IMG/VR virus record: IMGVR_UViG_3300029131_000181
Direction: 5' to 3' (one strand)
DNA length: 64,000 nt
Origin: a virus
Position numbers and translations under genes: made by a program
The notes under the pieces: model-generated
Seen by the model: the letters and a program-made list of their open reading frames with translations, nothing else
Told to the model about the DNA's origin: nothing
The model's database searches: none
Shown here: piece by piece, positions 1-64,000 of the stretch
Layout of the letters: the number at the start of each line of letters is the position of its first letter
How positions within the stretch are numbered: the first letter of the stretch is position 1

Positions 1-441
1 ACTGCTTCGAGACAAAAAGTATTTTTTGGCGATTTCCTTATCAGTCATTCCGGCTTTCGCATCTTCCAACATAGCCGCATTGCGAACTTTCGTGGCAGCA
101 GACTGCTTTTTCTTGTTCTTCTTAATCGTAGCTTGAGCGTATTCAGAAACAGTATAGTAGCACTGCTGATAGGTCACGCCATGCTTCTTTGCGATTTCAG
201 CAACCGTCATCCCGGCTTTCGCATCTTGAATCATAGCTTCGTCGAGAGGTGCTCTTTTTGCTTTCTTTGCAAGATTCTTTTCTTTTGCTAGGTCTCTCAC
301 CATGGCATAGCAATAAGAGCTTGAAAAATACGTTTCCTTGGCGATTTCCTTGACAGTTTTGCCAGAAAGATACATTTCCCGGACTTTTTCTCGGTCTTCT
401 TTGACCTGCTGCTTCGCAACATCTTTCTTTGATGCAGCCAT
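1..441 (-). CDS. multi-HTH repeat DNA-binding protein (3' end beyond window edge)
   Basis: ATG at 441 read by eye. Absent from the ORF track because no stop lies in the window. Translation MAASKKDVAKQQ..GKTVKEIAKETYFSSSYCYAMV..GMTVAEIAKKHGVTYQQCYYTV..GMTDKEIAKKYFLS shows repeated HTH-like units. Paralog of the next two genes. Confidence 0.6.
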   Translation of the reverse strand, partial: MAASKKDVAKQQVKEDREKVREMYLSGKTVKEIAKETYFSSSYCYAMVRDLAKEKNLAKKAKRAPLDEAMIQDAKAGMTVAEIAKKHGVTYQQCYYTVSEYAQATIKKNKKKQSAATKVRNAAMLEDAKAGMTDKEIAKKYFLSRSS

Positions 442-445
442 GCAA

Positions 446-964
446 TTATTCCTCACTTTGACAACTTTTACTTTTCCCTGGGCCTGGACTATACCGCTTC
501 ATGGCGCGATATACGCTTCCCTTTTTGAGCCCGTATTCTTCCGCAAGCTCTTTGACAGAAACGCCGTTTTTGTATTTCCTGACCATCTCGGCGTTTCTTT
601 TCTTGCCAGTCTCGATACGGTTTTGGCTGTGGATTTGTCGGCCATTCTTTCCGTGTGCATGAAGAATCCGATAAAAGAGCGTTCCACTGATGCCGTATTT
701 TTCCTGAAGCTCCGGAGATTTTGCGCCCATCTCATATTCATGAATCATCTGGGTTTGCCAGGCTTTCTTCTTTGCTTTTCTCTGCCGGGCCTGTTCTTCG
801 TAAAAGTCCTTCAGACTATATCGGACAGTAGAAACACAAATTTGATACTTTTCGGCCAGCTGTTCCTGGGACATACCGTTCTTGGCATCCTCCAGCATCT
901 TTTCATTTCGCGCCCTGACTTTGTCATGAGTTAGACACACGTGGGTAATCTTGTTAATCGGCAT
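446..964 (-). CDS. multi-HTH repeat DNA-binding protein
   Basis: 172-aa ORF with RBS AAGGAG 10 nt upstream. Three ~50-aa units such as MSQEQLAEKYQICVSTVRYSL, SPELQEKYGISGTLFYRIL and VSVKELAEEYGLKKGSVYRAM resemble resolvase/sigma-region-4 type HTH. Confidence 0.75.
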   Translation of the reverse strand: MPINKITHVCLTHDKVRARNEKMLEDAKNGMSQEQLAEKYQICVSTVRYSLKDFYEEQARQRKAKKKAWQTQMIHEYEMGAKSPELQEKYGISGTLFYRILHAHGKNGRQIHSQNRIETGKKRNAEMVRKYKNGVSVKELAEEYGLKKGSVYRAMKRYSPGPGKSKSCQSEE

Positions 965-1481
965 TTTCGCTATTCTCCTTAGCTCTGGCTTTTACGTTAT
1001 ACTGGTAAATCCCATTTTGATGAAGGATAAGATAACCTAGTGAAGGGCTGATATTTACCTCCCTGCTCAACTCGATAATCGATTTTCGAGGATTTTTCTT
1101 GTAAGCATCAAGAAAAGTTTGGTTCCGCATCTTTTTCTCTTTTTTGAGAGCTGTTTCAATATGATTGTATTTTTGGCTTTCGTACTCTCCGCTCGAATGC
1201 AAGATTGCATAAATACGCTGCATGGAAATGCCGTACATCTTGCCCAATTCTCTGGCCGTCATACCGCCTTTATACTGTTTAACAATTTGCTCATTTCGAG
1301 TGGTAAGTCTCTTCCTCTTTTTTTCAAAATAACGAGGCGGCTCCTGCGTACCTTTTAGAATCTTGTAGCACATCGTTTCTGAAAGATTATAGTCCCTCGC
1401 GATTTCTAAAATCGGCTTTCCATTTTTGTAATCTTCGATGATGCTTTTATTGCGGTTCATGCGTTCTTCTTTGTTTGACAT
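954..1481 (-). CDS. multi-HTH repeat DNA-binding protein
   Basis: ORF 954-1619 trimmed to the ATG at 1481 (GGAGG just upstream), giving MSNKEERMNRNKSIIEDYKNGKPILEIARDYNLSETMCYKIL... Same repeated HTH architecture. Confidence 0.7.
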   Translation of the reverse strand: MSNKEERMNRNKSIIEDYKNGKPILEIARDYNLSETMCYKILKGTQEPPRYFEKKRKRLTTRNEQIVKQYKGGMTARELGKMYGISMQRIYAILHSSGEYESQKYNHIETALKKEKKMRNQTFLDAYKKNPRKSIIELSREVNISPSLGYLILHQNGIYQYNVKARAKENSENAD

Positions 1482-1593
1482 AAAGCCTCCGATAAAAAGA
1501 AAGAGCAGGTTCAAAACTGAGCCCGCCCTAGCCTTTCGGTCGGATTTTGCCCGACCAACGATGTTTTTTGATGCCTTTCGTTCTATATTTTGT

Positions 1594-1621
1594 ATTATAT
1601 GCAATTCGCACAGATGCACAA
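1594..1621 (-). promoter_or_regulatory. motif-class promoter, copy 1
   Basis: Minus strand TTGTGC-ATCTGTGCGAATTGCA-TATAAT (16-nt spacer, GTGCGAA core). Upstream of gene start 1481. Confidence 0.6.
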
Positions 1622-1719
1622 TGTTTTTCTTTCTGGTAATTTATGGTAAGTGTTGTGCAAAAAAATAAGACCACCACCCTTTTTGGGGCAGTGGTCTTGA
1701 TTGCTATTGCTTTTGAAAA

Positions 1720-2169
1720 TCAATCCAGTAGTTTTCCGGCCTTGTATGAGTGGTACAAATAGCTCGGATTACAATAGTAAGTTGCAGTATTAAAATCTGA
1801 GATGTCATCGCTAATGAACGAGGAAAATACATCAATTACATCCTGGACACTAGGAGTGCTAGTACAGTCAAAGATGATGCGCTGGTACACTTTTCCGATA
1901 TCTGTATAAGATGGAACCTTGTAATGGCAGTTAGACACCGTATCATACGTTCCTTCCGGCACAGGAAAAAGCTCACAAATTTCATCGGCAGATTGCTCAA
2001 AGCTCTGGCAGTGAAACACATCCGCTGAGTCGAGAATTGCCTTGACTCCGTTTGTGCCAAGAGCAGAAACCACATCCTTGCGATGATTCCTCGTAACGCG
2101 GCCGATATATTCAATCAGGCTGCAGGTATAAAAGACATCGTTTTTGCTGTAGGTTGCAGTTTCAGTCAT
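1720..2169 (-). CDS. hypothetical protein, translationally coupled partner of the DUF3990-like gene
   Basis: 149-aa ORF whose start overlaps the upstream stop (ATGA at 2166-2169). No motif recognised. Confidence 0.65.
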   Translation of the reverse strand: MTETATYSKNDVFYTCSLIEYIGRVTRNHRKDVVSALGTNGVKAILDSADVFHCQSFEQSADEICELFPVPEGTYDTVSNCHYKVPSYTDIGKVYQRIIFDCTSTPSVQDVIDVFSSFISDDISDFNTATYYCNPSYLYHSYKAGKLLD

Positions 2170-2618
2170 ACTTCAATCGCCTCCTTAAAAGAGAGACATT
2201 TCAAAGCGACTTCCGTGTGAAAGCTGATTTGATGCGTGGGATGCTTGAATTTTGCCAACGCCCAAAAAGCTTCACGGCTAATATCACCGCTTAGAAAGTC
2301 GTTGACGTAGTTCCAAATGGTGTCATCCGCCATGGGTCCTTCCACAATATCATAGTCATGATGTTTGCCCGAACGACATATAGCAATAAAATCAAGCCAC
2401 TCATCACTCATTTCGGGGAATTTCTTAATATTTAGCATAGGAGATTCTGTATATTCAAACACGTTGACAATACCACGAGACCTGCCTTTTTTTGACCAGC
2501 GAGCGGCTTGTTCGTAGTTGCTAGTGCAATAGAATCCCCATGAAAAATCTTTGGCGTACCTTGTTTTTCTGACCTCAGGGTTGCGGACTATTACATCGCT
2601 GCCATGATACAGAACCAT
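2166..2618 (-). CDS. DUF3990-like protein, possible H-Y-E ADP-ribosyltransferase-type fold
   Basis: ORF trimmed to MVLYHGSDVIVRNPE. The N-terminal LYHGS, the FYCTSNYEQA tyrosine segment and VFEYTE fit the DUF3990 signature and an H-Y-E ART pattern. Called from memory, not searched. Confidence 0.6.
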   Translation of the reverse strand: MVLYHGSDVIVRNPEVRKTRYAKDFSWGFYCTSNYEQAARWSKKGRSRGIVNVFEYTESPMLNIKKFPEMSDEWLDFIAICRSGKHHDYDIVEGPMADDTIWNYVNDFLSGDISREAFWALAKFKHPTHQISFHTEVALKCLSFKEAIEV

Positions 2619-2739
2619 TATTATCACTTCCTTGCATATATTATACTTGTTTTTATGTGTTAACACAATCATTTCGTATGATTTTGGTTCCTACGCTTTT
2701 TGCTGAAAGAACCCGAATCAAAGTTTCGTTCTAGGAGTA

Positions 2740-4173
2740 TCAGCTGTTCGATTCACCCGGCAGCCACTGCTGAGGATAAGCGCGAAGCAGATTTTTCGGT
2801 ACGCAGTCATTCAGAGCGGAATTCTCAGCAAGAGCCATATCAATGATGTAGTAATCATTGCCGTTGCGCATTACATCGACGCTCCACTGCCCTGTCAACT
2901 CAATGCGAGGAATAACCTTCTTCAGCTCAGCCAGAACAGTTTGAACGCTTTCGTGGTAACGCTGGTTCAGAATGTCTTCATGCATCTTGTAGACAACATA
3001 ATCATGGCGTTCCTGTGGGCTGCTGACTTTTTTGAATTCGTTCTTCATAACATCGCTGCGCCAATAAGGACTTGCGCCAAGGATTTCCTTTGTATCAAAA
3101 TCCACAAACACGCGATATTCAGTGTGCAGCGGCAAACCGTTGTAGATGGTGGGGTTATTTTCTTTGTCCTTGATGTATTCTCTGACGACCCACTCGTTCG
3201 TGGTGTTCGCGCCGTAGAAGCAGCGATTGTTCAGAGGGGATGCCATCGAGCATGTCAGATGATTCAAAAACAAGAAATACTCGCCCATCTCATTGATTTC
3301 CTTCGGGTTATGGATATGAGCGTTGCGGAATTCGTATTTGGAAGAATACGTGCCCGTTTTGATAAAATAGTCTTCGTATCCATCAAGATGGAAGACTTTC
3401 TGGCAATAACGGTTCACGATTTCCTTTGTAACGGGATTCAACGTCTCGAAACCAAGGCGGGTAAGCTGCAGCATGGTGATAGGTACGCGAAGAATTTTTG
3501 TGTCCGGAACCTTGAAAAATGCGCTGCCGTACAATCCCTCTACCAGAGGAGGAAACCAGAAGCCCATAGAGTTGGGGTTCATCTCAAGCATCTGATAAGT
3601 GAAGTCATCAAGGTCGAGGATGTCAAGACCTTGACGGAACATGTTGTAGTAGAACATTTTTGTGCTGTCGTTCTTTGCATTCTTGTAGCCTGCGTAGTTT
3701 TGAAGCAATTCCTTGTACGACGGCTCAGAAATGTCAATCTTCATCAACTTTCCGGTGAGCTGCGGACGGAGTTCTTCGGGGTAGCGTTTCAACTCCTCGT
3801 TTGTAACCTCTGTCATAAAGTCGCGGTTGGCAGAGTATGTCACATAATAGCCACCGCGTTCCGCGTTGTAGATGTACAGACGCGTTTCAAGCACCAGTTC
3901 TGTGACGATGCGGTCAATGAGCGAATTGAGTTCCGGTGGGAAGTAGACCTTTTTGTCGAGAATTGCTTTGACTGTAGCTGTATCCCACTGGAGCATATTT
4001 TCATGCAGCTCTCCGCTTTCAAGAACCTGTGTCTTATAGACCTCATCAAAGGTTTTGAGGGCATCAGGGTCAGTTTTGAGCATTGCTGCAAGCTCCTCAT
4101 AAGAAAACGGCTTATCTTTCTTATCGGTTAAGATGGCGCTGATTTGTTCAAACATGTCTTTTGTTTCAGTCAT
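2740..4173 (-). CDS. ATP-grasp-fold protein (R2K/CDC123-like clade candidate)
   Basis: 477-aa ORF with RBS AAAAGGAG. Motifs HTEYRVFVDFDTKEILG and QWSVDVMRNGNDYYIIDMALAENS are typical of ATP-grasp C-terminal halves. Confidence 0.6.
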   Translation of the reverse strand: MTETKDMFEQISAILTDKKDKPFSYEELAAMLKTDPDALKTFDEVYKTQVLESGELHENMLQWDTATVKAILDKKVYFPPELNSLIDRIVTELVLETRLYIYNAERGGYYVTYSANRDFMTEVTNEELKRYPEELRPQLTGKLMKIDISEPSYKELLQNYAGYKNAKNDSTKMFYYNMFRQGLDILDLDDFTYQMLEMNPNSMGFWFPPLVEGLYGSAFFKVPDTKILRVPITMLQLTRLGFETLNPVTKEIVNRYCQKVFHLDGYEDYFIKTGTYSSKYEFRNAHIHNPKEINEMGEYFLFLNHLTCSMASPLNNRCFYGANTTNEWVVREYIKDKENNPTIYNGLPLHTEYRVFVDFDTKEILGASPYWRSDVMKNEFKKVSSPQERHDYVVYKMHEDILNQRYHESVQTVLAELKKVIPRIELTGQWSVDVMRNGNDYYIIDMALAENSALNDCVPKNLLRAYPQQWLPGESNS

Positions 4174-4243
4174 TTGTGGTCTCCTTTTCTAAAAAAGCCA
4201 CCGTTTCTGTAGGAAAACAGTGGCAATGTATAAGTGATATGGT

Positions 4244-4984
4244 TTAGCTTGCAATGTACAACTCGCTGTTGGAAATGTTTTCCAGCCAGTTTTTGTTCAT
4301 TACATTACCAAAACGATATTTCTTCTGCGACTTGTAGGACCAATCGCAGCCGGAAACGACATCACCGATGGCGTTCAAGTACAGCTCGCCGCTGTAAAAG
4401 TCGATATCGCCGGTTTTGTTGAATTCGTATTCGAGCTTGTCTACATGAGGTTCACGCTTCTTATAGATATTCGAATCGAGATTCTTAGCACGCCCTTCGT
4501 TCAGTAAATAAGCCAGATGGAAGTCCGTTACCTTATCGTTACGGTTATATTTCAAGCCACTAAGGATACTTTCACTTTCATATGGGATTGCTTCGTGGAA
4601 GTTATCACTGCTGATGCAAAGACCGCACATATAGTCATCTTTTTCATCGCAGTAGGCCCACCACTCCAGACTCGCCATAGCAAGGTCAGCCATCTTATCG
4701 ACAGCTTTTCCGTTAGCGACCATGTAAAAGCTTCCAACGGCGATACCGCGCTCTTTGACAGCTTTCAAGGTGTATCGAATTGCCGGTATATTCAGAGAGA
4801 TTTCCCCACCGGTAAAGGTAAGAGAGCTGATATAAGCTCCCTTCTCAAAGTTGTCGAGAAAAGCATCGATGTACTTCTCCTGAATATCGATGCTTTCGGC
4901 ATCTCCGCGCAGGCAGTGCGCACAGCACATATTGCATCGGCGCGTAACTTCTATGAATACGTTGTTTGCGCTATAAATACGCAT
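4244..4984 (-). CDS. radical SAM enzyme
   Basis: 246 aa. VTRRCNMCCAHCLRG contains CX3CX2C, followed by the TFTGGE glycine-rich SAM motif. Confidence 0.85.
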   Translation of the reverse strand: MRIYSANNVFIEVTRRCNMCCAHCLRGDAESIDIQEKYIDAFLDNFEKGAYISSLTFTGGEISLNIPAIRYTLKAVKERGIAVGSFYMVANGKAVDKMADLAMASLEWWAYCDEKDDYMCGLCISSDNFHEAIPYESESILSGLKYNRNDKVTDFHLAYLLNEGRAKNLDSNIYKKREPHVDKLEYEFNKTGDIDFYSGELYLNAIGDVVSGCDWSYKSQKKYRFGNVMNKNWLENISNSELYIAS

Positions 4985-5002
4985 TTTTTCATGCCCTTTC
5001 TG

Positions 5003-5329
5003 TTATTCTTCCTCGCAATCCTCGTAGTCGTCCATGAAGTTCTCGTTGCGGTCGACGACAACATTCACATCCGGCGGAGCGATTTTAGTCAGACCATAGT
5101 TCAAGAAGAACGAGCCGGGAATGTCATCGACATCGCCCCAGTTCCAGCAACCACAGTTGATTTCCAGCTGTCGTTTGCCTTCATCCGTCTTGAGATAGTC
5201 CTTGACAGCACTGCGCAGGACCGTTTCGGGGTCACGGATTTGCTCCGGATTGTAGCTAAACTGAATCAGTGTGCATTCCGTTGCGGATAAGCCAATGACC
5301 TCATTGGCGACGATAGTGAATACTTCCAC
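5003..5329 (-). CDS. hypothetical acidic protein
   Basis: 108-aa ORF with GTG start and GGAGGG RBS. Acidic C-terminus DDYEDCEEE. Confidence 0.6.
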   Translation of the reverse strand: MEVFTIVANEVIGLSATECTLIQFSYNPEQIRDPETVLRSAVKDYLKTDEGKRQLEINCGCWNWGDVDDIPGSFFLNYGLTKIAPPDVNVVVDRNENFMDDYEDCEEE

Positions 5330-5345
5330 CGTAAGTTCCCTCCCC

Positions 5346-5672
5346 TCACGCGTTGACGATACCGCCGTGCTTGGCCAGAACCGCGTCTACGGTTTCTACG
5401 GGCACATACCCGTAGACCGTAGCCAGCGGTGCCTCGTCGTCTTCAGCAAACGGCAGAAACTCTTCGACCTCCTCAGACAAGTAGCTGAGTTCGACCTTAG
5501 AGTAATTGCCGTCCGACAGGTCTTCGTTCGGTATGCAGTAGTGCATGCCACTTGCCTGAATCGACAGGGTGAAGCCGTCTGCACAAACTGCTTCCGGACG
5601 AAGTGCAGCAGTACCAAAGATGGTCTTGCTGAAGGTTTTGCGGAGAAATTCGTTGGTATTGAAAATAGCCAT
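5346..5672 (-). CDS. hypothetical protein
   Basis: 108-aa ORF with RBS AAAGGGAG. Confidence 0.6.
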   Translation of the reverse strand: MAIFNTNEFLRKTFSKTIFGTAALRPEAVCADGFTLSIQASGMHYCIPNEDLSDGNYSKVELSYLSEEVEEFLPFAEDDEAPLATVYGYVPVETVDAVLAKHGGIVNA

Positions 5673-5707
5673 AGTAATATGCTCCCTTTCTGTGTGTGAG
5701 ATGTTTC

Positions 5708-6448
5708 TTAGATGTACTTTTCCCAGAAGCGCTCGAACTCTTCGTCCGGCATCTGGGCTTCGGTTTCATCCATCACGCGGTCGTAAGTATCGCTGGAAAT
5801 GTCGGTCCCGACAAAATCAGCAACAGCCTCATGTCCGCGCTTCTGGATGGCATCCTTCAGGATAGCCCAACGACATTCGTGAATGGCATCATCCAGCGTT
5901 TTGTTGCCATCAGGCTGCCAATACTCGCCTGTCTGCTGAATTCTATAAAGCTCATCCAGCGCATCATCAACATTGTTTTCGAGAAGAATATCGTCAATAA
6001 AATTGATAGGATAATCCTTGCCGTTGATTTTCACTTCTGCATAACTGAACGAGTCATCATTATCGGGGCTTGCGCAGCATTCGACAGCAAAAACTTCATG
6101 GGTTTTGCGGTTGGCTTTGCATGGCAGATTGAACATTGCACCGGAATCAAAGCAGGACTCAATGCAGGCATTGACCACATCGCTTACGGGAGACTCTGCA
6201 GCCTCCTGATATTCCGGCATGTGCCAGATGTCGATGCTTGCCTTGTTGGTATCCTCAATGTTGCGGACCTTCAAGACACGGACACCCTTCTTCTCCATGT
6301 GAATGACGGCACGGCACAGGTCCACACGGATTTCGTGTGAATCCATAATGGTGCCACGGTCATCCTTAGGTAGGAAGATTTCGATAACTTTGTTGATATC
6401 GGGGGTTTCGGCGACGAAATAGACTTTGTCATCGTGAATTTTGAACAT
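5708..6448 (-). CDS. hypothetical protein
   Basis: ORF 5708-6472 trimmed to MFKIHDD (AAGGAG 9 nt upstream). Acidic, no motif recognised. Confidence 0.65.
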   Translation of the reverse strand: MFKIHDDKVYFVAETPDINKVIEIFLPKDDRGTIMDSHEIRVDLCRAVIHMEKKGVRVLKVRNIEDTNKASIDIWHMPEYQEAAESPVSDVVNACIESCFDSGAMFNLPCKANRKTHEVFAVECCASPDNDDSFSYAEVKINGKDYPINFIDDILLENNVDDALDELYRIQQTGEYWQPDGNKTLDDAIHECRWAILKDAIQKRGHEAVADFVGTDISSDTYDRVMDETEAQMPDEEFERFWEKYI

Positions 6449-6473
6449 TGCATTACGCTCCTTCTTGTTCATA

Positions 6474-6514
6474 CAAAAAGGGCGGGCTCCCTAAAAACAG
6501 GAAGTCCGCCCTTT
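6474..6514 (-). terminator. leader hairpin + U-run between promoter and RBS
   Basis: Minus strand AAGGGCGG-loop-CCCGCCCTTTTTGT, immediately before the AAGGAG RBS of gene 6448. Confidence 0.6.
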
Positions 6515-6585
6515 AAGCGAAATTGTGAATGTACGAAAGGCATAAAACCCTTTCGATATAGAATGTTATCTATCGTACAATTTTT

Positions 6586-6613
6586 ATTGTAGTCGGTTCG
6601 CACAGCTTGTCGA
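6586..6613 (-). promoter_or_regulatory. motif-class promoter, copy 2
   Basis: TCGACA-AGCTGTGCGAACCGAC-TACAAT on the minus strand. Confidence 0.55.
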
Positions 6614-6631
6614 GTAAATCAGGTGCAATTT

Positions 6632-7792
6632 TTATGGTTTGCAAATCCCACACGCCGAATACCCTTCCTGGATGAGCTCATCGCGGGGCCCCATATAGTC
6701 GATTCGATTCTTTTGACTCATCGATTCGACTGCAGAGCAATCGGGTTTGTGAAACTTCATAGTGCTCGTGTTCAGAACGTATGTCTCGTCTATGACAAGT
6801 GAAGCTTTGTCCTGTTCATCCTTGGAATCTGCAGCACTACCGGCTTCAATCCGATTTTCATCATGATATTCACCGGAAGTGAAACTTACCTCTTTGCCAT
6901 CCGAGGTGCAGTAAATATCACCCAGCAGGTCTGTGCGATAAACCTCGACACCTTTGTTTTGCAACTTGTCGAGTGTTTCCTGATGTGGATGACCGTAACT
7001 GTTCCCTGTGCCACAAGAAATCACAGCATATGTTGGATTTACCGCATCCAGAAAAGCCTCTGAGGTAGATGTACTTGAGCCATGATGCCCTACTTTCAGA
7101 ACTGTTGACTGAATGTCTTGTCCCGATGCAAGTATCACGTTTTCCGCTTCCTGTTCCGCATCTCCGGTAAAGAGGAACGAGGTGTCTCCATAGACAATAC
7201 GCAAAACAATCGAAGTATTGTTCGTGTCATCGGGAACAGAATTAACACCAACTATCGTGAATTCTGCTTTCCCTAGAGTATAAGTGTCTCCCACATCCGG
7301 TATCGTGATGCCTCCGCCTTTCTGTTCCGCGTGGCTTGCAAAGTCCCGAAATGCTTTGCTGTCGTATTCTGTCACAGGGCATAGAGTCATGTCCGCAGTG
7401 ACGGCCTCAAAGGCACCGGACAAGCCGCCGATGTGGTCTTCGTGCGCGTGAGTCCCAACGACATAATCCAGGTGCCCATCGGTTTCACGCTGCATAACAG
7501 AATATAAGAGGTTAGAATCATCGACATTACCGCCATCAATAAGCATTGAGTGGCCGTCGCAGGTGATAAGGGCGGAATCCGCCTGCCCTACGTCTATAAA
7601 GTGAATGGTAAAGCTGCCGTCCACCGAACCGCCAGCCGTCTGTTCACTGCTTGCAGTGCTTTCTGAGACGACCCCGGTGCTGGATGGACTTTCCGATATT
7701 ATCGGATTCTGACCGCAGCCGGTGAAGCTGAGTGCAAGGAGCGTAGCGATGATTGCCGCCGTGCTCCGGAATAGATTGTTTTTGAGTTTCAT
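6632..7792 (-). CDS. MBL-fold metallo-hydrolase lipoprotein (ComEC C-terminal-domain-like)
   Basis: Lipobox LALSFTGCGQ. HFIDVGQADSALI..GTHAHEDHIGG..GHHGS metallo-beta-lactamase motifs. C-terminal Cys/His cluster HKPDCSAV..CGICKP. Confidence 0.9.
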   Translation of the reverse strand: MKLKNNLFRSTAAIIATLLALSFTGCGQNPIISESPSSTGVVSESTASSEQTAGGSVDGSFTIHFIDVGQADSALITCDGHSMLIDGGNVDDSNLLYSVMQRETDGHLDYVVGTHAHEDHIGGLSGAFEAVTADMTLCPVTEYDSKAFRDFASHAEQKGGGITIPDVGDTYTLGKAEFTIVGVNSVPDDTNNTSIVLRIVYGDTSFLFTGDAEQEAENVILASGQDIQSTVLKVGHHGSSTSTSEAFLDAVNPTYAVISCGTGNSYGHPHQETLDKLQNKGVEVYRTDLLGDIYCTSDGKEVSFTSGEYHDENRIEAGSAADSKDEQDKASLVIDETYVLNTSTMKFHKPDCSAVESMSQKNRIDYMGPRDELIQEGYSACGICKP

Positions 7793-7809
7793 ACTTTTTC
7801 TCCTTTCAA

Positions 7810-7850
7810 CAAAAAAAGCGGACCTACCCCGCTATGGGATAAGTCCGCTT
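7810..7850 (-). terminator. leader hairpin + U-run between promoter and RBS
   Basis: Minus strand AAGCGGAC-loop-GTCCGCTTTTTTTGTTGAAAGGAG, followed by ATG 7792. Confidence 0.65.
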
Positions 7851-7901
7851 AAAATACAGATTGTGAATCCTACTGATTTTTAGTATCTGTTCACATTTTA
7901 T

Positions 7902-7929
7902 ATTGTACGGCGTTCGTATATTTTGGCAA
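7902..7929 (-). promoter_or_regulatory. motif-class promoter, copy 3 (degenerate core)
   Basis: TTGCCA-AAATATACGAACGCCG-TACAAT. Confidence 0.45.
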
Positions 7930-7932
7930 GCG

Positions 7933-8145
7933 CTATTTTTCCCCAAACTTGATGTCGATATATACAATCTCAAAGCACAGTGCAGCGCTCAAGGCAAATC
8001 CGAGAACGATATACGACGGGTGAGTTAAGGACCAGCCAGGATTCGCTAGATACCCATGCCAATATCTAATGTTAAGTACAAAAATAAACACCGGCAGAAT
8101 TAGATACCAGATGCTTTCCAGCACAATTTTGATGTCTTTTCGCAT
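7933..8145 (-). CDS. small membrane protein
   Basis: 70 aa with two hydrophobic segments. Confidence 0.5.
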   Translation of the reverse strand: MRKDIKIVLESIWYLILPVFIFVLNIRYWHGYLANPGWSLTHPSYIVLGFALSAALCFEIVYIDIKFGEK

Positions 8146-8146
8146 T

Positions 8147-8263
8147 TCACTCGCCTCGAAATTCGAGCGGAATCATGGTCCGGCGCTTTTGGCTTTCTGA
8201 ATACCAGATAACGCCAAATCCGACCAGGATAGCGAAAATGATGATTTTCAAAAGCTTCTTCAT
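8147..8263 (-). CDS. 38-aa single-pass membrane peptide
   Basis: Below the ORF-track cutoff, read by eye: MKKLLKIIIFAILVGFGVIWYSESQKRRTMIPLEFRGE. RBS AAAAGGAG. The stop abuts the next start. Confidence 0.45.
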   Translation of the reverse strand: MKKLLKIIIFAILVGFGVIWYSESQKRRTMIPLEFRGE

Positions 8264-8440
8264 TTATTTCTCCTTTTATGCTGCGGATGCAAAGATGTCA
8301 CCGCAAGGGCAGTTATAAAACATTTTATACCGACTTGTCACGGCCGATATATCCCAATTCTTAATATCTCTCTCCTTTTTTAGAAAATTTTTATCGCTGC
8401 GAATATCTTTATGGCATCGTGATATTCGCAGAATAATTGT

Positions 8441-9106
8441 TTATGCTTTGCTCATTTTTGTCAGTCGCTTAGCAACTGACATGATGAGCCATTTCTGGGT
8501 TTTCTCCGAGAGTTGGCGGGGCTTGCATTCGATTTTCTTGCGAATCCCGCAGGTATTTTCGCCGTTGTAATATAGCAGAACTCCTATACCATCAGGAATC
8601 TCATCTTTGACTTTCTTGTATAGTGCTAACGGCATCGCATAGTAGTTACAGTGCCCCACAAAGTTGTGGCCATGGTCAGAGTGAAAGTCACTCACGGAAA
8701 CCTTAATTTCCACGCAGGTGACGACGGTGTCGATGGTGTATGTATGTTTCGTTTTGTACAGCCTGCAGAACCGTTCCGTACAAGGTTCGTTTCGAAAATT
8801 CCAGTCAGAGATATCTTTGGGGCATGATACCTCCTGCGTCCACTGCCGGACGGACGGCATAACTAAGTCTCTGTCCTCATCCCTGTACATTGAGAGTTTG
8901 CAGGTCCCACATTTTGTTTCTGATGTGAAGCACTCTTGAACCCGAACGAAGTCAACAAGGCCGGATTTTATCGAGCCACACTCGACAGGTACTTCCAGAG
9001 CGTCGAAGCCTTGACGGAACGAATCAACCCGGTATCCACCATAGTTGGCAGGATGCCAAACCTTTAGCGCTGATTCGATTTTTTGAGTCAGAAGAGTTTT
9101 TGCCAT
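8441..9106 (-). CDS. PD-(D/E)XK nuclease-fold protein (MmcB-like) with Cys-rich insert
   Basis: Trimmed to MAKTLLTQK (GGAG RBS). GLVDFVRV...VTCVEIKVSVSDF fits a D...E-x-K motif. Confidence 0.5.
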   Translation of the reverse strand: MAKTLLTQKIESALKVWHPANYGGYRVDSFRQGFDALEVPVECGSIKSGLVDFVRVQECFTSETKCGTCKLSMYRDEDRDLVMPSVRQWTQEVSCPKDISDWNFRNEPCTERFCRLYKTKHTYTIDTVVTCVEIKVSVSDFHSDHGHNFVGHCNYYAMPLALYKKVKDEIPDGIGVLLYYNGENTCGIRKKIECKPRQLSEKTQKWLIMSVAKRLTKMSKA

Positions 9107-9120
9107 GGCTGCTCCAATCC

Positions 9121-9414
9121 TCATCGAATGATTTCGTGCGCAATAACGTCGGATTCCGTACAAAAGATATCGCTGTAATCGGCCTCATCATTGCCCGCAC
9201 AGACCTCATGCTGATATGGTGCCGTGCCCTTGCGTTCAATTTCAATGCGCCAGATACCGTTCGTATAGCGCACTACCAAAATCGTGTCATCATCCAAGAA
9301 CAGCCGGACTCCCTTGACATCGAAGCAACCAATTTCATCGACTCCATAGTTGGAATTTTCCAGGTAGACAAGGTCGTCACTGGACCCATAAATTTTGACC
9401 ACGTTGCACCTCAC
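9121..9414 (-). CDS. hypothetical protein
   Basis: 97-aa ORF with a GTG start overlapping the upstream stop (GTGA). Confidence 0.5.
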   Translation of the reverse strand: MRCNVVKIYGSSDDLVYLENSNYGVDEIGCFDVKGVRLFLDDDTILVVRYTNGIWRIEIERKGTAPYQHEVCAGNDEADYSDIFCTESDVIAHEIIR

Positions 9415-9686
9415 ACCGTTTTCTGTTCGCTGGTGACAATGCGCGGGATGAATAGAAATTCAGTTTTTCTTGTTTCAGCGTTGGTTCTCCGAATGACCGT
9501 GCCATCCCGAACGATTTTCACGCCATCCTTATTGATGACAGGCTTTTCTTTGCCGACGAAGTTCATCAGTTCCAGCTCTTCAACAGTGTAGTTATCCCGG
9601 TGCAGCCATTCCGTGAGCTCACCGTCATCGTCGAAAACCGGGACAGCCTCGCTCCCCAGCGTGCTCCTTGCTTCAAACTTATTCAT
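9411..9686 (-). CDS. hypothetical protein
   Basis: Trimmed to MNKFEARSTLG, AAGGAG RBS. Confidence 0.55.
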   Translation of the reverse strand: MNKFEARSTLGSEAVPVFDDDGELTEWLHRDNYTVEELELMNFVGKEKPVINKDGVKIVRDGTVIRRTNAETRKTEFLFIPRIVTSEQKTV

Positions 9687-9792
9687 AGTTTTTGTCTCCT
9701 TGCAACATTTTTTATGCGATTTATCGGAATTTTTGTGGCTATATCTTAGTTTTGCAACATCCATACAGCTGCAAAGACTCAAGTTGATGGCA

Positions 9793-10659
9793 TTACCCAG
9801 CTTTCTTGGTTTTCTTGGTTTCGGGCTTTACGATACCGCCGTTGGCATCGTAGACATTGTATGGGAAGTCACCGTTATTGACGCGCTTAGCAACGCGCTG
9901 CCCGGTGGCAGTCTTATAATACTGGTTCAGTCGGTTTGCAGTACGGAAAAAGGCAAACCTTGCATACTGTGTGCCGCGCTTGACACGGTTTTCGCGCAGC
10001 AGTTCGTCCCGCAGCGTGATAGCATAATGTTCGGCTTCATTGTTGGTGAACCCCGAATAGAACACGTCCATGAACTTCTCGATATAAATAGCGGGAACAT
10101 CGTTCATGGCAGCCACAATGATGGCCGCTGTTGTACCTGCGGAATTGAGTCCCGGCAGCGTAGCCTTCTTGATGCACTTGGTGGCGGATTCGATTTGCGT
10201 GCGGTATTTCATCAGCCATTCGCTCAAAGCTTCCTCGTGACTGAGGTTCGAGCCTGCGAACACGCGGCCGATGAGGTTTGCTGCGGAGAGAATCGTATTG
10301 TTCGTCCAGCTCATATCGTACTCGGACATCTGCACACGGTTCGCCATGGAGCGGATGTTTCCGGAATCGATGTGCTGAGACTTGGCGGCATTAAAGGTCA
10401 CGTTCATACGCACGGTCACACCGGACTCGACGATAGCGAGCAGCCGATGCTGTCCGTCAACCAGCGTGCCATCGGTGGCGATGGCAATACCCTGATGCGT
10501 AGTATCCCAATGTCCTTCTCTCATGTCCTTCGCCATCTTTTTGACTTTGGCGACGTTCACGTTCCGATTGTTATCGTTCCTCTCAAGCCATTTTGCTGCC
10601 TGTTCGGGCGAGATTTCGTAGCCATCCCGCGTTCTCTGATTGAAATTATAGCGTCCCAT
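9793..10659 (-). CDS. ParB-like nuclease-domain protein
   Basis: MGRYNFNQR..NRNVNVAKVKKMAKDMREGHW..LVDGQHRLLAI is the ParB/sulfiredoxin-type N-terminal domain signature. Confidence 0.8.
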   Translation of the reverse strand: MGRYNFNQRTRDGYEISPEQAAKWLERNDNNRNVNVAKVKKMAKDMREGHWDTTHQGIAIATDGTLVDGQHRLLAIVESGVTVRMNVTFNAAKSQHIDSGNIRSMANRVQMSEYDMSWTNNTILSAANLIGRVFAGSNLSHEEALSEWLMKYRTQIESATKCIKKATLPGLNSAGTTAAIIVAAMNDVPAIYIEKFMDVFYSGFTNNEAEHYAITLRDELLRENRVKRGTQYARFAFFRTANRLNQYYKTATGQRVAKRVNNGDFPYNVYDANGGIVKPETKKTKKAG

Positions 10660-10702
10660 TTGTGATTCCTTTCTGCCCAAGTAGGCGTGTGTTTGATATT
10701 TG

Positions 10703-11017
10703 TTATTGATATTCAGAAAAATTCCCTGATTTGTGATTATATTCGTGTTGGTCGAGTTGGCGTGGCTGCATCGAAACAGTGCGCAACGTTCTGAGTCTGT
10801 GCATAACGCCTCCTCTCACCAGCGGCGATAAGGTATCCCTGCCGCTGAGGTTATGAGTCCTAGCTCTGTCGTCTGAATCAGCCAGAATCGCCAGCAACTC
10901 ATCGAGGATGCCGATATAGTTGTCGTCATTGATATACTGGATGGTGTTAATCATGGCCGTTTTCAGTGCATTGATAGGTTCTCCGCGCATCGAGCCGGAA
11001 GTATCGACAACGAACAA
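10703..11017 (-). pseudogene. vWA gene fragment
   Basis: Bases 10907-11015 are ~90% identical to 44101-44209 inside the intact vWA gene and encode FVVDTSGSMRGEPINALKTAMINTIQYINDDNYIGI. The rest of the ORF is unrelated. Confidence 0.75.
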
Positions 11018-11026
11018 AGCTATTTC

Positions 11027-11800
11027 TTAGTCTGTGCGGGTGTATCCGTGGTCAGCTAACCATTTATGTACTTCATTCGTGACGTCCAATGTATCGATGG
11101 AATAGCTGTTAACTCCCAGTTTGCCATTGGAAAGATTCATGCCGATATTATAAATGAGCTTGTGGCCTTTCATTTTGCCGATGGTCGTTGTGCTTCCTGC
11201 GGCGAATGTTTTGACTCCGACGCCGAGTTCCGAGTTATTCTCGTAGTCCAGCTCTTTGTAAGTAAAATTGTCTTGTACAAGAATCAGTTTTTTGAAAATC
11301 TGATGACTCTGCAAGATGCCATTATAAATGGAAAGGCAGTTTTGCCAATCGGCTTCAAAATCAATCCAGTTCCCGAATGTGGAAGCTGTCAATGGAGCAT
11401 TAGGACTCTGGTTGATAGCCGCTGCCTCTTGAAGCAGCAGTTTCTTAGGTGTTTTGTATTCCGCTACCGGATAGTTAATTTCGCCCTTGCACAGTATTTT
11501 CGCAAATGCTTTGACGGCAAGCTTACCAAAGATAACGCAGAAGCATCCGCAGAAACCAAAAAATGCGCCAAGCAGATAGAATACAAGTGTTGCTGTATGG
11601 ATGCTTTCGGGGTCGTATCTCTGCGCTGATGCCTCCGAAATAGCAAGGCCAATTGGAATCAGCAGCAAGATAATGCCGAAAATTATAAAGGCGATTCCCA
11701 TTGTTACCCACATCTGACCCGTACCTGCCGGGGTCGCATATTTCAGTGCTCTTTTCCGTTCTTTCTCAGACGGAATCATCTTATCCTTTTTGGCTGCCAT
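11027..11800 (-). CDS. membrane protein
   Basis: 257 aa with RBS AAAAGGAGGAGG. Two or three TM segments in the N-terminal third. Confidence 0.7.
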   Translation of the reverse strand: MAAKKDKMIPSEKERKRALKYATPAGTGQMWVTMGIAFIIFGIILLLIPIGLAISEASAQRYDPESIHTATLVFYLLGAFFGFCGCFCVIFGKLAVKAFAKILCKGEINYPVAEYKTPKKLLLQEAAAINQSPNAPLTASTFGNWIDFEADWQNCLSIYNGILQSHQIFKKLILVQDNFTYKELDYENNSELGVGVKTFAAGSTTTIGKMKGHKLIYNIGMNLSNGKLGVNSYSIDTLDVTNEVHKWLADHGYTRTD

Positions 11801-11847
11801 GATTTCCTCCTCCTTTTAATCGTGAAATCTGTTGTTGATTTTCTGAA

Positions 11848-14568
11848 TCAGCCAAAGCTGAGCTGCTCTGAGTCAGTTGAAAAGAAAGCTGCCTTTTTCT
11901 TTGCCTGCTCTTTTGCACTCTTACTCATCGGTTTCTTCGTGCCGTCCAGATGATGCTTGCTCTTGTACGAATACCCTTTCCAGGCAGCCTGATAGGAAAG
12001 GTAGCCATATCCGTTAGCGTTGTCCAGGACCTTATCGGTAGCCGTCTCGACCACAACATAACGGGGCTGGTTGGGCTTTGAGAGCTCATCGCTTTTCACG
12101 ACACGGTAGCTCTTTTTCTCATCTACACCGTACTTGGAGAACGGCAATGCGGATTCCTTTTGGGGTTTGGCTTTTGCCTTGGTATTTTCGGTATTTCCTT
12201 CGACGGAATCCACCAGTTCAGAGTCAAAGAACGCCTCATCAAGCGGTACATTGGAGCTGTTCTGCTTCTTTGCTTCTTCGATTTTCTGATACATGGCATC
12301 TTCGACACGGCGCATCTTCCAGACCTTGATGAGGACCTTTTCCGGGAACGTGATGGTCAGTCCCTTTTCCGCCAGCATCTTTCGGACAGCAGGCGTAGCG
12401 AAAGACTTGTATTTTGCATACGGTCCTTCTTTGTGCTGCTCGATTTCATGGCTTACCTGAGTCATGTATTCCTCAAACGCCTTGTTCTGGTCGAGCCAGA
12501 AATCGACTTCGGAATAAGGAGAATCATGGTCCACGGTTTTTTGAAGTTCGCAACTCTTCGCATAAGCAAGACAAGCGTCTTTCACATCGGCAAAACCAAG
12601 CCCAAAATTATCGTTCAGAGTGTTTCGGCGTGCTCCATCCATCACGAAATAACGGCTTCCTTGCTTGATGATGGCGATACCATCTCCGGAAGTGATAGTG
12701 GTGGACTCTTCCGCATATCCGTCGTCAGTCCAGCGGTCGATAATCGATGCCGTATCCTGTACAAAGCCTTTTCGGCAGGTGTAATAATCCGCGCCGTTGT
12801 AAGCTCGTTTCGTGATGCACTTGAGGATTGCGTCAATCAGAGCGTCCTTATCCTTGATTTTTACGCTGTACATCAGGTTACTTTTCACGTTCCAGACAAC
12901 GCCATATGGAAGTCCCAGCGCAATCATAGAACACGCACACTGCAGAAAATGCTTGTGTGCCAGACTGCTGATGAACTTGATGCAGTAGACGGTGTTGTTC
13001 TTTACGACATCCGCAAGGCCCGAGGCATAAATCACTTTATGGTCATTAGTATGGATGTCGATATCTCCGCGTGCCTGAACATACTCATCGGGAGTGAACA
13101 CGGTGCCAAGCCGCATACTGAGCGACATTTTGGCTTTTGCGCTCACAAAAGGAGGCTTGACCTGTTTTACATACCGGCACTGATTCGTTTCAAGCGCCGT
13201 GAGCAGCAGAACCTTATCCTCGACCGTTGCGCCTTTCTTGATTTTCAAATACTGCATGTCCTTGTGTAGGTCCATGTAATAAGCGAGTGCGTCATCGATA
13301 TCATAGGAATTAAAGAAGCCTGCCTGCATGTAGATACTGATACAGGGGGACAAATCAATCATGGCATCCGCTGCCTGCACATCGATGGTCGTATTGTCGT
13401 TGTGCTCAATCGGTGTGACTTCCAGCAGCTTATAGCAAGCATCAACATCTTCGATGAATTTGTGGTCGAACATCTCGGAGAACGAAAACGGATGCCGGAA
13501 CACGCAATTCATTCCAGTCGGAGTCATCAGGGATTTATCGCTCAACGGATGGTCATAGTTCACGAAGATAATCCGCTGCTTTCCTCGGCTTGCTGCGACA
13601 CAAAACAGATTCCGAAGAATCTCATATCGTGACATCGGCTTGCTTGTGCGGGACGACCAGTATTCTTCAGTGAAATCGAACACGACACAGATAGGGCGCT
13701 CCATACCTTTACTGCCGTCAAATGTTGTGAAGATACCAACATCTGAGGAAGGTGCTACCGCCTTATCCCCGTCATTGTCCGCGATACTTGCATAGACGTG
13801 ATGCTTGTCATAGAGGTTTCCGGGGCGATTTTCCAGGTCATTGAGCACCTTTGTCATAGCTCCGATTCGAGCGCCCAGACACAAAACATCTTTCGGATTT
13901 TGTTTATTCAGAAACTCCGTCACCTCATCGACTGACATCTGTTCCACGATGCAGGAACCATTTACGCCGTTGATGGTCTTGCCCCAGATATTGCCGAGTC
14001 GTTCTGCCAAGTCATGAGAAATACGGAAGCATTTCGTGAAAACCACCTGTTCATGGCGGCCGAGAAAATCCTGCATGAACTCCCAGACATCCAGCGCTGT
14101 ATCATCGTAGATTTTCTGCTTCATATCGCCCACTGCGACGATTTGAAGGCCCGGATTCTGAGAACGGATATATTTGAGCAGTTCTGCAATCTCGTCATTG
14201 ATATCCTGATACTCGTCAATGATAAGAGTATCAATTGGCGGAATCGGAATTTTCTTTTCCAATACCATGGCAAGCTGTTCACCCTGCCCGCAATTCCGGA
14301 TTCCCTTTTTGTTCAGCAGCAGGCTTGCAAATCCATGATAGTTCTGAACCAAGACATTATGATTTTTGATTTTGTCTTTGGCGTCAAGTTTGAGTAATCG
14401 GTTATAGGTCAAGTACAGGATACGCCGTTCTGGAGGGTACGCATCACAGAGCACGTTGATGGTCGATGTTTTTCCGCTGCCAATGCAGGCATCACATAAT
14501 ACGTTTTTGCCCGACAATGCCAAATGTACGAATTCCTGTTGTTCGCTTGACAAGTTGTTCAGTGTCAT
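11848..14568 (-). CDS. UvrD/Rep-type SF1 helicase with long C-terminal extension
   Basis: Walker A CIGSGKTST and IIDEYQDIN motif. The ORF track starts at TTG 14574, but ATG 14568 is preferred. No good RBS remains because of the adjacent tnpB insertion. Confidence 0.85.
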   Translation of the reverse strand: MTLNNLSSEQQEFVHLALSGKNVLCDACIGSGKTSTINVLCDAYPPERRILYLTYNRLLKLDAKDKIKNHNVLVQNYHGFASLLLNKKGIRNCGQGEQLAMVLEKKIPIPPIDTLIIDEYQDINDEIAELLKYIRSQNPGLQIVAVGDMKQKIYDDTALDVWEFMQDFLGRHEQVVFTKCFRISHDLAERLGNIWGKTINGVNGSCIVEQMSVDEVTEFLNKQNPKDVLCLGARIGAMTKVLNDLENRPGNLYDKHHVYASIADNDGDKAVAPSSDVGIFTTFDGSKGMERPICVVFDFTEEYWSSRTSKPMSRYEILRNLFCVAASRGKQRIIFVNYDHPLSDKSLMTPTGMNCVFRHPFSFSEMFDHKFIEDVDACYKLLEVTPIEHNDNTTIDVQAADAMIDLSPCISIYMQAGFFNSYDIDDALAYYMDLHKDMQYLKIKKGATVEDKVLLLTALETNQCRYVKQVKPPFVSAKAKMSLSMRLGTVFTPDEYVQARGDIDIHTNDHKVIYASGLADVVKNNTVYCIKFISSLAHKHFLQCACSMIALGLPYGVVWNVKSNLMYSVKIKDKDALIDAILKCITKRAYNGADYYTCRKGFVQDTASIIDRWTDDGYAEESTTITSGDGIAIIKQGSRYFVMDGARRNTLNDNFGLGFADVKDACLAYAKSCELQKTVDHDSPYSEVDFWLDQNKAFEEYMTQVSHEIEQHKEGPYAKYKSFATPAVRKMLAEKGLTITFPEKVLIKVWKMRRVEDAMYQKIEEAKKQNSSNVPLDEAFFDSELVDSVEGNTENTKAKAKPQKESALPFSKYGVDEKKSYRVVKSDELSKPNQPRYVVVETATDKVLDNANGYGYLSYQAAWKGYSYKSKHHLDGTKKPMSKSAKEQAKKKAAFFSTDSEQLSFG

Positions 14569-14577
14569 AGCCAAATT

Positions 14578-14760
14578 CGGACTTCCAACTTTTCACGGGT
14601 TGCCCCGTTACTCAGTATGGATTTCTGCTTCATAGAGCGAGCTTACCGCAAGCCGCAGCTCTTGATAGAGGCTCGCTCTCCACAGACTTTAAGATTCGGT
14701 CGTCCTGACCGTACTGTTCGCCTGTGGTTATGAGGCGGCTGGCGTAGCCAGCATGTCCAT
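14578..14760 (-). ncRNA. TnpB omega RNA / right-end region (extent approximate)
   Basis: GC-rich nested hairpins overlapping and following the tnpB 3' end (GAGAGCGAGCC...GGCTCGCTCTA, CGGGGCAACCCG). By analogy to characterised TnpB loci. Confidence 0.5.
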
Positions 14761-15837
14761 TCCTTTCTTTAGAATGTTTTCTGCTGCATTTTTATCCCTA
14801 TCGTGTGATGTGTTACATTTCGGACAGACCCAATGCCGAACATTGAGGTTTTTTACCTCTTTGTTTTGGTAGCCGCAGCAAGAGCAGGTCTGGCTGCTTG
14901 GATAGAAGGTTGGTATTTTTACAACTACTCTTCCTGCCCAACTGGATTTATAATCAAGTTGTCGGAAGAACTCTCCCCAAGAAACATCGGAAATACTTTT
15001 AGCAAGGTTATGATTGCGAACCATACCATTTACATTGAGGTCTTCTACACAGATGATTTGGTTTTCTTTCACCAGTGTAGATGACAACTTGTGTAGGGCA
15101 TCTTTTCGCTTATTGGTCACTTTTTCGTGGCAGCAAGCCACCTTGATACGTTGCTTCTCCCAGTTGGCAGAACCTTTCTTTTTGCGTGACAGCTTTTTCT
15201 GCTCACGCTTTAGTTTAGCTTCCGCTTTCTGAAGATATTTATTGTTTGGATATTCTTTTCCATTGCTGTCAACAGCAAAAGATTTGATGCCAACATCTAA
15301 ACCGATGACGGTATCTTTAACCGGAAGCGGCATTACTTCTACTTTGCAAAGAATACTTACATAGTATTTGCCGCTTGCTGAGCGACGGATTGTTGCCTTA
15401 CAGATGCGTCCCTCAATGTTGCGACTCTTACGATAACGCATCTTCCCAAGTGTCGGAAGCTGAATGTACTTATCGTCAACTTTAATGCTTTTTGCTTTTG
15501 TAGTTGTATAGCTTTCTTCTCCCCGTTTTCGTTTGAATTGGGGGAACCCTTTACCGTCTTCGAAAAAGCCTTTATAGGCATTATTTAACTGACGACAGCT
15601 ATATTTGAGTGCTTGACTATCTACTTCAGCAAGCCAAGGAAGATAAGTTTTCATCTGAGGAAGCAGATTTTGTGTATCAATATAGCTCATACTTTCACCG
15701 CGCCGTTGATAAGCTTTTATACGCCTATCTAGCATAGAGTTATATACAAAACGGCAGCAGCCGAGCGTTTTATTGATTTTGACTTTCTGTTCTTCTGTTG
15801 GCTCTAGCCGAAATTTATAGCCTTTATGTACTTTCAA
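14728..15837 (-). CDS. tnpB: TnpB (OrfB) RNA-guided nuclease
   Basis: [18 protein letters not shown]-terminus, RuvC motifs ([26 protein letters not shown]) and zinc ribbon CSCCG..CPKCN. TTG start with AGGAGG RBS. Confidence 0.95.
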
Positions 15838-15921
15838 AGTGGCTCACCTCCTTTATGGACTTTTGTGCTCATGAGTTATTCAGACCCCCCGGAAAAAGTT
15901 GAATAGCCCCAAATTCTCCTT

Positions 15922-15969
15922 AACAAACAAAATGCCCCGGCAGCATCCAATTCAGAAGCCGCCAGGGCA
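15922..15969 (-). terminator. leader hairpin + U-run downstream of promoter copy 4
   Basis: Minus strand TGCCCTGGCGGC-loop-GCTGCCGGGGCATTTTGTTTGTTAAGGAG. Two G:U pairs are valid only in the minus-strand RNA. Confidence 0.55.
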
Positions 15970-15991
15970 CAATTCTTATCTTATTAGGGTT

Positions 15992-16019
15992 ATTATATCT
16001 GATTCGCACAGATGTGCAA
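15992..16019 (-). promoter_or_regulatory. motif-class promoter, copy 4
   Basis: TTGCAC-ATCTGTGCGAATCAGA-TATAAT. Now separated from the helicase gene by the tnpB element. Confidence 0.6.
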
Positions 16020-16078
16020 GCTTTATTTTACTATGTTTCATCTTGCTTCTGGGCAAAAAAAGAACGCCCACCAGCAAT

Positions 16079-16549
16079 TTACAGCTTCCAAATCTCGACA
16101 TTTACATTCCAGGCTTTAGCCGCATCGCTGATGATGTCCAGAACCGTGTTCCAATCGCCTCCGGCAAGGCCGCAGCCTAAACCATATGGCAGCCGGATAG
16201 TTACGTCCTGATTATTTCGAGCGCAGTCTCTAAAAAACGAGAACAGCGCAGTCGCCAATGCAGCATAATTCGTCTGTCTTTCACCACGGCCATAGCCATT
16301 TTGGCCGAACAGGTTCACGATGTACAGCTTCGGTTCTACCAGAACCTCCTGGTAAGTACCGAGCTTGTTGCCGTTGTTTCCATAGCAAAACTCCAGATAG
16401 CGCTGATATACCACCGGCCATTGGATGCAAATTTGCATGGCAAGTCCAGCTCCCATCACGCCTTTGCAATTTACTTGCTGGCAAATGTAAGTTGGCTTAC
16501 TCGCAGAAAGTCGTGAAAAAATATTGCCATCAACAAAATTTATGCTCAT
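16079..16549 (-). CDS. macro-domain protein (ADP-ribose binding/hydrolase)
   Basis: Trimmed to MSINFVDGNIF. QQVNCKGVMGAGLAMQI and GLGCGLAGGDW are macro-domain signatures. Confidence 0.85.
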   Translation of the reverse strand: MSINFVDGNIFSRLSASKPTYICQQVNCKGVMGAGLAMQICIQWPVVYQRYLEFCYGNNGNKLGTYQEVLVEPKLYIVNLFGQNGYGRGERQTNYAALATALFSFFRDCARNNQDVTIRLPYGLGCGLAGGDWNTVLDIISDAAKAWNVNVEIWKL

Positions 16550-16550
16550 C

Positions 16551-16958
16551 TCACTTACCACCTTTTCCAAATTTCGAGGCATTTCCCGGATAAATCGCAT
16601 AGCCCGTGCGATAATCAACGCTATCGTCTCGGTATACGAGCTCTACATTCGACATGCTGGTATAAAAGACTTTATCACGATAACGGCTATCGTTGATTTC
16701 AAACTTGATGTTTTGCCCGTTGTCCACGATTTCGTAGCTTACAAGAGCAGATACAGTCCAGATGTTATCATAGCGAAAATGAATGTAATTGTATTCCGGT
16801 TCCGTATCAGCGCTTTCCGGTGTAGCCAGCATCTGACTCGGAATGTCTTCGAGTTCAGACATTGTGGTACTTGTCACAGTGCTGATTGCGTCCTCACAGC
16901 CAGCCAAAGGTAGAGCCAGGCAGCACAGCACCAAAGCAGTTCCAATAAATTTTTTCAT
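16551..16958 (-). CDS. small lipoprotein
   Basis: MKKFIGTALVLCCLALPLAGCED lipobox. RBS GACGGAGAAAT. Confidence 0.75.
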   Translation of the reverse strand: MKKFIGTALVLCCLALPLAGCEDAISTVTSTTMSELEDIPSQMLATPESADTEPEYNYIHFRYDNIWTVSALVSYEIVDNGQNIKFEINDSRYRDKVFYTSMSNVELVYRDDSVDYRTGYAIYPGNASKFGKGGK

Positions 16959-16981
16959 AGTTATTTCTCCGTCTGATTTTT

Positions 16982-17009
16982 ATTGTACGCAGTTCGCACA
17001 AAAGAAAAA
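16982..17009 (-). promoter_or_regulatory. motif-class promoter, copy 5 (weak -35)
   Basis: TTTTTC-TTTTGTGCGAACTGCG-TACAAT. The -35 overlaps the U-run of terminator 17000-17041. Confidence 0.5.
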
Positions 17010-17041
17010 GCTACCCAACAGCCATAAGGCCACTGAGCAGC
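17000..17041 (-). terminator. terminator of short transcript
   Basis: Minus strand GCTGCTCAGTGG-loop-CTGTTGGGTAGCTTTTTCTTTT. G:U pairs occur only on the minus-strand RNA. Confidence 0.55.
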
Positions 17042-17087
17042 TTAGTGTGAATTCTATTGTGTGCATAGTATCTTTCGTACAAATTCG

Positions 17088-17115
17088 ATGGTATGAGATT
17101 CGCACGCCGGGTCAA
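17088..17115 (-). promoter_or_regulatory. motif-class promoter, copy 6
   Basis: TTGACC-CGGCGTGCGAATCTCA-TACCAT. Confidence 0.5.
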
Positions 17116-17283
17116 GACACATCGGCAGCTACGCATCCTGGCACCTACGGTTCCAACGGCAAAAAGCGCAGCTACGCAACAAATAAGCAAAAAGAAAAAG
17201 CCGCCCACCCGGTCAGGGGTGAACGGCAGGAAACGCTATCTATGTAAAAAAACGACTGAGTTCGTCAGAGGTCTTGTAATCTA

Positions 17284-18807
17284 TCAGGCAGCCATCTTCG
17301 CTGCGGTTTTGCCCTTCGGACCCTTCTTCCGTGCATTGGCTTCAAGCTCCTTCTTGTTGGTATCATACCAAACCTCGAACTCCTTGAAGTTGTTCAACGC
17401 CCAAATCTCAGGAGAAGCCTTGCGACCGTAAGTTTCTTCCAACAGGTGGATAACTTTGCGGCCAACTTCTTCCATGATTTCGGCATCGTATTTGCCGCCA
17501 CCGCAGTAAAACCCTTCAGGCATAATAATGTCGTATTTAGGGTCAAGAACTTCAAGCCCCGGCTCCAAAACGCGAATGCCTTTGTAGCCAGCTTTGCGTA
17601 CAGCTTCAAATTTGAAGCGGTCCTTTTCGGCAGCATCTGCGTGCGGATATTTTCCATTATACTCATAAATGAGTCTCTGGATATGGTCCACGAAGTCTAA
17701 TCCCAAAAGACTATTTTCGCCCAAGATGTTTCGAACATCAAAGAAGGGGTTGGCAATTCCGTTTTCACCGGCAAATGCCAACATGGGACGTGTGTAAAAC
17801 CACTCCGGCTTGGAAATGGCATTGATTCTTCGCATTTTGCAGTCGTAGCATCCAGTAAGACCGTTGTTCACAGAACGAACAATATTGTTAATTGCAGCTT
17901 CGAATTCTTGCCCGCAATCACGGCATTTGAAGAAGGCTTTTTTGTTGCTTTGAACAGTTACTTCTGAAGCAGAAAGCTTGTTTTTACTACTCCACATGGA
18001 GGCTGCTTTCGGACATTGCGACGCAAGGTCATTGATGCCGGGAACAACCCTCCGACCTACGCAAACTAGGCATCCAGTGTTGCCGTTTTTTACAGCACAA
18101 ACAACATCTCCAATTATGGCTTTGAACTCTTGCCCACAATCCGGGCACACAAAGAAAGCTTTTTTCCCGCTTTTAGCTGTGACTTCTGAAGCGGAAAGCT
18201 TATTTTTATTACTCCACATAGCGGCTGCTTCTGGGCACTGTGACGCAAGGTCATTGATGCCAGGGGCAACTCTTAGTCCTCTGCAAACAGGGCAACCTGT
18301 GTTTCCGTTACTTACAGAATAGACAACGTGTTCGATTTTGGCTTCAAATTCTTCCCCGCAGTCCGGGCATACGAATATCGCCTTTTTGTTGCATTTGACA
18401 GCAATTTCCGAGGCAGACTTTTTGTTTTTGTTACTCCACATAGCTGCAATTTCCGGGTATTTCGACGCAAGGTCGTTGATGCCGGGGATAATCTTTCTTC
18501 CTGCGCAAACAGAGCAACCCGTGAATCCCTTGTCTACAGAACGAACAACATTAAAGATTCTGCTTTCAAATTCCTGCCCGCAATCAGGACACACAAAAGT
18601 GAGTTTTTTATTGCTTCCAGTAGTAACTTCAAAGGCAAGTTTCTTATCTTTTTCGCTCAGCATTGCAGCTACTTTTGGGCAAGCAACAGCAAGGCAATTT
18701 TTCTTAACCACTTCATACGGCATCTCAATGCCAAGAGCCGGAATAGGAGCGCAAGAAGCGCAGTTGCAAGAGTTAGCGTGCATCATAATTTTCATGTTAG
18801 TATTCAT
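17284..18807 (-). CDS. zinc-ribbon repeat protein with C-terminal Vsr/DUF559-like domain
   Basis: Trimmed to MNTNMKIMMH (AAAGGAG RBS). Four 74-aa repeats of the form PGINDLAS..P..AAMWS.KNK.SASEV......FF.CPDCGQEF......V......GNTGC.VC. C-terminal LDFVDH..IYEYNG..H resembles the Vsr-like nuclease core. Confidence 0.75.
   Translation of the reverse strand: MNTNMKIMMHANSCNCASCAPIPALGIEMPYEVVKKNCLAVACPKVAAMLSEKDKKLAFEVTTGSNKKLTFVCPDCGQEFESRIFNVVRSVDKGFTGCSVCAGRKIIPGINDLASKYPEIAAMWSNKNKKSASEIAVKCNKKAIFVCPDCGEEFEAKIEHVVYSVSNGNTGCPVCRGLRVAPGINDLASQCPEAAAMWSNKNKLSASEVTAKSGKKAFFVCPDCGQEFKAIIGDVVCAVKNGNTGCLVCVGRRVVPGINDLASQCPKAASMWSSKNKLSASEVTVQSNKKAFFKCRDCGQEFEAAINNIVRSVNNGLTGCYDCKMRRINAISKPEWFYTRPMLAFAGENGIANPFFDVRNILGENSLLGLDFVDHIQRLIYEYNGKYPHADAAEKDRFKFEAVRKAGYKGIRVLEPGLEVLDPKYDIIMPEGFYCGGGKYDAEIMEEVGRKVIHLLEETYGRKASPEIWALNNFKEFEVWYDTNKKELEANARKKGPKGKTAAKMAA
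17790..18681 (-). repeat. 4 x 222-bp in-frame tandem repeat inside the CDS
   Basis: ACTCCACA landmark recurs at 17989, 18211 and 18433 (period 222). Limits approximate. Confidence 0.8.
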
Positions 18808-18927
18808 GATAGATTTCTCCTTTGTTATCAATAAAAATAAAAAAGCAGCCACCCTTCCCTCTTTTGAGGGCAAAAGCGACTGCTTTACGTTCAATGGGTA
18901 TTGAGTTGTTATTCATGAAGAATTGCT

Positions 18928-19113
18928 TCACTCGTCCAGCATAACCTGCAAACGGGCGTTGAATTCCTTCATGTCGGCGCTTTCCTCGGCTGCAGCAAGG
19001 ACACGCGGATAAATTTCCGGATTCATGCTCTTCAGCATGTTCAGAGTAGAAAGAAGCAGAGGGTTGGTGATAGTCATAGTAAGCATCTCCTTGTTATTCA
19101 TAGTAATGTTCAA
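18928..19113 (-). CDS. hypothetical small protein
   Basis: 61-aa ORF whose stop-proximal region is followed by the next gene. The upstream gene overlaps by 4 nt. Confidence 0.45.
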   Translation of the reverse strand: MNITMNNKEMLTMTITNPLLLSTLNMLKSMNPEIYPRVLAAAEESADMKEFNARLQVMLDE

Positions 19114-19952
19114 ACGTTGGTATTCGTGCGATGGCCTTTCAGCGTGCCCTTGTTGAACTGTGTCAAACGGGCGTGCTTCAGAACAAATCCGTCTTCGAAT
19201 TGAACGTCAACGGCGTTTGTGCTGATGATGCGAATGATGGTTGCTTTCGAGCCATCATTCATGGTCTTGGTCATAGGTCCGCTATACTCGACCTTAAAAT
19301 CGAAAGGAAGCGGCTTATGCTTGGTGCAGCAGGGACAAGAAGAACTGCCGTTATTGATGCAGTGGACAAGAGAATTCACGTGAGTGACGTATTCTTCTCC
19401 GCAATCCGGGCATACAATGACGACCTTCTTGCAGCTATTGGCACTTACTTCACGCGGGGAGAAAGCGTTTTTGCTGCTCCACATTTTTGCCACGGCAGGA
19501 GATGTGGTTGCCAAGTCATTGGTTCCGGGAACGACTTTCATGCCACGGCATACGGGGCAAGTGAAGGTTCCATTCTCGATGTCTTTGACCAAAGAGATGA
19601 TTTTTGTTGTGTACTCTGCATGACAATCAGGGCATACAACAATCACCTTTTCGGGACTGTCACAGCGAACTTCGTCGGGATGAATCGTGTTTTTAGGACT
19701 CCACATAGCTGCAATTTTGGGATACTTGGTAGCCAAATCATTGACTCCGGGAACAAGCTTTTCGCTATGGGTTTCTTCGGCTTTGAATGCCGTAGTTACC
19801 TTACGGTTTTTGACCGTTTTGAATCGGCAGACAGGGCAGGCAGTTACGCCACGCTGCTTAGCTCTAACAAGGTTTGCCTCGTAGGTTGTGTATTTGCAAC
19901 CGCAATCGGGGCAGATGGTGATGACTTTTTCGTTCATGTTAATGTTATTCAT
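19110..19952 (-). CDS. zinc-ribbon repeat protein (paralog of 17284-18807)
   Basis: Trimmed to MNNINMNEKVITICPDCG. Three CPDC..CPVC treble-clef-like units with VPG.NDLAT linkers. Weak RBS. Confidence 0.65.
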   Translation of the reverse strand: MNNINMNEKVITICPDCGCKYTTYEANLVRAKQRGVTACPVCRFKTVKNRKVTTAFKAEETHSEKLVPGVNDLATKYPKIAAMWSPKNTIHPDEVRCDSPEKVIVVCPDCHAEYTTKIISLVKDIENGTFTCPVCRGMKVVPGTNDLATTSPAVAKMWSSKNAFSPREVSANSCKKVVIVCPDCGEEYVTHVNSLVHCINNGSSSCPCCTKHKPLPFDFKVEYSGPMTKTMNDGSKATIIRIISTNAVDVQFEDGFVLKHARLTQFNKGTLKGHRTNTNV

Positions 19953-20008
19953 GATAGTTCCGGGTGCTGCTCTTGATGCAATCTCCACAGCGGGTCGGTC
20001 GCTTCTGC

Positions 20009-20044
20009 AAAACAAAAAGGACAACCTCAAAATGAGGCTGTCCT
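20009..20044 (-). terminator. leader hairpin + U-run between promoter copy 7 and gene
   Basis: Minus strand AGGACAGCC-loop-GGTTGTCCTTTTTGTTTT. Confidence 0.6.
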
Positions 20045-20100
20045 TGCAAAAGCGGAATGTTAAAAATAAATTGGTAAGTGGTATCTTTGATACAACATCT

Positions 20101-20128
20101 ATCATAGCCATCTCGCACACATTGTCAA
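20101..20128 (-). promoter_or_regulatory. motif-class promoter, copy 7
   Basis: TTGACA-ATGTGTGCGAGATGGC-TATGAT. Confidence 0.55.
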
Positions 20129-20129
20129 A

Positions 20130-20169
20130 CAAAAAAAGACCCTGCCCGCATTTTGCTGCGAGCAGGGTT
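20130..20169 (-). terminator. rho-independent terminator
   Basis: Minus strand AACCCTGCTCGCAGCAAAATGCGGGCAGGGTCTTTTTTT, after gene 20189-20509. Confidence 0.75.
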
Positions 20170-20188
20170 TGCTTTTGCACTGTTGTGC

Positions 20189-20509
20189 TTAGCCTTCAAG
20201 GTCGAAGGTGTAGCTGTCTTCTTTCATTGCAACAAGGCCCTTAAACGTCTGGCACTCGGCGTCGTCCAGGAATGCCTTGATGGTCAGGCTGGTATCCTCG
20301 TTATCCAGCCATTCGGGACGCATACGGACAACGAGGTCGTGCAGCTCTCCGACGACATAGGCCATCAGGTCCTGGTCGCCCAGGGCCTCACCAATTGCTT
20401 CATCATCGTATTCGACAGGGAAGCTGATGGAAGCGGCGAGGCCGTCGAGTTCGTCAAAATCTTTGGGACGGATTACAGTGGCTTCAAGTTTCAGAATGCT
20501 AGTGCTCAT
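20189..20509 (-). CDS. hypothetical acidic protein
   Basis: 106 aa, RBS AAAAGGAG. Confidence 0.65.
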   Translation of the reverse strand: MSTSILKLEATVIRPKDFDELDGLAASISFPVEYDDEAIGEALGDQDLMAYVVGELHDLVVRMRPEWLDNEDTSLTIKAFLDDAECQTFKGLVAMKEDSYTFDLEG

Positions 20510-20557
20510 GGTAAAATCTCCTTTTTGTGTGTTGTGGTTTGTCTTTCAACATTTTTA

Positions 20558-20585
20558 ATTGTACGCAATTCGCACGCTGTAGCAA
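20558..20585 (-). promoter_or_regulatory. motif-class promoter, copy 8
   Basis: TTGCTA-CAGCGTGCGAATTGCG-TACAAT, about 45 nt upstream of ATG 20509. Confidence 0.65.
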
Positions 20586-20639
20586 TACAAAATTTCTTAT
20601 ATTGGGTTCGCAATTTCTTGTATTTGCCTTGGGATTCTG

Positions 20640-20720
20640 CACAAATCAAGACCTATGAAAGGGTGAAATCCTACACAAATCAAGACCTTAACACACCCCA
20701 AAAACAACACAAATCAAGGA
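20640..20720. repeat. three direct repeats CACAAATCAAG(A/G)(C/A) spaced 34 bp
   Basis: Copies start at 20640, 20674 and 20708 (the third is shorter). Located just upstream of promoter copy 8. Confidence 0.7.
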
Positions 20721-20776
20721 TTTTGCTTCACCAATTCTTGCCGCCGTGTACACCGCACACCAGGCAAAACGCCTCA

Positions 20777-21070
20777 TCAATGCTCCTGCAGTTCATCGAC
20801 CTGAATCCGCGTGGGCCCATGAGCATGTTCCCGCACAAAATATAGGTTTCGCTCATGCCCCGGCCGCTGATACTTATGGTGTTCCCAAAGACATGAACGG
20901 TTGAGCCATCTCGACACATGGCAAACATTATATACGTCTCGCTTTCTGTTTTTGTTTCTTATCATTCTAGGCAAATCGCATAATGAGTCAATTTCAGACA
21001 TTCTGGAATAAGCATCCATTAGGCAGCGTTCCCTTTTGAGGTTGTTGGCTACATAATAACCACGTGGCAT
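20777..21070 (-). CDS. hypothetical protein (doubtful)
   Basis: The ATG directly follows the stop of the upstream gene. Atypical R/H/C-rich composition. Overlaps an alternative 66-aa ORF (20728-20928). Confidence 0.3.
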   Translation of the reverse strand: MPRGYYVANNLKRERCLMDAYSRMSEIDSLCDLPRMIRNKNRKRDVYNVCHVSRWLNRSCLWEHHKYQRPGHERNLYFVREHAHGPTRIQVDELQEH

Positions 21071-21886
21071 TTATTCTTCCGCACTAATCATCAGCCCATG
21101 AATGTAGTTTTTTGAATGGCTTTTCCCACTTTTTAACGCTTTTACATCAATAATAGCAGCTCTATAAATAGGCTGTTTCAACCTTCTAAAGCCATCGGAC
21201 AATTTGTCGTAATATTTATATGGTGCGTACCAAATCATGTAATCTGCATCACTATTTTTTATGATGCTTTGAAATTTTATATCATGTGCATAGAAGTGGA
21301 GCTGTGACGGAGAGACATAATTGATTTGACCTTTTTCAGGGATAATATAAGTTTGACCGGCGAAAAGTTGCGTATATGCAGTGGATTCGTCATAAACAAA
21401 AAATATAGTTTTGAAGTTTTCATGGTTTTGTTGGTAAAGTGGAATTTTGTTATTGTGACTCGAAACAACTCGCTCAAAGGAATCAAAATACCACTTGAAT
21501 TGATGGTCCTCCATTGTAGGCAAGTCCGTAACAGCGTTTATTACGACATCTTGTGTTTCGCTTGTAATGACGCCAGCATTTTTGAATTTTCTATACACTT
21601 GACTTTCTTTTTCTGCTTTTGGATTATATAATTTGCCTTTTTTCCCTTTCCTCGTATTATCCTCTATCTTCATAACATCCATCATAAGGCCATATTTATC
21701 CGAGTAAAAATCCGGTGGTGGTGCATTATGTGCAGAGGTATCTATCCATTCATTCCAGAAGTTTTTGCTTTGAATGATGGAACGCAGTTCCGCTTCTTCT
21801 TTTGTATTACATAATAAGCAAATTTCTTTTGTTGGCTCTGTTTGAAATTTACGAATTAACTGTTTTTCTGATTCAATCATAACCAT
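21071..21886 (-). CDS. hypothetical protein, AT-rich cargo gene
   Basis: Trimmed to MVMIESEKQ (AGAGGG RBS). Visibly AT-richer than its neighbours. PPPDFYSDKYGLMMDVMKIED could be a nuclease-type motif but is unproven. Confidence 0.65.
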   Translation of the reverse strand: MVMIESEKQLIRKFQTEPTKEICLLCNTKEEAELRSIIQSKNFWNEWIDTSAHNAPPPDFYSDKYGLMMDVMKIEDNTRKGKKGKLYNPKAEKESQVYRKFKNAGVITSETQDVVINAVTDLPTMEDHQFKWYFDSFERVVSSHNNKIPLYQQNHENFKTIFFVYDESTAYTQLFAGQTYIIPEKGQINYVSPSQLHFYAHDIKFQSIIKNSDADYMIWYAPYKYYDKLSDGFRRLKQPIYRAAIIDVKALKSGKSHSKNYIHGLMISAEE

Positions 21887-21904
21887 CGCCCTCTTTCTGC
21901 GAAA

Positions 21905-22018
21905 CAAAAAGCTTCCCACCGCAGTCAGTGTGATACTGATTACGATGGAGGATTAAACCTTTTGTGATAGTCTTATTATACCACGCTTCGTGAATTACTC
22001 GAATTACTCAAGGCCAAT
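21905..22018 (-). repeat. promoter + leader-hairpin cassette, copy A
   Basis: ~80% identical to 23285-23393. Contains TGGTATAAT (-10 at 21975-21980) and hairpin 21912-21951. Confidence 0.7.
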
Positions 22019-22052
22019 CTTAGTACACCCCTCCTTCAGGTGGGGTAGTTGA

Positions 22053-22080
22053 CTTGTATGAGGTTCGCATAATCGGTTAA
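22053..22080 (-). promoter_or_regulatory. motif-class promoter, copy 9 (degenerate)
   Basis: TTAACC-GATTATGCGAACCTCA-TACAAG. Confidence 0.3.
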
Positions 22081-22130
22081 CCGTCATACCTCATGAATCC
22101 GACCAGACCGGACTTTAAATTTCTTTGTAA

Positions 22131-22165
22131 ACAAAAAATAGTCCGCACAGAACTGAATCTGTACG
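22131..22165 (-). terminator. rho-independent terminator
   Basis: Minus strand CCGTACAGATTCAGTTCTGTGCGGACTATTTTTTG, after gene 22174-22638. Confidence 0.65.
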
Positions 22166-22173
22166 GGCTCGTA

Positions 22174-22638
22174 TTAGTCATGAGGATGTTCGTGGCATGG
22201 TTCAGGCGGCATACCATGCGGGTCAGGCTCTTGGAAGTGACCATGGTCCCCGATGATTTCCGAAGTACGGATACCGTTCGCTTTCCGGCAAGCCTCAATG
22301 GTTTTAGAAAGCACTTCCTTGACATCGCGCGGGTTCTTGATACGACGGATATCGATTTCCGGTGTCATAGCATCCGTGGAGCAGAGATGGATGCTGCCAA
22401 CACGGCACAGACGCTCATAGAAGTTCTGCTTGAATGCGATGTCCCGGACGCGGTACAGCTGAATCTCGTCCTCGCGCAAATTGAAGCAGCCACGCTGGAT
22501 GATGAGTTTGGTCTCGGTCAGGGTGTACTTCGTAAAGGATAGCGGCAGAGAAAAAATGGTGTGGCGTTTTCGGTCGGTCCAGAGAATTTTCTCCTTGTCC
22601 AAGTCGATGCCGAACTCGCCGTTTTTGAGGGTGGACAT
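22174..22638 (-). CDS. bacterial PH-domain (bPH_2/DUF304-like) protein
   Basis: 154 aa. The pattern KYTLTETKLIIQRGCFNLREDEIQLYRVRDIAFKQNFYERLCRVGSIHL resembles YdbS/YdbT-type PH domains. His/Pro-rich tail. Confidence 0.5.
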   Translation of the reverse strand: MSTLKNGEFGIDLDKEKILWTDRKRHTIFSLPLSFTKYTLTETKLIIQRGCFNLREDEIQLYRVRDIAFKQNFYERLCRVGSIHLCSTDAMTPEIDIRRIKNPRDVKEVLSKTIEACRKANGIRTSEIIGDHGHFQEPDPHGMPPEPCHEHPHD

Positions 22639-22730
22639 GGTATGGTTCCTTTCGTTATGTGATTGGTTTTGGTTATTGGTATTCTGCTTGATGGTGTGTG
22701 GAATGATGTTATAGTCTTTATATTGAGTAT

Positions 22731-22759
22731 ATTATACCATGCTGTGATGATTTTAGCAA
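22731..22759 (-). promoter_or_regulatory. consensus extended -10 promoter
   Basis: Minus strand TTGCTA-N17-TATAAT with TGG immediately upstream of the -10. Confidence 0.65.
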
Positions 22760-22815
22760 TTCCATTTAAAGTGTTAGTACGCAAACAAAGCCCGGTTCAC
22801 TATTGGTCTCCAATA

Positions 22816-23265
22816 TCAACCATTTTCTAGGTTCCCTGTGCTCTTGTTTGTTGCGGAAAGGACGTATTCTTTGCCGTATAGTGTTACCCAAAAATTGTTA
22901 CAACTACCATTAAAATAGCCACGATTTTTCAAGTCTTCGAAACGTAGGCGCGCTTTTCTTGTCGCTTCTTTTTGGTTTGCGTTGTTTTCTCGGTCTTTGT
23001 ATCCATTTCCCGTCATAAAAAGCATTCGCAATTCAGAGTTGTTATCAATCACTATAGGAACACTATCTTGACCATTTGCGAGTTCTAGTGCCTTTTTCAA
23101 TATTGTAATAGATTCCTTGCCATCAATCTTGGAAAGCCATTCTTCAGCGTCCTTAGTAGTCACTGTCACTTTTTCATTTCTCATAACAGCTTTTTTTCGC
23201 TTATTATGGTAATAAGTATAAATGTGCTGTGCCACAATTTTCTTGTCGTCATTTTCGCTTTTCAT
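22816..23265 (-). CDS. hypothetical protein, AT-rich cargo gene
   Basis: 149 aa, RBS AAGGAGG. Confidence 0.65.
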   Translation of the reverse strand: MKSENDDKKIVAQHIYTYYHNKRKKAVMRNEKVTVTTKDAEEWLSKIDGKESITILKKALELANGQDSVPIVIDNNSELRMLFMTGNGYKDRENNANQKEATRKARLRFEDLKNRGYFNGSCNNFWVTLYGKEYVLSATNKSTGNLENG

Positions 23266-23284
23266 ACAGAATCCTCCTTAAAAT

Positions 23285-23393
23285 AAACAGCCTCCCACCG
23301 CAGTCAGCATACTACTGATTACGATGGGAGGCTCAAAACCTTTTGTGATGGTTCTATTATATCACGCCTTGCGAAAAACTCAAGGCAAATTTC
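23285..23393 (-). repeat. promoter + leader-hairpin cassette, copy B
   Basis: TTGAGT-N16-TATAAT with a TGA extension (-10 at 23356-23361). An 18-bp imperfect hairpin at 23291-23331 is followed by CTGTTTATTTT and the RBS. Confidence 0.7.
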
Positions 23394-23399
23394 AATAAC

Positions 23400-23789
23400 T
23401 CAGTCAATATCTAAGTTACCAAAATCATCTGCAGGAGGCTCGTTGTACCAGTCATACTCCTCTGCTTTTTCATCATCCAAATCGTCATCAAAGAAGTCGT
23501 CATCAGTGACGGGAATGTCTTCCCTGATGTCCTGCTGTGGCACGAACGTGGCAGCGGTAGCGGTATAGTCGCCGTCTTCGAGCACAATCTGCACGGTTGC
23601 GATATCCCCTACTTTGGGGACAGAACCGTTCTGAACGGATGCATCGGGGTTACGCTGGACATCCACCTCGACATCGAGCGCCGGGATGAAGACCACGATG
23701 GTCTTGTGGGTGACGGTAGTCACGGTTCCGGAGTAAGCGGCTTCGTTTTCGTGAATGTCCTGGCGGACGGTTTTCTTAGTATTAAACAT
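23400..23789 (-). CDS. hypothetical protein with beta-rich N-terminal half and highly acidic tail
   Basis: 129 aa, RBS GAGG. Tail DDDFFDDDLDDEKAEEYDWYNEPPADDFGNLDID. A possible OB-fold/SSB-like organisation is speculative. Confidence 0.65.
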   Translation of the reverse strand: MFNTKKTVRQDIHENEAAYSGTVTTVTHKTIVVFIPALDVEVDVQRNPDASVQNGSVPKVGDIATVQIVLEDGDYTATAATFVPQQDIREDIPVTDDDFFDDDLDDEKAEEYDWYNEPPADDFGNLDID

Positions 23790-23799
23790 TAACTTCTAC

Positions 23800-24200
23800 C
23801 TCGCTGATTTTGTATGCTTCATCGTGGACCTCCCCACCTAAACCTTTCGGCTATAGTTGGGGCTTCTCCGTGGGTTGTAACCCCACGGTAAGTCTCTGCG
23901 TAACCCGAAGGTAGAGATACGACCCGAACTTAGCTAACAATGCCTGACGGCATTGGTCGCCACATAGGGGTTAGTCTCCCGCAAAGTTCTCGCAACACAG
24001 TGTAATCCCAACAGATGGGCCCGGGCTGTTGAGTCGCCACGGGGGGCTCAACAGTGAATGCAACTGTTTAAGGGAGTACAATGTGCATTGGGTTCTACGC
24101 TCAATGTCAGGAACTTTAGCCTTACACTGAGACCATGCCTTCTTTGACATGGGTTTTGTTACCTCGCGGATGAAATACCGGGCACCAATGTTATAATTGG
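23800..24200 (-). ncRNA. candidate large structured RNA or structured 5' leader (class unknown)
   Basis: ~400 nt with no ORF of 60 aa or more in any frame. Nested hairpins at 23832-23862, 23868-23888, 23893-23917, 23939-23954, 24026-24054 and 24132-24153. UUCG and GAAA tetraloops appear only in the minus-strand reading. Confidence 0.45.
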
Positions 24201-24353
24201 GAGCTAGAAAACCCGCAGGCTTTCCTGTGGTATGAACGGCTCCTGTTTTTGAATTTTTTTGTAAAATAACGACCTAGCAGCTTGGCCAACGGTATAGAAT
24301 GCATGTATAATATATGTATGAAATGATACTACATAACTGTCGGAGGAATCTTT

Positions 24354-24758
24354 ATGGCATTGCCCGGTATGCTTGAGCTTACGAAGGAACAAACGCAACG
24401 GCTTGTGAATATCATCGAGGATAAGCAAGGTTGTATTTGCAACGTATCTAATAGTATGCGCACAGTCTGGATTACTTCTGATGACGGTGAAAATGAACTT
24501 AGGGTTTCATTTCTTTGTAATTTTGCTTTGGTTATTTCACGTGTTAGGTTTTCTATAAAGCGTCATGGTACAATGTCTCTGTTGCTCGATGCGTTGAAAG
24601 AAATTTGCGAAGACTATGGTGTGCATCGTATCGTTATGCAATCTGTACTAACTCGTGAAATGGAAGTCTTTTGTCATAAAGCTGGGTTTCGAGCAGACCC
24701 GAACGCAACAATGGAGGTTGATGGGATTCTTACAGGGGATTATAAATTGGATTTTTGA
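24354..24758 (+). CDS. small GNAT-like acetyltransferase (tentative)
   Basis: 134 aa with GGAGG RBS 8 nt upstream and TATAAT at 24306-24311. KRHGTMSLLLDALKEICEDYGVHRIVMQS resembles GNAT motif A. Confidence 0.5.
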   Translation: MALPGMLELTKEQTQRLVNIIEDKQGCICNVSNSMRTVWITSDDGENELRVSFLCNFALVISRVRFSIKRHGTMSLLLDALKEICEDYGVHRIVMQSVLTREMEVFCHKAGFRADPNATMEVDGILTGDYKLDF

Positions 24759-24844
24759 AAAAATACGACATTTGTATTCCCATCTGTGCCGGTGAACATA
24801 CCGAACATGAAATAGCGATATTTTTTCATGATATGCTCCCACCA

Positions 24845-25981
24845 TTACATATCCGACTTCGCCGCATTACACTTCTTGCACAGCATCTGCAGATTGTCAT
24901 CAGTGGTATGTCCGCCCTTGCTCCAAGGAATGATGTGGTCGCCTTCCATATCCTCAAAGGCGTACTCGGTGTTGATGCCATTTGCAACGCACAAGGGGCA
25001 CTTGTGACCCTGCCGCTCATAGGCGCGGAGTTTCTGCGACTCAGTAAATGCACGAAGGGACAGATGCTTTTCGTCGCGCCAAGTGCGGTCAGAGAGGATG
25101 AACGGGACAATGCCTGCCTTCTTGGTCACGTCATCATCCAGCACGAGTTTCTTGATATCAGCGTCCAGAGCGTTGCTATTATACTGCTTTGCATGGTACT
25201 TGTTGTAGAGTAGTCCCCATGCCTGTGTATCCGTAATTCCCTTCCGCTTGGTCGGGAACAACATTTTAGCCCAGTTGATTACAGACTGGAAGTAAAGCCA
25301 GAGGTCATTGGCGTCCTCGTCATGCTGGTGAATCGCCATGTACATCTGCCCGGATTCCAGACCATCACGGTCAGCAATCCACGCCAGTGCCTTTTCCAGC
25401 AACTCCTGCCGAATCGGGTTACCTTTCAGGTATCCGTCAGCCATCTTCGCAGCAACACAGTTGCGTTTCGAGAAGTAGTTCTTGGCATCGGCCAGCCACG
25501 GTCCTGTATAAGTAGCGTTCAGCAGCTCCTGCGGAGTCAACACCTCACCGGCGATGTTGATGCGCTTGAACCATTCCAGTTTCTCGGCTTCGGAGCCTTC
25601 ACAGATATTCACGGTCAACTCGTAGTCCAGAATTTTCTGTTTTTCCTCATCTGTCAAGTTCTGGAAGAACTTGTCGTTGCCGTTGATTTTGACGGGGAAA
25701 TCCTTGTTGACATACTGTGCAATGGAAATTGTCCGCTGTTGTCCATCGAGAACCTCGTAGGTATCTGGACCGGTCTTGGACCAGTACATGAGGTTCAACG
25801 GGAATCCGTTCATTACCGAATCAATGACGGCTGCACGCTGTTTATCGGAGAAGCAAAAATTTCTTTGGTAGCTTGGCCTAATCGTGAGGCGATTGTTGTA
25901 CCCATATACGCCACTGTCTCCGTCATCCGAATAGTTCTCTACAAGGTCGGATACCTTGATTTTGGTTTCTGTGATTTTCAT
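24845..25981 (-). CDS. DUF262 (GmrSD N-terminal-like) + HNH endonuclease fusion
   Basis: IRPSYQRNF..EVLDGQQRTISI is the DUF262 hallmark. C-terminal HKCPLC..GDHIIPWSKGGHTTDDNLQMLCKKCNAAK is an HNH motif. ATGA overlap with the upstream gene. Confidence 0.85.
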   Translation of the reverse strand: MKITETKIKVSDLVENYSDDGDSGVYGYNNRLTIRPSYQRNFCFSDKQRAAVIDSVMNGFPLNLMYWSKTGPDTYEVLDGQQRTISIAQYVNKDFPVKINGNDKFFQNLTDEEKQKILDYELTVNICEGSEAEKLEWFKRINIAGEVLTPQELLNATYTGPWLADAKNYFSKRNCVAAKMADGYLKGNPIRQELLEKALAWIADRDGLESGQMYMAIHQHDEDANDLWLYFQSVINWAKMLFPTKRKGITDTQAWGLLYNKYHAKQYNSNALDADIKKLVLDDDVTKKAGIVPFILSDRTWRDEKHLSLRAFTESQKLRAYERQGHKCPLCVANGINTEYAFEDMEGDHIIPWSKGGHTTDDNLQMLCKKCNAAKSDM

Positions 25982-26862
25982 AACAATTTCCTTTCTCTGC
26001 CCACAATGTTAATATCGTCAGCACTTTTTATAATTGCTTTTATTATATTCTGCGTCAACTCATATTTAGAAATTACATGCTTTTTGGCAGATGCATAAGA
26101 AGCGGCATTCAGACGCATCACATCCTTTTCTTTCGCATTGCGAATCAATCTATTCTCCTTTTGCAACGAAGAGTTGCTGCCGCATGATGTAACGCAGTAA
26201 ATTTTTGGCGACAATATTGTGATAACCATATGATTTGATAAACTATATTCTGTGCCTGTGTTATTCAAACAGCCTGTACCCAGCACAAGCCCTATATCCG
26301 GAAGTAAAATGGCGCTATTGTTTGCTTTATAGATAACGGTTCCTGAACTGTAATATCCAATTTTTACTTTATAGTAGTTCCACTCATTATCAGATAACTT
26401 TGGATGGTTCCCCGTCTGTATAAATTTCATGAAATTGCAAAATGCTTCTTCTGTATCGAACAGTTTTTTTATTTCGTCTATATACGATGGTAGCCTGAAC
26501 AGCATACGCAAGGCATACTCTCCAAGCCAATGCGCAGATTCTTCGGATATTCTATTTTCCGAATTCAAATAAGTTGTTTTATCAATTTCATTAAGAATTT
26601 CGTTCAACTTTTTCGCATCAGAATTCTCAATATCATTGCTCAGGAGTCCTTTTTCAATCTTCCCACGATAGCATTCGTTCCATTTTTTGAGCTCTGGATA
26701 TTCATATAAATTGTTTTCCGCTGCAATACCTTTTACATTTGCCCCTACATGTATAATTTTTCCAGTTTCCTTGTTATATACAAAAAAATTTCCGTCTTTT
26801 CCAGCGAATTTTTTCAGTCGGTATTTTGGCAAATAATGTTGATTTTCATTTTGTACCTTCAT
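25978..26862 (-). CDS. DUF4238-like protein
   Basis: Trimmed to MKVQNENQHYLPKYRLKKFA (AAAGGAGG RBS). The N-terminal HYLPK..LK.F signature is recalled from DUF4238. AT-rich. Confidence 0.6.
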   Translation of the reverse strand: MKVQNENQHYLPKYRLKKFAGKDGNFFVYNKETGKIIHVGANVKGIAAENNLYEYPELKKWNECYRGKIEKGLLSNDIENSDAKKLNEILNEIDKTTYLNSENRISEESAHWLGEYALRMLFRLPSYIDEIKKLFDTEEAFCNFMKFIQTGNHPKLSDNEWNYYKVKIGYYSSGTVIYKANNSAILLPDIGLVLGTGCLNNTGTEYSLSNHMVITILSPKIYCVTSCGSNSSLQKENRLIRNAKEKDVMRLNAASYASAKKHVISKYELTQNIIKAIIKSADDINIVGRERKLL

Positions 26863-27910
26863 CGCCTTGCTTCCTCCTTTTTCTGATAAAAATTCTCTGA
26901 TAAACTGCAGAAAGCTGCACGCCATCAGGGCTTACCGAAAAGTCGCTCCTTCCTCTTTTAACAACTTTTGGTGACATCTTATCTCTTAATGCACCAGAGC
27001 CGGAGATTGTTACGCCATCCGCCTTGAAGAACTTAAAGCCAAGGCTTGTATAATCTTTATCGGCTCTGCAAGGCGTATCATCGAACATGGAACCACCAAC
27101 AATCTCAAACTGCTCCGGATTATACTTATCCAAAAAAGTGATAGGCACGCCCATAACGCCTTCATAGTCCACCGGAATATTCGCAACCCTATCCACATTG
27201 ATGGCCATGTAGTTATCATAGCGGGGGTAGCGCTCTTCCACGTCCGGCAGAGGGTTTCCGTCATCGTCATAGTACCGCTGCCAGAGAATCAGTTTCTCGT
27301 GGCGCTTCTGGATGTCGAGGTTAGTAAACCATCTTGTTAGACCGTTGATTTTCTTTGTTATTCCATTGGGGGTATCAAACTCGGATGGTGAGCTATAACC
27401 AATCCACACTTTGTTTTCTTTCAGAAGTGGAAAAAACTCTTTGTATGTAATGGCGTTCTTATTCCCGATAATCAGGAACTTTTTGCCGTGCTGCATCAGT
27501 GTGCCAACATACTCACGGAATAAGCTGAATGGCGGATTGGTCACCACGATATCACTTTCATCCAGCAAGTCAAGGCATTCCTTGCTCCGGAAATCGCCGT
27601 TGCCTTCCAGCAGGGTTTTTACACCGACTTCCACATCATTATCATCTCCGCCCTCGTACTCCATCTTGTAGGTTGGTTCGGTGTGGTCATAGTGCGTAGA
27701 AATCAGCTTCTTTAAGCCAAGTTCTGCAAAGTTCAGGTGAAAATACCGCCAGAAAGCGGACCATGTCGGGTCGTCACAGTTGCAGAATACAACCTTGCCT
27801 GCGAAATGCTTCTTGTAGTGCCGCAATTCCTCTGCGACATCCTCGATTCTGGTGTAGAACTCATCATTCTTCGCGTCCTTCGCCTTATGAAGGTTATCGT
27901 TCTTTGCCAT
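26846..27910 (-). CDS. N6-adenine DNA methyltransferase (EcoRI-methylase-like family)
   Basis: Trimmed to MAKNDNLHKAKDAKNDEFYTR..VVFCNCDDP..LGLKKLI. Catalytic VVTNPPFS. Confidence 0.85.
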   Translation of the reverse strand: MAKNDNLHKAKDAKNDEFYTRIEDVAEELRHYKKHFAGKVVFCNCDDPTWSAFWRYFHLNFAELGLKKLISTHYDHTEPTYKMEYEGGDDNDVEVGVKTLLEGNGDFRSKECLDLLDESDIVVTNPPFSLFREYVGTLMQHGKKFLIIGNKNAITYKEFFPLLKENKVWIGYSSPSEFDTPNGITKKINGLTRWFTNLDIQKRHEKLILWQRYYDDDGNPLPDVEERYPRYDNYMAINVDRVANIPVDYEGVMGVPITFLDKYNPEQFEIVGGSMFDDTPCRADKDYTSLGFKFFKADGVTISGSGALRDKMSPKVVKRGRSDFSVSPDGVQLSAVYQRIFIRKRRKQGDEGTK

Positions 27911-27923
27911 GTCTATATCTCCC

Positions 27924-27959
27924 AATAAAAAATCCAGCACCGAATTACTCAGCACTGGA
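27924..27959 (-). terminator. hairpin + U-run directly before the methyltransferase RBS
   Basis: Minus strand TCCAGTGC-loop-GCTGGATTTTTTATTGGGAG. Overlaps the stop of the upstream gene. Confidence 0.5.
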
Positions 27960-29813
27960 TGTATTTTCCGTATTACAATGACCGCATGATGTTTTCTTGT
28001 TTTCTACAAGACTTTGGGTTATCGCAAAGCATTCGTTTCCGCAATCACATTGACATTTCCATCGAGCATGACCGTTTTGGCTTCCTGCTCTCTCAATGAC
28101 CTTTAGCTTACCAAAGTGCATATTAGCTAAATCGTAAGTTCTTCCTTTTTTGACGAACTTATCGCGTGATGGATTTGCTTTCAAAAAGGCATCTGCTTCC
28201 TCTTCTGTCATGCTTTCGTATTCATTGGCAAATAACCAATGATATCCTCCGGCAACTGTACGTAGCTTGTTGCAGCAGTTCAAGATAGGCGAACCGCCGC
28301 TAATCCCGTATTTAAGAGAAGCCTCTTTTGCTGTAGAAAATCTCTCTTTTGTTTCAACGCAAATCACACTCTTGAAGTGTTTTTGTTTATAGCATTCAGG
28401 GCAGTTATGCCCGTATACTCTATCGGCTATTATCATCTTGTAGGAATGACCGTTTTTGCATTTCCACCAGCATTTTTCTGCAGACCCGGATGAGAAATAT
28501 TCGGGCTTCAAATTCTTGTTTTTTTCGTAATCCCATTCAGCAACAATTTCAGGATGTTCTGTAGCAAGGTTGTTCTTTTCGTTCCGTCTTCTTTTGCCTG
28601 TTGTACAAACAGGACATGTTGCGTTTTCTTTTGCTCTGCCATTGATGGGTGCTTCCCATTTATGCCCGCACTTAGAGCAAATCCAATGAACCATTTCTGA
28701 GCTAGATGATGACACCATCATCGGGTCAATGCCTACATTCAGTTCGTAGTCCCATTCTTTCAGGAGTTCCGGATGCCGTCCGCCCATACTTCGTTCAGCT
28801 TTGTAATCTTTGTATTGACGATAGATGTCTTTTGAATCCTTTTGTGTATCAATGTTAGGTTCAGAAACGCCAAGCATCTCTAAGCATTGGCGAATTGCTG
28901 CGTCGAGCGTTGCGTGCCCTCTATTGTTTTCTCTGATGATATTCTCGCTATTACGAATTTCCTGAAGCCCATGCTCGCGAATACGAATTATCCGAATTCC
29001 ATTCTGCTTGCATTTTTCGGACTTTTCTTCGTCATTTTTCACTCTTTTCTCATCAGAATGGTATCGAACACCATCGTATTCTACTGCAGTGCGAATGGAG
29101 GGGATGTAAATGTCCAGCTCTTTTCCAATAACTTTCTTGTTTCCAATAACAGCCTCTGAAAAATACTTTTTTGCATAATACGCTACTGCTTGTTCTTGGA
29201 ACGAGGTCTGTCCTTTATCGATAGTGCTGCATATCGGGCAACTCTTGATACGCTGGATGTAATGATATACGCTTGCCTGCCATTCCGTGCCACAAGCAGA
29301 GCATTTCCACCATACAACAATATTGCTTCCTTGTGTCAGCATACTGACATCTACGTCCTTATTTTTTGCAAAGTCATAGTCTTGCATAGCTTCTGCATTA
29401 TCTACAAGCATTTTCGAAGCTTCGGTAATGTGTTTGCAACAACCGCAAGACTTCACTTTTCCCCGCAGCAAAGAAGAGCGATAAGCAACAAATTCTTTTC
29501 CGCAGCTACACATACAGTTATAACGAATGTTTCTATGCCCCGTGCTTCCAATCGCATCTTCTGCCAAAGAAATAACTTTGATACCGTTGTGTTCTTCGCC
29601 AACCAAATCCTGGTATGTACGTTTACGGTCTTTACCTCGGCAGTCTTTACACTTTAACCCTTTCAAGAGCGCGTCGATACCAATTATCATTGTGTTTCCG
29701 CAGCAGTTACATTTCACCAAATAGGTATCTGCTTTTGAATTAGAGCCGGGGATAGTTTCGAAAACTGTTAAATCTCCGTATGTTTTGCCTGTTCTATTTA
29801 TTTTCGCCGCCAT
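27945..29813 (-). CDS. mosaic zinc-ribbon / Vsr-like endonuclease / NUMOD-like HTH protein (homing-endonuclease-like)
   Basis: 622 aa. CxxC ribbons throughout. KELDIYIPSIRTAVEYDGVRYH is a Vsr/DUF559-type core. HPELLKEWDY..WICSKCGHKW is a DUF4379-like ribbon. FSTAKEASLKYGISGGSPILNCC..GGYHW is a NUMOD/IENR-like HTH. Confidence 0.75.
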   Translation of the reverse strand: MAAKINRTGKTYGDLTVFETIPGSNSKADTYLVKCNCCGNTMIIGIDALLKGLKCKDCRGKDRKRTYQDLVGEEHNGIKVISLAEDAIGSTGHRNIRYNCMCSCGKEFVAYRSSLLRGKVKSCGCCKHITEASKMLVDNAEAMQDYDFAKNKDVDVSMLTQGSNIVVWWKCSACGTEWQASVYHYIQRIKSCPICSTIDKGQTSFQEQAVAYYAKKYFSEAVIGNKKVIGKELDIYIPSIRTAVEYDGVRYHSDEKRVKNDEEKSEKCKQNGIRIIRIREHGLQEIRNSENIIRENNRGHATLDAAIRQCLEMLGVSEPNIDTQKDSKDIYRQYKDYKAERSMGGRHPELLKEWDYELNVGIDPMMVSSSSSEMVHWICSKCGHKWEAPINGRAKENATCPVCTTGKRRRNEKNNLATEHPEIVAEWDYEKNKNLKPEYFSSGSAEKCWWKCKNGHSYKMIIADRVYGHNCPECYKQKHFKSVICVETKERFSTAKEASLKYGISGGSPILNCCNKLRTVAGGYHWLFANEYESMTEEEADAFLKANPSRDKFVKKGRTYDLANMHFGKLKVIERAGSQNGHARWKCQCDCGNECFAITQSLVENKKTSCGHCNTENTSSAE

Positions 29814-29832
29814 ATTGAATTTCCCTCTTTAA

Positions 29833-29868
29833 TAAAAAATCCTATGCAGAATCTCTCTGCATAGGATG
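29833..29868 (-). terminator. hairpin + U-run directly before RBS of gene 29813
   Basis: Minus strand ATCCTATGCAGAGAGATTCTGCATAGGATTTTTTATTAAAGAGGG. Confidence 0.65.
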
Positions 29869-30111
29869 CCTTTTTACTTATTTGAATAAGGCTGTTTATT
29901 TCTTCCGTCTGAATCTATTATGTCACGGGCTGGTCCCCACAAAAAAATGAGCGTTAAATGTGCGGAAACGCACAAAAAACGCACGCACACATTTTTTGAA
30001 TGATGCGTGCGTTTATGATAGCTTTTATTTAATGAAATGAGAGAATATATAGTGGCACTTCAGAGTAGGGCTTTCTGCTTTCCCCTGTACCCTGTCGTTG
30101 ATGGATGCTTT

Positions 30112-30246
30112 TCATTTGCGCCCGCACTTGGTGCAGACCCAGTAAACAGCATTTGTGCCGGAAGCTGTTACCTGCATCGGGTCGATGCGGGTGTTGAGCT
30201 TACGGTTCCAGTTGTCGCGCAGTTCCGGATGAAATTTAGAAAACAC
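30112..30246 (-). pseudogene. orphan single zinc-ribbon repeat fragment
   Basis: Read by eye: ..FSKFHPELRDNWNRKLNTRIDPMQVTASGTNAVYWVCTKCGRK*. Matches the HPEL..W..N...DP......S...V.W.C.KCG unit of the 622-aa protein. No ATG or RBS. Confidence 0.55.
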
Positions 30247-30278
30247 AAAAAGAAGCCGCAGAAACCTATCCTCTGCGG
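30247..30278 (-). terminator. rho-independent terminator just downstream of promoter copy 10
   Basis: Minus strand CCGCAGAGGATAGGTTTCTGCGGCTTCTTTTT. Confidence 0.65.
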
Positions 30279-30304
30279 CTACACTTATTTATCTTATATT
30301 TCCT

Positions 30305-30332
30305 ATCATATCCAATTCGCACGGATGCACAA
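30305..30332 (-). promoter_or_regulatory. motif-class promoter, copy 10
   Basis: TTGTGC-ATCCGTGCGAATTGGA-TATGAT. Confidence 0.5.
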
Positions 30333-30483
30333 GGCAAAATTGTGGCAAAACCGTAGCAAAACAGTGGCAAAGACAAGGTACATGGGACTTGTTCCGTTGC
30401 TGAACAGGAAATGCCAAAAAACAACTGCTTTGCTCAAATATGTCATCTCGTGTATTTTCTTGTCATTTATTGTAAATTCGCGC

Positions 30484-30512
30484 TTGCTTTTTGGTGCGGG
30501 ATGTGCTATTAT
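30484..30512 (+). promoter_or_regulatory. plus-strand promoter of the 466-aa gene
   Basis: TTGCTT-N17-TATTAT, with an overlapping TATAAT 3 nt downstream. Confidence 0.5.
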
Positions 30513-30568
30513 AATTACATAAGATGACAGCATTGTACAGCTAACGACATATTTGAAAGGAGTACACC

Positions 30569-31969
30569 ATGATTTATGTTAACCTCGCCATGCCCGTGAT
30601 TTTCTATAAGCAGCTGCCCGGCATCGCTAAGAAGCTGGATGTGGATGCTGATTTTTTGAAAGGCTTTCTCACCAACGCCAGGTGTTATGTCGAGGATGCC
30701 GGAAAAGGTGAAGTGCTTGAGCTGGACAACTCGGCCGACACGATAACGAAAGTTGTCGCAACCCATGAGAAGCGTTTCTATGGCGCGGAAGCCATTGTGG
30801 AATTCGCCAAGAGCAAAGGCGTGGATATTCCTGCACTGAACCATTTTGAACTTGGTGCAGATATCTCTGCCCATGCAACGGAAGACCAAGTTGCCAACAT
30901 CACTGCATTGGCCGCACGAGTCGAGCGCCTCAATAATCGGTACAAGAGTCTTGCCCGGCTTGAAGCCCCGGACGTCATCCTGATGAACGAAGCAAGGATG
31001 GTGCGTGACGCAGTAGAGCAGCTGGAAGATAACAGCGGTACATACTCCCCGGCTCTTGACCAGAACGGGGTTGCCTATCAATCCTTGAAGGATATTGGGT
31101 ATTCTCTTGTCACCGGTTGGGACAAGTCGGTACTTGAAAAGAACAGCAATAAGGATACGGAGGCCACCTTTCCCAAAGAGCCCGACTTTCAAAGGCTGGC
31201 ATCGCTGGTCAAAAAAGCCATCGGAACCCGCACACAGGGTAAGTTTGCGTTTCAAGCGGGGCTGACTCGTGGATATATCAGTAACCTTGCGAACGGCAAC
31301 GCGAAAGCTCAGCCGACCGAGAATACCATCAAGAAAATTGCAAGCGCAACAGATGCTGTCACGGAGAACGAGCTTCGTATCGCCTGTGGGTATGAGCCCT
31401 TGCCTGACGACGGGAAAGACAAGCTCTCTATGCAGCGTGCAAGCATGTCTGATGACGCATGGCAGAAAGACAACGTGGATGCATTCCTCTCTTTTCTGAA
31501 TGAAACGATTCCAATGTCCACTCCTCTTTCGTCCACTGAAATTCTTCAAGCTCTTTTCAAGGAAAAATACGGTGACAAGAACGACCAGATTCTGCTGGAA
31601 AAGGTCTCTGCCCCCGGCACCTATCGTACGGAAGGTACGGCTGCTAATGTCATTCTACCCATTCGTCTTTGTTGGTTCAGCTTCAAGCGGATGCTGATGC
31701 AGACTCTCTATGTAGGACTTATCGGGCATTACAGCAAAAACGATGAGCTGTACATTACCGGATACATTTCTTCTGTGAAAGAGCTGCATGACGCGGTTCC
31801 GGCGCTGCGAGGCGGCATTGATGCGGCCTATGACGCGAGTCTGCCGGAGGGAATCGACATCATGAAGTTCCCGGTATTTTACACGGCTTCCAATGTTCAG
31901 GAAGCATACAAGCGGGTCCAGCAGAAAATCGTCTCCAAAATTGACGAGTCAGCCGCCGTAAGCTTGTGA
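30569..31969 (+). CDS. XRE-type HTH-containing protein
   Basis: 466 aa with RBS AAAGGAG. Internal TRTQGKFAFQAGLTRGYISNLANGN is HTH_3-like. The 344-aa minus ORF opposite is a shadow. Confidence 0.75.
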   Translation: MIYVNLAMPVIFYKQLPGIAKKLDVDADFLKGFLTNARCYVEDAGKGEVLELDNSADTITKVVATHEKRFYGAEAIVEFAKSKGVDIPALNHFELGADISAHATEDQVANITALAARVERLNNRYKSLARLEAPDVILMNEARMVRDAVEQLEDNSGTYSPALDQNGVAYQSLKDIGYSLVTGWDKSVLEKNSNKDTEATFPKEPDFQRLASLVKKAIGTRTQGKFAFQAGLTRGYISNLANGNAKAQPTENTIKKIASATDAVTENELRIACGYEPLPDDGKDKLSMQRASMSDDAWQKDNVDAFLSFLNETIPMSTPLSSTEILQALFKEKYGDKNDQILLEKVSAPGTYRTEGTAANVILPIRLCWFSFKRMLMQTLYVGLIGHYSKNDELYITGYISSVKELHDAVPALRGGIDAAYDASLPEGIDIMKFPVFYTASNVQEAYKRVQQKIVSKIDESAAVSL

Positions 31970-32042
31970 CTTCAGTCATGAGTTAGGCGACTTTTCTCTT
32001 GATTTGTAATCTCACATATGGTATAATAATTATGGTGATATT

Positions 32043-32462
32043 ATGCAAATGTTCGTCAATAATAACCTGTCATATGGTAGAGGTTATGTTTACAATATTC
32101 AATATCATATTGTGTGGTGTACAAAGTACAGAAAACCAGTTTTGATAAACGAAACAGAACAATCGCTAAAAGAGTCTCTGCAGCAGACCGCCGAAACCAT
32201 AAAAATCAATATTGTAGAAATGGAATGCATGCCTGACCATATTCACCTGTTGGTGGAGTGTTCACCGCAGCATTTTATCCCGGATATGATAAAAGTGCTT
32301 AAAGGCAACAGTGCAAGAGCTATTTTTATCGCCAATCCGGACTTGAAGAAGCAACTTTGGGGCGGGCATCTTTGGAACCCAAGCTACTTTATTGCAACCG
32401 TCAGTGATAACACGCGCAAACAAGTACAAGAATACATTGCATCTCAAAAAATAAGAAACTGA
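32043..32462 (+). CDS. tnpA: IS200/IS605 Y1 (HUH) transposase TnpA
   Basis: YNIQYHIVWCTKYRKPVL, the PDHIHLLV HUH motif and C-terminal YIASQ tyrosine. Confidence 0.95.
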   Translation: MQMFVNNNLSYGRGYVYNIQYHIVWCTKYRKPVLINETEQSLKESLQQTAETIKINIVEMECMPDHIHLLVECSPQHFIPDMIKVLKGNSARAIFIANPDLKKQLWGGHLWNPSYFIATVSDNTRKQVQEYIASQKIRN

Positions 32463-32480
32463 TGAAAGGGGGGCTTCGCA

Positions 32481-33812
32481 GTGAAAATCACTTCCAGCTA
32501 TGCTGTGGAAATCAAAAAGCAGAAAATGTTCGACAATACTATAAAGATTTATCGCGAAGCCGTTTCTTTCTTGATTGGTTGTTTTAACAAAGAATGGGAT
32601 TCTATTCAAAAAGTAGAGGGTGCCAAATCTCGAAAGAGTTTTGCCGAGAAGTTAATTCATACTACAAAATACAGCACTGCTAAATATGATTTCGATGCCA
32701 AGTTTTATAAGTTCCCTAGTTACCTGCGCAGAGCGGCTATTCAAGCAGCACTCGGCTCTGTAAGCAGCTACTACAGTAGCCATAAGAACTGGGAAGCAAA
32801 CGGCAAGGTTGACAGGGAGCCAAAACTTCAATGCGATAGATTTTGCTTCCCGGCTTTTTATAAGACCGTTATGTATGAGGAAAGCAACAAACCAAACCAG
32901 TGCTATCTGAAGCTGTATAAAAACAATGACTGGGTTTGGGTTCCTATCGCAATGCGTGCCACCGATGTCAAATACATCACGAAATACTGGTCACATTGCG
33001 AAAAGAGTGCTCCTGCACTCGAAAAGAAGTACGGGAAGTATTTCCTACGCTTTGCCTTCGAGGAAGAGGTAAAACTCTCCGAAACTGAAATTCAAGACAG
33101 GCGTATCTGCGCTGTAGACCTTGGTCTCAATACTGACGCCGTGTGCAGCATCATGACTGCCGATGGAACTGTCCTTGCAAGAAAATTTATCAATTTTGCA
33201 AGTGAAAAAGACCATCTGTATCATGTGCTCAACCGTATTAAGCGTAAGCAAAGAGAACATGGACCTAAGAGTGCTGCTGCTATGTGGCGTTACGCCAAAG
33301 CCTTGAATAACGATATAGCGAAAAAGGTTGCTGCTGCGATTACTGAATTTGCTGTGCTTTATTCTGTAGATGTGATTGTTTTTGAACATTTGTCATTTAC
33401 AGGCAAAAAGCACGGTGGCAGTAAGGCACAGAAGCTGTCGATGTGGAAGCGTAATTCCATACAGGATTATGTGGAACACAAGGCGCACCGCTGCGGTATC
33501 CGGATTTCGCGTATCTGTGCTTGGGGGACAAGCAAACTCGCCTTTGATGGCAGTGGTGCTCTCAAGCGTGATGAAACCAATCGTGCCCTTGCAACGTTTG
33601 CAAGCGGCAAACAATACAACTGCGACCTAAGTGCGAGCTACAATATTGGCGCTCGCTACTTTGTCAGAGAGTTGCTAAAACCCTTGCCAGCGATGGTAAG
33701 GTCTCAGCTTTCGGCTAATGTTCCGGATGTTGAGCGTAGAATCCAAGTTACACTTGCCACGCTTAAAGTTCTGTATCCTGAGCTTAAAAAACTCAGTACA
33801 CAGGCAGCGTAA
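32481..33812 (+). CDS. tnpB: TnpB-like RuvC nuclease lacking the zinc-finger cysteines
   Basis: 443 aa with GTG start. RuvC triad candidates are CAVDLGLNTD, VIVFEHL and NCDLSASYNIGARYF. The usual CxxC..CxxC segment is replaced by WGTSKLAFDGSGALKRDETNRALATFASGKQY. Confidence 0.8.
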   Translation: MKITSSYAVEIKKQKMFDNTIKIYREAVSFLIGCFNKEWDSIQKVEGAKSRKSFAEKLIHTTKYSTAKYDFDAKFYKFPSYLRRAAIQAALGSVSSYYSSHKNWEANGKVDREPKLQCDRFCFPAFYKTVMYEESNKPNQCYLKLYKNNDWVWVPIAMRATDVKYITKYWSHCEKSAPALEKKYGKYFLRFAFEEEVKLSETEIQDRRICAVDLGLNTDAVCSIMTADGTVLARKFINFASEKDHLYHVLNRIKRKQREHGPKSAAAMWRYAKALNNDIAKKVAAAITEFAVLYSVDVIVFEHLSFTGKKHGGSKAQKLSMWKRNSIQDYVEHKAHRCGIRISRICAWGTSKLAFDGSGALKRDETNRALATFASGKQYNCDLSASYNIGARYFVRELLKPLPAMVRSQLSANVPDVERRIQVTLATLKVLYPELKKLSTQAA

Positions 33813-33985
33813 GATGTACAGATGCTAACTGAGTTATTAGTTTTCTTGCGGTGATGGCTCCCGTCTGGACGCCTGAGCTGAGGGATTACCGTATCTTTCG
33901 TTAGAACGCCGCTACCCATAAAAGGAGCGGGAAGCCCGCGACTTTAGTCGTGGGAGGATTCACTGTAAGGCTTCCGTTATCGCTT
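33813..33985 (+). ncRNA. TnpB omega RNA / right-end region (extent approximate)
   Basis: GC-rich hairpins, for example GGGAAGCCCGCGACTTTAGTCGTGGGAGG, immediately 3' of tnpB. Confidence 0.45.
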
Positions 33986-33990
33986 ATGCG

Positions 33991-34260
33991 ATGAACAATG
34001 AGACGGTTCTCTGTGCAGGACAGGACATCTTTGACGGGATGCTGGGCAGCAAAGAAACCGATGCAGAAAATTGCTCTTGCGTTTCTGTCTCTGACAAAGA
34101 GTTTGCCCGTCTGCATTCCAAGTTTGGCCTCAAGAAAGAGGACGTTCTGGAAGCTATCAAGGCATACGCGCAGGAGCTCGGTCTGGAGTACGGCCCCGTC
34201 AACTATTTCATGATGTGTGACCCGAAATACGCAAATGACCTTGGCGAAGTTGTTCAGTGA
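33991..34260 (+). CDS. hypothetical protein (possibly 5'-truncated by the IS)
   Basis: 89-aa ORF with ordinary composition but no RBS. The frame stays open into the IS right end. Confidence 0.4.
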   Translation: MNNETVLCAGQDIFDGMLGSKETDAENCSCVSVSDKEFARLHSKFGLKKEDVLEAIKAYAQELGLEYGPVNYFMMCDPKYANDLGEVVQ

Positions 34261-34314
34261 GTTGTTCTGAATGCGGCAAGGTGATTCGCTGCCATAATGG
34301 ATGAGGTGTTTCCT

Positions 34315-34749
34315 ATGACACAAACCGATACCAATACCCGTATTACCGGCCTTGGCTTTTACTTGGATGAAATCGAAAAGCCGATATTTTGCATTTTTCT
34401 TGAGAATCATCGTCAGACTATAGATGCCATGAGCGCATCTGCTTCTGTTCGTGCATTTCTTGACCGTATATGTCTCGATAACGGCCGCATTAACTACGAT
34501 GAGGCGGATAGGCTTTTGGCGAAAGATGAGGATTGTGCTTTGCTCGGTAAATGTCTTGCCTCCGCCCTTAATCACGAATTTGGAGAAGAGTTGCTCTCCT
34601 GCCACTATAGCAGCTCAACTGATATTAACCGTCCGTGCCTTATCCTTTTACCTGAAAAAGTCAAGGATGAACCGGCCATAGCATGTGTGCAAAAGGCAGC
34701 AAATGAGCTGCTCGTCGATTTCGAGCATGTGTGCCACGACACCCACTAA
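34315..34749 (+). CDS. hypothetical protein
   Basis: Trimmed to MTQTDTNTRITG (GAGGT RBS). Followed by the bidirectional terminator. Confidence 0.55.
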   Translation: MTQTDTNTRITGLGFYLDEIEKPIFCIFLENHRQTIDAMSASASVRAFLDRICLDNGRINYDEADRLLAKDEDCALLGKCLASALNHEFGEELLSCHYSSSTDINRPCLILLPEKVKDEPAIACVQKAANELLVDFEHVCHDTH

Positions 34750-34751
34750 AC

Positions 34752-34796
34752 AAAAAAAGAAGGCTGCTACCCGTGATGGGCGGCAGCCTTTTGTCT
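34752..34796. terminator. bidirectional rho-independent terminator
   Basis: AAAAAAAGAAGGCTGCTACCCGTGATGGGCGGCAGCCTTTTGT between convergent genes. Confidence 0.8.
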
Positions 34797-34821
34797 TAAA
34801 AAAGGAAATGACTCGCAAATA

Positions 34822-35274
34822 TTATTTACTCGTTTGTTTTTTTAGCTTGTCCCTCGTTTCCATCAGAATAATCCCAAGCCGGTTCTGACCCGGGATGTTC
34901 CGGCATTTCGGGCAATGGCAGTTTCCCCAGTAGTTATCGTGCCAACTGGTGGTATCTTCCTCGATTGGCTGCGTTCCCGTTTCGAGGAGACGCTGCTTGA
35001 GGTCTTTATTCTGTTCGAATTTAGCCATCACCACGCGGCGCATTACATCGTCCCGGGTTTCGTCCCAGTTGGCAGGGAAAGCCACATGACGGCCAAAATG
35101 CTTAGCCGTTGCCGGAGGCATGTCTGAAAATTGTTTGCGCTCTTCCAGCGGAACCTTGTGGCTCTGAAACGCTGCTTCGGCATTCTTGTAACGAATCCCA
35201 TTCATCACAAATTCGCAAGAATAATAGTTACTCATAAACCAGTAGCGAGGGGTATCTTTTCTAAATCGAATCAT
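34822..35274 (-). CDS. NADAR (YbiA/DUF1768) family protein
   Basis: RYWFMSNYYSCEFVMNGIRYKNAEAAFQSHK and WDETRDDVMRRVVMAKFEQNKDLKQRLLETG are NADAR signatures. Confidence 0.85.
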   Translation of the reverse strand: MIRFRKDTPRYWFMSNYYSCEFVMNGIRYKNAEAAFQSHKVPLEERKQFSDMPPATAKHFGRHVAFPANWDETRDDVMRRVVMAKFEQNKDLKQRLLETGTQPIEEDTTSWHDNYWGNCHCPKCRNIPGQNRLGIILMETRDKLKKQTSK

Positions 35275-35295
35275 ACGAATCTCCTATTCTCTATC

Positions 35296-35850
35296 TCATG
35301 CGGCGGTTTTATTGCCGCTGTTCTTTTTCTCTACTGCTGTACTCAAAAGACCATCAAACAACTCAACTGCCGTAGACACAAACAGCTGGCTCTGAACCGA
35401 GATTTTTCCCGGCTCCGGAGTCTGCTCTTTCATGTGCGCAGCAGCATTATAAATTGCCGCCAAAACCCCATGCTTCATCAAAACCACTTCTCTGATATCG
35501 GGACTTTCAGCGGCAAGGAAGCTGGCGAGGTTGTAGGCCCGCCCAAGCATCAGCTCATCGTACAGCGGAGCGTTGTGCTGGACCATGGTAGTGTAAACAG
35601 CAGGTTGTTCTCCGAAAGTGCTGAATCGGATGCCTCGGAATCCAGAATTCAGCTCATACAAAAGCGCGAGGCGTTCGGTTAGAAATACTGCCGTCTCAGC
35701 AGTCTTCTTTGCCGTTTTATCAGATAACGGAGCGGCATTGTTCTGCTGTGCCGCGTGCAGAATTTTTTTGGCTAAAAGCCGTTTCGCGTATTCCTGCACA
35801 TCGTGGTCAAGCTCATAGTAAATGTGGCTTGCCGTCTTGTTTGTACGCAT
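35296..35850 (-). CDS. hypothetical protein
   Basis: 184 aa, RBS AGGAGG. Confidence 0.65.
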   Translation of the reverse strand: MRTNKTASHIYYELDHDVQEYAKRLLAKKILHAAQQNNAAPLSDKTAKKTAETAVFLTERLALLYELNSGFRGIRFSTFGEQPAVYTTMVQHNAPLYDELMLGRAYNLASFLAAESPDIREVVLMKHGVLAAIYNAAAHMKEQTPEPGKISVQSQLFVSTAVELFDGLLSTAVEKKNSGNKTAA

Positions 35851-35854
35851 CTTG

Positions 35855-38050
35855 TTACCTCCTGGTTCTTGCCGCCTTCTGTTGTTCGACCCACGCTTCG
35901 GCTTCCTCTACTGTGGCATACACTGCCGTCTCACCGCGCCGGGCAATCTGCTTTCGGGCATTCTGAGCTGCCTGCTCACTCTTGTAAGTTTCATAGCCAA
36001 TGTAGGACCCATCCCATCGGGCAAGGCAGCAATAATATTCGTGGCTCTTAGCGGGAGCTGTCGGGACAAAGGGAGGAGGTACTGCGGGTGTTGCCTGAGT
36101 CGGCTGTGCGGCAGGAATCGGTGTTCCAGTCTTTCTGGCAATTAGATTCTGCTTTTCTGCCATCCAGGCATCAGCTTCCTTCGTATAATAGAAGTACTTT
36201 GCTTCGCAAGTATTGAACAGTGAATAATACAGATTCAACATTTCTTTTTCACTGTTGCAGACCTTCTTGCGAGCCAAATTGTAGCTTGCATCGTAGTAGC
36301 AGCAGATGAAAGCATCCCCACGCGGTGCTTTCTTCGTCTCGTCTTCCTTGTAGTCTGGATACAGCTTGGCGAGGTCTTCTGCCGTATTCTTTTCCGGGTC
36401 CAGCGTGGATGCGTCGAACCCATTCGGAAGTTTCCAGTCATGAGAACTGATGATGTCCAAAAAGCTGCTTGCATAGCGCAATGTCCAGCGCCCAACATGG
36501 ACGAACCCAAAACTTTCAAGACACCGAATCTGTTTCGGGGTAGCCATTCCGCTGGCTCTGCGAGCAATGAGTCGTTTGAGAATTGCAGCGGCAAGGCCCT
36601 GAGATTTGATGGCATCCCCTTTTACGCCGTAGCACGAAATACTATCGATGATGTCATCGGAAGGCTCCTGCCTCTCACTCTCAAACATCGGCTGATAATC
36701 GTTGAGTTCCGGCGCTTCGATGCTGAAAATGTACTGCAGCGGGTCAACCAATCCTCTCGGCTTTTGACGCTGTGCCTTGAGCTTGCGCTGAATCGTATCC
36801 TGCTTTTCGAGTTCACACAGTGCTTTCCGCTTTTCCTCGTCCAGCTCAGTCTGTGCTTCCTCGATTGCCTCAATCAGCCCCAATTCAGGACTCCCGAAAT
36901 TCTCCTGGCTATTCGAACCGGTGAGTGCCGCATCCGCCAGCATATCGGTGGTCTTTTGTGCCACTTCTTGGTCTTCACAGAAAATATCAGCAGGATGGCA
37001 AAGACTATGTTTCTTTGTCAGCCACAGGAAATCCAGCACGAGAAGATTCTTTTTCCCTTCACACAGACGTGTTCCGCGTCCCACAATCTGCGCATACAGG
37101 CTGCGGCTCCTGGTAGGACGCAGGCAAATGATGCAGTCAACGGTCGGGCAATCCCAGCCTTCCGTCAGAAGCATCGCGTTCGTGAGCGCCTTGTACTCGC
37201 CGTTGTCGAATCCTTTCAGAACGTCCTCGCGGTCCGCAGACGCGCCATTGACTTCTGCAGTCTTGAAGTTCCGCTTATTGAGGATATTGCACAGTCTTTT
37301 GCTGATTCGTACCAGAGGCGTAAAGATAACGGTCTTTCGGTTCTGGCATTCTCGTACAATGGCATCCGCAATCGTGTCCAGATACAGGTCAAGAACATTG
37401 CCGAGGTCCTGAGCACTGAAATCACCGGCGTTGATATGGACTTTGCTGATATCCACCTTGACAGGAATCGTCTTCGTGTTGATTTTGCAGAGATAACCTT
37501 CCCGAATTGCATCCGGAAGCTTATATTCAAATGCAAGACTATCAAAGATATCAGATAGGGATTTCATGTCGCTTCGGTCGGGTGTTGCGGTCACGCCCAA
37601 CACTTTGGCATCGATGAAATGCTCGAGAATTCCCTTGTAAGTTTTGGTTGCCGTGTGATGCGCTTCATCAATGATGATAGTCCCGAAATAATCACGCGGA
37701 TACTTCATTAACCGATTCTGCTTAGAGAGAGTCTGTACACTGGCAACCACGACCATCTTATCGGAATCGAGCGCCGAGCTTTGTGCTTTCTCTAACGCGG
37801 TCTCTAGCCCCGTCACCATCTTGAGCTTGTCGCTTGCCTGCTGTAAAAGCTCTTCCCGGTGCGCAAGAATCAAAACGTGTTCGCCCTTTGCCACCTGGTC
37901 GTTCACGATGCTTGCAAACACAATAGTTTTGCCGGTTCCGGTCGGCATCACAACCAGCGTTTTCTTATTCCCGGCATCCCACTCCCTGTGAATCGCTGCA
38001 GCAGCTTCCTGTTGGTAGGGCCGGGAGTCAATCTTCTTTGTCATTGTCAT
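35855..38050 (-). CDS. SF2 DEAD/DEAH-box helicase (type III restriction Res-like core) with C-terminal extension
   Basis: SRPYQQEA (Q motif), MPTGTGKT (motif I), IIIDEAHH (motif II), GVTATP (motif III). Confidence 0.9.
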   Translation of the reverse strand: MTMTKKIDSRPYQQEAAAAIHREWDAGNKKTLVVMPTGTGKTIVFASIVNDQVAKGEHVLILAHREELLQQASDKLKMVTGLETALEKAQSSALDSDKMVVVASVQTLSKQNRLMKYPRDYFGTIIIDEAHHTATKTYKGILEHFIDAKVLGVTATPDRSDMKSLSDIFDSLAFEYKLPDAIREGYLCKINTKTIPVKVDISKVHINAGDFSAQDLGNVLDLYLDTIADAIVRECQNRKTVIFTPLVRISKRLCNILNKRNFKTAEVNGASADREDVLKGFDNGEYKALTNAMLLTEGWDCPTVDCIICLRPTRSRSLYAQIVGRGTRLCEGKKNLLVLDFLWLTKKHSLCHPADIFCEDQEVAQKTTDMLADAALTGSNSQENFGSPELGLIEAIEEAQTELDEEKRKALCELEKQDTIQRKLKAQRQKPRGLVDPLQYIFSIEAPELNDYQPMFESERQEPSDDIIDSISCYGVKGDAIKSQGLAAAILKRLIARRASGMATPKQIRCLESFGFVHVGRWTLRYASSFLDIISSHDWKLPNGFDASTLDPEKNTAEDLAKLYPDYKEDETKKAPRGDAFICCYYDASYNLARKKVCNSEKEMLNLYYSLFNTCEAKYFYYTKEADAWMAEKQNLIARKTGTPIPAAQPTQATPAVPPPFVPTAPAKSHEYYCCLARWDGSYIGYETYKSEQAAQNARKQIARRGETAVYATVEEAEAWVEQQKAARTRR

Positions 38051-38059
38051 ATTTCACCT

Positions 38060-38093
38060 AAAAAAACAAGCAGGCCCGAAATGAGCCTGCCTT
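38060..38093 (-). terminator. hairpin + U-run directly before the helicase RBS
   Basis: Minus strand AAGGCAGGCTCATTTCGGGCCTGCTTGTTTTTTTAGGTG. Confidence 0.7.
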
Positions 38094-38106
38094 ACATTTT
38101 CCCAAT

Positions 38107-38307
38107 TTAGTTCATTGCCCGCTGCATCACAAATATGATGCCGGTTGCCAAAACCATAACGCCAATGTCTCTGACAACGGTTCCGACCCGTTTATCATTG
38201 GTAATGTCCTGATTCCATTCAAATCCCCAACCAATCATAGCGACACCAACCACAATCAAAATAACACCAACAATCGTTAAGCTCTCTTCTGATAAACCGT
38301 ACATCAT
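38107..38307 (-). CDS. small membrane protein
   Basis: ORF trimmed to MMYGLSEESLTIVGVILIVVGVAMIGWG (GGAAAGGAAA RBS). Two TM segments. Confidence 0.6.
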   Translation of the reverse strand: MMYGLSEESLTIVGVILIVVGVAMIGWGFEWNQDITNDKRVGTVVRDIGVMVLATGIIFVMQRAMN

Positions 38308-38322
38308 GCATTTCCTTTCCGC

Positions 38323-38358
38323 AAACAAAAAGCCCCGCACAAGCAATTCATGCGGGGC
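38323..38358 (-). terminator. leader hairpin + U-run between promoter copy 11 and RBS
   Basis: Minus strand GCCCCGCATGAATTGCTTGTGCGGGGCTTTTTGTTT. Confidence 0.7.
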
Positions 38359-38391
38359 AGCGATTCGATATACTTCTACTTTATATTTGCT

Positions 38392-38419
38392 ATTGTACGC
38401 AATTCGCACAGATTAGCAA
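38392..38419 (-). promoter_or_regulatory. motif-class promoter, copy 11 (consensus-like)
   Basis: TTGCTA-ATCTGTGCGAATTGCG-TACAAT. Confidence 0.65.
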
Positions 38420-38429
38420 TAGAAAATTA

Positions 38430-38469
38430 CAAAAAATTCCCGCATGAGCGCTATCACTCACGCGGGAAA
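38430..38469 (-). terminator. rho-independent terminator of gene 38477-39085
   Basis: Minus strand TTCCCGCGTGAGTGATAGCGCTCATGCGGGAATTTTTTGT. Confidence 0.75.
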
Positions 38470-38476
38470 ATGCTGC

Positions 38477-39085
38477 TTAGTACTCGGTGCAGAGAACCGT
38501 CAAAAGGCTGGAGAAGTAGTACATTGCGATGGTCGTGATTTTCACAGCATCGCTTCCCTGCCCGTTTGCAAGGCGTGTAAAAGTTCCGCCGTTCTTGAGT
38601 CGGGTCATGGTCAGGTACATGAGCATATAGGTGTTCACATAGACGTCTGTATATCGCTGACCGTCGTCCTCGTAGCGCTGCGGGATACATTCCTGACTCA
38701 ACATTTCAATGAGCTGATACCAGGATTTCAGGAACAGCGGGCTCTTCGGCTCATTCAGAGCATTCTGAGCCTGCTTCTGGTATTCCTTCAAAGTCTCCTC
38801 TTTCAGAGGCATAAACTCAACGTTCGCAAACTTATCGCGGTTGTAGTAGAGCCACAGCGTAGCGTTGGACAGGTCCATGCAGATACCGGCGAGCTTCTCC
38901 GCCTTTTCGTCTTCCAGCTGAGTCACCGGAACGCTCGGGTCATCGATTTCGGCATCTTCGGAAGTCATGTCCACAATCCGGTAGCTGTTCTCCTCTGCCC
39001 GAATTTCAGAACTGACGAAGCGCTTGAAATCGTCAACGAGAGTCCGATAAGCTTCGAGCTGAGCATTTTCTTTCTGTTCACTCAT
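38477..39085 (-). CDS. hypothetical protein
   Basis: 202 aa, RBS TAGGAG. Confidence 0.65.
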   Translation of the reverse strand: MSEQKENAQLEAYRTLVDDFKRFVSSEIRAEENSYRIVDMTSEDAEIDDPSVPVTQLEDEKAEKLAGICMDLSNATLWLYYNRDKFANVEFMPLKEETLKEYQKQAQNALNEPKSPLFLKSWYQLIEMLSQECIPQRYEDDGQRYTDVYVNTYMLMYLTMTRLKNGGTFTRLANGQGSDAVKITTIAMYYFSSLLTVLCTEY

Positions 39086-39124
39086 GTTTATATCTCCTAT
39101 TCGTTCTATCTTGGATTTTTATTT

Positions 39125-39152
39125 ATTGTATGCGTATCGCACGTTTTTGCAA
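39125..39152 (-). promoter_or_regulatory. motif-class promoter, copy 12
   Basis: TTGCAA-AAACGTGCGATACGCA-TACAAT. Confidence 0.55.
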
Positions 39153-39290
39153 GAGTTCTGGCCCTAAGCACATTTTTGGCAGTTTGTCAATGGCCGCAGA
39201 ATATCAAAGTGCTGTTAAAGTTCAGGCGGAAAAACGTTCTGGAACCAACAAACCCGGGCTCCCGCCTCTTGCATTTGTTTACCGCCTTTT

Positions 39291-39998
39291 TCAGCCTGTG
39301 TTCTGGCTGTTCTTCTTGACATCGGCTGCAACCTTCAAGCGGCGTATGTACTCTTCCAGTTCCTCCAGCGTATAGGTCTCTTCCATCTCAATCGGATTCT
39401 TAGCGTCTTTGGGCAGGTAGCTTTTCGTGCAGACGAATTCAGGAGTTGTCACGGGACAATCCAGAACCGTTTCATCGTACAGTTCCTTCTCAATGTTGCG
39501 GTAGAGAAAGAACGGGATATGCCGTCCGCAATCGTCATCCGATTCCGTCCATTCCGGGAGTTCCTGAATCTCGCGGCCATATGTTTCATACAATACCGTG
39601 TTTGCCCGAGCATTGCCAAGCAGGGTATTGTACAGCTTGAAGTTTTCCCTCACTTCACGGCGAAAGAACTTCGGGAGCGAGAACTCCTCGAATTCCAGCT
39701 TCGTATCAGAACGTAGATAGTAGCGGTACTGCGCCTCGACCGGCATGAATTCAGTCGTGTTGTTCAGTTCTTTCAAAGCGTTGAGTCGTTCACTCGTTTT
39801 TTTGACATTATGCCTTGCATAGCACAGATACGCTGAAACCAGAATCATCAGAAGAAGAGCTGCAAGGATAATGACAATGAGCCATTCCTCGCCTTCCATA
39901 TGCGGCAGGTGTTTCAGAATACTATCCTGGATAGCATAAGGAAGGTCATCGAACCATTCATAGAACCCAATCGGGTCCTGATAAGTATGGGGAGCCAT
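39291..39998 (-). CDS. single-pass membrane protein
   Basis: 235 aa. TM segment WLIVIILAALLLMILVSAYLCYA. Confidence 0.65.
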   Translation of the reverse strand: MAPHTYQDPIGFYEWFDDLPYAIQDSILKHLPHMEGEEWLIVIILAALLLMILVSAYLCYARHNVKKTSERLNALKELNNTTEFMPVEAQYRYYLRSDTKLEFEEFSLPKFFRREVRENFKLYNTLLGNARANTVLYETYGREIQELPEWTESDDDCGRHIPFFLYRNIEKELYDETVLDCPVTTPEFVCTKSYLPKDAKNPIEMEETYTLEELEEYIRRLKVAADVKKNSQNTG

Positions 39999-40016
39999 GA
40001 TTCACCCTCACCGCCA

Positions 40017-40904
40017 TCAGTAAATAAACTTGCATTCCCGGCGTTCCCGGCCATTGCCGCACCAGTAATGCCGCCAGCGGGGAGTTTTGCCTTCCCCATT
40101 CTTTTTGTATTCTTTGGCCGCATTCTCACCAACGGTATATGTCTTGACGTTGATTCGCTGTGCCTTTCCCTGAAACACGAATACCGGGCGGTCACGCTTT
40201 TTGGAAGTTTCCAAGCAGACATCAGGGTTCTTGCTGGCAAGATAGTTGGCGCACAGGATTGCCAGCCGGACATAAGGTGTGCCGCCGTCAAAGACCGAAG
40301 GGACTGCTTCCATCACAGCCGGTACGCTGATACCATTTACTTGCCGCTGCCCTGCTGCCTTTTCCAGGTATTCTTTCGTGCTCCGAGTTGCTTCCGTCAA
40401 ACTCTGATTTTCCTTGGCCCAGGCAGGCAGAGTCAGGAACGTGAAATCATCGTGGCTGCCCTTAGTGGGGCCGACAAGAACGATACCGAAAGCTGTGGTT
40501 TTCTCTTTTTCGTCGAATTCCACATGCACGAACATACCGTTGTAGTCGTAGCTGTCATACACCGGGATAAAGAAATCACGAACCGGGAGTCGCTGCAGGA
40601 TATCCTGATGAATTGCCACGTCATCCGTATCCATCAGCATTTTCTGAAACTCGTAGTCAAAATCATAGACCGTCTTCGTCTGATTCCAGCAGCCAATGGT
40701 AAAGCAGGGAAAAATCTGCGCAGCCAAAACACGCTCAAAACCCGGCGTGTTCATTCTCTGCGCCGCTGTCATGCAGCACAGCATCGCGGACTTGTTGTAT
40801 TCTTCCAGCGTTTTTCCACACGGGTCACTGAATCCAAAATGGTTTCGGGTTTGTTTGGTAACGGCATTCGCCGTCAATGCGATTCTCAGCTGTTCATTGG
40901 TCAT
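40017..40904 (-). CDS. hypothetical protein
   Basis: 295 aa. ATGA overlap with the upstream gene. Confidence 0.65.
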   Translation of the reverse strand: MTNEQLRIALTANAVTKQTRNHFGFSDPCGKTLEEYNKSAMLCCMTAAQRMNTPGFERVLAAQIFPCFTIGCWNQTKTVYDFDYEFQKMLMDTDDVAIHQDILQRLPVRDFFIPVYDSYDYNGMFVHVEFDEKEKTTAFGIVLVGPTKGSHDDFTFLTLPAWAKENQSLTEATRSTKEYLEKAAGQRQVNGISVPAVMEAVPSVFDGGTPYVRLAILCANYLASKNPDVCLETSKKRDRPVFVFQGKAQRINVKTYTVGENAAKEYKKNGEGKTPRWRHYWCGNGRERRECKFIY

Positions 40905-41500
40905 TTGTTATCCTCCAAATTATTTTTGATTTTTGCCATATGCAAACAGCGCTGGACCATCCCAATGGTGAATTTGCGAGTCGTCAGTACTGTCATGAGC
41001 TTGCCTTCATTACCCTTGATAGTTCGTTCCAAAATGTTCCAGGATTCGCTTTCGGGCTTGACATTGGTATATAAGTCCAGCGGAACATACAGCCACGCGA
41101 TTTCACTGTCCTGCATCACGGCATAGGATTGTAGGATTTTATCAATTGCCTCCACGCCGACCTTCCAGCTGGTGATTATGGTCCGGCTGATATCGTATAC
41201 AATCAGGTGCGGTGCTTCATTTGCTTCCGTATCAACTTCAATGACATGAGCAATATACGGTTTCCCGTCCACCAGCTTATACCGATAAATGATGGACGGG
41301 ATTTTCTCTCGAATCAATCTGTCATGTTCAAGCGCCAAGTCCGCGTACTCGCCCGTTGCATCAATGATGATGACTCGTCCCTGACAGGTCCTCAGTGTCG
41401 CTCTAATTTGCTTGCGGCACCAGGCAGAGCTGCTCTCTTTGTACTCCGTCGAGACAAGAAAGAAATTCCTGCCCGGTGTGATAATGGGTTCATAGCTCAT
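40901..41500 (-). CDS. hypothetical protein
   Basis: 199 aa, RBS AGAGGA. Confidence 0.65.
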   Translation of the reverse strand: MSYEPIITPGRNFFLVSTEYKESSSAWCRKQIRATLRTCQGRVIIIDATGEYADLALEHDRLIREKIPSIIYRYKLVDGKPYIAHVIEVDTEANEAPHLIVYDISRTIITSWKVGVEAIDKILQSYAVMQDSEIAWLYVPLDLYTNVKPESESWNILERTIKGNEGKLMTVLTTRKFTIGMVQRCLHMAKIKNNLEDNK

Positions 41501-41539
41501 TGTTTATCCTCTGTAGCTTTTGTAATTCATTCACTTTTA

Positions 41540-41567
41540 ATTGTCTGCAATTCGCACAGTTTCGCAA
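41540..41567 (-). promoter_or_regulatory. motif-class promoter, copy 13
   Basis: TTGCGA-AACTGTGCGAATTGCA-GACAAT. Confidence 0.6.
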
Positions 41568-41600
41568 CATGATATTGTCTGTGAATACCAGTTATCGGAG

Positions 41601-42239
41601 TCATAGTCCTTTGACAAAATTCGGGTCGTAGTGGGACAGGACTTCCTCGTTCAAGCTGTATTCGCAGTTGATAGTCGTTGCGTCATCCACATACATGCCT
41701 CGGTTTGCGTAGTATATTCCATCAATATAAATGGCGAACATGACGGACGGCATCAGTGCCTTTTCATTCACTGCGTAAATCAGGTATTCATCCAGATTAT
41801 CCTTGACCACCGCGCTCTTATTGATTTGGGCGATTTGCTGTCCGCCAAGAAATACAGGGCAGCATACTCCTTCTTTTCCAAAACCAATTTTGTAGCTCTG
41901 GTATTCCTCGCCATACAGCTGCATGGCGATAGAATTGTATCCTTGGAGGAATCCGGTTTTTGTATGGATGACGGAAATCTCGCCTACCCTGCGGTTGTTC
42001 TCACAGATAGCAAAAGGGTGTCTCAGAATATCTTTCGTGTTGATGCCGCGCATGTACGCCCTTGCGTCAGCAGCTGGCATGTATTGCAGCAGGAACTTGG
42101 AATCATTCAGCCGGATGCCATAACCTTGCCGCAGCACTTTCGGAATATAGTGTGCCTGCCCGATAACGGCCTTGCCTTTCACGATATCGAAGGTGAACTC
42201 ATATCCTTTCGATTTGGTTTGCTTCACAATCCATTGCAA
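41601..42239 (-). CDS. hypothetical protein
   Basis: 212 aa. TTG start 10 nt after GGAGG. Confidence 0.6.
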   Translation of the reverse strand: MQWIVKQTKSKGYEFTFDIVKGKAVIGQAHYIPKVLRQGYGIRLNDSKFLLQYMPAADARAYMRGINTKDILRHPFAICENNRRVGEISVIHTKTGFLQGYNSIAMQLYGEEYQSYKIGFGKEGVCCPVFLGGQQIAQINKSAVVKDNLDEYLIYAVNEKALMPSVMFAIYIDGIYYANRGMYVDDATTINCEYSLNEEVLSHYDPNFVKGL

Positions 42240-42667
42240 AACTCAATCGCCTCCTTTTGCCTTCTCACTCGCTGGATAACCTTGTAAATACCAGGAACCG
42301 AGAGCTGATATTTTTCGGATAGTTTCTGCACCGGCACGCCGCTCTCGTATTCTCGAAAGATATTCTCATTGCGCGGTCTTTGTCTAATTTTGATGCGCTC
42401 ATTTCTACGGTTTTCAGTCAGGCCCGCATCGTTGGCAACCATGCTGCAATATCCTTCTGCCACGTTGAATTTTGCAATCATTTCCTTGAGAGGGACACTG
42501 GCTTTGTACGCAGCAAGAATTTCGGCCTTTCTAGCATCCTCTACCTGCGCCAACTGAATTCTGGCCTCCTGTTTCGCGTCGTCTAACGCTCGATAGCATG
42601 TACGGACGCTCAACCTGTATTTTGCGGCAAGCTCCTCAATGGAATAGCCGTTGCCGTAGTCTTTCAT
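42224..42667 (-). CDS. multi-HTH repeat DNA-binding protein (fourth paralog)
   Basis: YSIEELAAKYRLSVRTCYRAL and VPVQKLSEKYQLSVPGIYKVI are the same unit type as genes 1-1481. The start is uncertain: ATG 42667 has no RBS, and an AAGGAG lies at about 42735. Confidence 0.6.
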   Translation of the reverse strand: MKDYGNGYSIEELAAKYRLSVRTCYRALDDAKQEARIQLAQVEDARKAEILAAYKASVPLKEMIAKFNVAEGYCSMVANDAGLTENRRNERIKIRQRPRNENIFREYESGVPVQKLSEKYQLSVPGIYKVIQRVRRQKEAIEFCNGL

Positions 42668-42750
42668 GATATTGCAATTTCGCTCAATCAACTTTTTGCT
42701 TGCAAATTTTGAGATGGTACTCAACTCCTTTGCTTTACGCTTTATTTCTG

Positions 42751-42778
42751 ATTGTCTGCAATTCGCACAAATGGGCAA
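42751..42778 (-). promoter_or_regulatory. motif-class promoter, copy 14
   Basis: TTGCCC-ATTTGTGCGAATTGCA-GACAAT. Confidence 0.55.
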
Positions 42779-42789
42779 CTATTTTTGCG

Positions 42790-42822
42790 AAATAAGAAGG
42801 CAGGCTCCGAAAAGAACCTGCC
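42790..42822 (-). terminator. rho-independent terminator
   Basis: Minus strand GGCAGGTTCTTTTCGGAGCCTGCCTTCTTATTT. Confidence 0.7.
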
Positions 42823-42829
42823 ATGCATA

Positions 42830-43175
42830 TTAGAGGTTAAAGATGCCCAGCCAGCGCCGAAACTTGATGCCGAACAATTCCTGTGCCTGCTCGTAGTTCA
42901 TGATAAGCTGGTTGCCGCCAGAAATCAACACTATGCCGTCCGGCGTATAAGCCGTTTCCGTAAGCTTTATTGACGGCCTTTTTGAGCTCCTCTTGAAACT
43001 CCTGCTCTTCCATTTCGTTCTTTCTGAATGCTTCCGCAAACGCCTTGTACAAGTCATAGGTCTCTTTGTCGGGGTTAAATGGTGCGGTTCTGTAGTATTC
43101 TGTTACGAACCACTTTTTGCCATCGATGCTGGTCAGATAAAATCTTGTATTCGGAATCGGAATGCTTCCCATCAT
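42830..43175 (-). pseudogene. frameshifted gene (or +1 recoding)
   Basis: The N-terminal part is in one frame (MMGSIPIPNTRFYLTSIDGKKWFVTEYY..EELKKAV). A protein-like C-terminus appears only in the +1 frame (..TETAYTPDGIVLISGGNQLIMNYEQAQELFGIKFRRWLGIFNL*). Confidence 0.5.
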
Positions 43176-43180
43176 GTCAA

Positions 43181-43570
43181 TCACCATCCTCCACGACCAA
43201 GGCGAACCCACTCGGTTTTCGTGGTGTGCGAAGTATGATGAGCATATACTTCATATTGCAGCTTGCGCTCATACTCTGCTCTTGACGCTTGTTCTTCCTT
43301 CAGCTCCTTGACTGTGGCGAGCAGCTTATCTTCTCGACCTTCCGCTTCACCCTTGGCAAAAGCTGCTTTTTCGGCTTCTTCGATGCGCTGGTATCTGCTC
43401 TTTCGCTCTTTCTCGATGTAGAGTAACCCGTTGGCTACTGCATCAAGGAACGCTTGCATCTCAGATTCCGGGATAGGTTCTTGGCTTTCTCTGCTTTTGG
43501 ATATACAGCAAAAGCCCTCATCGTCGTAATGGATGAAATAGGGTGAGTTCGGAACCTGTTGTACTCGCAT
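43181..43570 (-). CDS. hypothetical coiled-coil protein
   Basis: 129 aa with RBS GGAAGGAAG. Charged helical middle region. Confidence 0.6.
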   Translation of the reverse strand: MRVQQVPNSPYFIHYDDEGFCCISKSRESQEPIPESEMQAFLDAVANGLLYIEKERKSRYQRIEEAEKAAFAKGEAEGREDKLLATVKELKEEQASRAEYERKLQYEVYAHHTSHTTKTEWVRLGRGGW

Positions 43571-43689
43571 AGGGCACTTCTTCCTTCCGTCTCAAAGACA
43601 ATTTGCCGGGACTGTCTCCCGTTGCCCGCTGCTCGCCGCGTGGAGGCTGTCTTTTGGAGCAGCTGCGCGGACAAAACCGCGCTTTTGAG

Positions 43690-45384
43690 TTACATCTCTG
43701 CGTTAAACAGGTTGCGGAGCTTGTAGGTGATATCCTCGCTGTTGCCGACGATAGCTGCCGCTTCGTTGATGGAAGCGAGCTCCGAAAGACTATCCGCTGC
43801 GTAGTTGTAGCTGATGGTGTAAATGGGGATATCCATACCGGCAATGATGTTCTTCGTATCGGAGAAGCCATATCCGGTATTGTTGTCACCGTCCGTGAGC
43901 ACAAAGATGATGGGCGTGCAATTCCCACCCAGTTCCTGAGATTTCTGGTAGATGCGGTCCATAGCAACGCAAAGACCGTTGTACATTGCGGTGCTGCCGT
44001 TCGCATCGAGGGAGTTCACGGCACCCTTATACAGAGTTTTCTGGGTCAGAGAGAACTGGTTAATGGGCAGGTATTCCCTGACATCTGAATCAAAGCCAAT
44101 GATGCCGATATAGTTGTCGTCATTGATATACTGGATGGTGTTTATCATCGCGGTTTTCAGGGCATTCAGGGGTTCGCCGCGCATCGAGCCGGAAGTATCG
44201 ACAACGAACTCTGCCACAATAGGAATGCCTGAGTCCTTCTCTTCTTTCCAGACACTCTGAGCCTGTGCGATGGTGTTGCCATCGTATGCCTTGCCTGTAT
44301 AAGCATAGTCGTCAAGACCATTGAATCCGTCCTTGGTCGCCTCTGCCTGGTTCTGAGCGCAGAAGGAAACGAAGGCAGCAATAACTTCCTTCTTCTCCGC
44401 AGAGACATTCCCGATGGAATACAGAGGATTATCGTGCCGTACACCGAACGGGATGAACTCGTAGTTGCGCTGTAAGGTCGGGTCATTCTGATAAGACTGA
44501 TACTCCATGACAACGCCGTCCACGATGCCCTTGTCTGCCGACTGGACCATCTGCTGGGTCGTGAAGGATACGAGAGGGACGTTCGCTTGAAATTTCTGGA
44601 AATTCTCAACAGCAGCCGTATCGACAATCGTATCGCTGCCGCTGCTCGCAAGAGCCTCAAGCAGAAAATTAAGACCCGTAGCACTTGTGTAGGGGTTCGA
44701 GTATCCCATCATGAGTTTGCCATCGATGGTTGCGTTCAGAACGGAAGAAACAGACGCTTCACCGTATTCAGAGCGAAGCATATCCCCTGTCTTCTTTGAT
44801 ACGAGAATACCCGCCACATTGCCGACCAGACGGTCAGCCTCAACGGTCAATTCTACGCCCTCGTTCTTCACCAGCTCGCCAAAGAGCGTATTTGAGGGGG
44901 TATAGCACTCGGGCTGATACTTTCCCGTCGAGATGTACTCAGCCGCCGTACCGGACGGAATGGAGCGCAGGGAGACACTCATAGTCTTGTCTCCGGAAGT
45001 CTTGTTGTGCTGGGCGTTGAACTTCTTTGCCATTTCGGTCAGGAAAGAATCTGAGCCGGACTCTGCTGCTTTCTCGCCAGAGGAAAAGATTTCGATGTTC
45101 ACATCTCCGTTTCCTACGACCACGAATGGGTAGGAGGATTCAATGTCGGGCAGTTCATCCTTTGCATCAAGGAATTCAGAGACATCCAGCTGCTGAGGAT
45201 TGACCTTGACCTCCTGCACGCCGATGCGCTTCATCTTGCTGCTCAAGTTGGCATATGCCTGCTCGGACGTCATTGTACTAATGCTGACGTTTGAGTCCCT
45301 CATCACCGTCATCGAAAATACTCCGAGAACAACGCCTACCACAGCAATGGTTGCAACCACAGGGAAAATGTTCTTTTTTGTCAC
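43690..45384 (-). CDS. membrane-anchored vWA-domain protein
   Basis: GTG start after AAAGGAG. N-terminal TM IFPVVATIAVVGVVLGVF. C-terminal MIDAS VVDTSGSMRGEP..TAMYNGL..LTDGDNN. Confidence 0.85.
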   Translation of the reverse strand: MTKKNIFPVVATIAVVGVVLGVFSMTVMRDSNVSISTMTSEQAYANLSSKMKRIGVQEVKVNPQQLDVSEFLDAKDELPDIESSYPFVVVGNGDVNIEIFSSGEKAAESGSDSFLTEMAKKFNAQHNKTSGDKTMSVSLRSIPSGTAAEYISTGKYQPECYTPSNTLFGELVKNEGVELTVEADRLVGNVAGILVSKKTGDMLRSEYGEASVSSVLNATIDGKLMMGYSNPYTSATGLNFLLEALASSGSDTIVDTAAVENFQKFQANVPLVSFTTQQMVQSADKGIVDGVVMEYQSYQNDPTLQRNYEFIPFGVRHDNPLYSIGNVSAEKKEVIAAFVSFCAQNQAEATKDGFNGLDDYAYTGKAYDGNTIAQAQSVWKEEKDSGIPIVAEFVVDTSGSMRGEPLNALKTAMINTIQYINDDNYIGIIGFDSDVREYLPINQFSLTQKTLYKGAVNSLDANGSTAMYNGLCVAMDRIYQKSQELGGNCTPIIFVLTDGDNNTGYGFSDTKNIIAGMDIPIYTISYNYAADSLSELASINEAAAIVGNSEDITYKLRNLFNAEM

Positions 45385-45385
45385 G

Positions 45386-46189
45386 TTAAATTTCTCCTTT
45401 CAAGTTGTTATATCGTTTCATAGCCTCACGACTGATATCTTCATCCTGTTCAATATCCTGCGTCGTCTTGTTAATGACAGCATCGAGCTTTGACATTGCG
45501 AGCACAACCTCTGTATCCCACGGATTCTGGGCAGAACGTTGGTTCAGAGCGTATGCTAAAGAATCCAATCGGAGGATTAAGCGCTCATTGTCATGAACTA
45601 CCTTATCCACGGTACTTACGATACCATTGTAGATTTCTTTCTTTTTCTGCGCTTCTTCTTTGTTTCCAAACGAGATAGAGCCTTGACAGAAAGCCTTGTA
45701 TTCCGTTTCATCAAACATTGAAGCCGAGCGAATCGCGTCATCCAGTCGGTCATAGAAGATACGTTCTGCGGATTCCAATAACGTTAGGCACTTGGCTTGT
45801 TCCCCGGATGTCTTGCTATCCTGGGTCATGCTGTAGGCAACGGCCATTTTTTGCCCGAAGCGCCGTACCTGATACAGCATTTGGTCAGCCTGCTCTGAGA
45901 AGACGCTTTTTGTCTTTACTGCCGTTTGAATTTTGTTGGTATACAGCTCTTCTTTGCTTGTAGGCCGTTCAGATGCAGCAGAAGCCGCAGCTTTCTGCTT
46001 TTTGAGAAAATTGCGATATGCAATGTAGGCGCAGAGCAGCAGGAACAGGACTGGCGTGCCATATTTCGCAAGGAGGATAAGGAACAGCGATGTTCCGTGC
46101 ATGTATTCGATAGTGTAATAGGTGCTGATATAGGTTTCGACCATGTAGACTATAGCCGCTGCTATGATAATCAAACTCACGCCGAGCAT
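45386..46189 (-). CDS. membrane protein with helical cytoplasmic domain
   Basis: Trimmed to MLGVSLIIIAAAIVYMV (GGAGAGG RBS). Two N-terminal TM segments. The stop abuts the vWA start. Confidence 0.65.
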   Translation of the reverse strand: MLGVSLIIIAAAIVYMVETYISTYYTIEYMHGTSLFLILLAKYGTPVLFLLLCAYIAYRNFLKKQKAAASAASERPTSKEELYTNKIQTAVKTKSVFSEQADQMLYQVRRFGQKMAVAYSMTQDSKTSGEQAKCLTLLESAERIFYDRLDDAIRSASMFDETEYKAFCQGSISFGNKEEAQKKKEIYNGIVSTVDKVVHDNERLILRLDSLAYALNQRSAQNPWDTEVVLAMSKLDAVINKTTQDIEQDEDISREAMKRYNNLKGEI

Positions 46190-46259
46190 TAACTTCACCT
46201 CTCCGGTTTTACTCTATTTGCTATCAAGAGGGCTTGATACGAAGTATCTTTTGCTTCTA

Positions 46260-46287
46260 ATTATCTTCGATTCGCACGATTCAGCAA
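46260..46287 (-). promoter_or_regulatory. motif-class promoter, copy 15
   Basis: TTGCTG-AATCGTGCGAATCGAA-GATAAT. Confidence 0.55.
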
Positions 46288-46409
46288 CAAAGCCTTAACA
46301 TGCAAAAAAGACAGTCACCCTAATTGGATGGCTACCATGAACTTTTCGTTTGCGTCACAACAGAAAAAAGGATGGCTCTTTCGAGTCACCCTCTTTTTAT
46401 TCGTTGTCT

Positions 46410-48053
46410 TTAATCTTTGGCCTTTTTGTCTTTCATGATAGCCTTCTCTTCTTCGGTCACATCCGGTCGAAAATGAGTGACTTCCTCACCGTTGAGACTC
46501 TTCTCATGAATTAGATAGCCGCCTTCTACGCGTTCCATAGCATTGACACCTCCTTCCTTTTCACTATTCACAGGCTGTTCGCCTTGATTCATGATGTTGA
46601 TGTTGCGGTCGGTCTTTGCCTGGATGCTGTTGGCACGGACAATTTCGCCCATGTCGATTCCGGTCGCTTCTTTCACCGTCTGCATGGTTTGAGCCATCAG
46701 GATAGGAACGTTCCCGGAAACGCCGGATACGCCGGAGGCGTCACCGCCAATGATAGAAACCTTATCAATGCTGGACAAAGGCTGAGCCACGCTTTTGGCA
46801 ATGTCAGGAAGAACCTTGATGAGCATTTCAGCCACAGCCGCATCGTTATACTGCTTATATGCCTCTGCTTTCTGTTTCATGGCTTCCGCTTCAGCCAAGC
46901 CTTTCTGACGAATCGCTTCAGCTTCTGCCTTACCGACAAGTTCAATGCCTTCTGCTTCCTGCTGCTTGGAGAACTTCTGTGCCTCAGCTGCACGTTCCGC
47001 CTCATATTTCTTGGCTTCTGCCTCTTTCTGGCGGCGGTACAGGTCAGCATCTGCCTGTTTGCGGACTTCCGCATCCAGTTTGCGCTGCTGGACCTCGGCT
47101 TCCTGTGCGGCAAGGTCTACCATTTTCTTCTGCTTGGCGATTTCAGCATCCGCTTCCGCTTCTTTGATTTCTTTGGCGCGGAGATTCATCTGAATCTGAC
47201 CGGCAGCATCTGCGTCAGCCGCAGCTTTATCAGCTTCAGCTTTCAGCTTTGCCTTGGCGAGCTGCAATTCATTGTTGCGTTTTGCAATCGCAGTCTGCGC
47301 TTCAACTTCCTTGGCATTTGCAGCCATCTCAGCATCGGCCTTCGCGCAGGCTACATCACGGGCAGCCTGAGCACGGGCAATTTCAGCCTGTTTTTTCACA
47401 AGCTCTTCCTGTTCAATGCCGATAGCCTCAATGACGCCGTGGTTGTGGCCCTGAACATCCACCGCATCCCTGATATCCTGGACGTTAAAAGTCACGACCT
47501 CAAGTCCCATCTTAGCAAGGTCGGGGCGAGCATTCTCGATAACGCTCACAGCCATCTGCTTGCGGTTCGTCAGAATTTGGTCGACGGTCATGTCAGAGAC
47601 AATCTCACGCAAATTGCCCTGCAGAACGTCATTAACTTTCTCATTGATGCCCTGCTCGTTCATGCCCAGAAAGTTCGAGATGGCTGCCTGTTGGCGGGAC
47701 ATGATGTACGCCTTGGCGTCTTTCAGACCGGATGCCTTCACTTCTTCATCCAGAACGGTAGAGTTTTCGCTGTAGACTTGAATCGTGACAACAGAGTCAA
47801 TCCAGAGACTTACGCCGTTCTTCGTCTTAACACCTGTTTCAGGAGTTTTGACGTCAATTTTCAGAAGGCGCATATTTAGCCGGTCAGCCCGCTGAAGAAC
47901 GGGCAGAACAAATGTACCTTTTCCGCAAACTACTTTAGGCTTAGACAGACCAAAGCCGGTCACAACGATAGCCTCCGTGGGCGGAGCTTTCTTGTAGCAG
48001 AGAAATCCAAAGAGAATAATCAGGGCTGCCACAATCGCAATCACATATACCAT
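46410..48053 (-). CDS. flotillin-like SPFH/band-7 protein
   Basis: N-terminal TM, SPFH core (VVTGFG..VLPVLQRADRLNMRLLKIDV) and a long Ala/Glu/Lys-rich coiled-coil repeat region. Confidence 0.9.
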   Translation of the reverse strand: MVYVIAIVAALIILFGFLCYKKAPPTEAIVVTGFGLSKPKVVCGKGTFVLPVLQRADRLNMRLLKIDVKTPETGVKTKNGVSLWIDSVVTIQVYSENSTVLDEEVKASGLKDAKAYIMSRQQAAISNFLGMNEQGINEKVNDVLQGNLREIVSDMTVDQILTNRKQMAVSVIENARPDLAKMGLEVVTFNVQDIRDAVDVQGHNHGVIEAIGIEQEELVKKQAEIARAQAARDVACAKADAEMAANAKEVEAQTAIAKRNNELQLAKAKLKAEADKAAADADAAGQIQMNLRAKEIKEAEADAEIAKQKKMVDLAAQEAEVQQRKLDAEVRKQADADLYRRQKEAEAKKYEAERAAEAQKFSKQQEAEGIELVGKAEAEAIRQKGLAEAEAMKQKAEAYKQYNDAAVAEMLIKVLPDIAKSVAQPLSSIDKVSIIGGDASGVSGVSGNVPILMAQTMQTVKEATGIDMGEIVRANSIQAKTDRNINIMNQGEQPVNSEKEGGVNAMERVEGGYLIHEKSLNGEEVTHFRPDVTEEEKAIMKDKKAKD

Positions 48054-48146
48054 AATTTTTGTTTCTCCACATTCAGTTTTTTAGCTGCTAAGATTCTCAT
48101 CCCTACTGCATCGGTATCGCCCCATCTCACAATCGCTCTGTCTTTA

Positions 48147-48174
48147 ATTGTCTGCAATTCGCACGATTCCGCAA
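48147..48174 (-). promoter_or_regulatory. motif-class promoter, copy 16
   Basis: TTGCGG-AATCGTGCGAATTGCA-GACAAT, upstream of the flotillin gene. Confidence 0.6.
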
Positions 48175-48210
48175 TAAACAAAACCCACAGGTGAGAGAAT
48201 GACCTGTGGG
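48173..48210 (-). terminator. rho-independent terminator of mini-transcript
   Basis: Minus strand CCCACAGGTCATTCTCTCACCTGTGGGTTTTGTTTATT. Confidence 0.75.
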
Positions 48211-48307
48211 CTTCGAAAAGAGGTAATTATGCGCAAGCAGACACGGCATCGATTCGTGGCGACCAACTACAATCACTACAAATGTCTCTTGCCGTTTCTC
48301 TTGTACA
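48178..48307 (-). ncRNA. candidate sRNA (promoter copy 17 to terminator)
   Basis: ~125-nt unit bounded by a motif promoter and a strong terminator. No RBS-preceded ORF. Confidence 0.4.
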
Positions 48308-48313
48308 ATTCTT

Positions 48314-48341
48314 ATTGTACGAAGTTCGCACAGCAGCGCAA
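48314..48341 (-). promoter_or_regulatory. motif-class promoter, copy 17
   Basis: TTGCGC-TGCTGTGCGAACTTCG-TACAAT. Confidence 0.55.
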
Positions 48342-48374
48342 GAGCAAATTTGCTTGGTTCCAAATATTTTCAAG

Positions 48375-48415
48375 TTGCAAAATTAGCTAACTTTGTGTAT
48401 AATATAATTAGCTAA
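48375..48415 (+). promoter_or_regulatory. toxin-antitoxin promoter with two palindromic operators
   Basis: TTGCAA-N17-TATAAT (48375-48403). The TTAGCTAA palindrome occurs at 48383-48390 and 48408-48415. Confidence 0.65.
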
Positions 48416-48430
48416 AAGGAGGTGTCAGTT

Positions 48431-48673
48431 ATGATTACTGCTACTGCAACCGCAACTGAAATGCAGAATAATTTTGGAAGATACTTGAATCTCGTTATGT
48501 CTGGTCAGGAAATAATCGTAACAAAAAACGGCCGTGAAGTGGGTCGTTTCATTCCCAAAGATGCTGCCGTTTCCTATCTCACAGATTCCCTCACCGGCAT
48601 CCTTAAAGGAAATTACAACCTTGACGAAGTGAAAGAGGAAAGGCTGAGAGAAAAGTATGACCTTACTGATTGA
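48431..48673 (+). CDS. Phd/YefM-type antitoxin
   Basis: ATG 8 nt after GGAGG. MITATATATEMQNNFGRYLNLVMSGQEIIVTKNGREVGRFIP is the typical Phd/YefM N-terminus. Overlaps the toxin start. Confidence 0.8.
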   Translation: MITATATATEMQNNFGRYLNLVMSGQEIIVTKNGREVGRFIPKDAAVSYLTDSLTGILKGNYNLDEVKEERLREKYDLTD

Positions 48674-49064
48674 CGCTAACATCGTATTGGATGTATTGCA
48701 AAACCGAGAAAACTTTGTGAAGGAATCCGCGATGATATGGAAGCTATGCGAAACAGAGCAAGCAAAAGGCTATATTTCCACGCTATCCTTCGCAAATATT
48801 ATGTATATTCTCCGAAAAGAACTCACTTCCGATAAAATCGAAGAAGTATATCACAAACTGTGTTTGATTTTTGAATTTGCTGATTTCAGTTCTTCTATTC
48901 TTTCAAAAGCTGTTGAAATGAACTGGAAGGATTTTGAAGATGCAGTTCAAAGTGCTACTGCAGAACAAATTCATGCCGATTATATTATTACAAGAAACGT
49001 TCGTGATTTCACAAGAAGCAAAGTAGTCGCATTTACTCCGACAGAACTTCTAATGAGAATCTGA
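48657..49064 (+). CDS. PIN-domain (VapC-like) toxin
   Basis: LLIDANIVLD, DFEDAVQ and ITRNVRDF provide the PIN acidic residues. Confidence 0.85.
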   Translation: MTLLIDANIVLDVLQNRENFVKESAMIWKLCETEQAKGYISTLSFANIMYILRKELTSDKIEEVYHKLCLIFEFADFSSSILSKAVEMNWKDFEDAVQSATAEQIHADYIITRNVRDFTRSKVVAFTPTELLMRI

Positions 49065-49236
49065 CGTTCGAGCCTCACGCGACCCCCTTAGAAAGTGTTG
49101 CGTATCCGGACGCGCAGGTCGTTAACGCCAACACATTGCAAAAGTAAAGCATTCATGAACGATTTTGCGATTTAGCCCTGTAATCACCAAAATATGGTAT
49201 AATGCATTTGTAAAGAAATGTAGAAAGAAAAGAATT

Positions 49237-50634
49237 ATGACAATCGGAGATATCCTGATACAAATAAATCAAGCAAATCTCGACACGATGCTTCCCCTTA
49301 CAGCAGTGAAAACAAGCGCAGATATCGAACGGTACTACAAAGAAGGCTACAGTGTCGGCATAACGGCCGACGAATTTGCTAAGAAGTATCCGAGGCTTCC
49401 TGTCGCCAGAATCTATGCTACGCACAATATGCTTGCTCCTCTTTATTATTGCGAGCTCGATAGCACGACCGTTCCCATTGTTCTCTCTCTGAACATTTAC
49501 GGGGACAAGCGTCTGGCTGTGAACGGCGAATCGGACGAAAAGTTTCAGCAGAGAGTTCTGGATATGGCCGAGAAAATCTCATCGGGAAACGCCCCCTTCA
49601 TTCGCAGCTACCTCTTTTCCCTGGAAAACAGCCTTCGTGTGTCTGTTCTTTCCAGGTACATTGAGTTGTCTAACCCTGACGAGGACCTGTACTCACTCTT
49701 TCTGGACCTTTATCGTACCAGCGACTTTGGCTTCTCTGCTCTCAAGGAGGATGACCTCCAAAAAGTCTTTGCCGAAAAATCTCAGAAACAAAAGCAGGAT
49801 ACTATAAAGAGGCTATCCAGCCTGCCGGATACCGTGACTGTTTATCGTGGGGAAGGCAGCAAGTCTACTACATACAAAAAGTCCTTTTCCTGGACCACGA
49901 GCTACAAGGCAGCCTGTTTCTTCGCCTGCCGCATTCCGAGTCTCGAGAACAGCAGAATCATCACTGCCCATATCAACAAAAGTGATATTATCGAGTATTT
50001 TCCGGACGATGAGGAAAAAGAGGTCCTTGTCCCCACGGCTGCCGTAAAAGATGTAAAGGTCGATGTGCTTCTCGGTATCAACGCTCTGACAGACGAAATC
50101 CAGGCGTTCTACCCTCTCTACCAGCACTACCGGAGCCGCATTTCCACTCTGTATGATGCTTATGGCCGGGCTAATGATGAGGAGCACGACGCCGAGCATA
50201 CGCTGCGAGTTCTCTTTGATGCGCTGCTTTTGGTTCAGGTTCAGGGCATTGCCTTAACAAGAAAAGAATCCCACCAGCTATGTGATGCGATTCTTTACCA
50301 TGATATTGGGCGGACAAACGATGATGTCGATGACAGCCACGGAGCAAAGTCTAGGGACATTTATTATGACACAGTCTCCGACTGCAATCCGGCAACTGCT
50401 TTCCTCATCGAGTATCATTGCTTGGATGACCGCAAGGCTCTTGCAGACCTCAAAACATCCAATATTCGAAACAAAGAACGGGTGTGGCTGCTATATACGA
50501 TTCTCAAGGATGCAGATGCTTTAGACCGTGTGCGGTTCGGGATGCGGGCCGTGGACCCTAAGTATTTCCGCAACGAGATAACCCACAAACTACTGCCCAC
50601 TGCGCAGAGCTGTGTAGGGCAGCTGAAACTATGA
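49237..50634 (+). CDS. R-S-E ADP-ribosyltransferase fused to an HD-domain phosphohydrolase
   Basis: TVYRGEG (R), FSWTTS (S-T-S) and EEKEVLVP (E-x-E). C-terminal HDAEH..LYHDIGR..DD..HG is an HD motif. TGGTATAAT at 49195-49203. Confidence 0.75.
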   Translation: MTIGDILIQINQANLDTMLPLTAVKTSADIERYYKEGYSVGITADEFAKKYPRLPVARIYATHNMLAPLYYCELDSTTVPIVLSLNIYGDKRLAVNGESDEKFQQRVLDMAEKISSGNAPFIRSYLFSLENSLRVSVLSRYIELSNPDEDLYSLFLDLYRTSDFGFSALKEDDLQKVFAEKSQKQKQDTIKRLSSLPDTVTVYRGEGSKSTTYKKSFSWTTSYKAACFFACRIPSLENSRIITAHINKSDIIEYFPDDEEKEVLVPTAAVKDVKVDVLLGINALTDEIQAFYPLYQHYRSRISTLYDAYGRANDEEHDAEHTLRVLFDALLLVQVQGIALTRKESHQLCDAILYHDIGRTNDDVDDSHGAKSRDIYYDTVSDCNPATAFLIEYHCLDDRKALADLKTSNIRNKERVWLLYTILKDADALDRVRFGMRAVDPKYFRNEITHKLLPTAQSCVGQLKL

Positions 50635-50644
50635 GGAGGATACT

Positions 50645-52174
50645 GTGCAGAACGAAAATGGTGTTTTGGCAGTGCAGGAAGATTTCGGTAATGCCTTAGT
50701 CGATAAATACGCACCGGTATGGGATAAGAAGTATCGGAGCAAAGGCGAGTCTATCTGGGTATTTCAGAGAAGAACCCTGTCCAGCGCTTGCCAGGTTGCG
50801 ACGACATTGCATGACATAGATTTTGGGAAAGCATCTACTTTCCTCTTTCACCTGGCCCGTGGAGCTGAGGAGTGCAAACCCATCATTGATGCCGTCAGCT
50901 CTCAGGTAGAGCTTGCCATGGCAAACCCCGACAAGTTCATTAAAGGCTATCATCAGTTTTTGCAGGGGCTCACAAAGCCCATCAAGAAGAATAAGGACTA
51001 TGCTCTGTATTTCAAGGCTATTGCTTATGCGCAGGAATGTGTTTATTCAGGATTATCCATTGACGGAGTTATGGAACGTAATGATTCTGTCCTGTACGCG
51101 GTAATCGATATGCTGATGCAGGGGAGCGAATACCTCAAGCCTCAGGAATTCGATATTGTGAACAACATTGTCGGTATCTCAACTGAGAACGAGCCAATCA
51201 TCATCCGGGACCCCTATCCCCTCGCCGATGTTCCTGTCTATTATAGTGATGCTCTTTTCAACAATCGGCCATACGACAAATGTGAATCTCAGATTTCTGA
51301 AGACAGACGCTTGGATATGGTCTTTTCGTACTATAAGCGTTATGGTTATGAGGACGTTGCCGACTTCGACAGCATCAACAACCTCGCTTTGCTCTCACAT
51401 CTGTATACGAACACAGTCCTTTCGATGGCTACCTATGTGAACGAGTATACCGTGGACATGCTGCCGGACAAGCCGCTGATTGAGAATACTCCGAACATGT
51501 GGTCCTGGTGGCCAAAGCCCATCTCACCAAAATATACGACAGAGTTTCTGAAAGATACGCTGCACCATCGCCGCAGAACTCTTCCCGCCAACGGTGCATT
51601 GTTTCAGTTTGATGCCTGCCAACTGATACAGGAAATTAAGCTGAAAGAGACTTGCCGCGACAACGAGATTGTGTGTCTGTATAAAATCGTAACCAAGTTC
51701 GGTGACCTGGCCGGATACTATAACACAAGCACCGAGTGGTTTTATATTTTGACTGACCGAGCTCAATTTCCAGAGCTGGTTGACAGCGTCACGAATCTGA
51801 TTCTCTGGCTGTACACTTCTCTCGTCTGTGATTTGCCGGATGTCCTGCCCACTGATGCGTCGTTCCGGTCTTCGTTTGTGACACACGCGGATACTCCATT
51901 CGGGATTCGTTGTCTGATGATTGGCGGCAAGCCCCGCGATTATCGCAAGAAAGACAATGAAGACGATGAGCCGCTGCGAGTGTTCGACAAGTCCAAGTAT
52001 GATGCTTCGTCCAAGAACATCAATGGTTTTATTCGTCGCCTGCCTGCCGGGCAGAAAGCGAGTGAACGTGCTACCATGATAGCTGAAAGCTATGGCTATG
52101 AGCTGAAGAGTGATGAAACCTATGTAACGCCGTTCGTTAGAAGGCAGTGGCTGAAAAAGAAAACTGAAGAATAA
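50645..52174 (+). CDS. hypothetical 509-aa protein
   Basis: GTG start after GAGGAGG, 10 nt after the ART-HD stop. No motif recognised. Confidence 0.65.
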   Translation: MQNENGVLAVQEDFGNALVDKYAPVWDKKYRSKGESIWVFQRRTLSSACQVATTLHDIDFGKASTFLFHLARGAEECKPIIDAVSSQVELAMANPDKFIKGYHQFLQGLTKPIKKNKDYALYFKAIAYAQECVYSGLSIDGVMERNDSVLYAVIDMLMQGSEYLKPQEFDIVNNIVGISTENEPIIIRDPYPLADVPVYYSDALFNNRPYDKCESQISEDRRLDMVFSYYKRYGYEDVADFDSINNLALLSHLYTNTVLSMATYVNEYTVDMLPDKPLIENTPNMWSWWPKPISPKYTTEFLKDTLHHRRRTLPANGALFQFDACQLIQEIKLKETCRDNEIVCLYKIVTKFGDLAGYYNTSTEWFYILTDRAQFPELVDSVTNLILWLYTSLVCDLPDVLPTDASFRSSFVTHADTPFGIRCLMIGGKPRDYRKKDNEDDEPLRVFDKSKYDASSKNINGFIRRLPAGQKASERATMIAESYGYELKSDETYVTPFVRRQWLKKKTEE

Positions 52175-52180
52175 ACACGA

Positions 52181-52216
52181 AAGCGCCCACCGAAGATGGT
52201 GAGCGCTTTAATTTTT
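52181..52216 (+). terminator. rho-independent terminator
   Basis: AAGCGCCCACCGAAGATGGTGAGCGCTTTAATTTTT. Confidence 0.75.
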
Positions 52217-52320
52217 CCGTTCCAGAAAAATTTTCCCAAAAATACTAAAAGTTTTTTGAACTCAGAAAAGTTTTGCTGTTTTCCCAAGATTTTTTTTGGT
52301 TTTGGAAAATTATGCGGCTA

Positions 52321-53000
52321 TCATTGGGGATTCACTATCGGCGTTGCTGTTCTTGCTTGTGGGTCAATGGAATAAGTGGCGTCAATGCATACCGTATTGC
52401 TCCCTGTGTCTTTTCTCACAAAAACTGGCATTACAATTTCTGTGATGGATGTTGGGTCATTGCCATTCTCTGCATAGGTTTCGGCATATTCCTGCCAACG
52501 GATATCCACGTAGGCATTAGAATGTGGTTCCAGCAATGTTGTTCCTCCCGGGGTACACTCAAAGCCATTGATGGAGCCTTTATCCAGAATGACATCGATA
52601 CGGTCGTTGGTTTTGTTTTCGTAGTAGGCTTTTGCCGTATAGCCCATGAAACTATCAGAATAAAATCCGCAAACGACCATGCTGCAGGCATTATTGTCGA
52701 ACAGCACAATATCCGTGGGCTGAATCTCGTGTTTTGGTTCTGTCGCGTTCTCTTCACCTTTCGGATAAATCACAAAGTCATCATCGACAGGGTCATCACG
52801 ATTCGACACATCCCATTCTGCTTCATCATAGACATCGATGTGAAGTTTGACGGTATCGATGTCTTGCGGTTTCACTCCATAGATTTCCAGTCCTGCTTTA
52901 TCCCACGAAACGACCTCGGTGGTTTTCACTCCTGGTCCAATTTCCGGGAACCAACTGGTATCTGCCGGGATTCCATAAAATTTGTGCGTAGGGCACACCG
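52321..53000 (-). pseudogene. lipoprotein gene, C-terminal part (split by the iscB element)
   Basis: Aligns with residues ~175-393 of paralog 55365-56444 (VVYPKGEENATEPKHE.QPTD, GFECTPG/GFECFPE). Confidence 0.85.
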
Positions 53001-53106
53001 TCTACAGTCGTTTGCGACTTAGGCGGTGAGGAATGCGCTAACCAAGATTTGATTTGAGGTAAACTTAGTTAACGCAAATACCCTGCTACTCCTTTCTTTG
53101 AATGAT

Positions 53107-54504
53107 TTAAGATACTTTTTCCCATGCGGGATGTATGGAATCTGCTGCTTTTACAATTTTGAGTTTTTTAAGGCTCGCGGATTTTTGACCGTTTTTTGCG
53201 GGTGCTTTGAATTCTACATTTACGGCACCCTTTTTATTGGTATGAGTGCCATGCACAATGAGAACTTTTCCGTTGAGAGAGACTAAATCACCCGGATTAA
53301 GGTTTACCTTTTTGCGTAATAGAGCGCGATGCCCTGCGTATGTCCTCTTGCCACGATATTTGTGCAGGTTTTCCGAATCCTTTTTATGGCTGCGGCTGAT
53401 TCTACCGTTGAAGAGTTTTTTTCCGGTAGCTATTTCTCCTGTACGAATGTCAATGTAGCGAGAATCATAAAACTTTTCAAGGATGCGATTATTACGCCTT
53501 ACCTTTTCATAATGTTCAAACGTACAGCGGCAGTTTGGATGAAACTCGCCCATTGCATATGCATCATTATTATGACTCTTTTCAAGATGAAGCGCGATAC
53601 GTTTTTCTTTTGTCATTGCGCCATAAGTGACGGTGACAAAATCTTTTCCAAAAGCAGCATAGAGTTCATTGACAATTTGCCACCTAACGGTGTTCATAAA
53701 AGCCGCACCGGAAAGGTCGGCAAACTTTACATTTTCTCCGAAGCCATAAAGCTTACCGCTTTTTTGGTGATTGGCAGGCGTATGGCACTTTTCGCATACC
53801 GTTAGAAGTTCGTCCAGACTGTTGCCGTGACGACCTTTCCAGTAGAACATATGATGCATATGTAAAATCGCACCTTCTGTAGCTTTACGCCCACAAACCT
53901 TACAGACATAGTTATCGCGGTAAAATACCGCTTCCCGCAAGGTTGCCAAGTTGTAGCGGGGACCTTTCTGGTAGTCTACACCTTCCGGTTTTGATTCGCC
54001 TTTCTGGATGGCTTGCAGCAACATTGTGTCGAAAGAACCAACCTCAACCGTTGCATGAGTAATGGGCATTACCGCACAATACATCTTAACAACGTTGACA
54101 TTGAGTTCTTTCTTATGTCTCAAAGATGGAGCAAGCCAACTCTCGCCGCGTTTGCGATTATCGAAACGCGGTTTACGGTAGCGCAGTCTGTTTCTTCGGG
54201 AACGACGCATCTTGCGACAATCATCGTGATGTTCCTTCTCATCCTGTAATGTATCATACTGCGCAGATACATACTCGTGAGATTGACTTTTCACACTGAT
54301 GCCGATGTAGTTGTAGCCAACATCCTCACAGATTTCGATGGGTTGTGTGTTTGTTTTGCTGTCATACAGCAGCTGGATGGTAAAAGGATGATGCTTAACG
54401 ATTTTTGCTTTTCCGTCTTTCAAGAGGCGGCGTACCTTGCCAAGACGGAAGGTAGGCATTAAGCGTTCACCACTGTTGCTGAGAACGCAAACGCAAGTGC
54501 TCAT
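53107..54504 (-). CDS. iscB: IscB RNA-guided nuclease
   Basis: N-terminal PLMP-type motif (GERLMP), RuvC-I (EDVGYNYIGISV), arginine-rich bridge helix (RRSRRNRLRYRKPRFDNR), HNH (CKVCG..HMHH..N..CEKCH), RuvC-II/III (EKSHNNDAYAM) and a C-terminal beta-rich domain. Confidence 0.9.
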   Translation of the reverse strand: MSTCVCVLSNSGERLMPTFRLGKVRRLLKDGKAKIVKHHPFTIQLLYDSKTNTQPIEICEDVGYNYIGISVKSQSHEYVSAQYDTLQDEKEHHDDCRKMRRSRRNRLRYRKPRFDNRKRGESWLAPSLRHKKELNVNVVKMYCAVMPITHATVEVGSFDTMLLQAIQKGESKPEGVDYQKGPRYNLATLREAVFYRDNYVCKVCGRKATEGAILHMHHMFYWKGRHGNSLDELLTVCEKCHTPANHQKSGKLYGFGENVKFADLSGAAFMNTVRWQIVNELYAAFGKDFVTVTYGAMTKEKRIALHLEKSHNNDAYAMGEFHPNCRCTFEHYEKVRRNNRILEKFYDSRYIDIRTGEIATGKKLFNGRISRSHKKDSENLHKYRGKRTYAGHRALLRKKVNLNPGDLVSLNGKVLIVHGTHTNKKGAVNVEFKAPAKNGQKSASLKKLKIVKAADSIHPAWEKVS

Positions 54505-54853
54505 GCAAGATACTCCTTTCGTTAAATAGTAATGAAACTATAAGTCAGGGCTTGCGCCCCGTGGTCCACTTCGCCAATGTTATGCACTGTTTTAGCCTTT
54601 CGGCATGGCTTACGCACTTCTCCTACCCTTAGAGATGTTTAACGTAATATGTATCAACGGCTTGCACCATTGACACATACGCTGCCCGCAGAGCCCGACA
54701 CTTGTGGAGCATATCGGGGTGCCTATATTATTAGTACACAACGTAGTTTTCCCCACTGCCGGAGCAATGGGCTTAGGCTAATCAACTGGGCTTACAGGTT
54801 GCCCCGCAAGCCCCGTCTATAACCGGTGAACCGGTTTAGGCGGGGTTGTTGAC
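54505..54853 (-). ncRNA. IscB omega RNA (HEARO-type) upstream of iscB
   Basis: ~350 nt, ORF-free and GC-rich between the left end and the iscB RBS. Multiple stems with GCAA/GAAA loops (GGGGCGCAAGCCC, GCCGAAAGGC). Confidence 0.7.
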
Positions 54854-55220
54854 TCAAGGACGAGCTGCTTGTGATAGCGCAAAGAGTTTTGTCATCCGTT
54901 TTATTTTGGAAATCAACGGTCCAGTAGTAGCCATAGCTGTCATCATAACCCACGTTCTGCAAGATGATGGTACAGGTATCGTTGTCGGCAATCGTCTGTG
55001 GCTGGAAACTCTCATCGAACTGGATGTCGGGTTCAGCCGTTGCATTATCGGCAGCACTACTTGCAGTACTCGTTGAAGAGTCGCTGGTGCTTTCCTCGGG
55101 GGATGCAGCATCAGATGTAGCTGCACTGCTGGCAGCAGTACTGGTAGTGTTAGAGCTGCTACAGGCGGCCAGGGAAAGGGCAAGCAAAGCCGAAAGTGCT
55201 AATGATACAACCTTTTTCAT
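54854..55220 (-). pseudogene. lipoprotein gene, N-terminal part (split by the iscB element)
   Basis: MKKVVSLALSALLALSLAACSSS lipobox. Colinear with the paralog up to ..NKTDDKTL. Confidence 0.85.
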
Positions 55221-55364
55221 GATTTTCTCCTTTTTTCTTTGTATAAGGCTATTATACATCAAAAGCGCTTCGGCATTTTACTTTTCCAGAACGAAACCTT
55301 TATTTACAAAGTTGCAAACGAAGCCTGGGAAAGTTAATAATTTTAATCGCAGGAGGGCGTCAAA

Positions 55365-56444
55365 TTATTCCGATGTTGTCACGGAATTTGTCTGAGGGTT
55401 AATAGTGAAAGTCTCATCTACATAGATGTCCCGAGTGCTGGAATTGTTTATAACGATTGGCATCACCATTTTGGTGACAGAGGTGGGGTCTTTACCGTTG
55501 GCCTCATAAGTATCTAAATAATCGTAATAGTAGATGTCTACATAGGCATTAGTGTGCGCATCAATTCCCATTGTATCTGTTTCAGGGAAGCACTCAAAGC
55601 CATTTATGGAACCTCCACTTCTAAAGGCAAACATGATTTCTTTATCCGTCTTGTTTTCTATGTAAGCTTTGGCCGTATAACCGTGTAGGCCGTTGGGGTC
55701 AAATCCACAAATCATCAGGGCGCAAGCGTCATTGTCGGCCAGTACGAGGTCTGTGGGTTGGGTTTCATGCTTTGGCTCGGTTGCGTTTTCTTCCCCTTTT
55801 GGATAAACCACGAAATCGTCATCAACAAAGTCATGCCGTGGGATAACATCATAATCTAATTCGTTATAGACATCGAGATAAAAACTTACCGTATTGATAT
55901 CCTGCGGATTGATGTTATAAATTTTAAGCCCGGAACTTTCCCAATGATGAATCTCCGTTTCCTCTTGACCAGGTTCAACACTCGTAAGCCAAAGGCTCGC
56001 ACCCACGCCATTCAATGTGCAGTCATCAAACGAGTAACCGAGTTTTTTATCTGATGTCTTATTCTTGAAATAAAGCTTCCAATAATAGCCGTAATCATCA
56101 TCGTAACCAACGCTCTGCAAGATAATGGTGCATTCTTCATTATCAACAAGTGTCTGTGCCTGGAAATCATTATCGTATGTAATTTTGGGTTCGGGGGACG
56201 GCGTAGGTAAATCGCTGCCTGTGCCGTTCCACACCCTTTCATATGTTTTGCCGTCTTCTGTAGTATATGTCTCTCCTACTTTAATCCCGTCAGGGCTGTA
56301 ATCTTGCGTGCTATTGGAAGTGCTATTTGACGAAGCACTTGACTTGGATTCACTTGAGGCTGCAGCAGAACTATCTGCCTTGCCACAGGCAGCCAACGAG
56401 AGGACGAGCAAAGTCGAAAGTGCTAATGATACAACCTTTTTCAT
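55365..56444 (-). CDS. lipoprotein (intact paralog)
   Basis: Trimmed to MKKVVSLALSTLLVLSLAACGK (AAAAGGAG RBS). Ser-rich linker followed by two related beta-rich halves. Confidence 0.8.
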   Translation of the reverse strand: MKKVVSLALSTLLVLSLAACGKADSSAAASSESKSSASSNSTSNSTQDYSPDGIKVGETYTTEDGKTYERVWNGTGSDLPTPSPEPKITYDNDFQAQTLVDNEECTIILQSVGYDDDYGYYWKLYFKNKTSDKKLGYSFDDCTLNGVGASLWLTSVEPGQEETEIHHWESSGLKIYNINPQDINTVSFYLDVYNELDYDVIPRHDFVDDDFVVYPKGEENATEPKHETQPTDLVLADNDACALMICGFDPNGLHGYTAKAYIENKTDKEIMFAFRSGGSINGFECFPETDTMGIDAHTNAYVDIYYYDYLDTYEANGKDPTSVTKMVMPIVINNSSTRDIYVDETFTINPQTNSVTTSE

Positions 56445-56964
56445 AGTGTTCTCCTTTTTTCTGTTTGTCAGAGCCATTATACACCAAAAGCACTTTGACT
56501 TATTTATTTTGGGAATATTTATCGCCAATTTGAGCGGATTGCACAAATAGCAAGAAGAAAATCAGTGCATATATGCTTCGACATTTTCCTTTCCCCTCTG
56601 CATTTTCCAGAACGAAACTTTTAATGCAGGCTTTCCCAAACGAAACTTTTGGGAGTTGTGATTTGAACTTGACAGCATTTGCGGCAGCTGAGATTTTGCT
56701 ATTCGCCTGTTCCGATTGTCTCACCACAGATACGAAGCAGCGCATTTCGCTTTTGTGAGATACATCTCATATTTGGAAAGGCTGCGACAAAATTCTGAGG
56801 TTTCAGCGGCTCGCTTGCGACATTTTTCCAACTTTTTGGGCAGCAAAAAAGCCCTACCAGAATGGTAGAGTCTTTGCATGTTTTCTTTCGGTCATACGAG
56901 TAGGAAGCGTCATTTATCCGATATTCTTTCGCGCAAAAAAATGAACTTGCTTCGAGGTGAAGCG

Positions 56965-57027
56965 TAGCAAGTGCTTAGCAAGTTTTTAGCAAGTTCGTAG
57001 CAAGTATGCAACAAGCTCATGACAAGT
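56965..57027. repeat. 6 x 11-bp phased repeat TAGCAAGTnnn
   Basis: Units start at 56965, 56976, 56987, 56998, 57009 and 57020. The last two are degenerate (CAACAAGC, TGACAAGT). Confidence 0.8.
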
Positions 57028-57111
57028 ACAATGTCTACTTTTCCGTAGCAAAAAGAAAAGCCACCAAACGATTTTACTCGCTTGGCGGCTTAGCTATATT
57101 CCTATACTGTT

Positions 57112-60100
57112 TTATCCAAATAACTCATCCAGCTTTTCGCTCAACGTCCCATCCTTTGCATAAGGCAATGCATCGCACATACGAAAGTTATACTGCTTTC
57201 CGTTATGCTCCTCAGAGAACCCAAGAATATAGTTGGTTGCAATGCGATAAATAATTTCGGACGGAGCCAGACCGTAGACCTGCTTTTCAAAGATGTGTTC
57301 GAGCCGCTCCTTGGAGTTCGGGAACGCAGCTTTCATGCCTTCGCTCTGGTACAGACGCTTCACGATTTCGGTAATGTACAGGCCCGATTTCATGTACAGG
57401 TCAATAAAGGTCTTGTCCGGGTCATTAAAGCATCCGGGATTTTCTTCTTCCAAAAGCGATACCATCTTTGCCACGGTTGCTTTCGGGGTAAAGATTTGGT
57501 TCGTGCGCTGCGGCGGAATGTAGTCGAAGATGTCCTTTTCGTTCGCCGGGTCAAAATAGTTTGCCAGTTCACGCTTTAACCGCAGGAACTCTTTGATGGA
57601 ATCATCAAACACGACTTCATCAAACAGCTTCCCGTCAAAGTGCTTCGTTTCGCCTGTGGCGGTATCCTTGTAATCACCGCCATCGCGCAGGAAACGGAAC
57701 TGCTCCAGCGTGATGCTGGTGACTTCTTGGAAAACTTCATCGGGAACGATTTGGTCGAAGTTGGCAAGAGTGGTATCCTCTGTGCCATAGGCCATCAGAA
57801 ATGACGGTATCGTGCGGGCAAAACCGCGTAGATGGTCGCGGATGGTATCTTCCACATCGTTCTTTTTGCGTTCCTCGATTTGTGTCTCATAGCTGCGGAC
57901 AGTCTCTTTGGCGGCATCTTCCACGAAGCTGCTGACCGTATCATTCAAAGCTGTTTTCAGCTTTTCAGTAGCCTCTGCCTTTTTCTGGTCGAATTCCTGA
58001 TTGATTTTTGCCTGTTCGTGGGGCGCAGCAGCAGCCAACTGCTCATGGCGTTCTTTTTCGATTTGGTTGGTTTCGATACGATAGTCGCCGTAAGTCCGCG
58101 CCACCAAACGGTCCGCATCCTCGCCCAGCTTCTTCTCTACACGCTTGGCATCCGATGCCTTAATTTCCGAGTCATAATTGGAGGTGGCAGCAGCCACGAT
58201 GGGTTTAACAGCCTGCGCCTTGAAAGCCTCCTGCAACGCTTCCAGCGCCTTATCCTTGGGCTGGTTGTCAACGGCGACTTTATCAATAGCCTGCGTGACC
58301 TGCTCGCTGACAGTCTCATAGATTTTATCGCCAAAAATATCATCGGCCAAACCGATAACATAGCCCTCATCTACTTCGACATCGCCGTTTTCATCAACAT
58401 GGACGCGGTCCAAATCTTCTTTCTTGACTTCCTGCTTTTTCGGTTCGTCCACAGGGGTGAACTTTGTAATAATGTTCACAACCGCCTGCGGAGCACCGAA
58501 GATGTTGGAAATGTTCTGGAACAGATAATTGGACATAAATCCGCGATTCACAACTTCTGTGGAGCGAATCTTTCGCGGAATAGAAAGTACCTTTTCGGCA
58601 TCCAGTTCCACCATTTCGCCGTCTTCATCCTCGCCGATGACCGGGAAGAAGTTCAGCAGTTCCTTGATGTGCTTTTTGCGGGTTTCGGTATCACCGCGAC
58701 CATCGGAAGTGCTGGCATACAGGTCGTTCGCGAACTCCTCAAAAATCATAAGAGTTCGCGCAGGGTCGAAGTCGAAGATATAAGCATTCTCCTTGCGGTA
58801 GAACTTGCCTTTGTCGTGGAACAAGCACGGATTCTGCGCACGGAACGCCGCCTGCATATACAGGGATGCACTCTTGATGCTGCTCAGCATCAGCACAGCA
58901 GTCCATTCTGGAATCGTAACGCCCGTGGTGAGCTGTCCGACAGACAGTGTAATTGTCTTGTCGTTCTGGGCGATAGCCTCGGTCACGCTGTCAAACGCTT
59001 TCTTGGCAGAATCATCATCGTTCAATCTACCGTCACCCACTGCCGCGACGACCTTGTAATCCTTGAAAACAGGATGGTTGTTCAGCTTGCGGGCTAGAGC
59101 CTTGGCGCTGTCCACACGGTTCAGCAGCCAAAGCGTATGCTTTAATTCATCGCGTAATTCCGGTGTGGAGAACGGGAACTTAGTCTGTGTAGTCAGCGCA
59201 TCAAGGAACTTGTCCACAGCGCTGTCATGCACAAAGTTTCCGGCCTGATTGACTGCAAAAAACTCATTTAGGTCAAACGCCCATTCTTCTGTCTCGCCGT
59301 TGATTTCAATGCCCTGCTTCAGTTCATCCCGAACGACCTCGGACATCTGATAGGTGAACATATTGAGCTGCGGCAGATTCGCGTAGGGATTCTGCTCGCT
59401 CTGGTCACCCTGCCAATCGCGTTTTTTCTTCTGCTCGTCGGCATAGGTCCAGTTATAGATGGCGTCCTCTTTGAATTTTTCGCTGGCAATGGCCTTAAAC
59501 GGCGTGCCGGACAGATGCAGCGTAAAGTTGCGGTCAATATGGTCGAACGCCACATCCGTCTTGTAGGTATCTACGCCCTCGTGGGCTTCGTCAATAATCA
59601 GAACATCCCAATGAATGTCATTGACTTCTTTCAGCTTTTCAAATTCACCGCCAAAGTAAATGGAGCCTTTGAGGTCCTGCAAGCTGACGAACTCGATGCA
59701 CTTGTAGTCGTCGTTGTTCAGCATATCCAGATACTGATTGCGGCTCACAACAAAAGGCTTCCCCTGCAGGGAGCTGGTATCGCTCACAAACAGATACCCG
59801 GAATCGGGACCGAGGAACTTCTCGTAGTCGGAATACCACGAGTTTGCAATCGCAGGGCGGTTCGTCACGATAAGGACCGTGTCTGCGTCCATCTGTTTGC
59901 AAAGCTCATAGGCCGTAAGTGTTTTGCCGAAGCGCGGCTTTGCGTTCCAGAGGTATTCACCCTTGGTATGCAGGCGGCTGTAATTCAGCGTTTTCTCTAC
60001 CGCATCCTCCTGCTCCTCACGCAGATTATACGGGGTTGCGGCGGTCAGCGATTGCAAAATACCGCGATTCGCACGGAAATCATAGAAGTGGTTGCGGGAA

Positions 60101-60408
60101 ACAGGCCCCGTCACATGGAACCATTCGTTCTTGGGGTCGTTCTCAATGTTCAGCTTGCGCAGATAGCGGTGGAAATCTTTATCGGTAAATGTATCGCCGG
60201 AGCCATCCTCGAATGTAGCATTGCCGCGCCATTCTTCTTTGTATTCCACATCGGCAGTATGGGTCTGCTGGCTCAATCGCTTGTCTACATCCTGCTCGGT
60301 GTAGCCGATTTTCGTCCAACCGTTATGGCGGGCAATCTCAGGAGTGGTATAGGCATAAATCATCGGAACAACGCGGTCCGTTGTTTTGATGACGATTTTA
60401 GTGCTCAT
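57112..60408 (-). CDS. T5orf172/GIY-YIG-like + SF2 helicase + methyltransferase-N-terminal-like fusion protein
   Basis: N-terminal MIYAYTTPEIARHNGWTKIGYTEQDVDKRLSQQ. Helicase motifs PRFGKTLTAYE and LIIDEAHEG. C-terminal NQIFTPKATVAKMVSLL..FIDLYMKSGLYITEI resembles MTase motifs X/I with no NPPY. Confidence 0.8.
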   Translation of the reverse strand: MSTKIVIKTTDRVVPMIYAYTTPEIARHNGWTKIGYTEQDVDKRLSQQTHTADVEYKEEWRGNATFEDGSGDTFTDKDFHRYLRKLNIENDPKNEWFHVTGPVSRNHFYDFRANRGILQSLTAATPYNLREEQEDAVEKTLNYSRLHTKGEYLWNAKPRFGKTLTAYELCKQMDADTVLIVTNRPAIANSWYSDYEKFLGPDSGYLFVSDTSSLQGKPFVVSRNQYLDMLNNDDYKCIEFVSLQDLKGSIYFGGEFEKLKEVNDIHWDVLIIDEAHEGVDTYKTDVAFDHIDRNFTLHLSGTPFKAIASEKFKEDAIYNWTYADEQKKKRDWQGDQSEQNPYANLPQLNMFTYQMSEVVRDELKQGIEINGETEEWAFDLNEFFAVNQAGNFVHDSAVDKFLDALTTQTKFPFSTPELRDELKHTLWLLNRVDSAKALARKLNNHPVFKDYKVVAAVGDGRLNDDDSAKKAFDSVTEAIAQNDKTITLSVGQLTTGVTIPEWTAVLMLSSIKSASLYMQAAFRAQNPCLFHDKGKFYRKENAYIFDFDPARTLMIFEEFANDLYASTSDGRGDTETRKKHIKELLNFFPVIGEDEDGEMVELDAEKVLSIPRKIRSTEVVNRGFMSNYLFQNISNIFGAPQAVVNIITKFTPVDEPKKQEVKKEDLDRVHVDENGDVEVDEGYVIGLADDIFGDKIYETVSEQVTQAIDKVAVDNQPKDKALEALQEAFKAQAVKPIVAAATSNYDSEIKASDAKRVEKKLGEDADRLVARTYGDYRIETNQIEKERHEQLAAAAPHEQAKINQEFDQKKAEATEKLKTALNDTVSSFVEDAAKETVRSYETQIEERKKNDVEDTIRDHLRGFARTIPSFLMAYGTEDTTLANFDQIVPDEVFQEVTSITLEQFRFLRDGGDYKDTATGETKHFDGKLFDEVVFDDSIKEFLRLKRELANYFDPANEKDIFDYIPPQRTNQIFTPKATVAKMVSLLEEENPGCFNDPDKTFIDLYMKSGLYITEIVKRLYQSEGMKAAFPNSKERLEHIFEKQVYGLAPSEIIYRIATNYILGFSEEHNGKQYNFRMCDALPYAKDGTLSEKLDELFG

Positions 60409-60409
60409 A

Positions 60410-61438
60410 TTATGCCATCTCCTTTACATGAGATTCGATGAAGTCGATTTCCTGCTGTGAAAGACCATACTTCTTGTATAGTTGCTGGTCAATGTCGCGG
60501 ATGGAAGCCGACCAGTTAATGTCAGAGTTGGGGGTGAAATCTTGTAAAGGAACATTCTTCCATGCAGAAATCGATGTGTGCTGCGTAACTTTTAATGTCC
60601 CAAGCATTGCACGGCAAAACTTTGTCTTTATATATTTCACAACACGCTCTGCTTCATCAGAAGTTTCAAATCGTCCCATGCTGATGAATGTCTGTGTAAA
60701 TCCTACATTCGGGCCTTCAACATGAGGAGGATAAATTGCTTCACCAAATTTACCAATTCCGGTTGCTTCTGGCATGACCGCTTTGTAGTAATTCAAATTG
60801 GTTTTATTGTCTATATATTCTCGTTTAATGTACTTATAAACACGCGCATTATTTACTCGCCCAAGGATTGACACATATTCGCCATTAGCTGGTTTTTGAG
60901 AGTAGAACACTTCTGGAATAGAATCAAAGACATTGGTTTTTACTTCATATTCATTTCCCTTACTGAGTTTTGCCTTTAGTTGCGGATTTTCGTCATGCAT
61001 CAACTGTGTAAATTTATAAGCCACTGGCGAATACACTATTGTGCTAAAAGCAATAAAATCTTCCGCATGAAGTATCTTTTTTGCAATGCCGTTGAGTTCT
61101 GGTTCCTTAAAAAAGTGCTCTATAGGTCCGAAATCTTTTCGCTTGTCACGATAGGTAACTGCGACACCGCCTTTAATATCTGTGTTCGGGAAAATGCTTG
61201 CACTAAGCGGTCTATAGTACAAGACTTTATAATGTGGGTCAGAAAGCATTTTTCTATTCCACTTTTTATCGGTATCACCAGCATCGAACAAAAAACGTGC
61301 CGGATGAATCATTTCGACTACCGTTGCCACTTCGAAGCCAGATTCCAAGAAATAATTATAAACAGAAGGAGCCTTTGTATTATCACCAATACCCGTATCT
61401 TGATACGGAGGGTTGCCAATTGCATAATCGAACTTCAT
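60410..61438 (-). CDS. Eco57I-type N6-adenine methyltransferase catalytic/C-terminal half
   Basis: Begins MKFDYAIGNPPYQ (motif IV at the extreme N-terminus). Own RBS AAAGGAG 12 nt upstream. Confidence 0.8.
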   Translation of the reverse strand: MKFDYAIGNPPYQDTGIGDNTKAPSVYNYFLESGFEVATVVEMIHPARFLFDAGDTDKKWNRKMLSDPHYKVLYYRPLSASIFPNTDIKGGVAVTYRDKRKDFGPIEHFFKEPELNGIAKKILHAEDFIAFSTIVYSPVAYKFTQLMHDENPQLKAKLSKGNEYEVKTNVFDSIPEVFYSQKPANGEYVSILGRVNNARVYKYIKREYIDNKTNLNYYKAVMPEATGIGKFGEAIYPPHVEGPNVGFTQTFISMGRFETSDEAERVVKYIKTKFCRAMLGTLKVTQHTSISAWKNVPLQDFTPNSDINWSASIRDIDQQLYKKYGLSQQEIDFIESHVKEMA

Positions 61439-61442
61439 ATCG

Positions 61443-62438
61443 TCACTTTTCTCCTTTCATTTGGTTGTAAGAAATTGTCCGCATAGCACGCCAATCACGG
61501 ATTTTACATTCGTATTTCTTATTTTGCTTAGCCGCCTCATCGAACAGTGTTTCCTGTTCAAAATCACTTGCAAACAGGGATAGCTGCTCGTAGTCGTCTG
61601 ATATGTACAGTTCTTTGCCCGGAATCGTCCCTTTTAGGCCGTCCATCTGCCATATGTTCCAGCAGATTACATTGGCAATCTGGTTCAGTTCCTTGGCAGT
61701 CGGCTCCCGCTGCCATCGCTCCTGCATATAGTCCACGAAGGTCATCAGCAGGTTGATACGGGCAACAAGCAGGTTGTCACCCTGATATTCGTAGCCGTAG
61801 GTACTTTCAAAGGCTCGCCGCGTCCATTTCAGCCAGTCAGCCTCATTATTGGTATTCTCGTTTACGACCCGCAGCTTTCTGTCCAGAATCCCAATTCTGT
61901 TTTCAATCGGAAGTTCTTCGCCGGTAGCGGCATCATAGCGGGATACCAAATAAGGGGCCTCGCCGCAGGTGATTTCCAGCCGCCGAGAATCAACATACCG
62001 CTGCCAATCCCGTTCTTTCTCAAAGTAAACAGGCTCTTTCGTTGGCTCCCAGTGTTCACCGTTCAGCGTATTAAATACGTTCTCGCGTCCAAACCAATCG
62101 TCATCGCATTTATTGTTCATATAGCAGACGACCCAAGAGGGCGTAAAGACCTCGGCTTTGGATTTCGTTCTTGCCGCCTGTTCTTCTTCCGCTTTCAAAA
62201 TGCGCGGCTGGATAAGATTGGCATATACCCCGGAAATCAGCTCCGGCGTGATTTGATTATCCTGCCGATAGCCATCGCCGTATCGTTCATAAGTATTTGT
62301 TGCCCAGATTATATTTTCACCTGTCGTCTTATCTTCCAGCAGAAACCGCATTGCCGTTCTGACCGGATAAGAATACAGGTCAATCAGTTTGCCCAGATGT
62401 GCCACCCCCGCGCAGCGCAGGAAGCAGCCAGAACCCAT
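61443..62438 (-). CDS. methyltransferase N-terminal-half-like protein (degenerate motif I)
   Basis: AEVFTPSWVVCYMNN (motif X-like) and LEITCGEAPYLVSRYD in place of the usual D/EPxCGxGxFL. Start uncertain (62438 or 62351). Confidence 0.6.
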   Translation of the reverse strand: MGSGCFLRCAGVAHLGKLIDLYSYPVRTAMRFLLEDKTTGENIIWATNTYERYGDGYRQDNQITPELISGVYANLIQPRILKAEEEQAARTKSKAEVFTPSWVVCYMNNKCDDDWFGRENVFNTLNGEHWEPTKEPVYFEKERDWQRYVDSRRLEITCGEAPYLVSRYDAATGEELPIENRIGILDRKLRVVNENTNNEADWLKWTRRAFESTYGYEYQGDNLLVARINLLMTFVDYMQERWQREPTAKELNQIANVICWNIWQMDGLKGTIPGKELYISDDYEQLSLFASDFEQETLFDEAAKQNKKYECKIRDWRAMRTISYNQMKGEK

Positions 62439-62648
62439 CCTTACGGAGTTCTTCTCCGTAAGGAAAGGGACGTCCCTTTCGCGCTGATTGTTATTTTTGC
62501 AAACGTTTCTTGCTATTTTATATGGCAGCCTTTCTCTTTAAGCTGCATTTCTGTTATTTGATATTTGCTTTTTATTGCTGTGCAGTTTCAAGCAGGTATC
62601 AAGCTCTTCGTTGAGATTGTATCGGCTGTGGTTCTTGAACTTGAAAAT

Positions 62649-62677
62649 ATTATAGCATATAGCACCGTTTCTCTCAA
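62649..62677 (-). promoter_or_regulatory. extended -10 promoter of the methyltransferase/helicase operon
   Basis: Minus strand TTGAGA-N17-TATAAT preceded by TGC. Confidence 0.55.
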
Positions 62678-62695
62678 CGCTTGTTTTATCGGCAC

Positions 62696-63421
62696 TCATC
62701 CGCCTTTAACTGTCTCAAACTCCAAAGTAATGGTATCCACGATACAAAAAGCCTGTGACCCGTATGGGGTTCCATCACGATAAGTAGAAAACGTATCACA
62801 GGAAAGTACTCCGCCTTCCAGATACACTTCTTTGACCGGCGTATGTCCTACCACTTGCAGATATTCGCCGCCGCGATACAAACGTTTTGCATTCTGATTT
62901 GGAGACAGCTGCGGGCGATACCAGATAGGAGAATCTGTTGCCCACATTGTTTCACAGCTCATTTGGTTGATAGCTTTGACAGCCGCGAGAACATTTTTTC
63001 GGTTCTGTGGTGCTACCCGGAGCTGAACAAAGAGATTTGCAAGGCCGCCGTGCATGAAAAGTGTTTTGTCAATTTTGTGGATATATGCAAGCTGACTTTT
63101 CTTTGGCAAGGCATTTGTCAACTTTTTAATTTCTTGACACACGAGTCCTCTCTTTTCCGGATGGAATCCGGTTTCCGGCTCTCCCCAAATGTAGCTCAGG
63201 TCATGGTTCCCGTAGCACCAGAGAGTATCTGGATGTTCCTTGGCAAACGTGATTGCGGTTTCATAGGTCTCCAGATACTGCGCATCATCATGTACCCCGA
63301 AATCATCTGCCAGGTCCATAAGACAGATAGCTTTGTCTGCAATGCCTTTTTTCATGATGGTATTTGCCTGCGCAAACATCCAGGGTTTCAAATGGCAATC
63401 TGGAATGACTAAGACCTTCAT
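62696..63421 (-). CDS. calcineurin-like metallophosphoesterase
   Basis: MKVLVIPDCHLKPW (DxH), LMDLADDFG (GDxxD-like), GNHD and FMHGG motifs. Confidence 0.85.
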   Translation of the reverse strand: MKVLVIPDCHLKPWMFAQANTIMKKGIADKAICLMDLADDFGVHDDAQYLETYETAITFAKEHPDTLWCYGNHDLSYIWGEPETGFHPEKRGLVCQEIKKLTNALPKKSQLAYIHKIDKTLFMHGGLANLFVQLRVAPQNRKNVLAAVKAINQMSCETMWATDSPIWYRPQLSPNQNAKRLYRGGEYLQVVGHTPVKEVYLEGGVLSCDTFSTYRDGTPYGSQAFCIVDTITLEFETVKGG

Positions 63422-63457
63422 GGCTCTTCACCTCTCTTTTTTGTGTTTACTATTTAG

Positions 63458-63485
63458 ATTATATACGATTCGCACCGAACGTCGA
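63458..63485 (-). promoter_or_regulatory. motif-class promoter, copy 18
   Basis: TCGACG-TTCGGTGCGAATCGTA-TATAAT. Confidence 0.55.
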
Positions 63486-63703
63486 GAATTCCGTTCTGGA
63501 GAATCATTGTGTTCGGCCGCCATGGCATCGTGCTGCCGGGCCAAGCTGAGCCACGCCAAATAATGTTGAATCGGAATTCAGTGAAATTGAATTCAACGTT
63601 TTTGAGAATACAAGAAGAGCCCCCGCCAAAGAGCGGAGGCTTGTTTTTGTGCAGCAAAGCTCAAAGTCCTAGGGGTATTTTTCCAAATGCCAGGAAATCT
63701 CCC

Positions 63704-64000
63704 TCATATTTTGTGCGAAGACACTTCCTGTTCGTTCTTCCCAAGTGGCTGAGCCTGAAGCAAGGCGCTCACGTCGAAACTGGAAGCGTTATACACCGTT
63801 ACGCCATGTTCCAGAGCGTATTTTACCGTATATGCTGTGCCTCCAGTATTTCTAGTACAATAAGAGATGCAATAGGCAGAACAATCCACTAAATGCCGGT
63901 CTCTTAAAAGATATACTCCCCTGCTTGGCTCTTTCGCCGCATAGACAATCTTATCCACCTGTTTGTCTATCTTCTTTGCGTGCCGCTGCTGTTCCAAGCT
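63704..64000 (-). CDS. SLOG/DUF1273-like protein (5' end beyond window)
   Basis: The frame is open to the window edge. YCTRNTGGTAYTVKYALEHGVTVYN resembles the C-terminal SLOG (DprA/DUF1273-type) motif. Confidence 0.45.
   Translation of the reverse strand, partial: SLEQQRHAKKIDKQVDKIVYAAKEPSRGVYLLRDRHLVDCSAYCISYCTRNTGGTAYTVKYALEHGVTVYNASSFDVSALLQAQPLGKNEQEVSSHKI

Follow-up and report, generated by a model that had tools for sequence, protein, structure and literature searches.

Gene content of the locus

The window (the whole 64-kb stretch of DNA analysed here) carries an iscB gene and an associated structured RNA inside one of two paralogous lipoprotein genes (Table 1). The interrupted gene encodes a lipoprotein signal (MKKVVSLALSALLALSLAAC) with the lipobox LAAC and its paralog is intact, in agreement with an earlier note on this DNA, in which the insertion was said to split one of two such genes. 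The element has the same orientation as its host gene, lies directly beside 5'-TTCCAT-3' on the + strand and is the only copy in the window. The window is 99.99% identical to L026, a 77.5-kb human-gut contig with the same insertion. Its viral assignment rests on the IMG/VR classification and on PHROG matches to non-structural genes (helicases, nucleases etc.); no structural phage genes were seen in it, and we refer to the genome as phage-like. Large HNH/DUF4379 treble-clef proteins resembling homing endonucleases are encoded at 17284..18894, 19110..20180, 24845..25981 and 27945..29813 (all on the - strand), and a T5orf172-ResIII protein at 57112..60408, so that selfish nucleases are densely packed here.

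Table 1. Coordinates of the iscB element, its host gene and a separate tnpA-tnpB element in the window
Feature	Coordinates	Strand	Basis or remark
Whole IscB element, 1,877 bp	52977..54853	-	Empty alleles; ends common to >80 copies elsewhere
iscB CDS, 465 aa	53107..54504	-	Pfam RRXRR and HNH; aligns to OgeuIscB (7xht/7utn)
Omega RNA scaffold, HEARO-type, 349 nt	54505..54853	-	Rfam RF02033 match covers 54853..54561
Terminal GC hairpin of omega RNA	54561..54546	-	Followed by the iscB ribosome-binding site
Guide segment AGCAGCTCGTCCTTGA, host-gene sequence just outside the element	54854..54869	-	Immediately 5' of HEARO position 1
Target-adjacent motif ATGGAA (core ATGGA); + strand TTCCAT abutting the left end	52971..52976	-	Conservation over 18 sites
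Right-end subterminal hairpin, transposase sense	54810..54846	+	Basal stem CCCCGTCTA...TAGGCGGGG; ssDNA fold z = -3.3
Left-end subterminal hairpin, transposase sense	52993..53031	+	Basal stem CACCGTCTA...TAGGCGGTG; ssDNA fold z = -3.5
Interrupted lipoprotein gene, 5' part (122 codons + 1 nt), co-oriented with the element	54854..55220	-	98.6% identical to L001
Interrupted lipoprotein gene, 3' part	52321..52976	-	Empty-allele match; 340 aa when joined with the 5' part
Intact paralogous lipoprotein gene, 359 aa	55365..56444	-	BLASTP 46% identity, E 2e-105
Separate IS605-type tnpA-tnpB element	roughly 31970..33965	+	End hairpins unrelated to those of the IscB element

Element boundaries and the empty site

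The uninterrupted allele was found in three independent contigs (L001, L002 and L003). In each of them the match to window positions 55281..54854 is followed at once by a match from 52976 downward, and the 40+40 nt around the joint (...AGCAGCTCGTCCTTGA|ATGGAATCCCGG...) are identical to the window flanks. The filled allele is longer than the empty one by exactly 1,877 bp, and no base is duplicated. Neither a target-site duplication nor terminal inverted repeats were detected in 52977..54853, as is typical of IS200/IS605 elements.

Because the three empty alleles join 54854 to 52976, the element spans 52977..54853 and not 53001..54853, as had been proposed in the earlier note together with an empty site ..TCCTTGA|CGGTGTGC.. 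and a 348-aa product. That version is almost certainly wrong. Removal of 53001..54853 does leave an open 348-aa frame, as claimed, but the junction is incorrect, the restored protein being 340 aa long, and the supposedly base-precise empty site is displaced by 24 nt at its iscB-distal end. Comparison with related genomes, the check that was proposed for this junction, yields a different one at that end in all three contigs. The guide-side boundary at 54853 was correctly placed, in agreement with both the empty alleles and position 1 of the HEARO model (see below).

The protein products point the same way. Searches with the 348-aa reconstruction retrieved many full-length homologues of 333-340 aa, one cluster alone comprising 2,348 member sequences. 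All homologues read ...CAITSSSSLN-GIPADTSW..., whereas the reconstruction reads ...SSSSL-TVCPTHKFY-GIPADTSW..., with TVCPTHKFY in place of N; the eight extra residues are missing from 12/12 full-length homologues. The corrected 340-aa protein aligns without gaps to P0001, with 333/340 residues (98%) identical. Moreover, the 24 nt outside the earlier boundary constitute the element terminus (…GGTGTGCCCTACGCACAAATTTT), and copies inserted at unrelated sites end in the same conserved bases (GTGCCCTACGCACAAATTTT and adjacent positions). These 24 nt are open in frame merely by chance.

The IscB protein

The protein encoded by iscB contains an RRXRR domain (PF14239, 5e-46, residues 5-181) and an HNH domain (22.9 bits against a cut-off of 21.4), and it matches IscB structures in the PDB, including OgeuIscB (7xht/7utn), with E-values of about 3e-32 to 3e-33, the D/E/H/D and HH residues being aligned. 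In the alignment with OgeuIscB, RuvC residues D61, E154, H311 and D314 fall on its IDPG, LELN and KDHYLDAY motifs. The HNH domain (H217/H218, the two CxxC pairs C201/C204 and C237/C240, and N245) is inserted in RuvC, a feature that separates IscB from IsrB, and an arginine-rich bridge helix is also present. In an alignment of 26 sequences (62-91% identity), the RuvC catalytic, HNH and zinc residues do not vary. At the N-terminus the whole clade has RLMP, not PLMP; R14, L15 and M16 are invariant in the same alignment and P17 is conserved in at least 90% of sequences.

Pairwise dN/dS between this iscB and seven other copies is 0.08-0.11. The gene therefore shows no sign of inactivation, since its catalytic residues are present and invariant and dN/dS is this low, and no inactivating substitution was found either on alignment to OgeuIscB or among the 26 homologues. 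The description of iscB as intact-looking, with a PLMP-type motif, RuvC, bridge helix and HNH, is borne out, every RuvC and HNH catalytic residue being kept. As far as can be judged from sequence, iscB is intact and under purifying selection (dN/dS about 0.1).

Omega RNA and guide

The RNA upstream of iscB, predicted in the earlier note as ~350 nt of structured RNA, lies on the same strand as the gene and matches the HEARO model over its whole length (cmscan, RF02033, positions 1-211/211, E 2.7e-13), with model position 1 falling exactly at the element boundary 54853. Agreement with the model is complete in coverage but not in score, which at 70.1 bits is below the gathering score of 83. The low score coincides with three long insertions relative to the model (19, 23 and 77 nt where it has 4, 10 and 37). 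The E-value, the full model coverage and the genomic context are all those of the HEARO family. A family alignment of 36 sequences contains a conserved hairpin with compensatory changes. The long-range pairs returned by RNAalifold for this alignment differ from the HEARO architecture; their columns are invariant, so the alignment cannot choose between the two, and the RNAalifold fold was not relied on. Promoter and terminator scans gave matches at chance level only.

At 349 nt, the omega RNA is a mosaic of length variants: the first variable hairpin belongs to the short type, present in copies of 308-314 nt, and the second to the long type, present in copies of 365-368 nt. This suggests recombination between element variants.

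The guide, which we take to be 16 nt long as in characterised IscBs, is identical to the empty-allele sequence directly 5' of ATGGAA. No second match to AGCAGCTCGTCCTTGA with up to three mismatches was detected in the 64-kb window. The flank just 5' of the RNA scaffold had been proposed as the natural guide, and its position next to HEARO position 1 and its identity to the target of the empty allele support this assignment.

Transposon ends and target-adjacent motif

Subterminal hairpins are present at both ends of the element, both on the + strand and with the common basal stem CCGTCTA/TAGGCGG, another IS200/IS605 trait. They lie 7 nt (right end) and 16 nt (left end) from the boundaries, a geometry resembling that of IS608. 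Within the 64-kb window, the sequence TTAGGCGG is found at 53019 and 54836 only, once per element end. In the omega RNA, the right-end hairpin reappears as its reverse complement, forming the first hairpin.

In the empty allele, ATGGAA stands directly 3' of the target. Flanks were compared over 108 loci, made up of contigs with identical or related IscB, two loci from a Lachnospiraceae MAG and 80 of the 129 related IMG/VR loci. At the 18 distinct sites, the iscB-distal flank reads ATGRA (A 18/18, T 17/18, G 17/18, R 17/18, A 16/18), and no position was conserved on the guide-side flank among 24 distinct flanks. Read on the opposite strand, ATGRA becomes TYCAT, which abuts the left end, as in the IS200/IS605 family, and agrees with the TTCAT of GstIscB. 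The insertion-site context given in the earlier note, CGGTG(T), has to be replaced by ATGGA(A), because the iscB-distal junction lies 24 nt further out.

[quoted passage not shown] Taken together, the ATGRA flank and this layout thus identify 52977 as the left end and 54853 as the right end (+ strand), with iscB antisense to the left-to-right direction, the arrangement of the characterised system.

Transposase candidates

No tnpA gene is located within 52977..54853, as had been noted before; a neighbouring tnpA accompanies about 1.5% of iscB genes (Meers et al., bioRxiv 10.1101/2023.03.14.532601). Elsewhere in the window, a Y1 tnpA at about 32049..32462 (+), 34% identical to the Y1_Tnp of L001 (E 1e-19), adjoins a tnpB-like gene at 32481..33812 (+; 443 aa, PHROG transposase, weak Cas12f1-like TNB). 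As a candidate mobiliser of the IscB element, this tnpA was judged unsupported. Its own element has different end hairpins and TAGGCGG is found only in the IscB element; lacking the hairpin motif at its ends, it is not proposed as a partner. The tnpA-tnpB element of L001 was set aside likewise, its ends being different (CCCACGATTTCAATCGTGGG hairpins).

The latter element (L001 3390..5939; 2.55 kb, with tnpA and a 578-aa tnpB-like gene) occupies the short spacer between the paralogous lipoprotein genes of a genome whose lipoprotein gene is intact. The locus has therefore been struck by two different IS200/IS605 elements. A second tnpB-type gene of the window (14728..15837, -; 369 aa, phrog_506 transposase, E 2e-134) has no tnpA beside it.

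Distribution and sister copies

The family is frequent in IMG/VR viral contigs, where 129 related loci were detected. Related IscB copies (74-93% protein identity) occur in IMG/VR contigs of 23-389 kb, several of which carry two copies, and at least 18 distinct insertion sites are represented. A scan of species-representative genomes retrieved two loci only, both in one Lachnospiraceae MAG, and near-identity searches of phage and plasmid collections gave no match. The exact IscB protein variant of the window was found at this one site only, in three contigs. Copies at other sites differ by dS 0.4-1.1, so their transposition need not be recent.

The flanks of some related IMG/VR copies match the window at 96-99% identity. 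For the copy in L105, which sits exactly between its guide GAATAACAGAAAGGGC and ATGAA, the window contains the precise empty site, GAATAACAGAAAGGGC|ATGAAA, at 4993|4992 (4988..5008, -). The window is filled at the lipoprotein site and empty at the L105 site; related genomes are therefore filled and empty in both directions. A near-match to the L018 guide at window position 48077 was not counted as an empty site, as the flanking motif is absent there.

Several copies are associated with rearrangements. The L030 guide, AAATTCAACGTGGCAG, is found in the window (42472..42457) and is followed there by 218 bp of coding sequence missing from L030 (window 42239..42472, -, compared with L030, L042 and L044). 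The gene downstream of this site starts with TTGCAATGG in the window, where the motif is lacking, and with ATGAAATGG in L030. Considering the missing 218 bp and the changed gene start, the L030 insertion thus goes together with the deletion or replacement of 218 bp. L002 carries an internally deleted derivative (10750..11087), in which the first 8 nt of the element (GTCAACAA) are joined to its last ~338 bp; it is flanked by ATGAAA and adjoins the end of a tnpB-type IS605. The copy in L018 (2690..4528) is flanked on its left as in L001 (…CAGCTAAAAGA; L001 10687..10716) but on its right as at the common L006 site (ATGGACGTCG), suggesting that two copies recombined and so caused a rearrangement. 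The end of the L001 contig falls within an element copy, as expected for a repeat.

Mobility and proposed mechanism

It is very likely that 52977..54853 is a non-autonomous IscB (ISC)-type insertion sequence of the IS200/IS605 family, inserted without a scar in a lipoprotein gene of a gut phage-like genome, and that it operates by the mechanism set out below. Several points count against this: the HEARO score below the gathering score, the restriction of the exact IscB variant to one site, the age of the copies at different sites (dS 0.4-1.1), a viral assignment drawn from IMG/VR and from PHROG matches to non-structural genes, and the lack of a cognate TnpA among the tnpA genes of the window and of L001, whose elements have unrelated ends. 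Old copies, a single site for this variant and no cognate TnpA would also fit a fixed, immobile relic, in which the phage keeps IscB and its RNA for some other purpose, such as a regulatory role or attack on competitors, the lipoprotein guide being incidental; purifying selection would suit domestication equally well. Nevertheless, we regard a relic as improbable, given that both transposon ends and their hairpins are intact, that scarless presence/absence polymorphism exists at two sites, that some contigs hold several copies and that the flanking motif shows the conservation which TnpA-linked targeting would produce.

The mechanism of the insertion sequence is extrapolated from ISGst5 and OgeuIscB to the boundaries, duplication-free joint, iscB, HEARO-type RNA, hairpins and motif observed here. 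Lying outside the element, the guide has to be transcribed as part of the host gene: transcription entering from that gene would produce an omega RNA whose first ~16 nt (AGCAGCUCGUCCUUGA) are host-derived. The IscB-omega RNA complex would recognise the guide sequence only when ATGRA follows, that is, in the element-less allele, which could be generated by TnpA excision or be carried by a sister genome or by one that co-infects. In the filled allele GTCAAC occupies the motif position, and this allele would escape cleavage. Recombinational repair of the cut empty allele from a filled copy would then restore or spread the element, and movement to new sites would need a Y1 TnpA in trans.

A related account, compatible with the insertion-sequence reading, is that the filled/empty polymorphism arose mainly by RNA-guided homing, i.e. 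gene conversion after IscB cleavage, between co-infecting genomes. We see this as possible but doubtful. The family is found in IMG/VR viral contigs of one lineage, with presence or absence varying site by site, and the genome is rich in other homing nucleases; the literature describes OMEGA nucleases as homing endonucleases of a composite kind and reports that TnpB acts as a gene drive in plasmids. However, the first arrival at any site would still require transposition.

Start-codon context of the insertion sites

The insertions show a pattern in their position relative to genes. At 8/17 distinct sites (by a crude ORF criterion), the element lies exactly between the ribosome-binding region and the ATG of a gene, co-oriented with it. 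This arrangement holds for 5.7% of the ATGRA occurrences in the window, giving a binomial p of about 2e-6 for 8/17, a value to be read with the reservation that the sites are not fully independent and that purging of harmful insertions could contribute. At the sites in L006..L106, the ATG of the motif often serves as start codon for the gene that follows, with a Shine-Dalgarno-like sequence in the guide. It is an in-frame internal ATG at three other sites, and the window's own site is out of frame.

One speculative reading, towards which we lean little, is that this IscB family is specialised for large gut phages, with ATGRA doubling as start-codon context and the elements acting as RNA-programmed gene drives during co-infection. 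If so, parking in a transcribed leader would guarantee expression of an externally encoded guide, and the filled and empty sites segregating among related phages would be the substrate of a gene drive in co-infected cells.

Significance and comparison with known systems

The locus supplies a compact IscB (465 aa) together with its natural guide, target and flanking motif as a clean set, backed by real empty alleles, and the ATGRA motif, inferred from 18 natural sites, comes with a ready set of substrates for biochemistry. It also adds a population-level case of IscB elements segregating site by site in human-gut phage-like genomes. The understanding of how IscB elements work is unchanged by it.

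A close likeness is to ISGst5 of Geobacillus stearothermophilus, likewise a non-autonomous IS605-family element whose omega RNA is encoded upstream of iscB with the right end as its limit, whose guide comes from the flank, and which lacks an adjacent tnpA and is co-oriented with the upstream gene. The ISGst5 motif TTCAT and the TYCAT of the present family both stand 5' of the left end. The two differ in setting, ISGst5 residing in a Geobacillus chromosome and the present family in gut IMG/VR viral contigs. A bias towards sharing the orientation of the upstream gene has been reported for IscB elements (Meers et al., bioRxiv 10.1101/2023.03.14.532601), and the orientation of the present element relative to the lipoprotein gene is in line with it.

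Over residues 3-319, OgeuIscB (7utn, 7xht) has the same order of domains and the same catalytic residues (E about 3e-32), and it too has a HEARO-type RNA. It is longer, however (496 against 465 aa); the C-terminal ~145 aa of the window's IscB, which by position would include the region that reads the target-adjacent motif, are left unaligned by phmmer, and the window RNA has three large insertions. The OgeuIscB motif NWRRNA also fits ATGGAA in the window, but was rejected as the family motif, as it does not fit ATGGAC or ATGGAT at sister sites. ATGRA fixes A at position 5 and leaves position 6 free, so the two motifs are not the same.

With HEARO (RF02033) the locus shares a whole-model match starting at the element boundary, positioned and oriented as expected beside an HNH/RuvC open reading frame. 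IS608 and ISDra2 resemble the element in duplication-free insertion by a short motif, in same-strand subterminal hairpins at both ends and in a guide drawn from the right-end flank. They encode TnpA and TnpB, whereas the present element lacks TnpA and encodes an IscB (RuvC and HNH) antisense to the left-to-right direction, with the guide at the 5' end of the RNA. Every feature that defines IscB elements and IS200/IS605 insertion at the sequence level is present, the Rfam gathering score excepted, while RNA-guided cleavage and mobilisation by a Y1 TnpA are predicted; the element is, by these features, an ordinary member of the known family of IscB-omega RNA insertion sequences.

What the first reader, a model, noticed from the sequence alone, without database searches (positions are those of the whole stretch)
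57112..62438. Split NPPY methyltransferase plus a 1098-aa T5orf172-helicase protein that ends in a second, catalytically incomplete methyltransferase N-half
On the minus strand the order is as follows. ORF 62438-61443 carries motif X-like EVFTPSWVV and a degenerate motif I (EITCGEAPYL). ORF 61438-60410 starts exactly at motif IV (MKFDYAIGNPPYQ) and has its own AAAGGAG RBS, so the split is not a simple frameshift. ORF 60408-57112 contains a T5orf172/GIY-YIG-like nuclease domain, an SF2 helicase and a C-terminal QIFTPK...FIDLYMKSGLY segment that looks like another MTase N-terminal half with no NPPY. The result is two alternative SAM-binding-like halves and a single catalytic half, tied to a nuclease-helicase. 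This resembles type I, type III or type ISP logic but matches none of the standard layouts that I know.
Basis: partly seen in the sequence, partly recalled or inferred. Interest (0 to 1): 0.75.

Follow-up and report, generated by a model that had tools for sequence, protein, structure and literature searches.

The report
Restriction system sharing one methylase half
This three-gene restriction-modification operon encodes one protein with the methyltransferase's catalytic half and DNA-reading domain, which appears to be shared between two different SAM-binding halves (one free-standing, one at the end of a nuclease-helicase motor); the layout is widespread but I found no description of it.

Summary
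On the minus strand lie ORF1 (331 aa, methyltransferase motifs X-I-II-III, no NPPY), ORF2 (342 aa, starts at MKFDYAIGNPPYQ) and ORF3 (1098 aa: T5orf172 nuclease, SF2 helicase, helical region, then a second X-I-II-III half that ends where NPPY should follow). It is not a freshly broken gene, because each protein belongs to a large family of conserved length. Across about 240 related loci the same four modules recur: A (ORF1-like half), C (NPPY half plus presumed recognition domain), B (second half) and NH (nuclease-helicase). They occur as A|C|NH-B, A~C|NH-B, A|NH-B~C or A|B~C|NH. C can be free or fused to either half, and both halves are found in nearly every locus with readable flanks. In 151 non-redundant fusions the codon at the head of C is a start codon in 142. 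All 14 Val are GTG and all 7 Leu are TTG (p = 2.5e-11 and 4e-6), which indicates internal initiation making free C. Both ORF1 and ORF3 have the Type ISP enzyme LlaBIII as their best structural match. The best reading is a Type ISP-like system in which A+C methylates and NH-B+C restricts, with identical specificity. I found no prior description. No protein-protein contact was tested.

The parts
62649..62677 (-). Promoter-like site upstream of ORF1 (TTGAGA-17-TATAAT with TG)
   Evidence: Best-scoring site on the minus strand, 11 of 12 matches. This is a consensus match only; the total number of sites in the region is not above the shuffled expectation.
61443..62438 (-). ORF1 = module A: free-standing SAM-binding half of a gamma-class N6-adenine DNA methyltransferase (motifs X, I, II, III; no NPPY)
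62139..62156 (-). ORF1 motif X (AEVFTP, aa 95-100)
   Evidence: A95 through P100 are invariant in a 40-sequence alignment. Coordinates were read.
61947..61979 (-). ORF1 motif I (LEITCGEAPYL, aa 154-164)
   Evidence: E155, T157, C158, G159, E160, A161 and P162 are invariant. Short A-type relatives have the canonical FLEPACGSGNFL at this position.
60410..61438 (-). ORF2 = module C: catalytic half (motif IV NPPY onward) plus C-terminal presumed target-recognition domain; the shared subunit
   Evidence: Pfam Eco57I profile 73-165 of 171 only. Full-length match to PADLOC PDLC03375, and to positions 1012-1359 of 1359 of PDLC03626 REase_MTase_IIG. Lies at the C-terminal end of the protein in 148 of 150 diverse representatives, whether free or fused.
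61403..61414 (-). NPPY catalytic motif (ORF2 aa 9-12)
   Evidence: N9, P10 and Y12 are invariant and P11 is nearly invariant.
57112..60408 (-). ORF3 = NH-B: T5orf172 nuclease, SF2 helicase-like ATPase, helical region, then a second methyltransferase N-half
   Evidence: Pfam T5orf172 and ResIII. PADLOC PDLC03626 positions 334-661. Thousands of homologues of about 1100 aa. Foldseek top PDB hit LlaBIII at E 1e-11 over 1067-1107 columns.
60109..60360 (-). T5orf172 (GIY-YIG-like) nuclease domain, ORF3 aa 17-100
   Evidence: Pfam PF10544 at 25.1 bits, cutoff 20. Y18, Y20, K33-T37, R44 and E95 are invariant.
58549..60030 (-). SF2 helicase-like motor, ORF3 aa ~127-620 (GKT 161-163, DEAH 273-276)
   Evidence: Pfam ResIII 127-304. 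G161, K162 and D273-H276 are invariant. The two-lobe alpha/beta secondary structure extends to about aa 600.
57619..58323 (-). Long helical (coiled-coil-like) region, ORF3 aa ~696-930, possibly equivalent to the Type ISP coupler
   Evidence: AF2 helices 696-710, 718-745, 751-793 and 796-864. The coupler equivalence is inferred from the full-length Foldseek alignment to LlaBIII.
57115..57531 (-). Module B: second methyltransferase N-half (motif X QIFTPK 971-976; motif I FIDLYMKSGLY 1001-1011; E1051; D1079), ending 3-5 residues before the point where fusions continue with (M/V/L)KFDxxIGNPPY
   Evidence: hhalign probability 100% to the N-half of NH-B~C fusions. AF2 beta1 1001-1003, beta2 1044-1048, beta3 1075-1077. 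The motif residues are invariant. In B~C proteins the same segment is covered by Pfam N6_Mtase and a full Eco57I domain.
57058..57091 (-). Terminator-like hairpin 21 nt after the ORF3 stop
   Evidence: 14-bp stem with 7 GC pairs and a T-rich tail.

Best explanation
This is a three-protein, Type ISP-like restriction-modification system built on natural fragment complementation of one methyltransferase fold. ORF2 (module C) carries strands beta4-beta7 with the NPPY catalytic motif and a C-terminal presumed DNA-recognition domain, but no SAM-binding subdomain. Two different proteins each supply a motif X-I-II-III subdomain that stops exactly where C begins: ORF1 (module A) and the tail of ORF3 (module B). 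A+C would form a stand-alone N6-adenine methyltransferase that marks host DNA. NH-B+C would rebuild the domain order of a Type ISP enzyme (nuclease, SF2 motor, helical region, methyltransferase, recognition domain). That complex would read the same sequence and, at unmethylated sites, translocate using ATP and cut with the T5orf172 nuclease. Because both complexes would use the same C polypeptide, modification and restriction would have the same specificity by construction, and competition of A and NH-B for C would set the balance between them. What is shown: the module anatomy, the four architectures, the presence of both N-halves in nearly every readable locus, selection for a start codon at the head of C, and the structural kinship to LlaBIII. 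What is inferred: that free C is actually made in fused genes, that C binds both halves, which complex methylates, and that the system restricts DNA.
Against: No protein-protein evidence was obtained. A and B share almost no sequence similarity beyond motif X (hhalign probability 65% over 21 columns), yet both would have to fit the same C surface. Foldseek alone did not recognise ORF1, and profile searches found no PDB sequence relative. Module B has Lys where motif I usually has its first Gly, so B+C may not bind SAM in the usual way. ORF2 shows no sharply hypervariable segment of the kind expected for a recognition domain. The start codon at the head of C shows selection for initiation, not what the free product does. 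The SD-like signal in NH-B~C fusions partly overlaps a conserved (F/Y)GG peptide encoded as GGAGG. Defence activity is untested, and the loosely analogous DnmA-YeeB-YeeC cluster showed no defence in B. subtilis (PMC9973331).
Confidence: 0.6

Rival explanations
1. Only one N-half truly completes the fold with C, and the other has a different role. In one version, A+C (or A~C) is the only methyltransferase, and the B tail of ORF3 is a docking domain that attaches the nuclease-helicase to it, as Res binds Mod in Type III systems. In the other version, B+C is the functional unit as in Type ISP enzymes, and A is a SAM-sensing or regulatory partner.
For: A and B are very dissimilar in sequence. In A~C|NH-B loci, C is already covalently partnered. 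B has a non-canonical motif I with Lys in place of the first Gly. Classical Type ISP enzymes need no extra subunit (PMC3874165, PMC2790903).
Against: Both A~C and B~C fusions exist in large numbers, so each half can complete the fold. The SAM-contact-type residues of both halves are invariant. A start codon at the head of C is under selection in both kinds of fusion, and that is unnecessary if the non-fused half never needs C.
Confidence: 0.25
2. The window holds a decaying system: a once-fused methyltransferase or helicase-methyltransferase gene broken by mutation, with no current function.
For: Many relatives encode ORF1+ORF2, or ORF3+ORF2, as single polypeptides. The region carries IS-related genes.
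Against: All three ORFs are intact, full-length members of their families. The same split occurs in 19 diverse genome loci, at the same boundary and with SD and ATG. The identical ORF3 protein is indexed in 161 blocks of the contig collection, and all four contexts shown have the same gene structure. Catalytic motifs are invariant.
Confidence: 0.04
3. The operon is not a host-defence restriction system. It would instead serve the mobile element that carries it, for example as self-protective methylation or anti-restriction with a DNA-processing motor, or as an epigenetic regulator.
For: Relatives lie on plasmids, ICE-like regions and contigs classed as viral. DnmA in B. subtilis behaves as an orphan regulatory methyltransferase (PMC9973331).
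Against: The conserved combination of nuclease, translocase, methyltransferase and recognition domain, and the full-length fold match to a proven restriction enzyme, are most simply read as restriction-modification. Neighbours are defence genes. A shufflon-like C-half switch is typical of restriction-modification specificity variation.
Confidence: 0.08

Closest known systems
[quoted passage not shown]
   Different: Type ISP enzymes are single polypeptides with an Mrr-type nuclease and need no partner (PMC3874165, PMC2790908). Here the nuclease is T5orf172/GIY-YIG-like, and the methyltransferase fold is cut between motifs III and IV. A second SAM-binding half (A) accompanies the system in nearly every readable locus, and the C-half carries its own start codon. 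There is no detectable sequence similarity to the solved Type ISP chains.
Type III (Mod/Res) and Type I (HsdM/S/R) systems
   Same: The logic is the same. A methyltransferase species acts alone for modification, and the same specificity-bearing component joins an ATP-dependent motor-nuclease for restriction. The A|B~C|NH architecture is formally Mod+Res-like. HsdM subunits are among ORF1's best structural matches.
   Different: In Types I and III, whole folded subunits are shared. Here the shared unit would be half of a methyltransferase fold plus the recognition domain, and it would complement two alternative other halves. The nuclease family and the gene layout also differ.
Type IIG / Eco57I-MmeI family (PADLOC REase_MTase_IIG, MTase_II profiles)
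   Same: ORF2 and ORF3 match PADLOC PDLC03626 'REase_MTase_IIG', and ORF1 and ORF2 match 'MTase_II' profiles. The methyltransferase belongs to Pfam Eco57I. So the sequences are already catalogued under these labels.
   Different: Type IIG enzymes as characterised (MmeI, BpuSI, Eco57I) have no helicase motor and are single chains. The labels do not capture the split or the second N-half.
DnmA-YeeB-YeeC cluster (B. subtilis, Vibrio)
   Same: A gamma-class (MmeI-like) methyltransferase is associated with an SF2 helicase and a T5orf172/GIY-YIG protein in a conserved operon found in defence islands (PMC9973331).
   Different: There the methyltransferase is complete, and the helicase and T5orf172 are separate proteins. 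No half-methyltransferase modules are described, and no defence was seen in B. subtilis.
Naturally or artificially split DNA methyltransferases (from memory: M.AquI alpha/beta; fragment complementation of M.HhaI and M.SssI) and internal-start isoforms such as McrB-S
   Same: These are precedents that the SAM-binding and catalytic subdomains of the fold can be separate polypeptides, and that an internal translation start in a restriction gene can produce a shorter product that controls complex assembly (PMC12707154 for McrB).
   Different: The split examples are C5-cytosine enzymes with one N-part and one C-part (recalled from memory, not checked here). None has two alternative N-halves competing for one C-half, or a link to a motor-nuclease.

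Membership tests
Type ISP restriction-modification enzymes | All activities in one polypeptide | tested here: not met
   In the window the modules are on three proteins. Relatives with NH-B~C in one chain exist but nearly always have an adjacent A gene.
Type ISP restriction-modification enzymes | N-terminal Mrr-family (PD-(D/E)xK-type) nuclease | tested here: not met
   The ORF3 N-terminus matches Pfam T5orf172 (GIY-YIG-like), not Mrr. The type-4 NH protein hits T5orf172 and MUG113.
Type ISP restriction-modification enzymes | SF2 helicase-like ATPase followed by a coupler, a gamma-class methyltransferase and a recognition domain, in that order | tested here: met
   Pfam ResIII with invariant GKT and DEAH. 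Foldseek aligns about 1100 columns to LlaBIII. In fusions the tail is followed directly by the NPPY half and the C-terminal domain.
Type ISP restriction-modification enzymes | One-strand m6A methylation of an asymmetric site; ATP-dependent translocation; cleavage on collision of head-to-head sites | not testable with these tools
   This needs biochemistry or methylome data. The properties of LlaGI are taken from PMC2790903.
Gamma-class N6-adenine DNA methyltransferase (Pfam Eco57I / N6_Mtase) | Motif order X, I, II, III, IV (NPPY), V-VIII, then a recognition domain, forming one Rossmann-like fold | tested here: met
   The order is met only across two polypeptides. ORF1 has X-I-II-III and ORF2 has IV onward. 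In natural fusions Eco57I covers profile 3-171 of 171 across the junction, and N6_Mtase hits 17 of 28.
Gamma-class N6-adenine DNA methyltransferase (Pfam Eco57I / N6_Mtase) | SAM binding and methyl transfer to adenine N6 | not testable with these tools
   Motif residues are invariant, but activity was not measured.
Type IIG restriction-modification enzymes (as labelled by PADLOC) | A single chain with a nuclease and a methyltransferase that cleaves at a fixed short distance, with no NTP-dependent motor | tested here: not met
   There are HMM matches to PDLC03626, but a conserved SF2 ATPase is present and the system is multi-chain.
Type III restriction-modification (Mod/Res) | A complete Mod methyltransferase (beta-class, internal recognition domain) plus Res with an SF2 helicase and a C-terminal PD-(D/E)xK nuclease | tested here: not met
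   The methyltransferase is gamma-class Eco57I-type with a C-terminal domain. The nuclease is N-terminal T5orf172. ORF3 carries half a methyltransferase.

The most novel reading that the evidence does not exclude
A widespread and so far unnamed class of restriction-modification system works by time-sharing half an enzyme. One polypeptide (the NPPY catalytic half plus the recognition domain) is always produced in free form, from its own gene or from a conserved internal start inside a fusion gene. It completes two alternative SAM-binding halves, giving a dedicated methyltransferase and a Type ISP-like motor-nuclease with identical specificity. In some members the shared half is also swapped by site-specific inversion.
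Probability: 0.5. Interest if true: 0.8.

Novelty: new variant of a known kind. Interest (0 to 1): 0.72.

Why it matters
If correct, this is a new way of solving the central problem of restriction-modification, which is keeping the methylase and the nuclease locked to the same DNA sequence. It would do so not by sharing a folded subunit, as Types I and III do, nor by fusing everything, as Types IIG and ISP do, but by sharing half of a methyltransferase fold. It would also be a natural, widespread case of protein-fragment complementation with two competing partners, and a large set of conserved in-frame internal translation starts. The components are very common in gut, rumen and dairy bacteria and their mobile elements (thousands of homologues). 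They are currently annotated piecemeal as 'restriction endonuclease subunit M', 'Eco57I...domain-containing protein' and 'DEAD/DEAH box helicase', so defence-system catalogues probably mislabel them. In practice, the C-half would be a portable specificity module for engineering.

Full report
1. CHECKING THE OBSERVATION

The junctions are tight. ORF1's TGA is followed by four bases and the ORF2 ATG, with AAAGGAG upstream. ORF2's TAA is followed by one base and the ORF3 ATG, with AAGGAG upstream. A promoter-like site (62677-62649, 11 of 12 matches plus TG) precedes ORF1, and a 14-bp-stem terminator-like hairpin (57091-57058) follows ORF3. These are consensus matches only. The quoted motifs are all present.

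Pfam finds nothing in ORF1. In ORF2 it finds only the second part of the Eco57I methylase domain (profile 73-165 of 171). In ORF3 it finds T5orf172 (aa 17-100) and ResIII (aa 127-304). The identical ORF3 protein is indexed in 161 blocks of the contig collection. The four contexts shown, from independent metagenome assemblies, all have the same 331|342|1098 gene calls, so the split is real.

2. WHAT THE PIECES ARE

PADLOC gave the first lead. ORF1 and ORF2 are each full-length members of stand-alone 'MTase_II' profiles. ORF3 (aa 288-594) and ORF2 (aa 3-341) match positions 334-661 and 1012-1359 of a single 1359-position 'REase_MTase_IIG' profile. So in fused relatives the order is helicase, then N-half, then NPPY half, which is ORF3 followed by ORF2. 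In the window ORF2 lies upstream of ORF3.

Each protein belongs to a very large family of conserved length: about 1100 aa for ORF3, about 310 aa for ORF1, which NCBI names 'restriction endonuclease subunit M', and about 344 aa for ORF2.

ORF3. The model (pLDDT 74.6) has a two-lobe helicase, long helices at 696-864, and a terminal beta1 (1001-1003), beta2 (1044-1048), beta3 (1075-1077) unit. Its best PDB match is again LlaBIII (E 1e-11), aligned over 1067-1107 columns, against roughly 450-900 for most other helicase hits. The tail aligns at hhalign probability 100% to the segment that directly precedes KFDVvIGNPPYQ in helicase-methylase fusions. ORF1 and the ORF3 tail resemble each other only around motif X (probability 65%).

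The T5orf172, Walker A (GKT) and DEAH residues, and the tail's motif residues (D1003, K1007, S1008, G1009, E1051, D1079), are invariant in a 40-sequence alignment. ORF1's motif I residues are invariant as well.

3. COMPARATIVE GENOMICS: FOUR ARCHITECTURES, ONE PARTS LIST

I name the modules as follows. A is the ORF1-like N-half. C is the ORF2-like NPPY half plus its C-terminal domain. B is the ORF3-tail N-half. NH is the nuclease-helicase.

In 80 genome loci from many phyla, plus three plasmids, the counts are:
- A~C in one reading frame followed by NH-B: 42 loci.
- A|C|NH-B, split as in the window: 19 loci.
- NH-B~C in one frame of 1250-1480 aa: 8 loci.
- Other or incomplete: 14 loci.

Split and A~C forms are interspersed on the ORF3 tree, so the state has switched repeatedly.

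Loci that seemed to lack A do not. An HMM of the ORF1 family finds a shorter gene of about 240-260 aa directly next to every NH-B~C or C|NH-B locus with flanks. Of the six loci with no hit, five are truncated, too short or wrap the record origin, and the sixth (L051) is degraded. The same pairing occurs on a dairy Lactococcus plasmid, where a 230-aa 'N-6 DNA methylase' sits beside a 1461-aa fusion. An A gene is adjacent in 36 of 40 metagenomic NH-B~C loci.

These short A proteins carry textbook motifs and then end without NPPY: X is GEVFTPxWMV, I is FLEPACGSGNFL, II is YGIEL and III is NIVxGDALT. Pfam matches only the first third of the N6_Mtase and MmeI_Mtase models.

Viral-collection contigs add a fourth architecture in about 30 loci: A|B~C|NH. 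Here B~C is a protein of about 510-620 aa with a complete Eco57I domain, and NH is a T5orf172-helicase of about 850 aa with no methylase piece.

A census of 150 representatives from 1.84 billion proteins gives 49 NH-B~C, 38 A~C, 33 free C, 4 B~C, 21 with an unassigned N-part and 5 truncated. C is at the C-terminal end of the protein in all but two.

So C is found free, fused to A, or fused to B, while both A and B are retained in nearly every readable locus.

4. A START CODON AT THE HEAD OF C

In A~C fusions, 41 of 42 have an in-frame ATG exactly where free ORF2 starts. An SD-like tract of at least 5 nt lies upstream in 49%, against 9.7% at control in-frame positions of the same genes (p = 2e-10). 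The figure for true split ORF2 starts is 69%. Five of the six SD-less cases are Bacteroidota, which from general knowledge largely lack SD-led initiation; the sixth (L022) is a Planctomycetota MAG.

Pooling 151 non-redundant genes in which C is fused to at least 150 upstream residues, the head-of-C codon is ATG in 121, GTG in 14 and TTG in 7. All 14 Val are GTG, against 17.5% GTG among Val codons in the same genes (p = 2.5e-11). All 7 Leu are TTG, against 17.1% (p = 4e-6) (components). Most of the nine exceptions have a Met a few codons upstream.

A hydrophobic residue would satisfy the structure at this position. The synonymous-codon bias therefore points to selection for translation initiation, meaning free C is made even from fusion genes. 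One caveat applies: part of the SD-like signal in NH-B~C genes coincides with a conserved (F/Y)GG peptide encoded as GGAGG.

5. MECHANISM PROPOSED

C lacks a SAM-binding subdomain. A and B each supply one, and each ends exactly at the beta3/beta4 boundary. From general knowledge, this is the natural seam of the fold between its cofactor-binding and catalytic subdomains.

I propose that A+C is the modification methyltransferase. NH-B+C would recreate a Type ISP-like enzyme that recognises the same sequence, translocates using ATP and cuts with the T5orf172 nuclease. Because the same C is used in both, specificity would be identical by construction.

By analogy, LlaGI methylates one strand of an asymmetric site, needs ATP and Mg but not AdoMet to cut, and cleaves between head-to-head sites (PMC2790903, PMC3874165). 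Internal initiation that regulates assembly of a restriction complex is known for McrB (PMC12707154).

Whether B+C also methylates is open. B's motif I has Lys in place of the first Gly but keeps the acidic residues of motifs II and III. From memory, M.TaqI and EcoKI HsdM also depart from the GxG pattern. None of the protein contacts has been tested.

6. COMPARISON WITH KNOWN SYSTEMS AND NOVELTY

The closest known system is Type ISP, which shares the domain order and gives the best fold matches. Several defining features are not met: Type ISP is a single polypeptide with an Mrr nuclease and needs no partner. The logic resembles Types I and III, where a methylase species acts alone and also joins a motor-nuclease, but there whole subunits are shared rather than half a fold. 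PADLOC and REBASE-derived profiles already catalogue the pieces as Type II or Type IIG. DnmA-YeeB-YeeC combines an MmeI-like methylase, a helicase and a T5orf172 protein, but has no half-methylases (PMC9973331).

Six full-text searches found no description of the split or shared-half arrangement. The library is open-access only, and REBASE could not be checked. I rate this a new variant of a known kind.

7. CONTEXT AND SIDE OBSERVATIONS

The window is a defence and mobile-element island. It holds a GmrSD_N+HNH protein, a DUF4238 protein, an EcoRI-type methylase next to a DUF4379 zinc-finger protein, a weak TnpB-like match, another ResIII helicase, SPFH and VWA proteins and an IscB-like gene.

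In L107 a perfect 30-nt inverted repeat encoding DAIIGNPPYQ brackets two convergent C-halves, next to a tyrosine recombinase. L118 has the equivalent repeat. This looks like a shufflon that swaps the C-half, and it supports C as the specificity cassette.

8. VERDICT

My confidence that this is a Type ISP-related restriction-modification system is about 0.85. My confidence that free C is made in all architectures is about 0.8. My confidence that C serves both halves as proposed is about 0.6.

Noticed in passing
L107:7127-14081 (also L118:1-6045): Shufflon-like arrangement: a tyrosine recombinase (Pfam Phage_integrase, 1e-26), a spare promoterless C-half gene with no start codon at its head, then convergently NH-B~C and A. 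A perfect 30-nt inverted repeat (8000-8029 / 10033-10062) encodes DAIIGNPPYQ in both C-halves. L118 has a 45-nt, 84% equivalent. Inversion would swap the C-half attached to the helicase protein.
   Followed up: partly
window 53107-54504 (-): A 465-aa protein with Pfam RRXRR (5e-46) and HNH, which is the domain pair of IscB-type IS200/IS605-associated nucleases. Rfam found no RNA family nearby (48-64 kb searched).
   Followed up: partly
window 52321-52998 (-), 54792-55262 (-), 55365-56546 (-): The 393-aa lipoprotein-like ORF at 55365-56546 has a paralogue that seems to be in two pieces, an N-terminal part at 54792-55262 and a C-terminal part at 52321-52998 (shared stretches such as FV(I/V)YPKGEENATEPKHE). 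These pieces flank the IscB-like gene, as if that element had inserted into the paralogue. This is judged by eye from the translations.
   Followed up: no
window 24845-29813 (-): A second restriction-type cluster: GmrSD_N+HNH (Type IV-like), DUF4238, an EcoRI-type adenine methylase (4e-109), and a 622-aa DUF4379 zinc-finger protein with a weak, sub-threshold REase_MTES_1575 match.
   Followed up: no
window 35855-38050 (-) and 32481-33812 (+): Another SF2 helicase (ResIII, SWI2_SNF2, Helicase_C; 731 aa) of unknown partnership, and a 443-aa ORF with a weak, sub-threshold Cas12f1-like TNB (TnpB-type) match.
   Followed up: no
L076:840-6079: Unusual order C|NH-B|A followed by a fragment of a second C-half (ORF2 aa 2-66) in the same frame as A. 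This may be a rearrangement intermediate between architectures.
   Followed up: no
L162:5287-9672 (-) (Lactococcus cremoris pUC047G): The dairy-plasmid NH-B~C protein has a DUF4145 match at its N-terminus (aa 31-112) in place of the Pfam T5orf172 hit seen in the window's ORF3, so the nuclease or N-terminal module varies within the family.
   Followed up: no
window 62350-62438 (-): The start of ORF1 is uncertain. Homologue consensus and the PADLOC profile begin to align about 12-30 residues into the listed ORF, and a GTG at codon 12 (VAHLGKLID...) is an alternative start.
   Followed up: no
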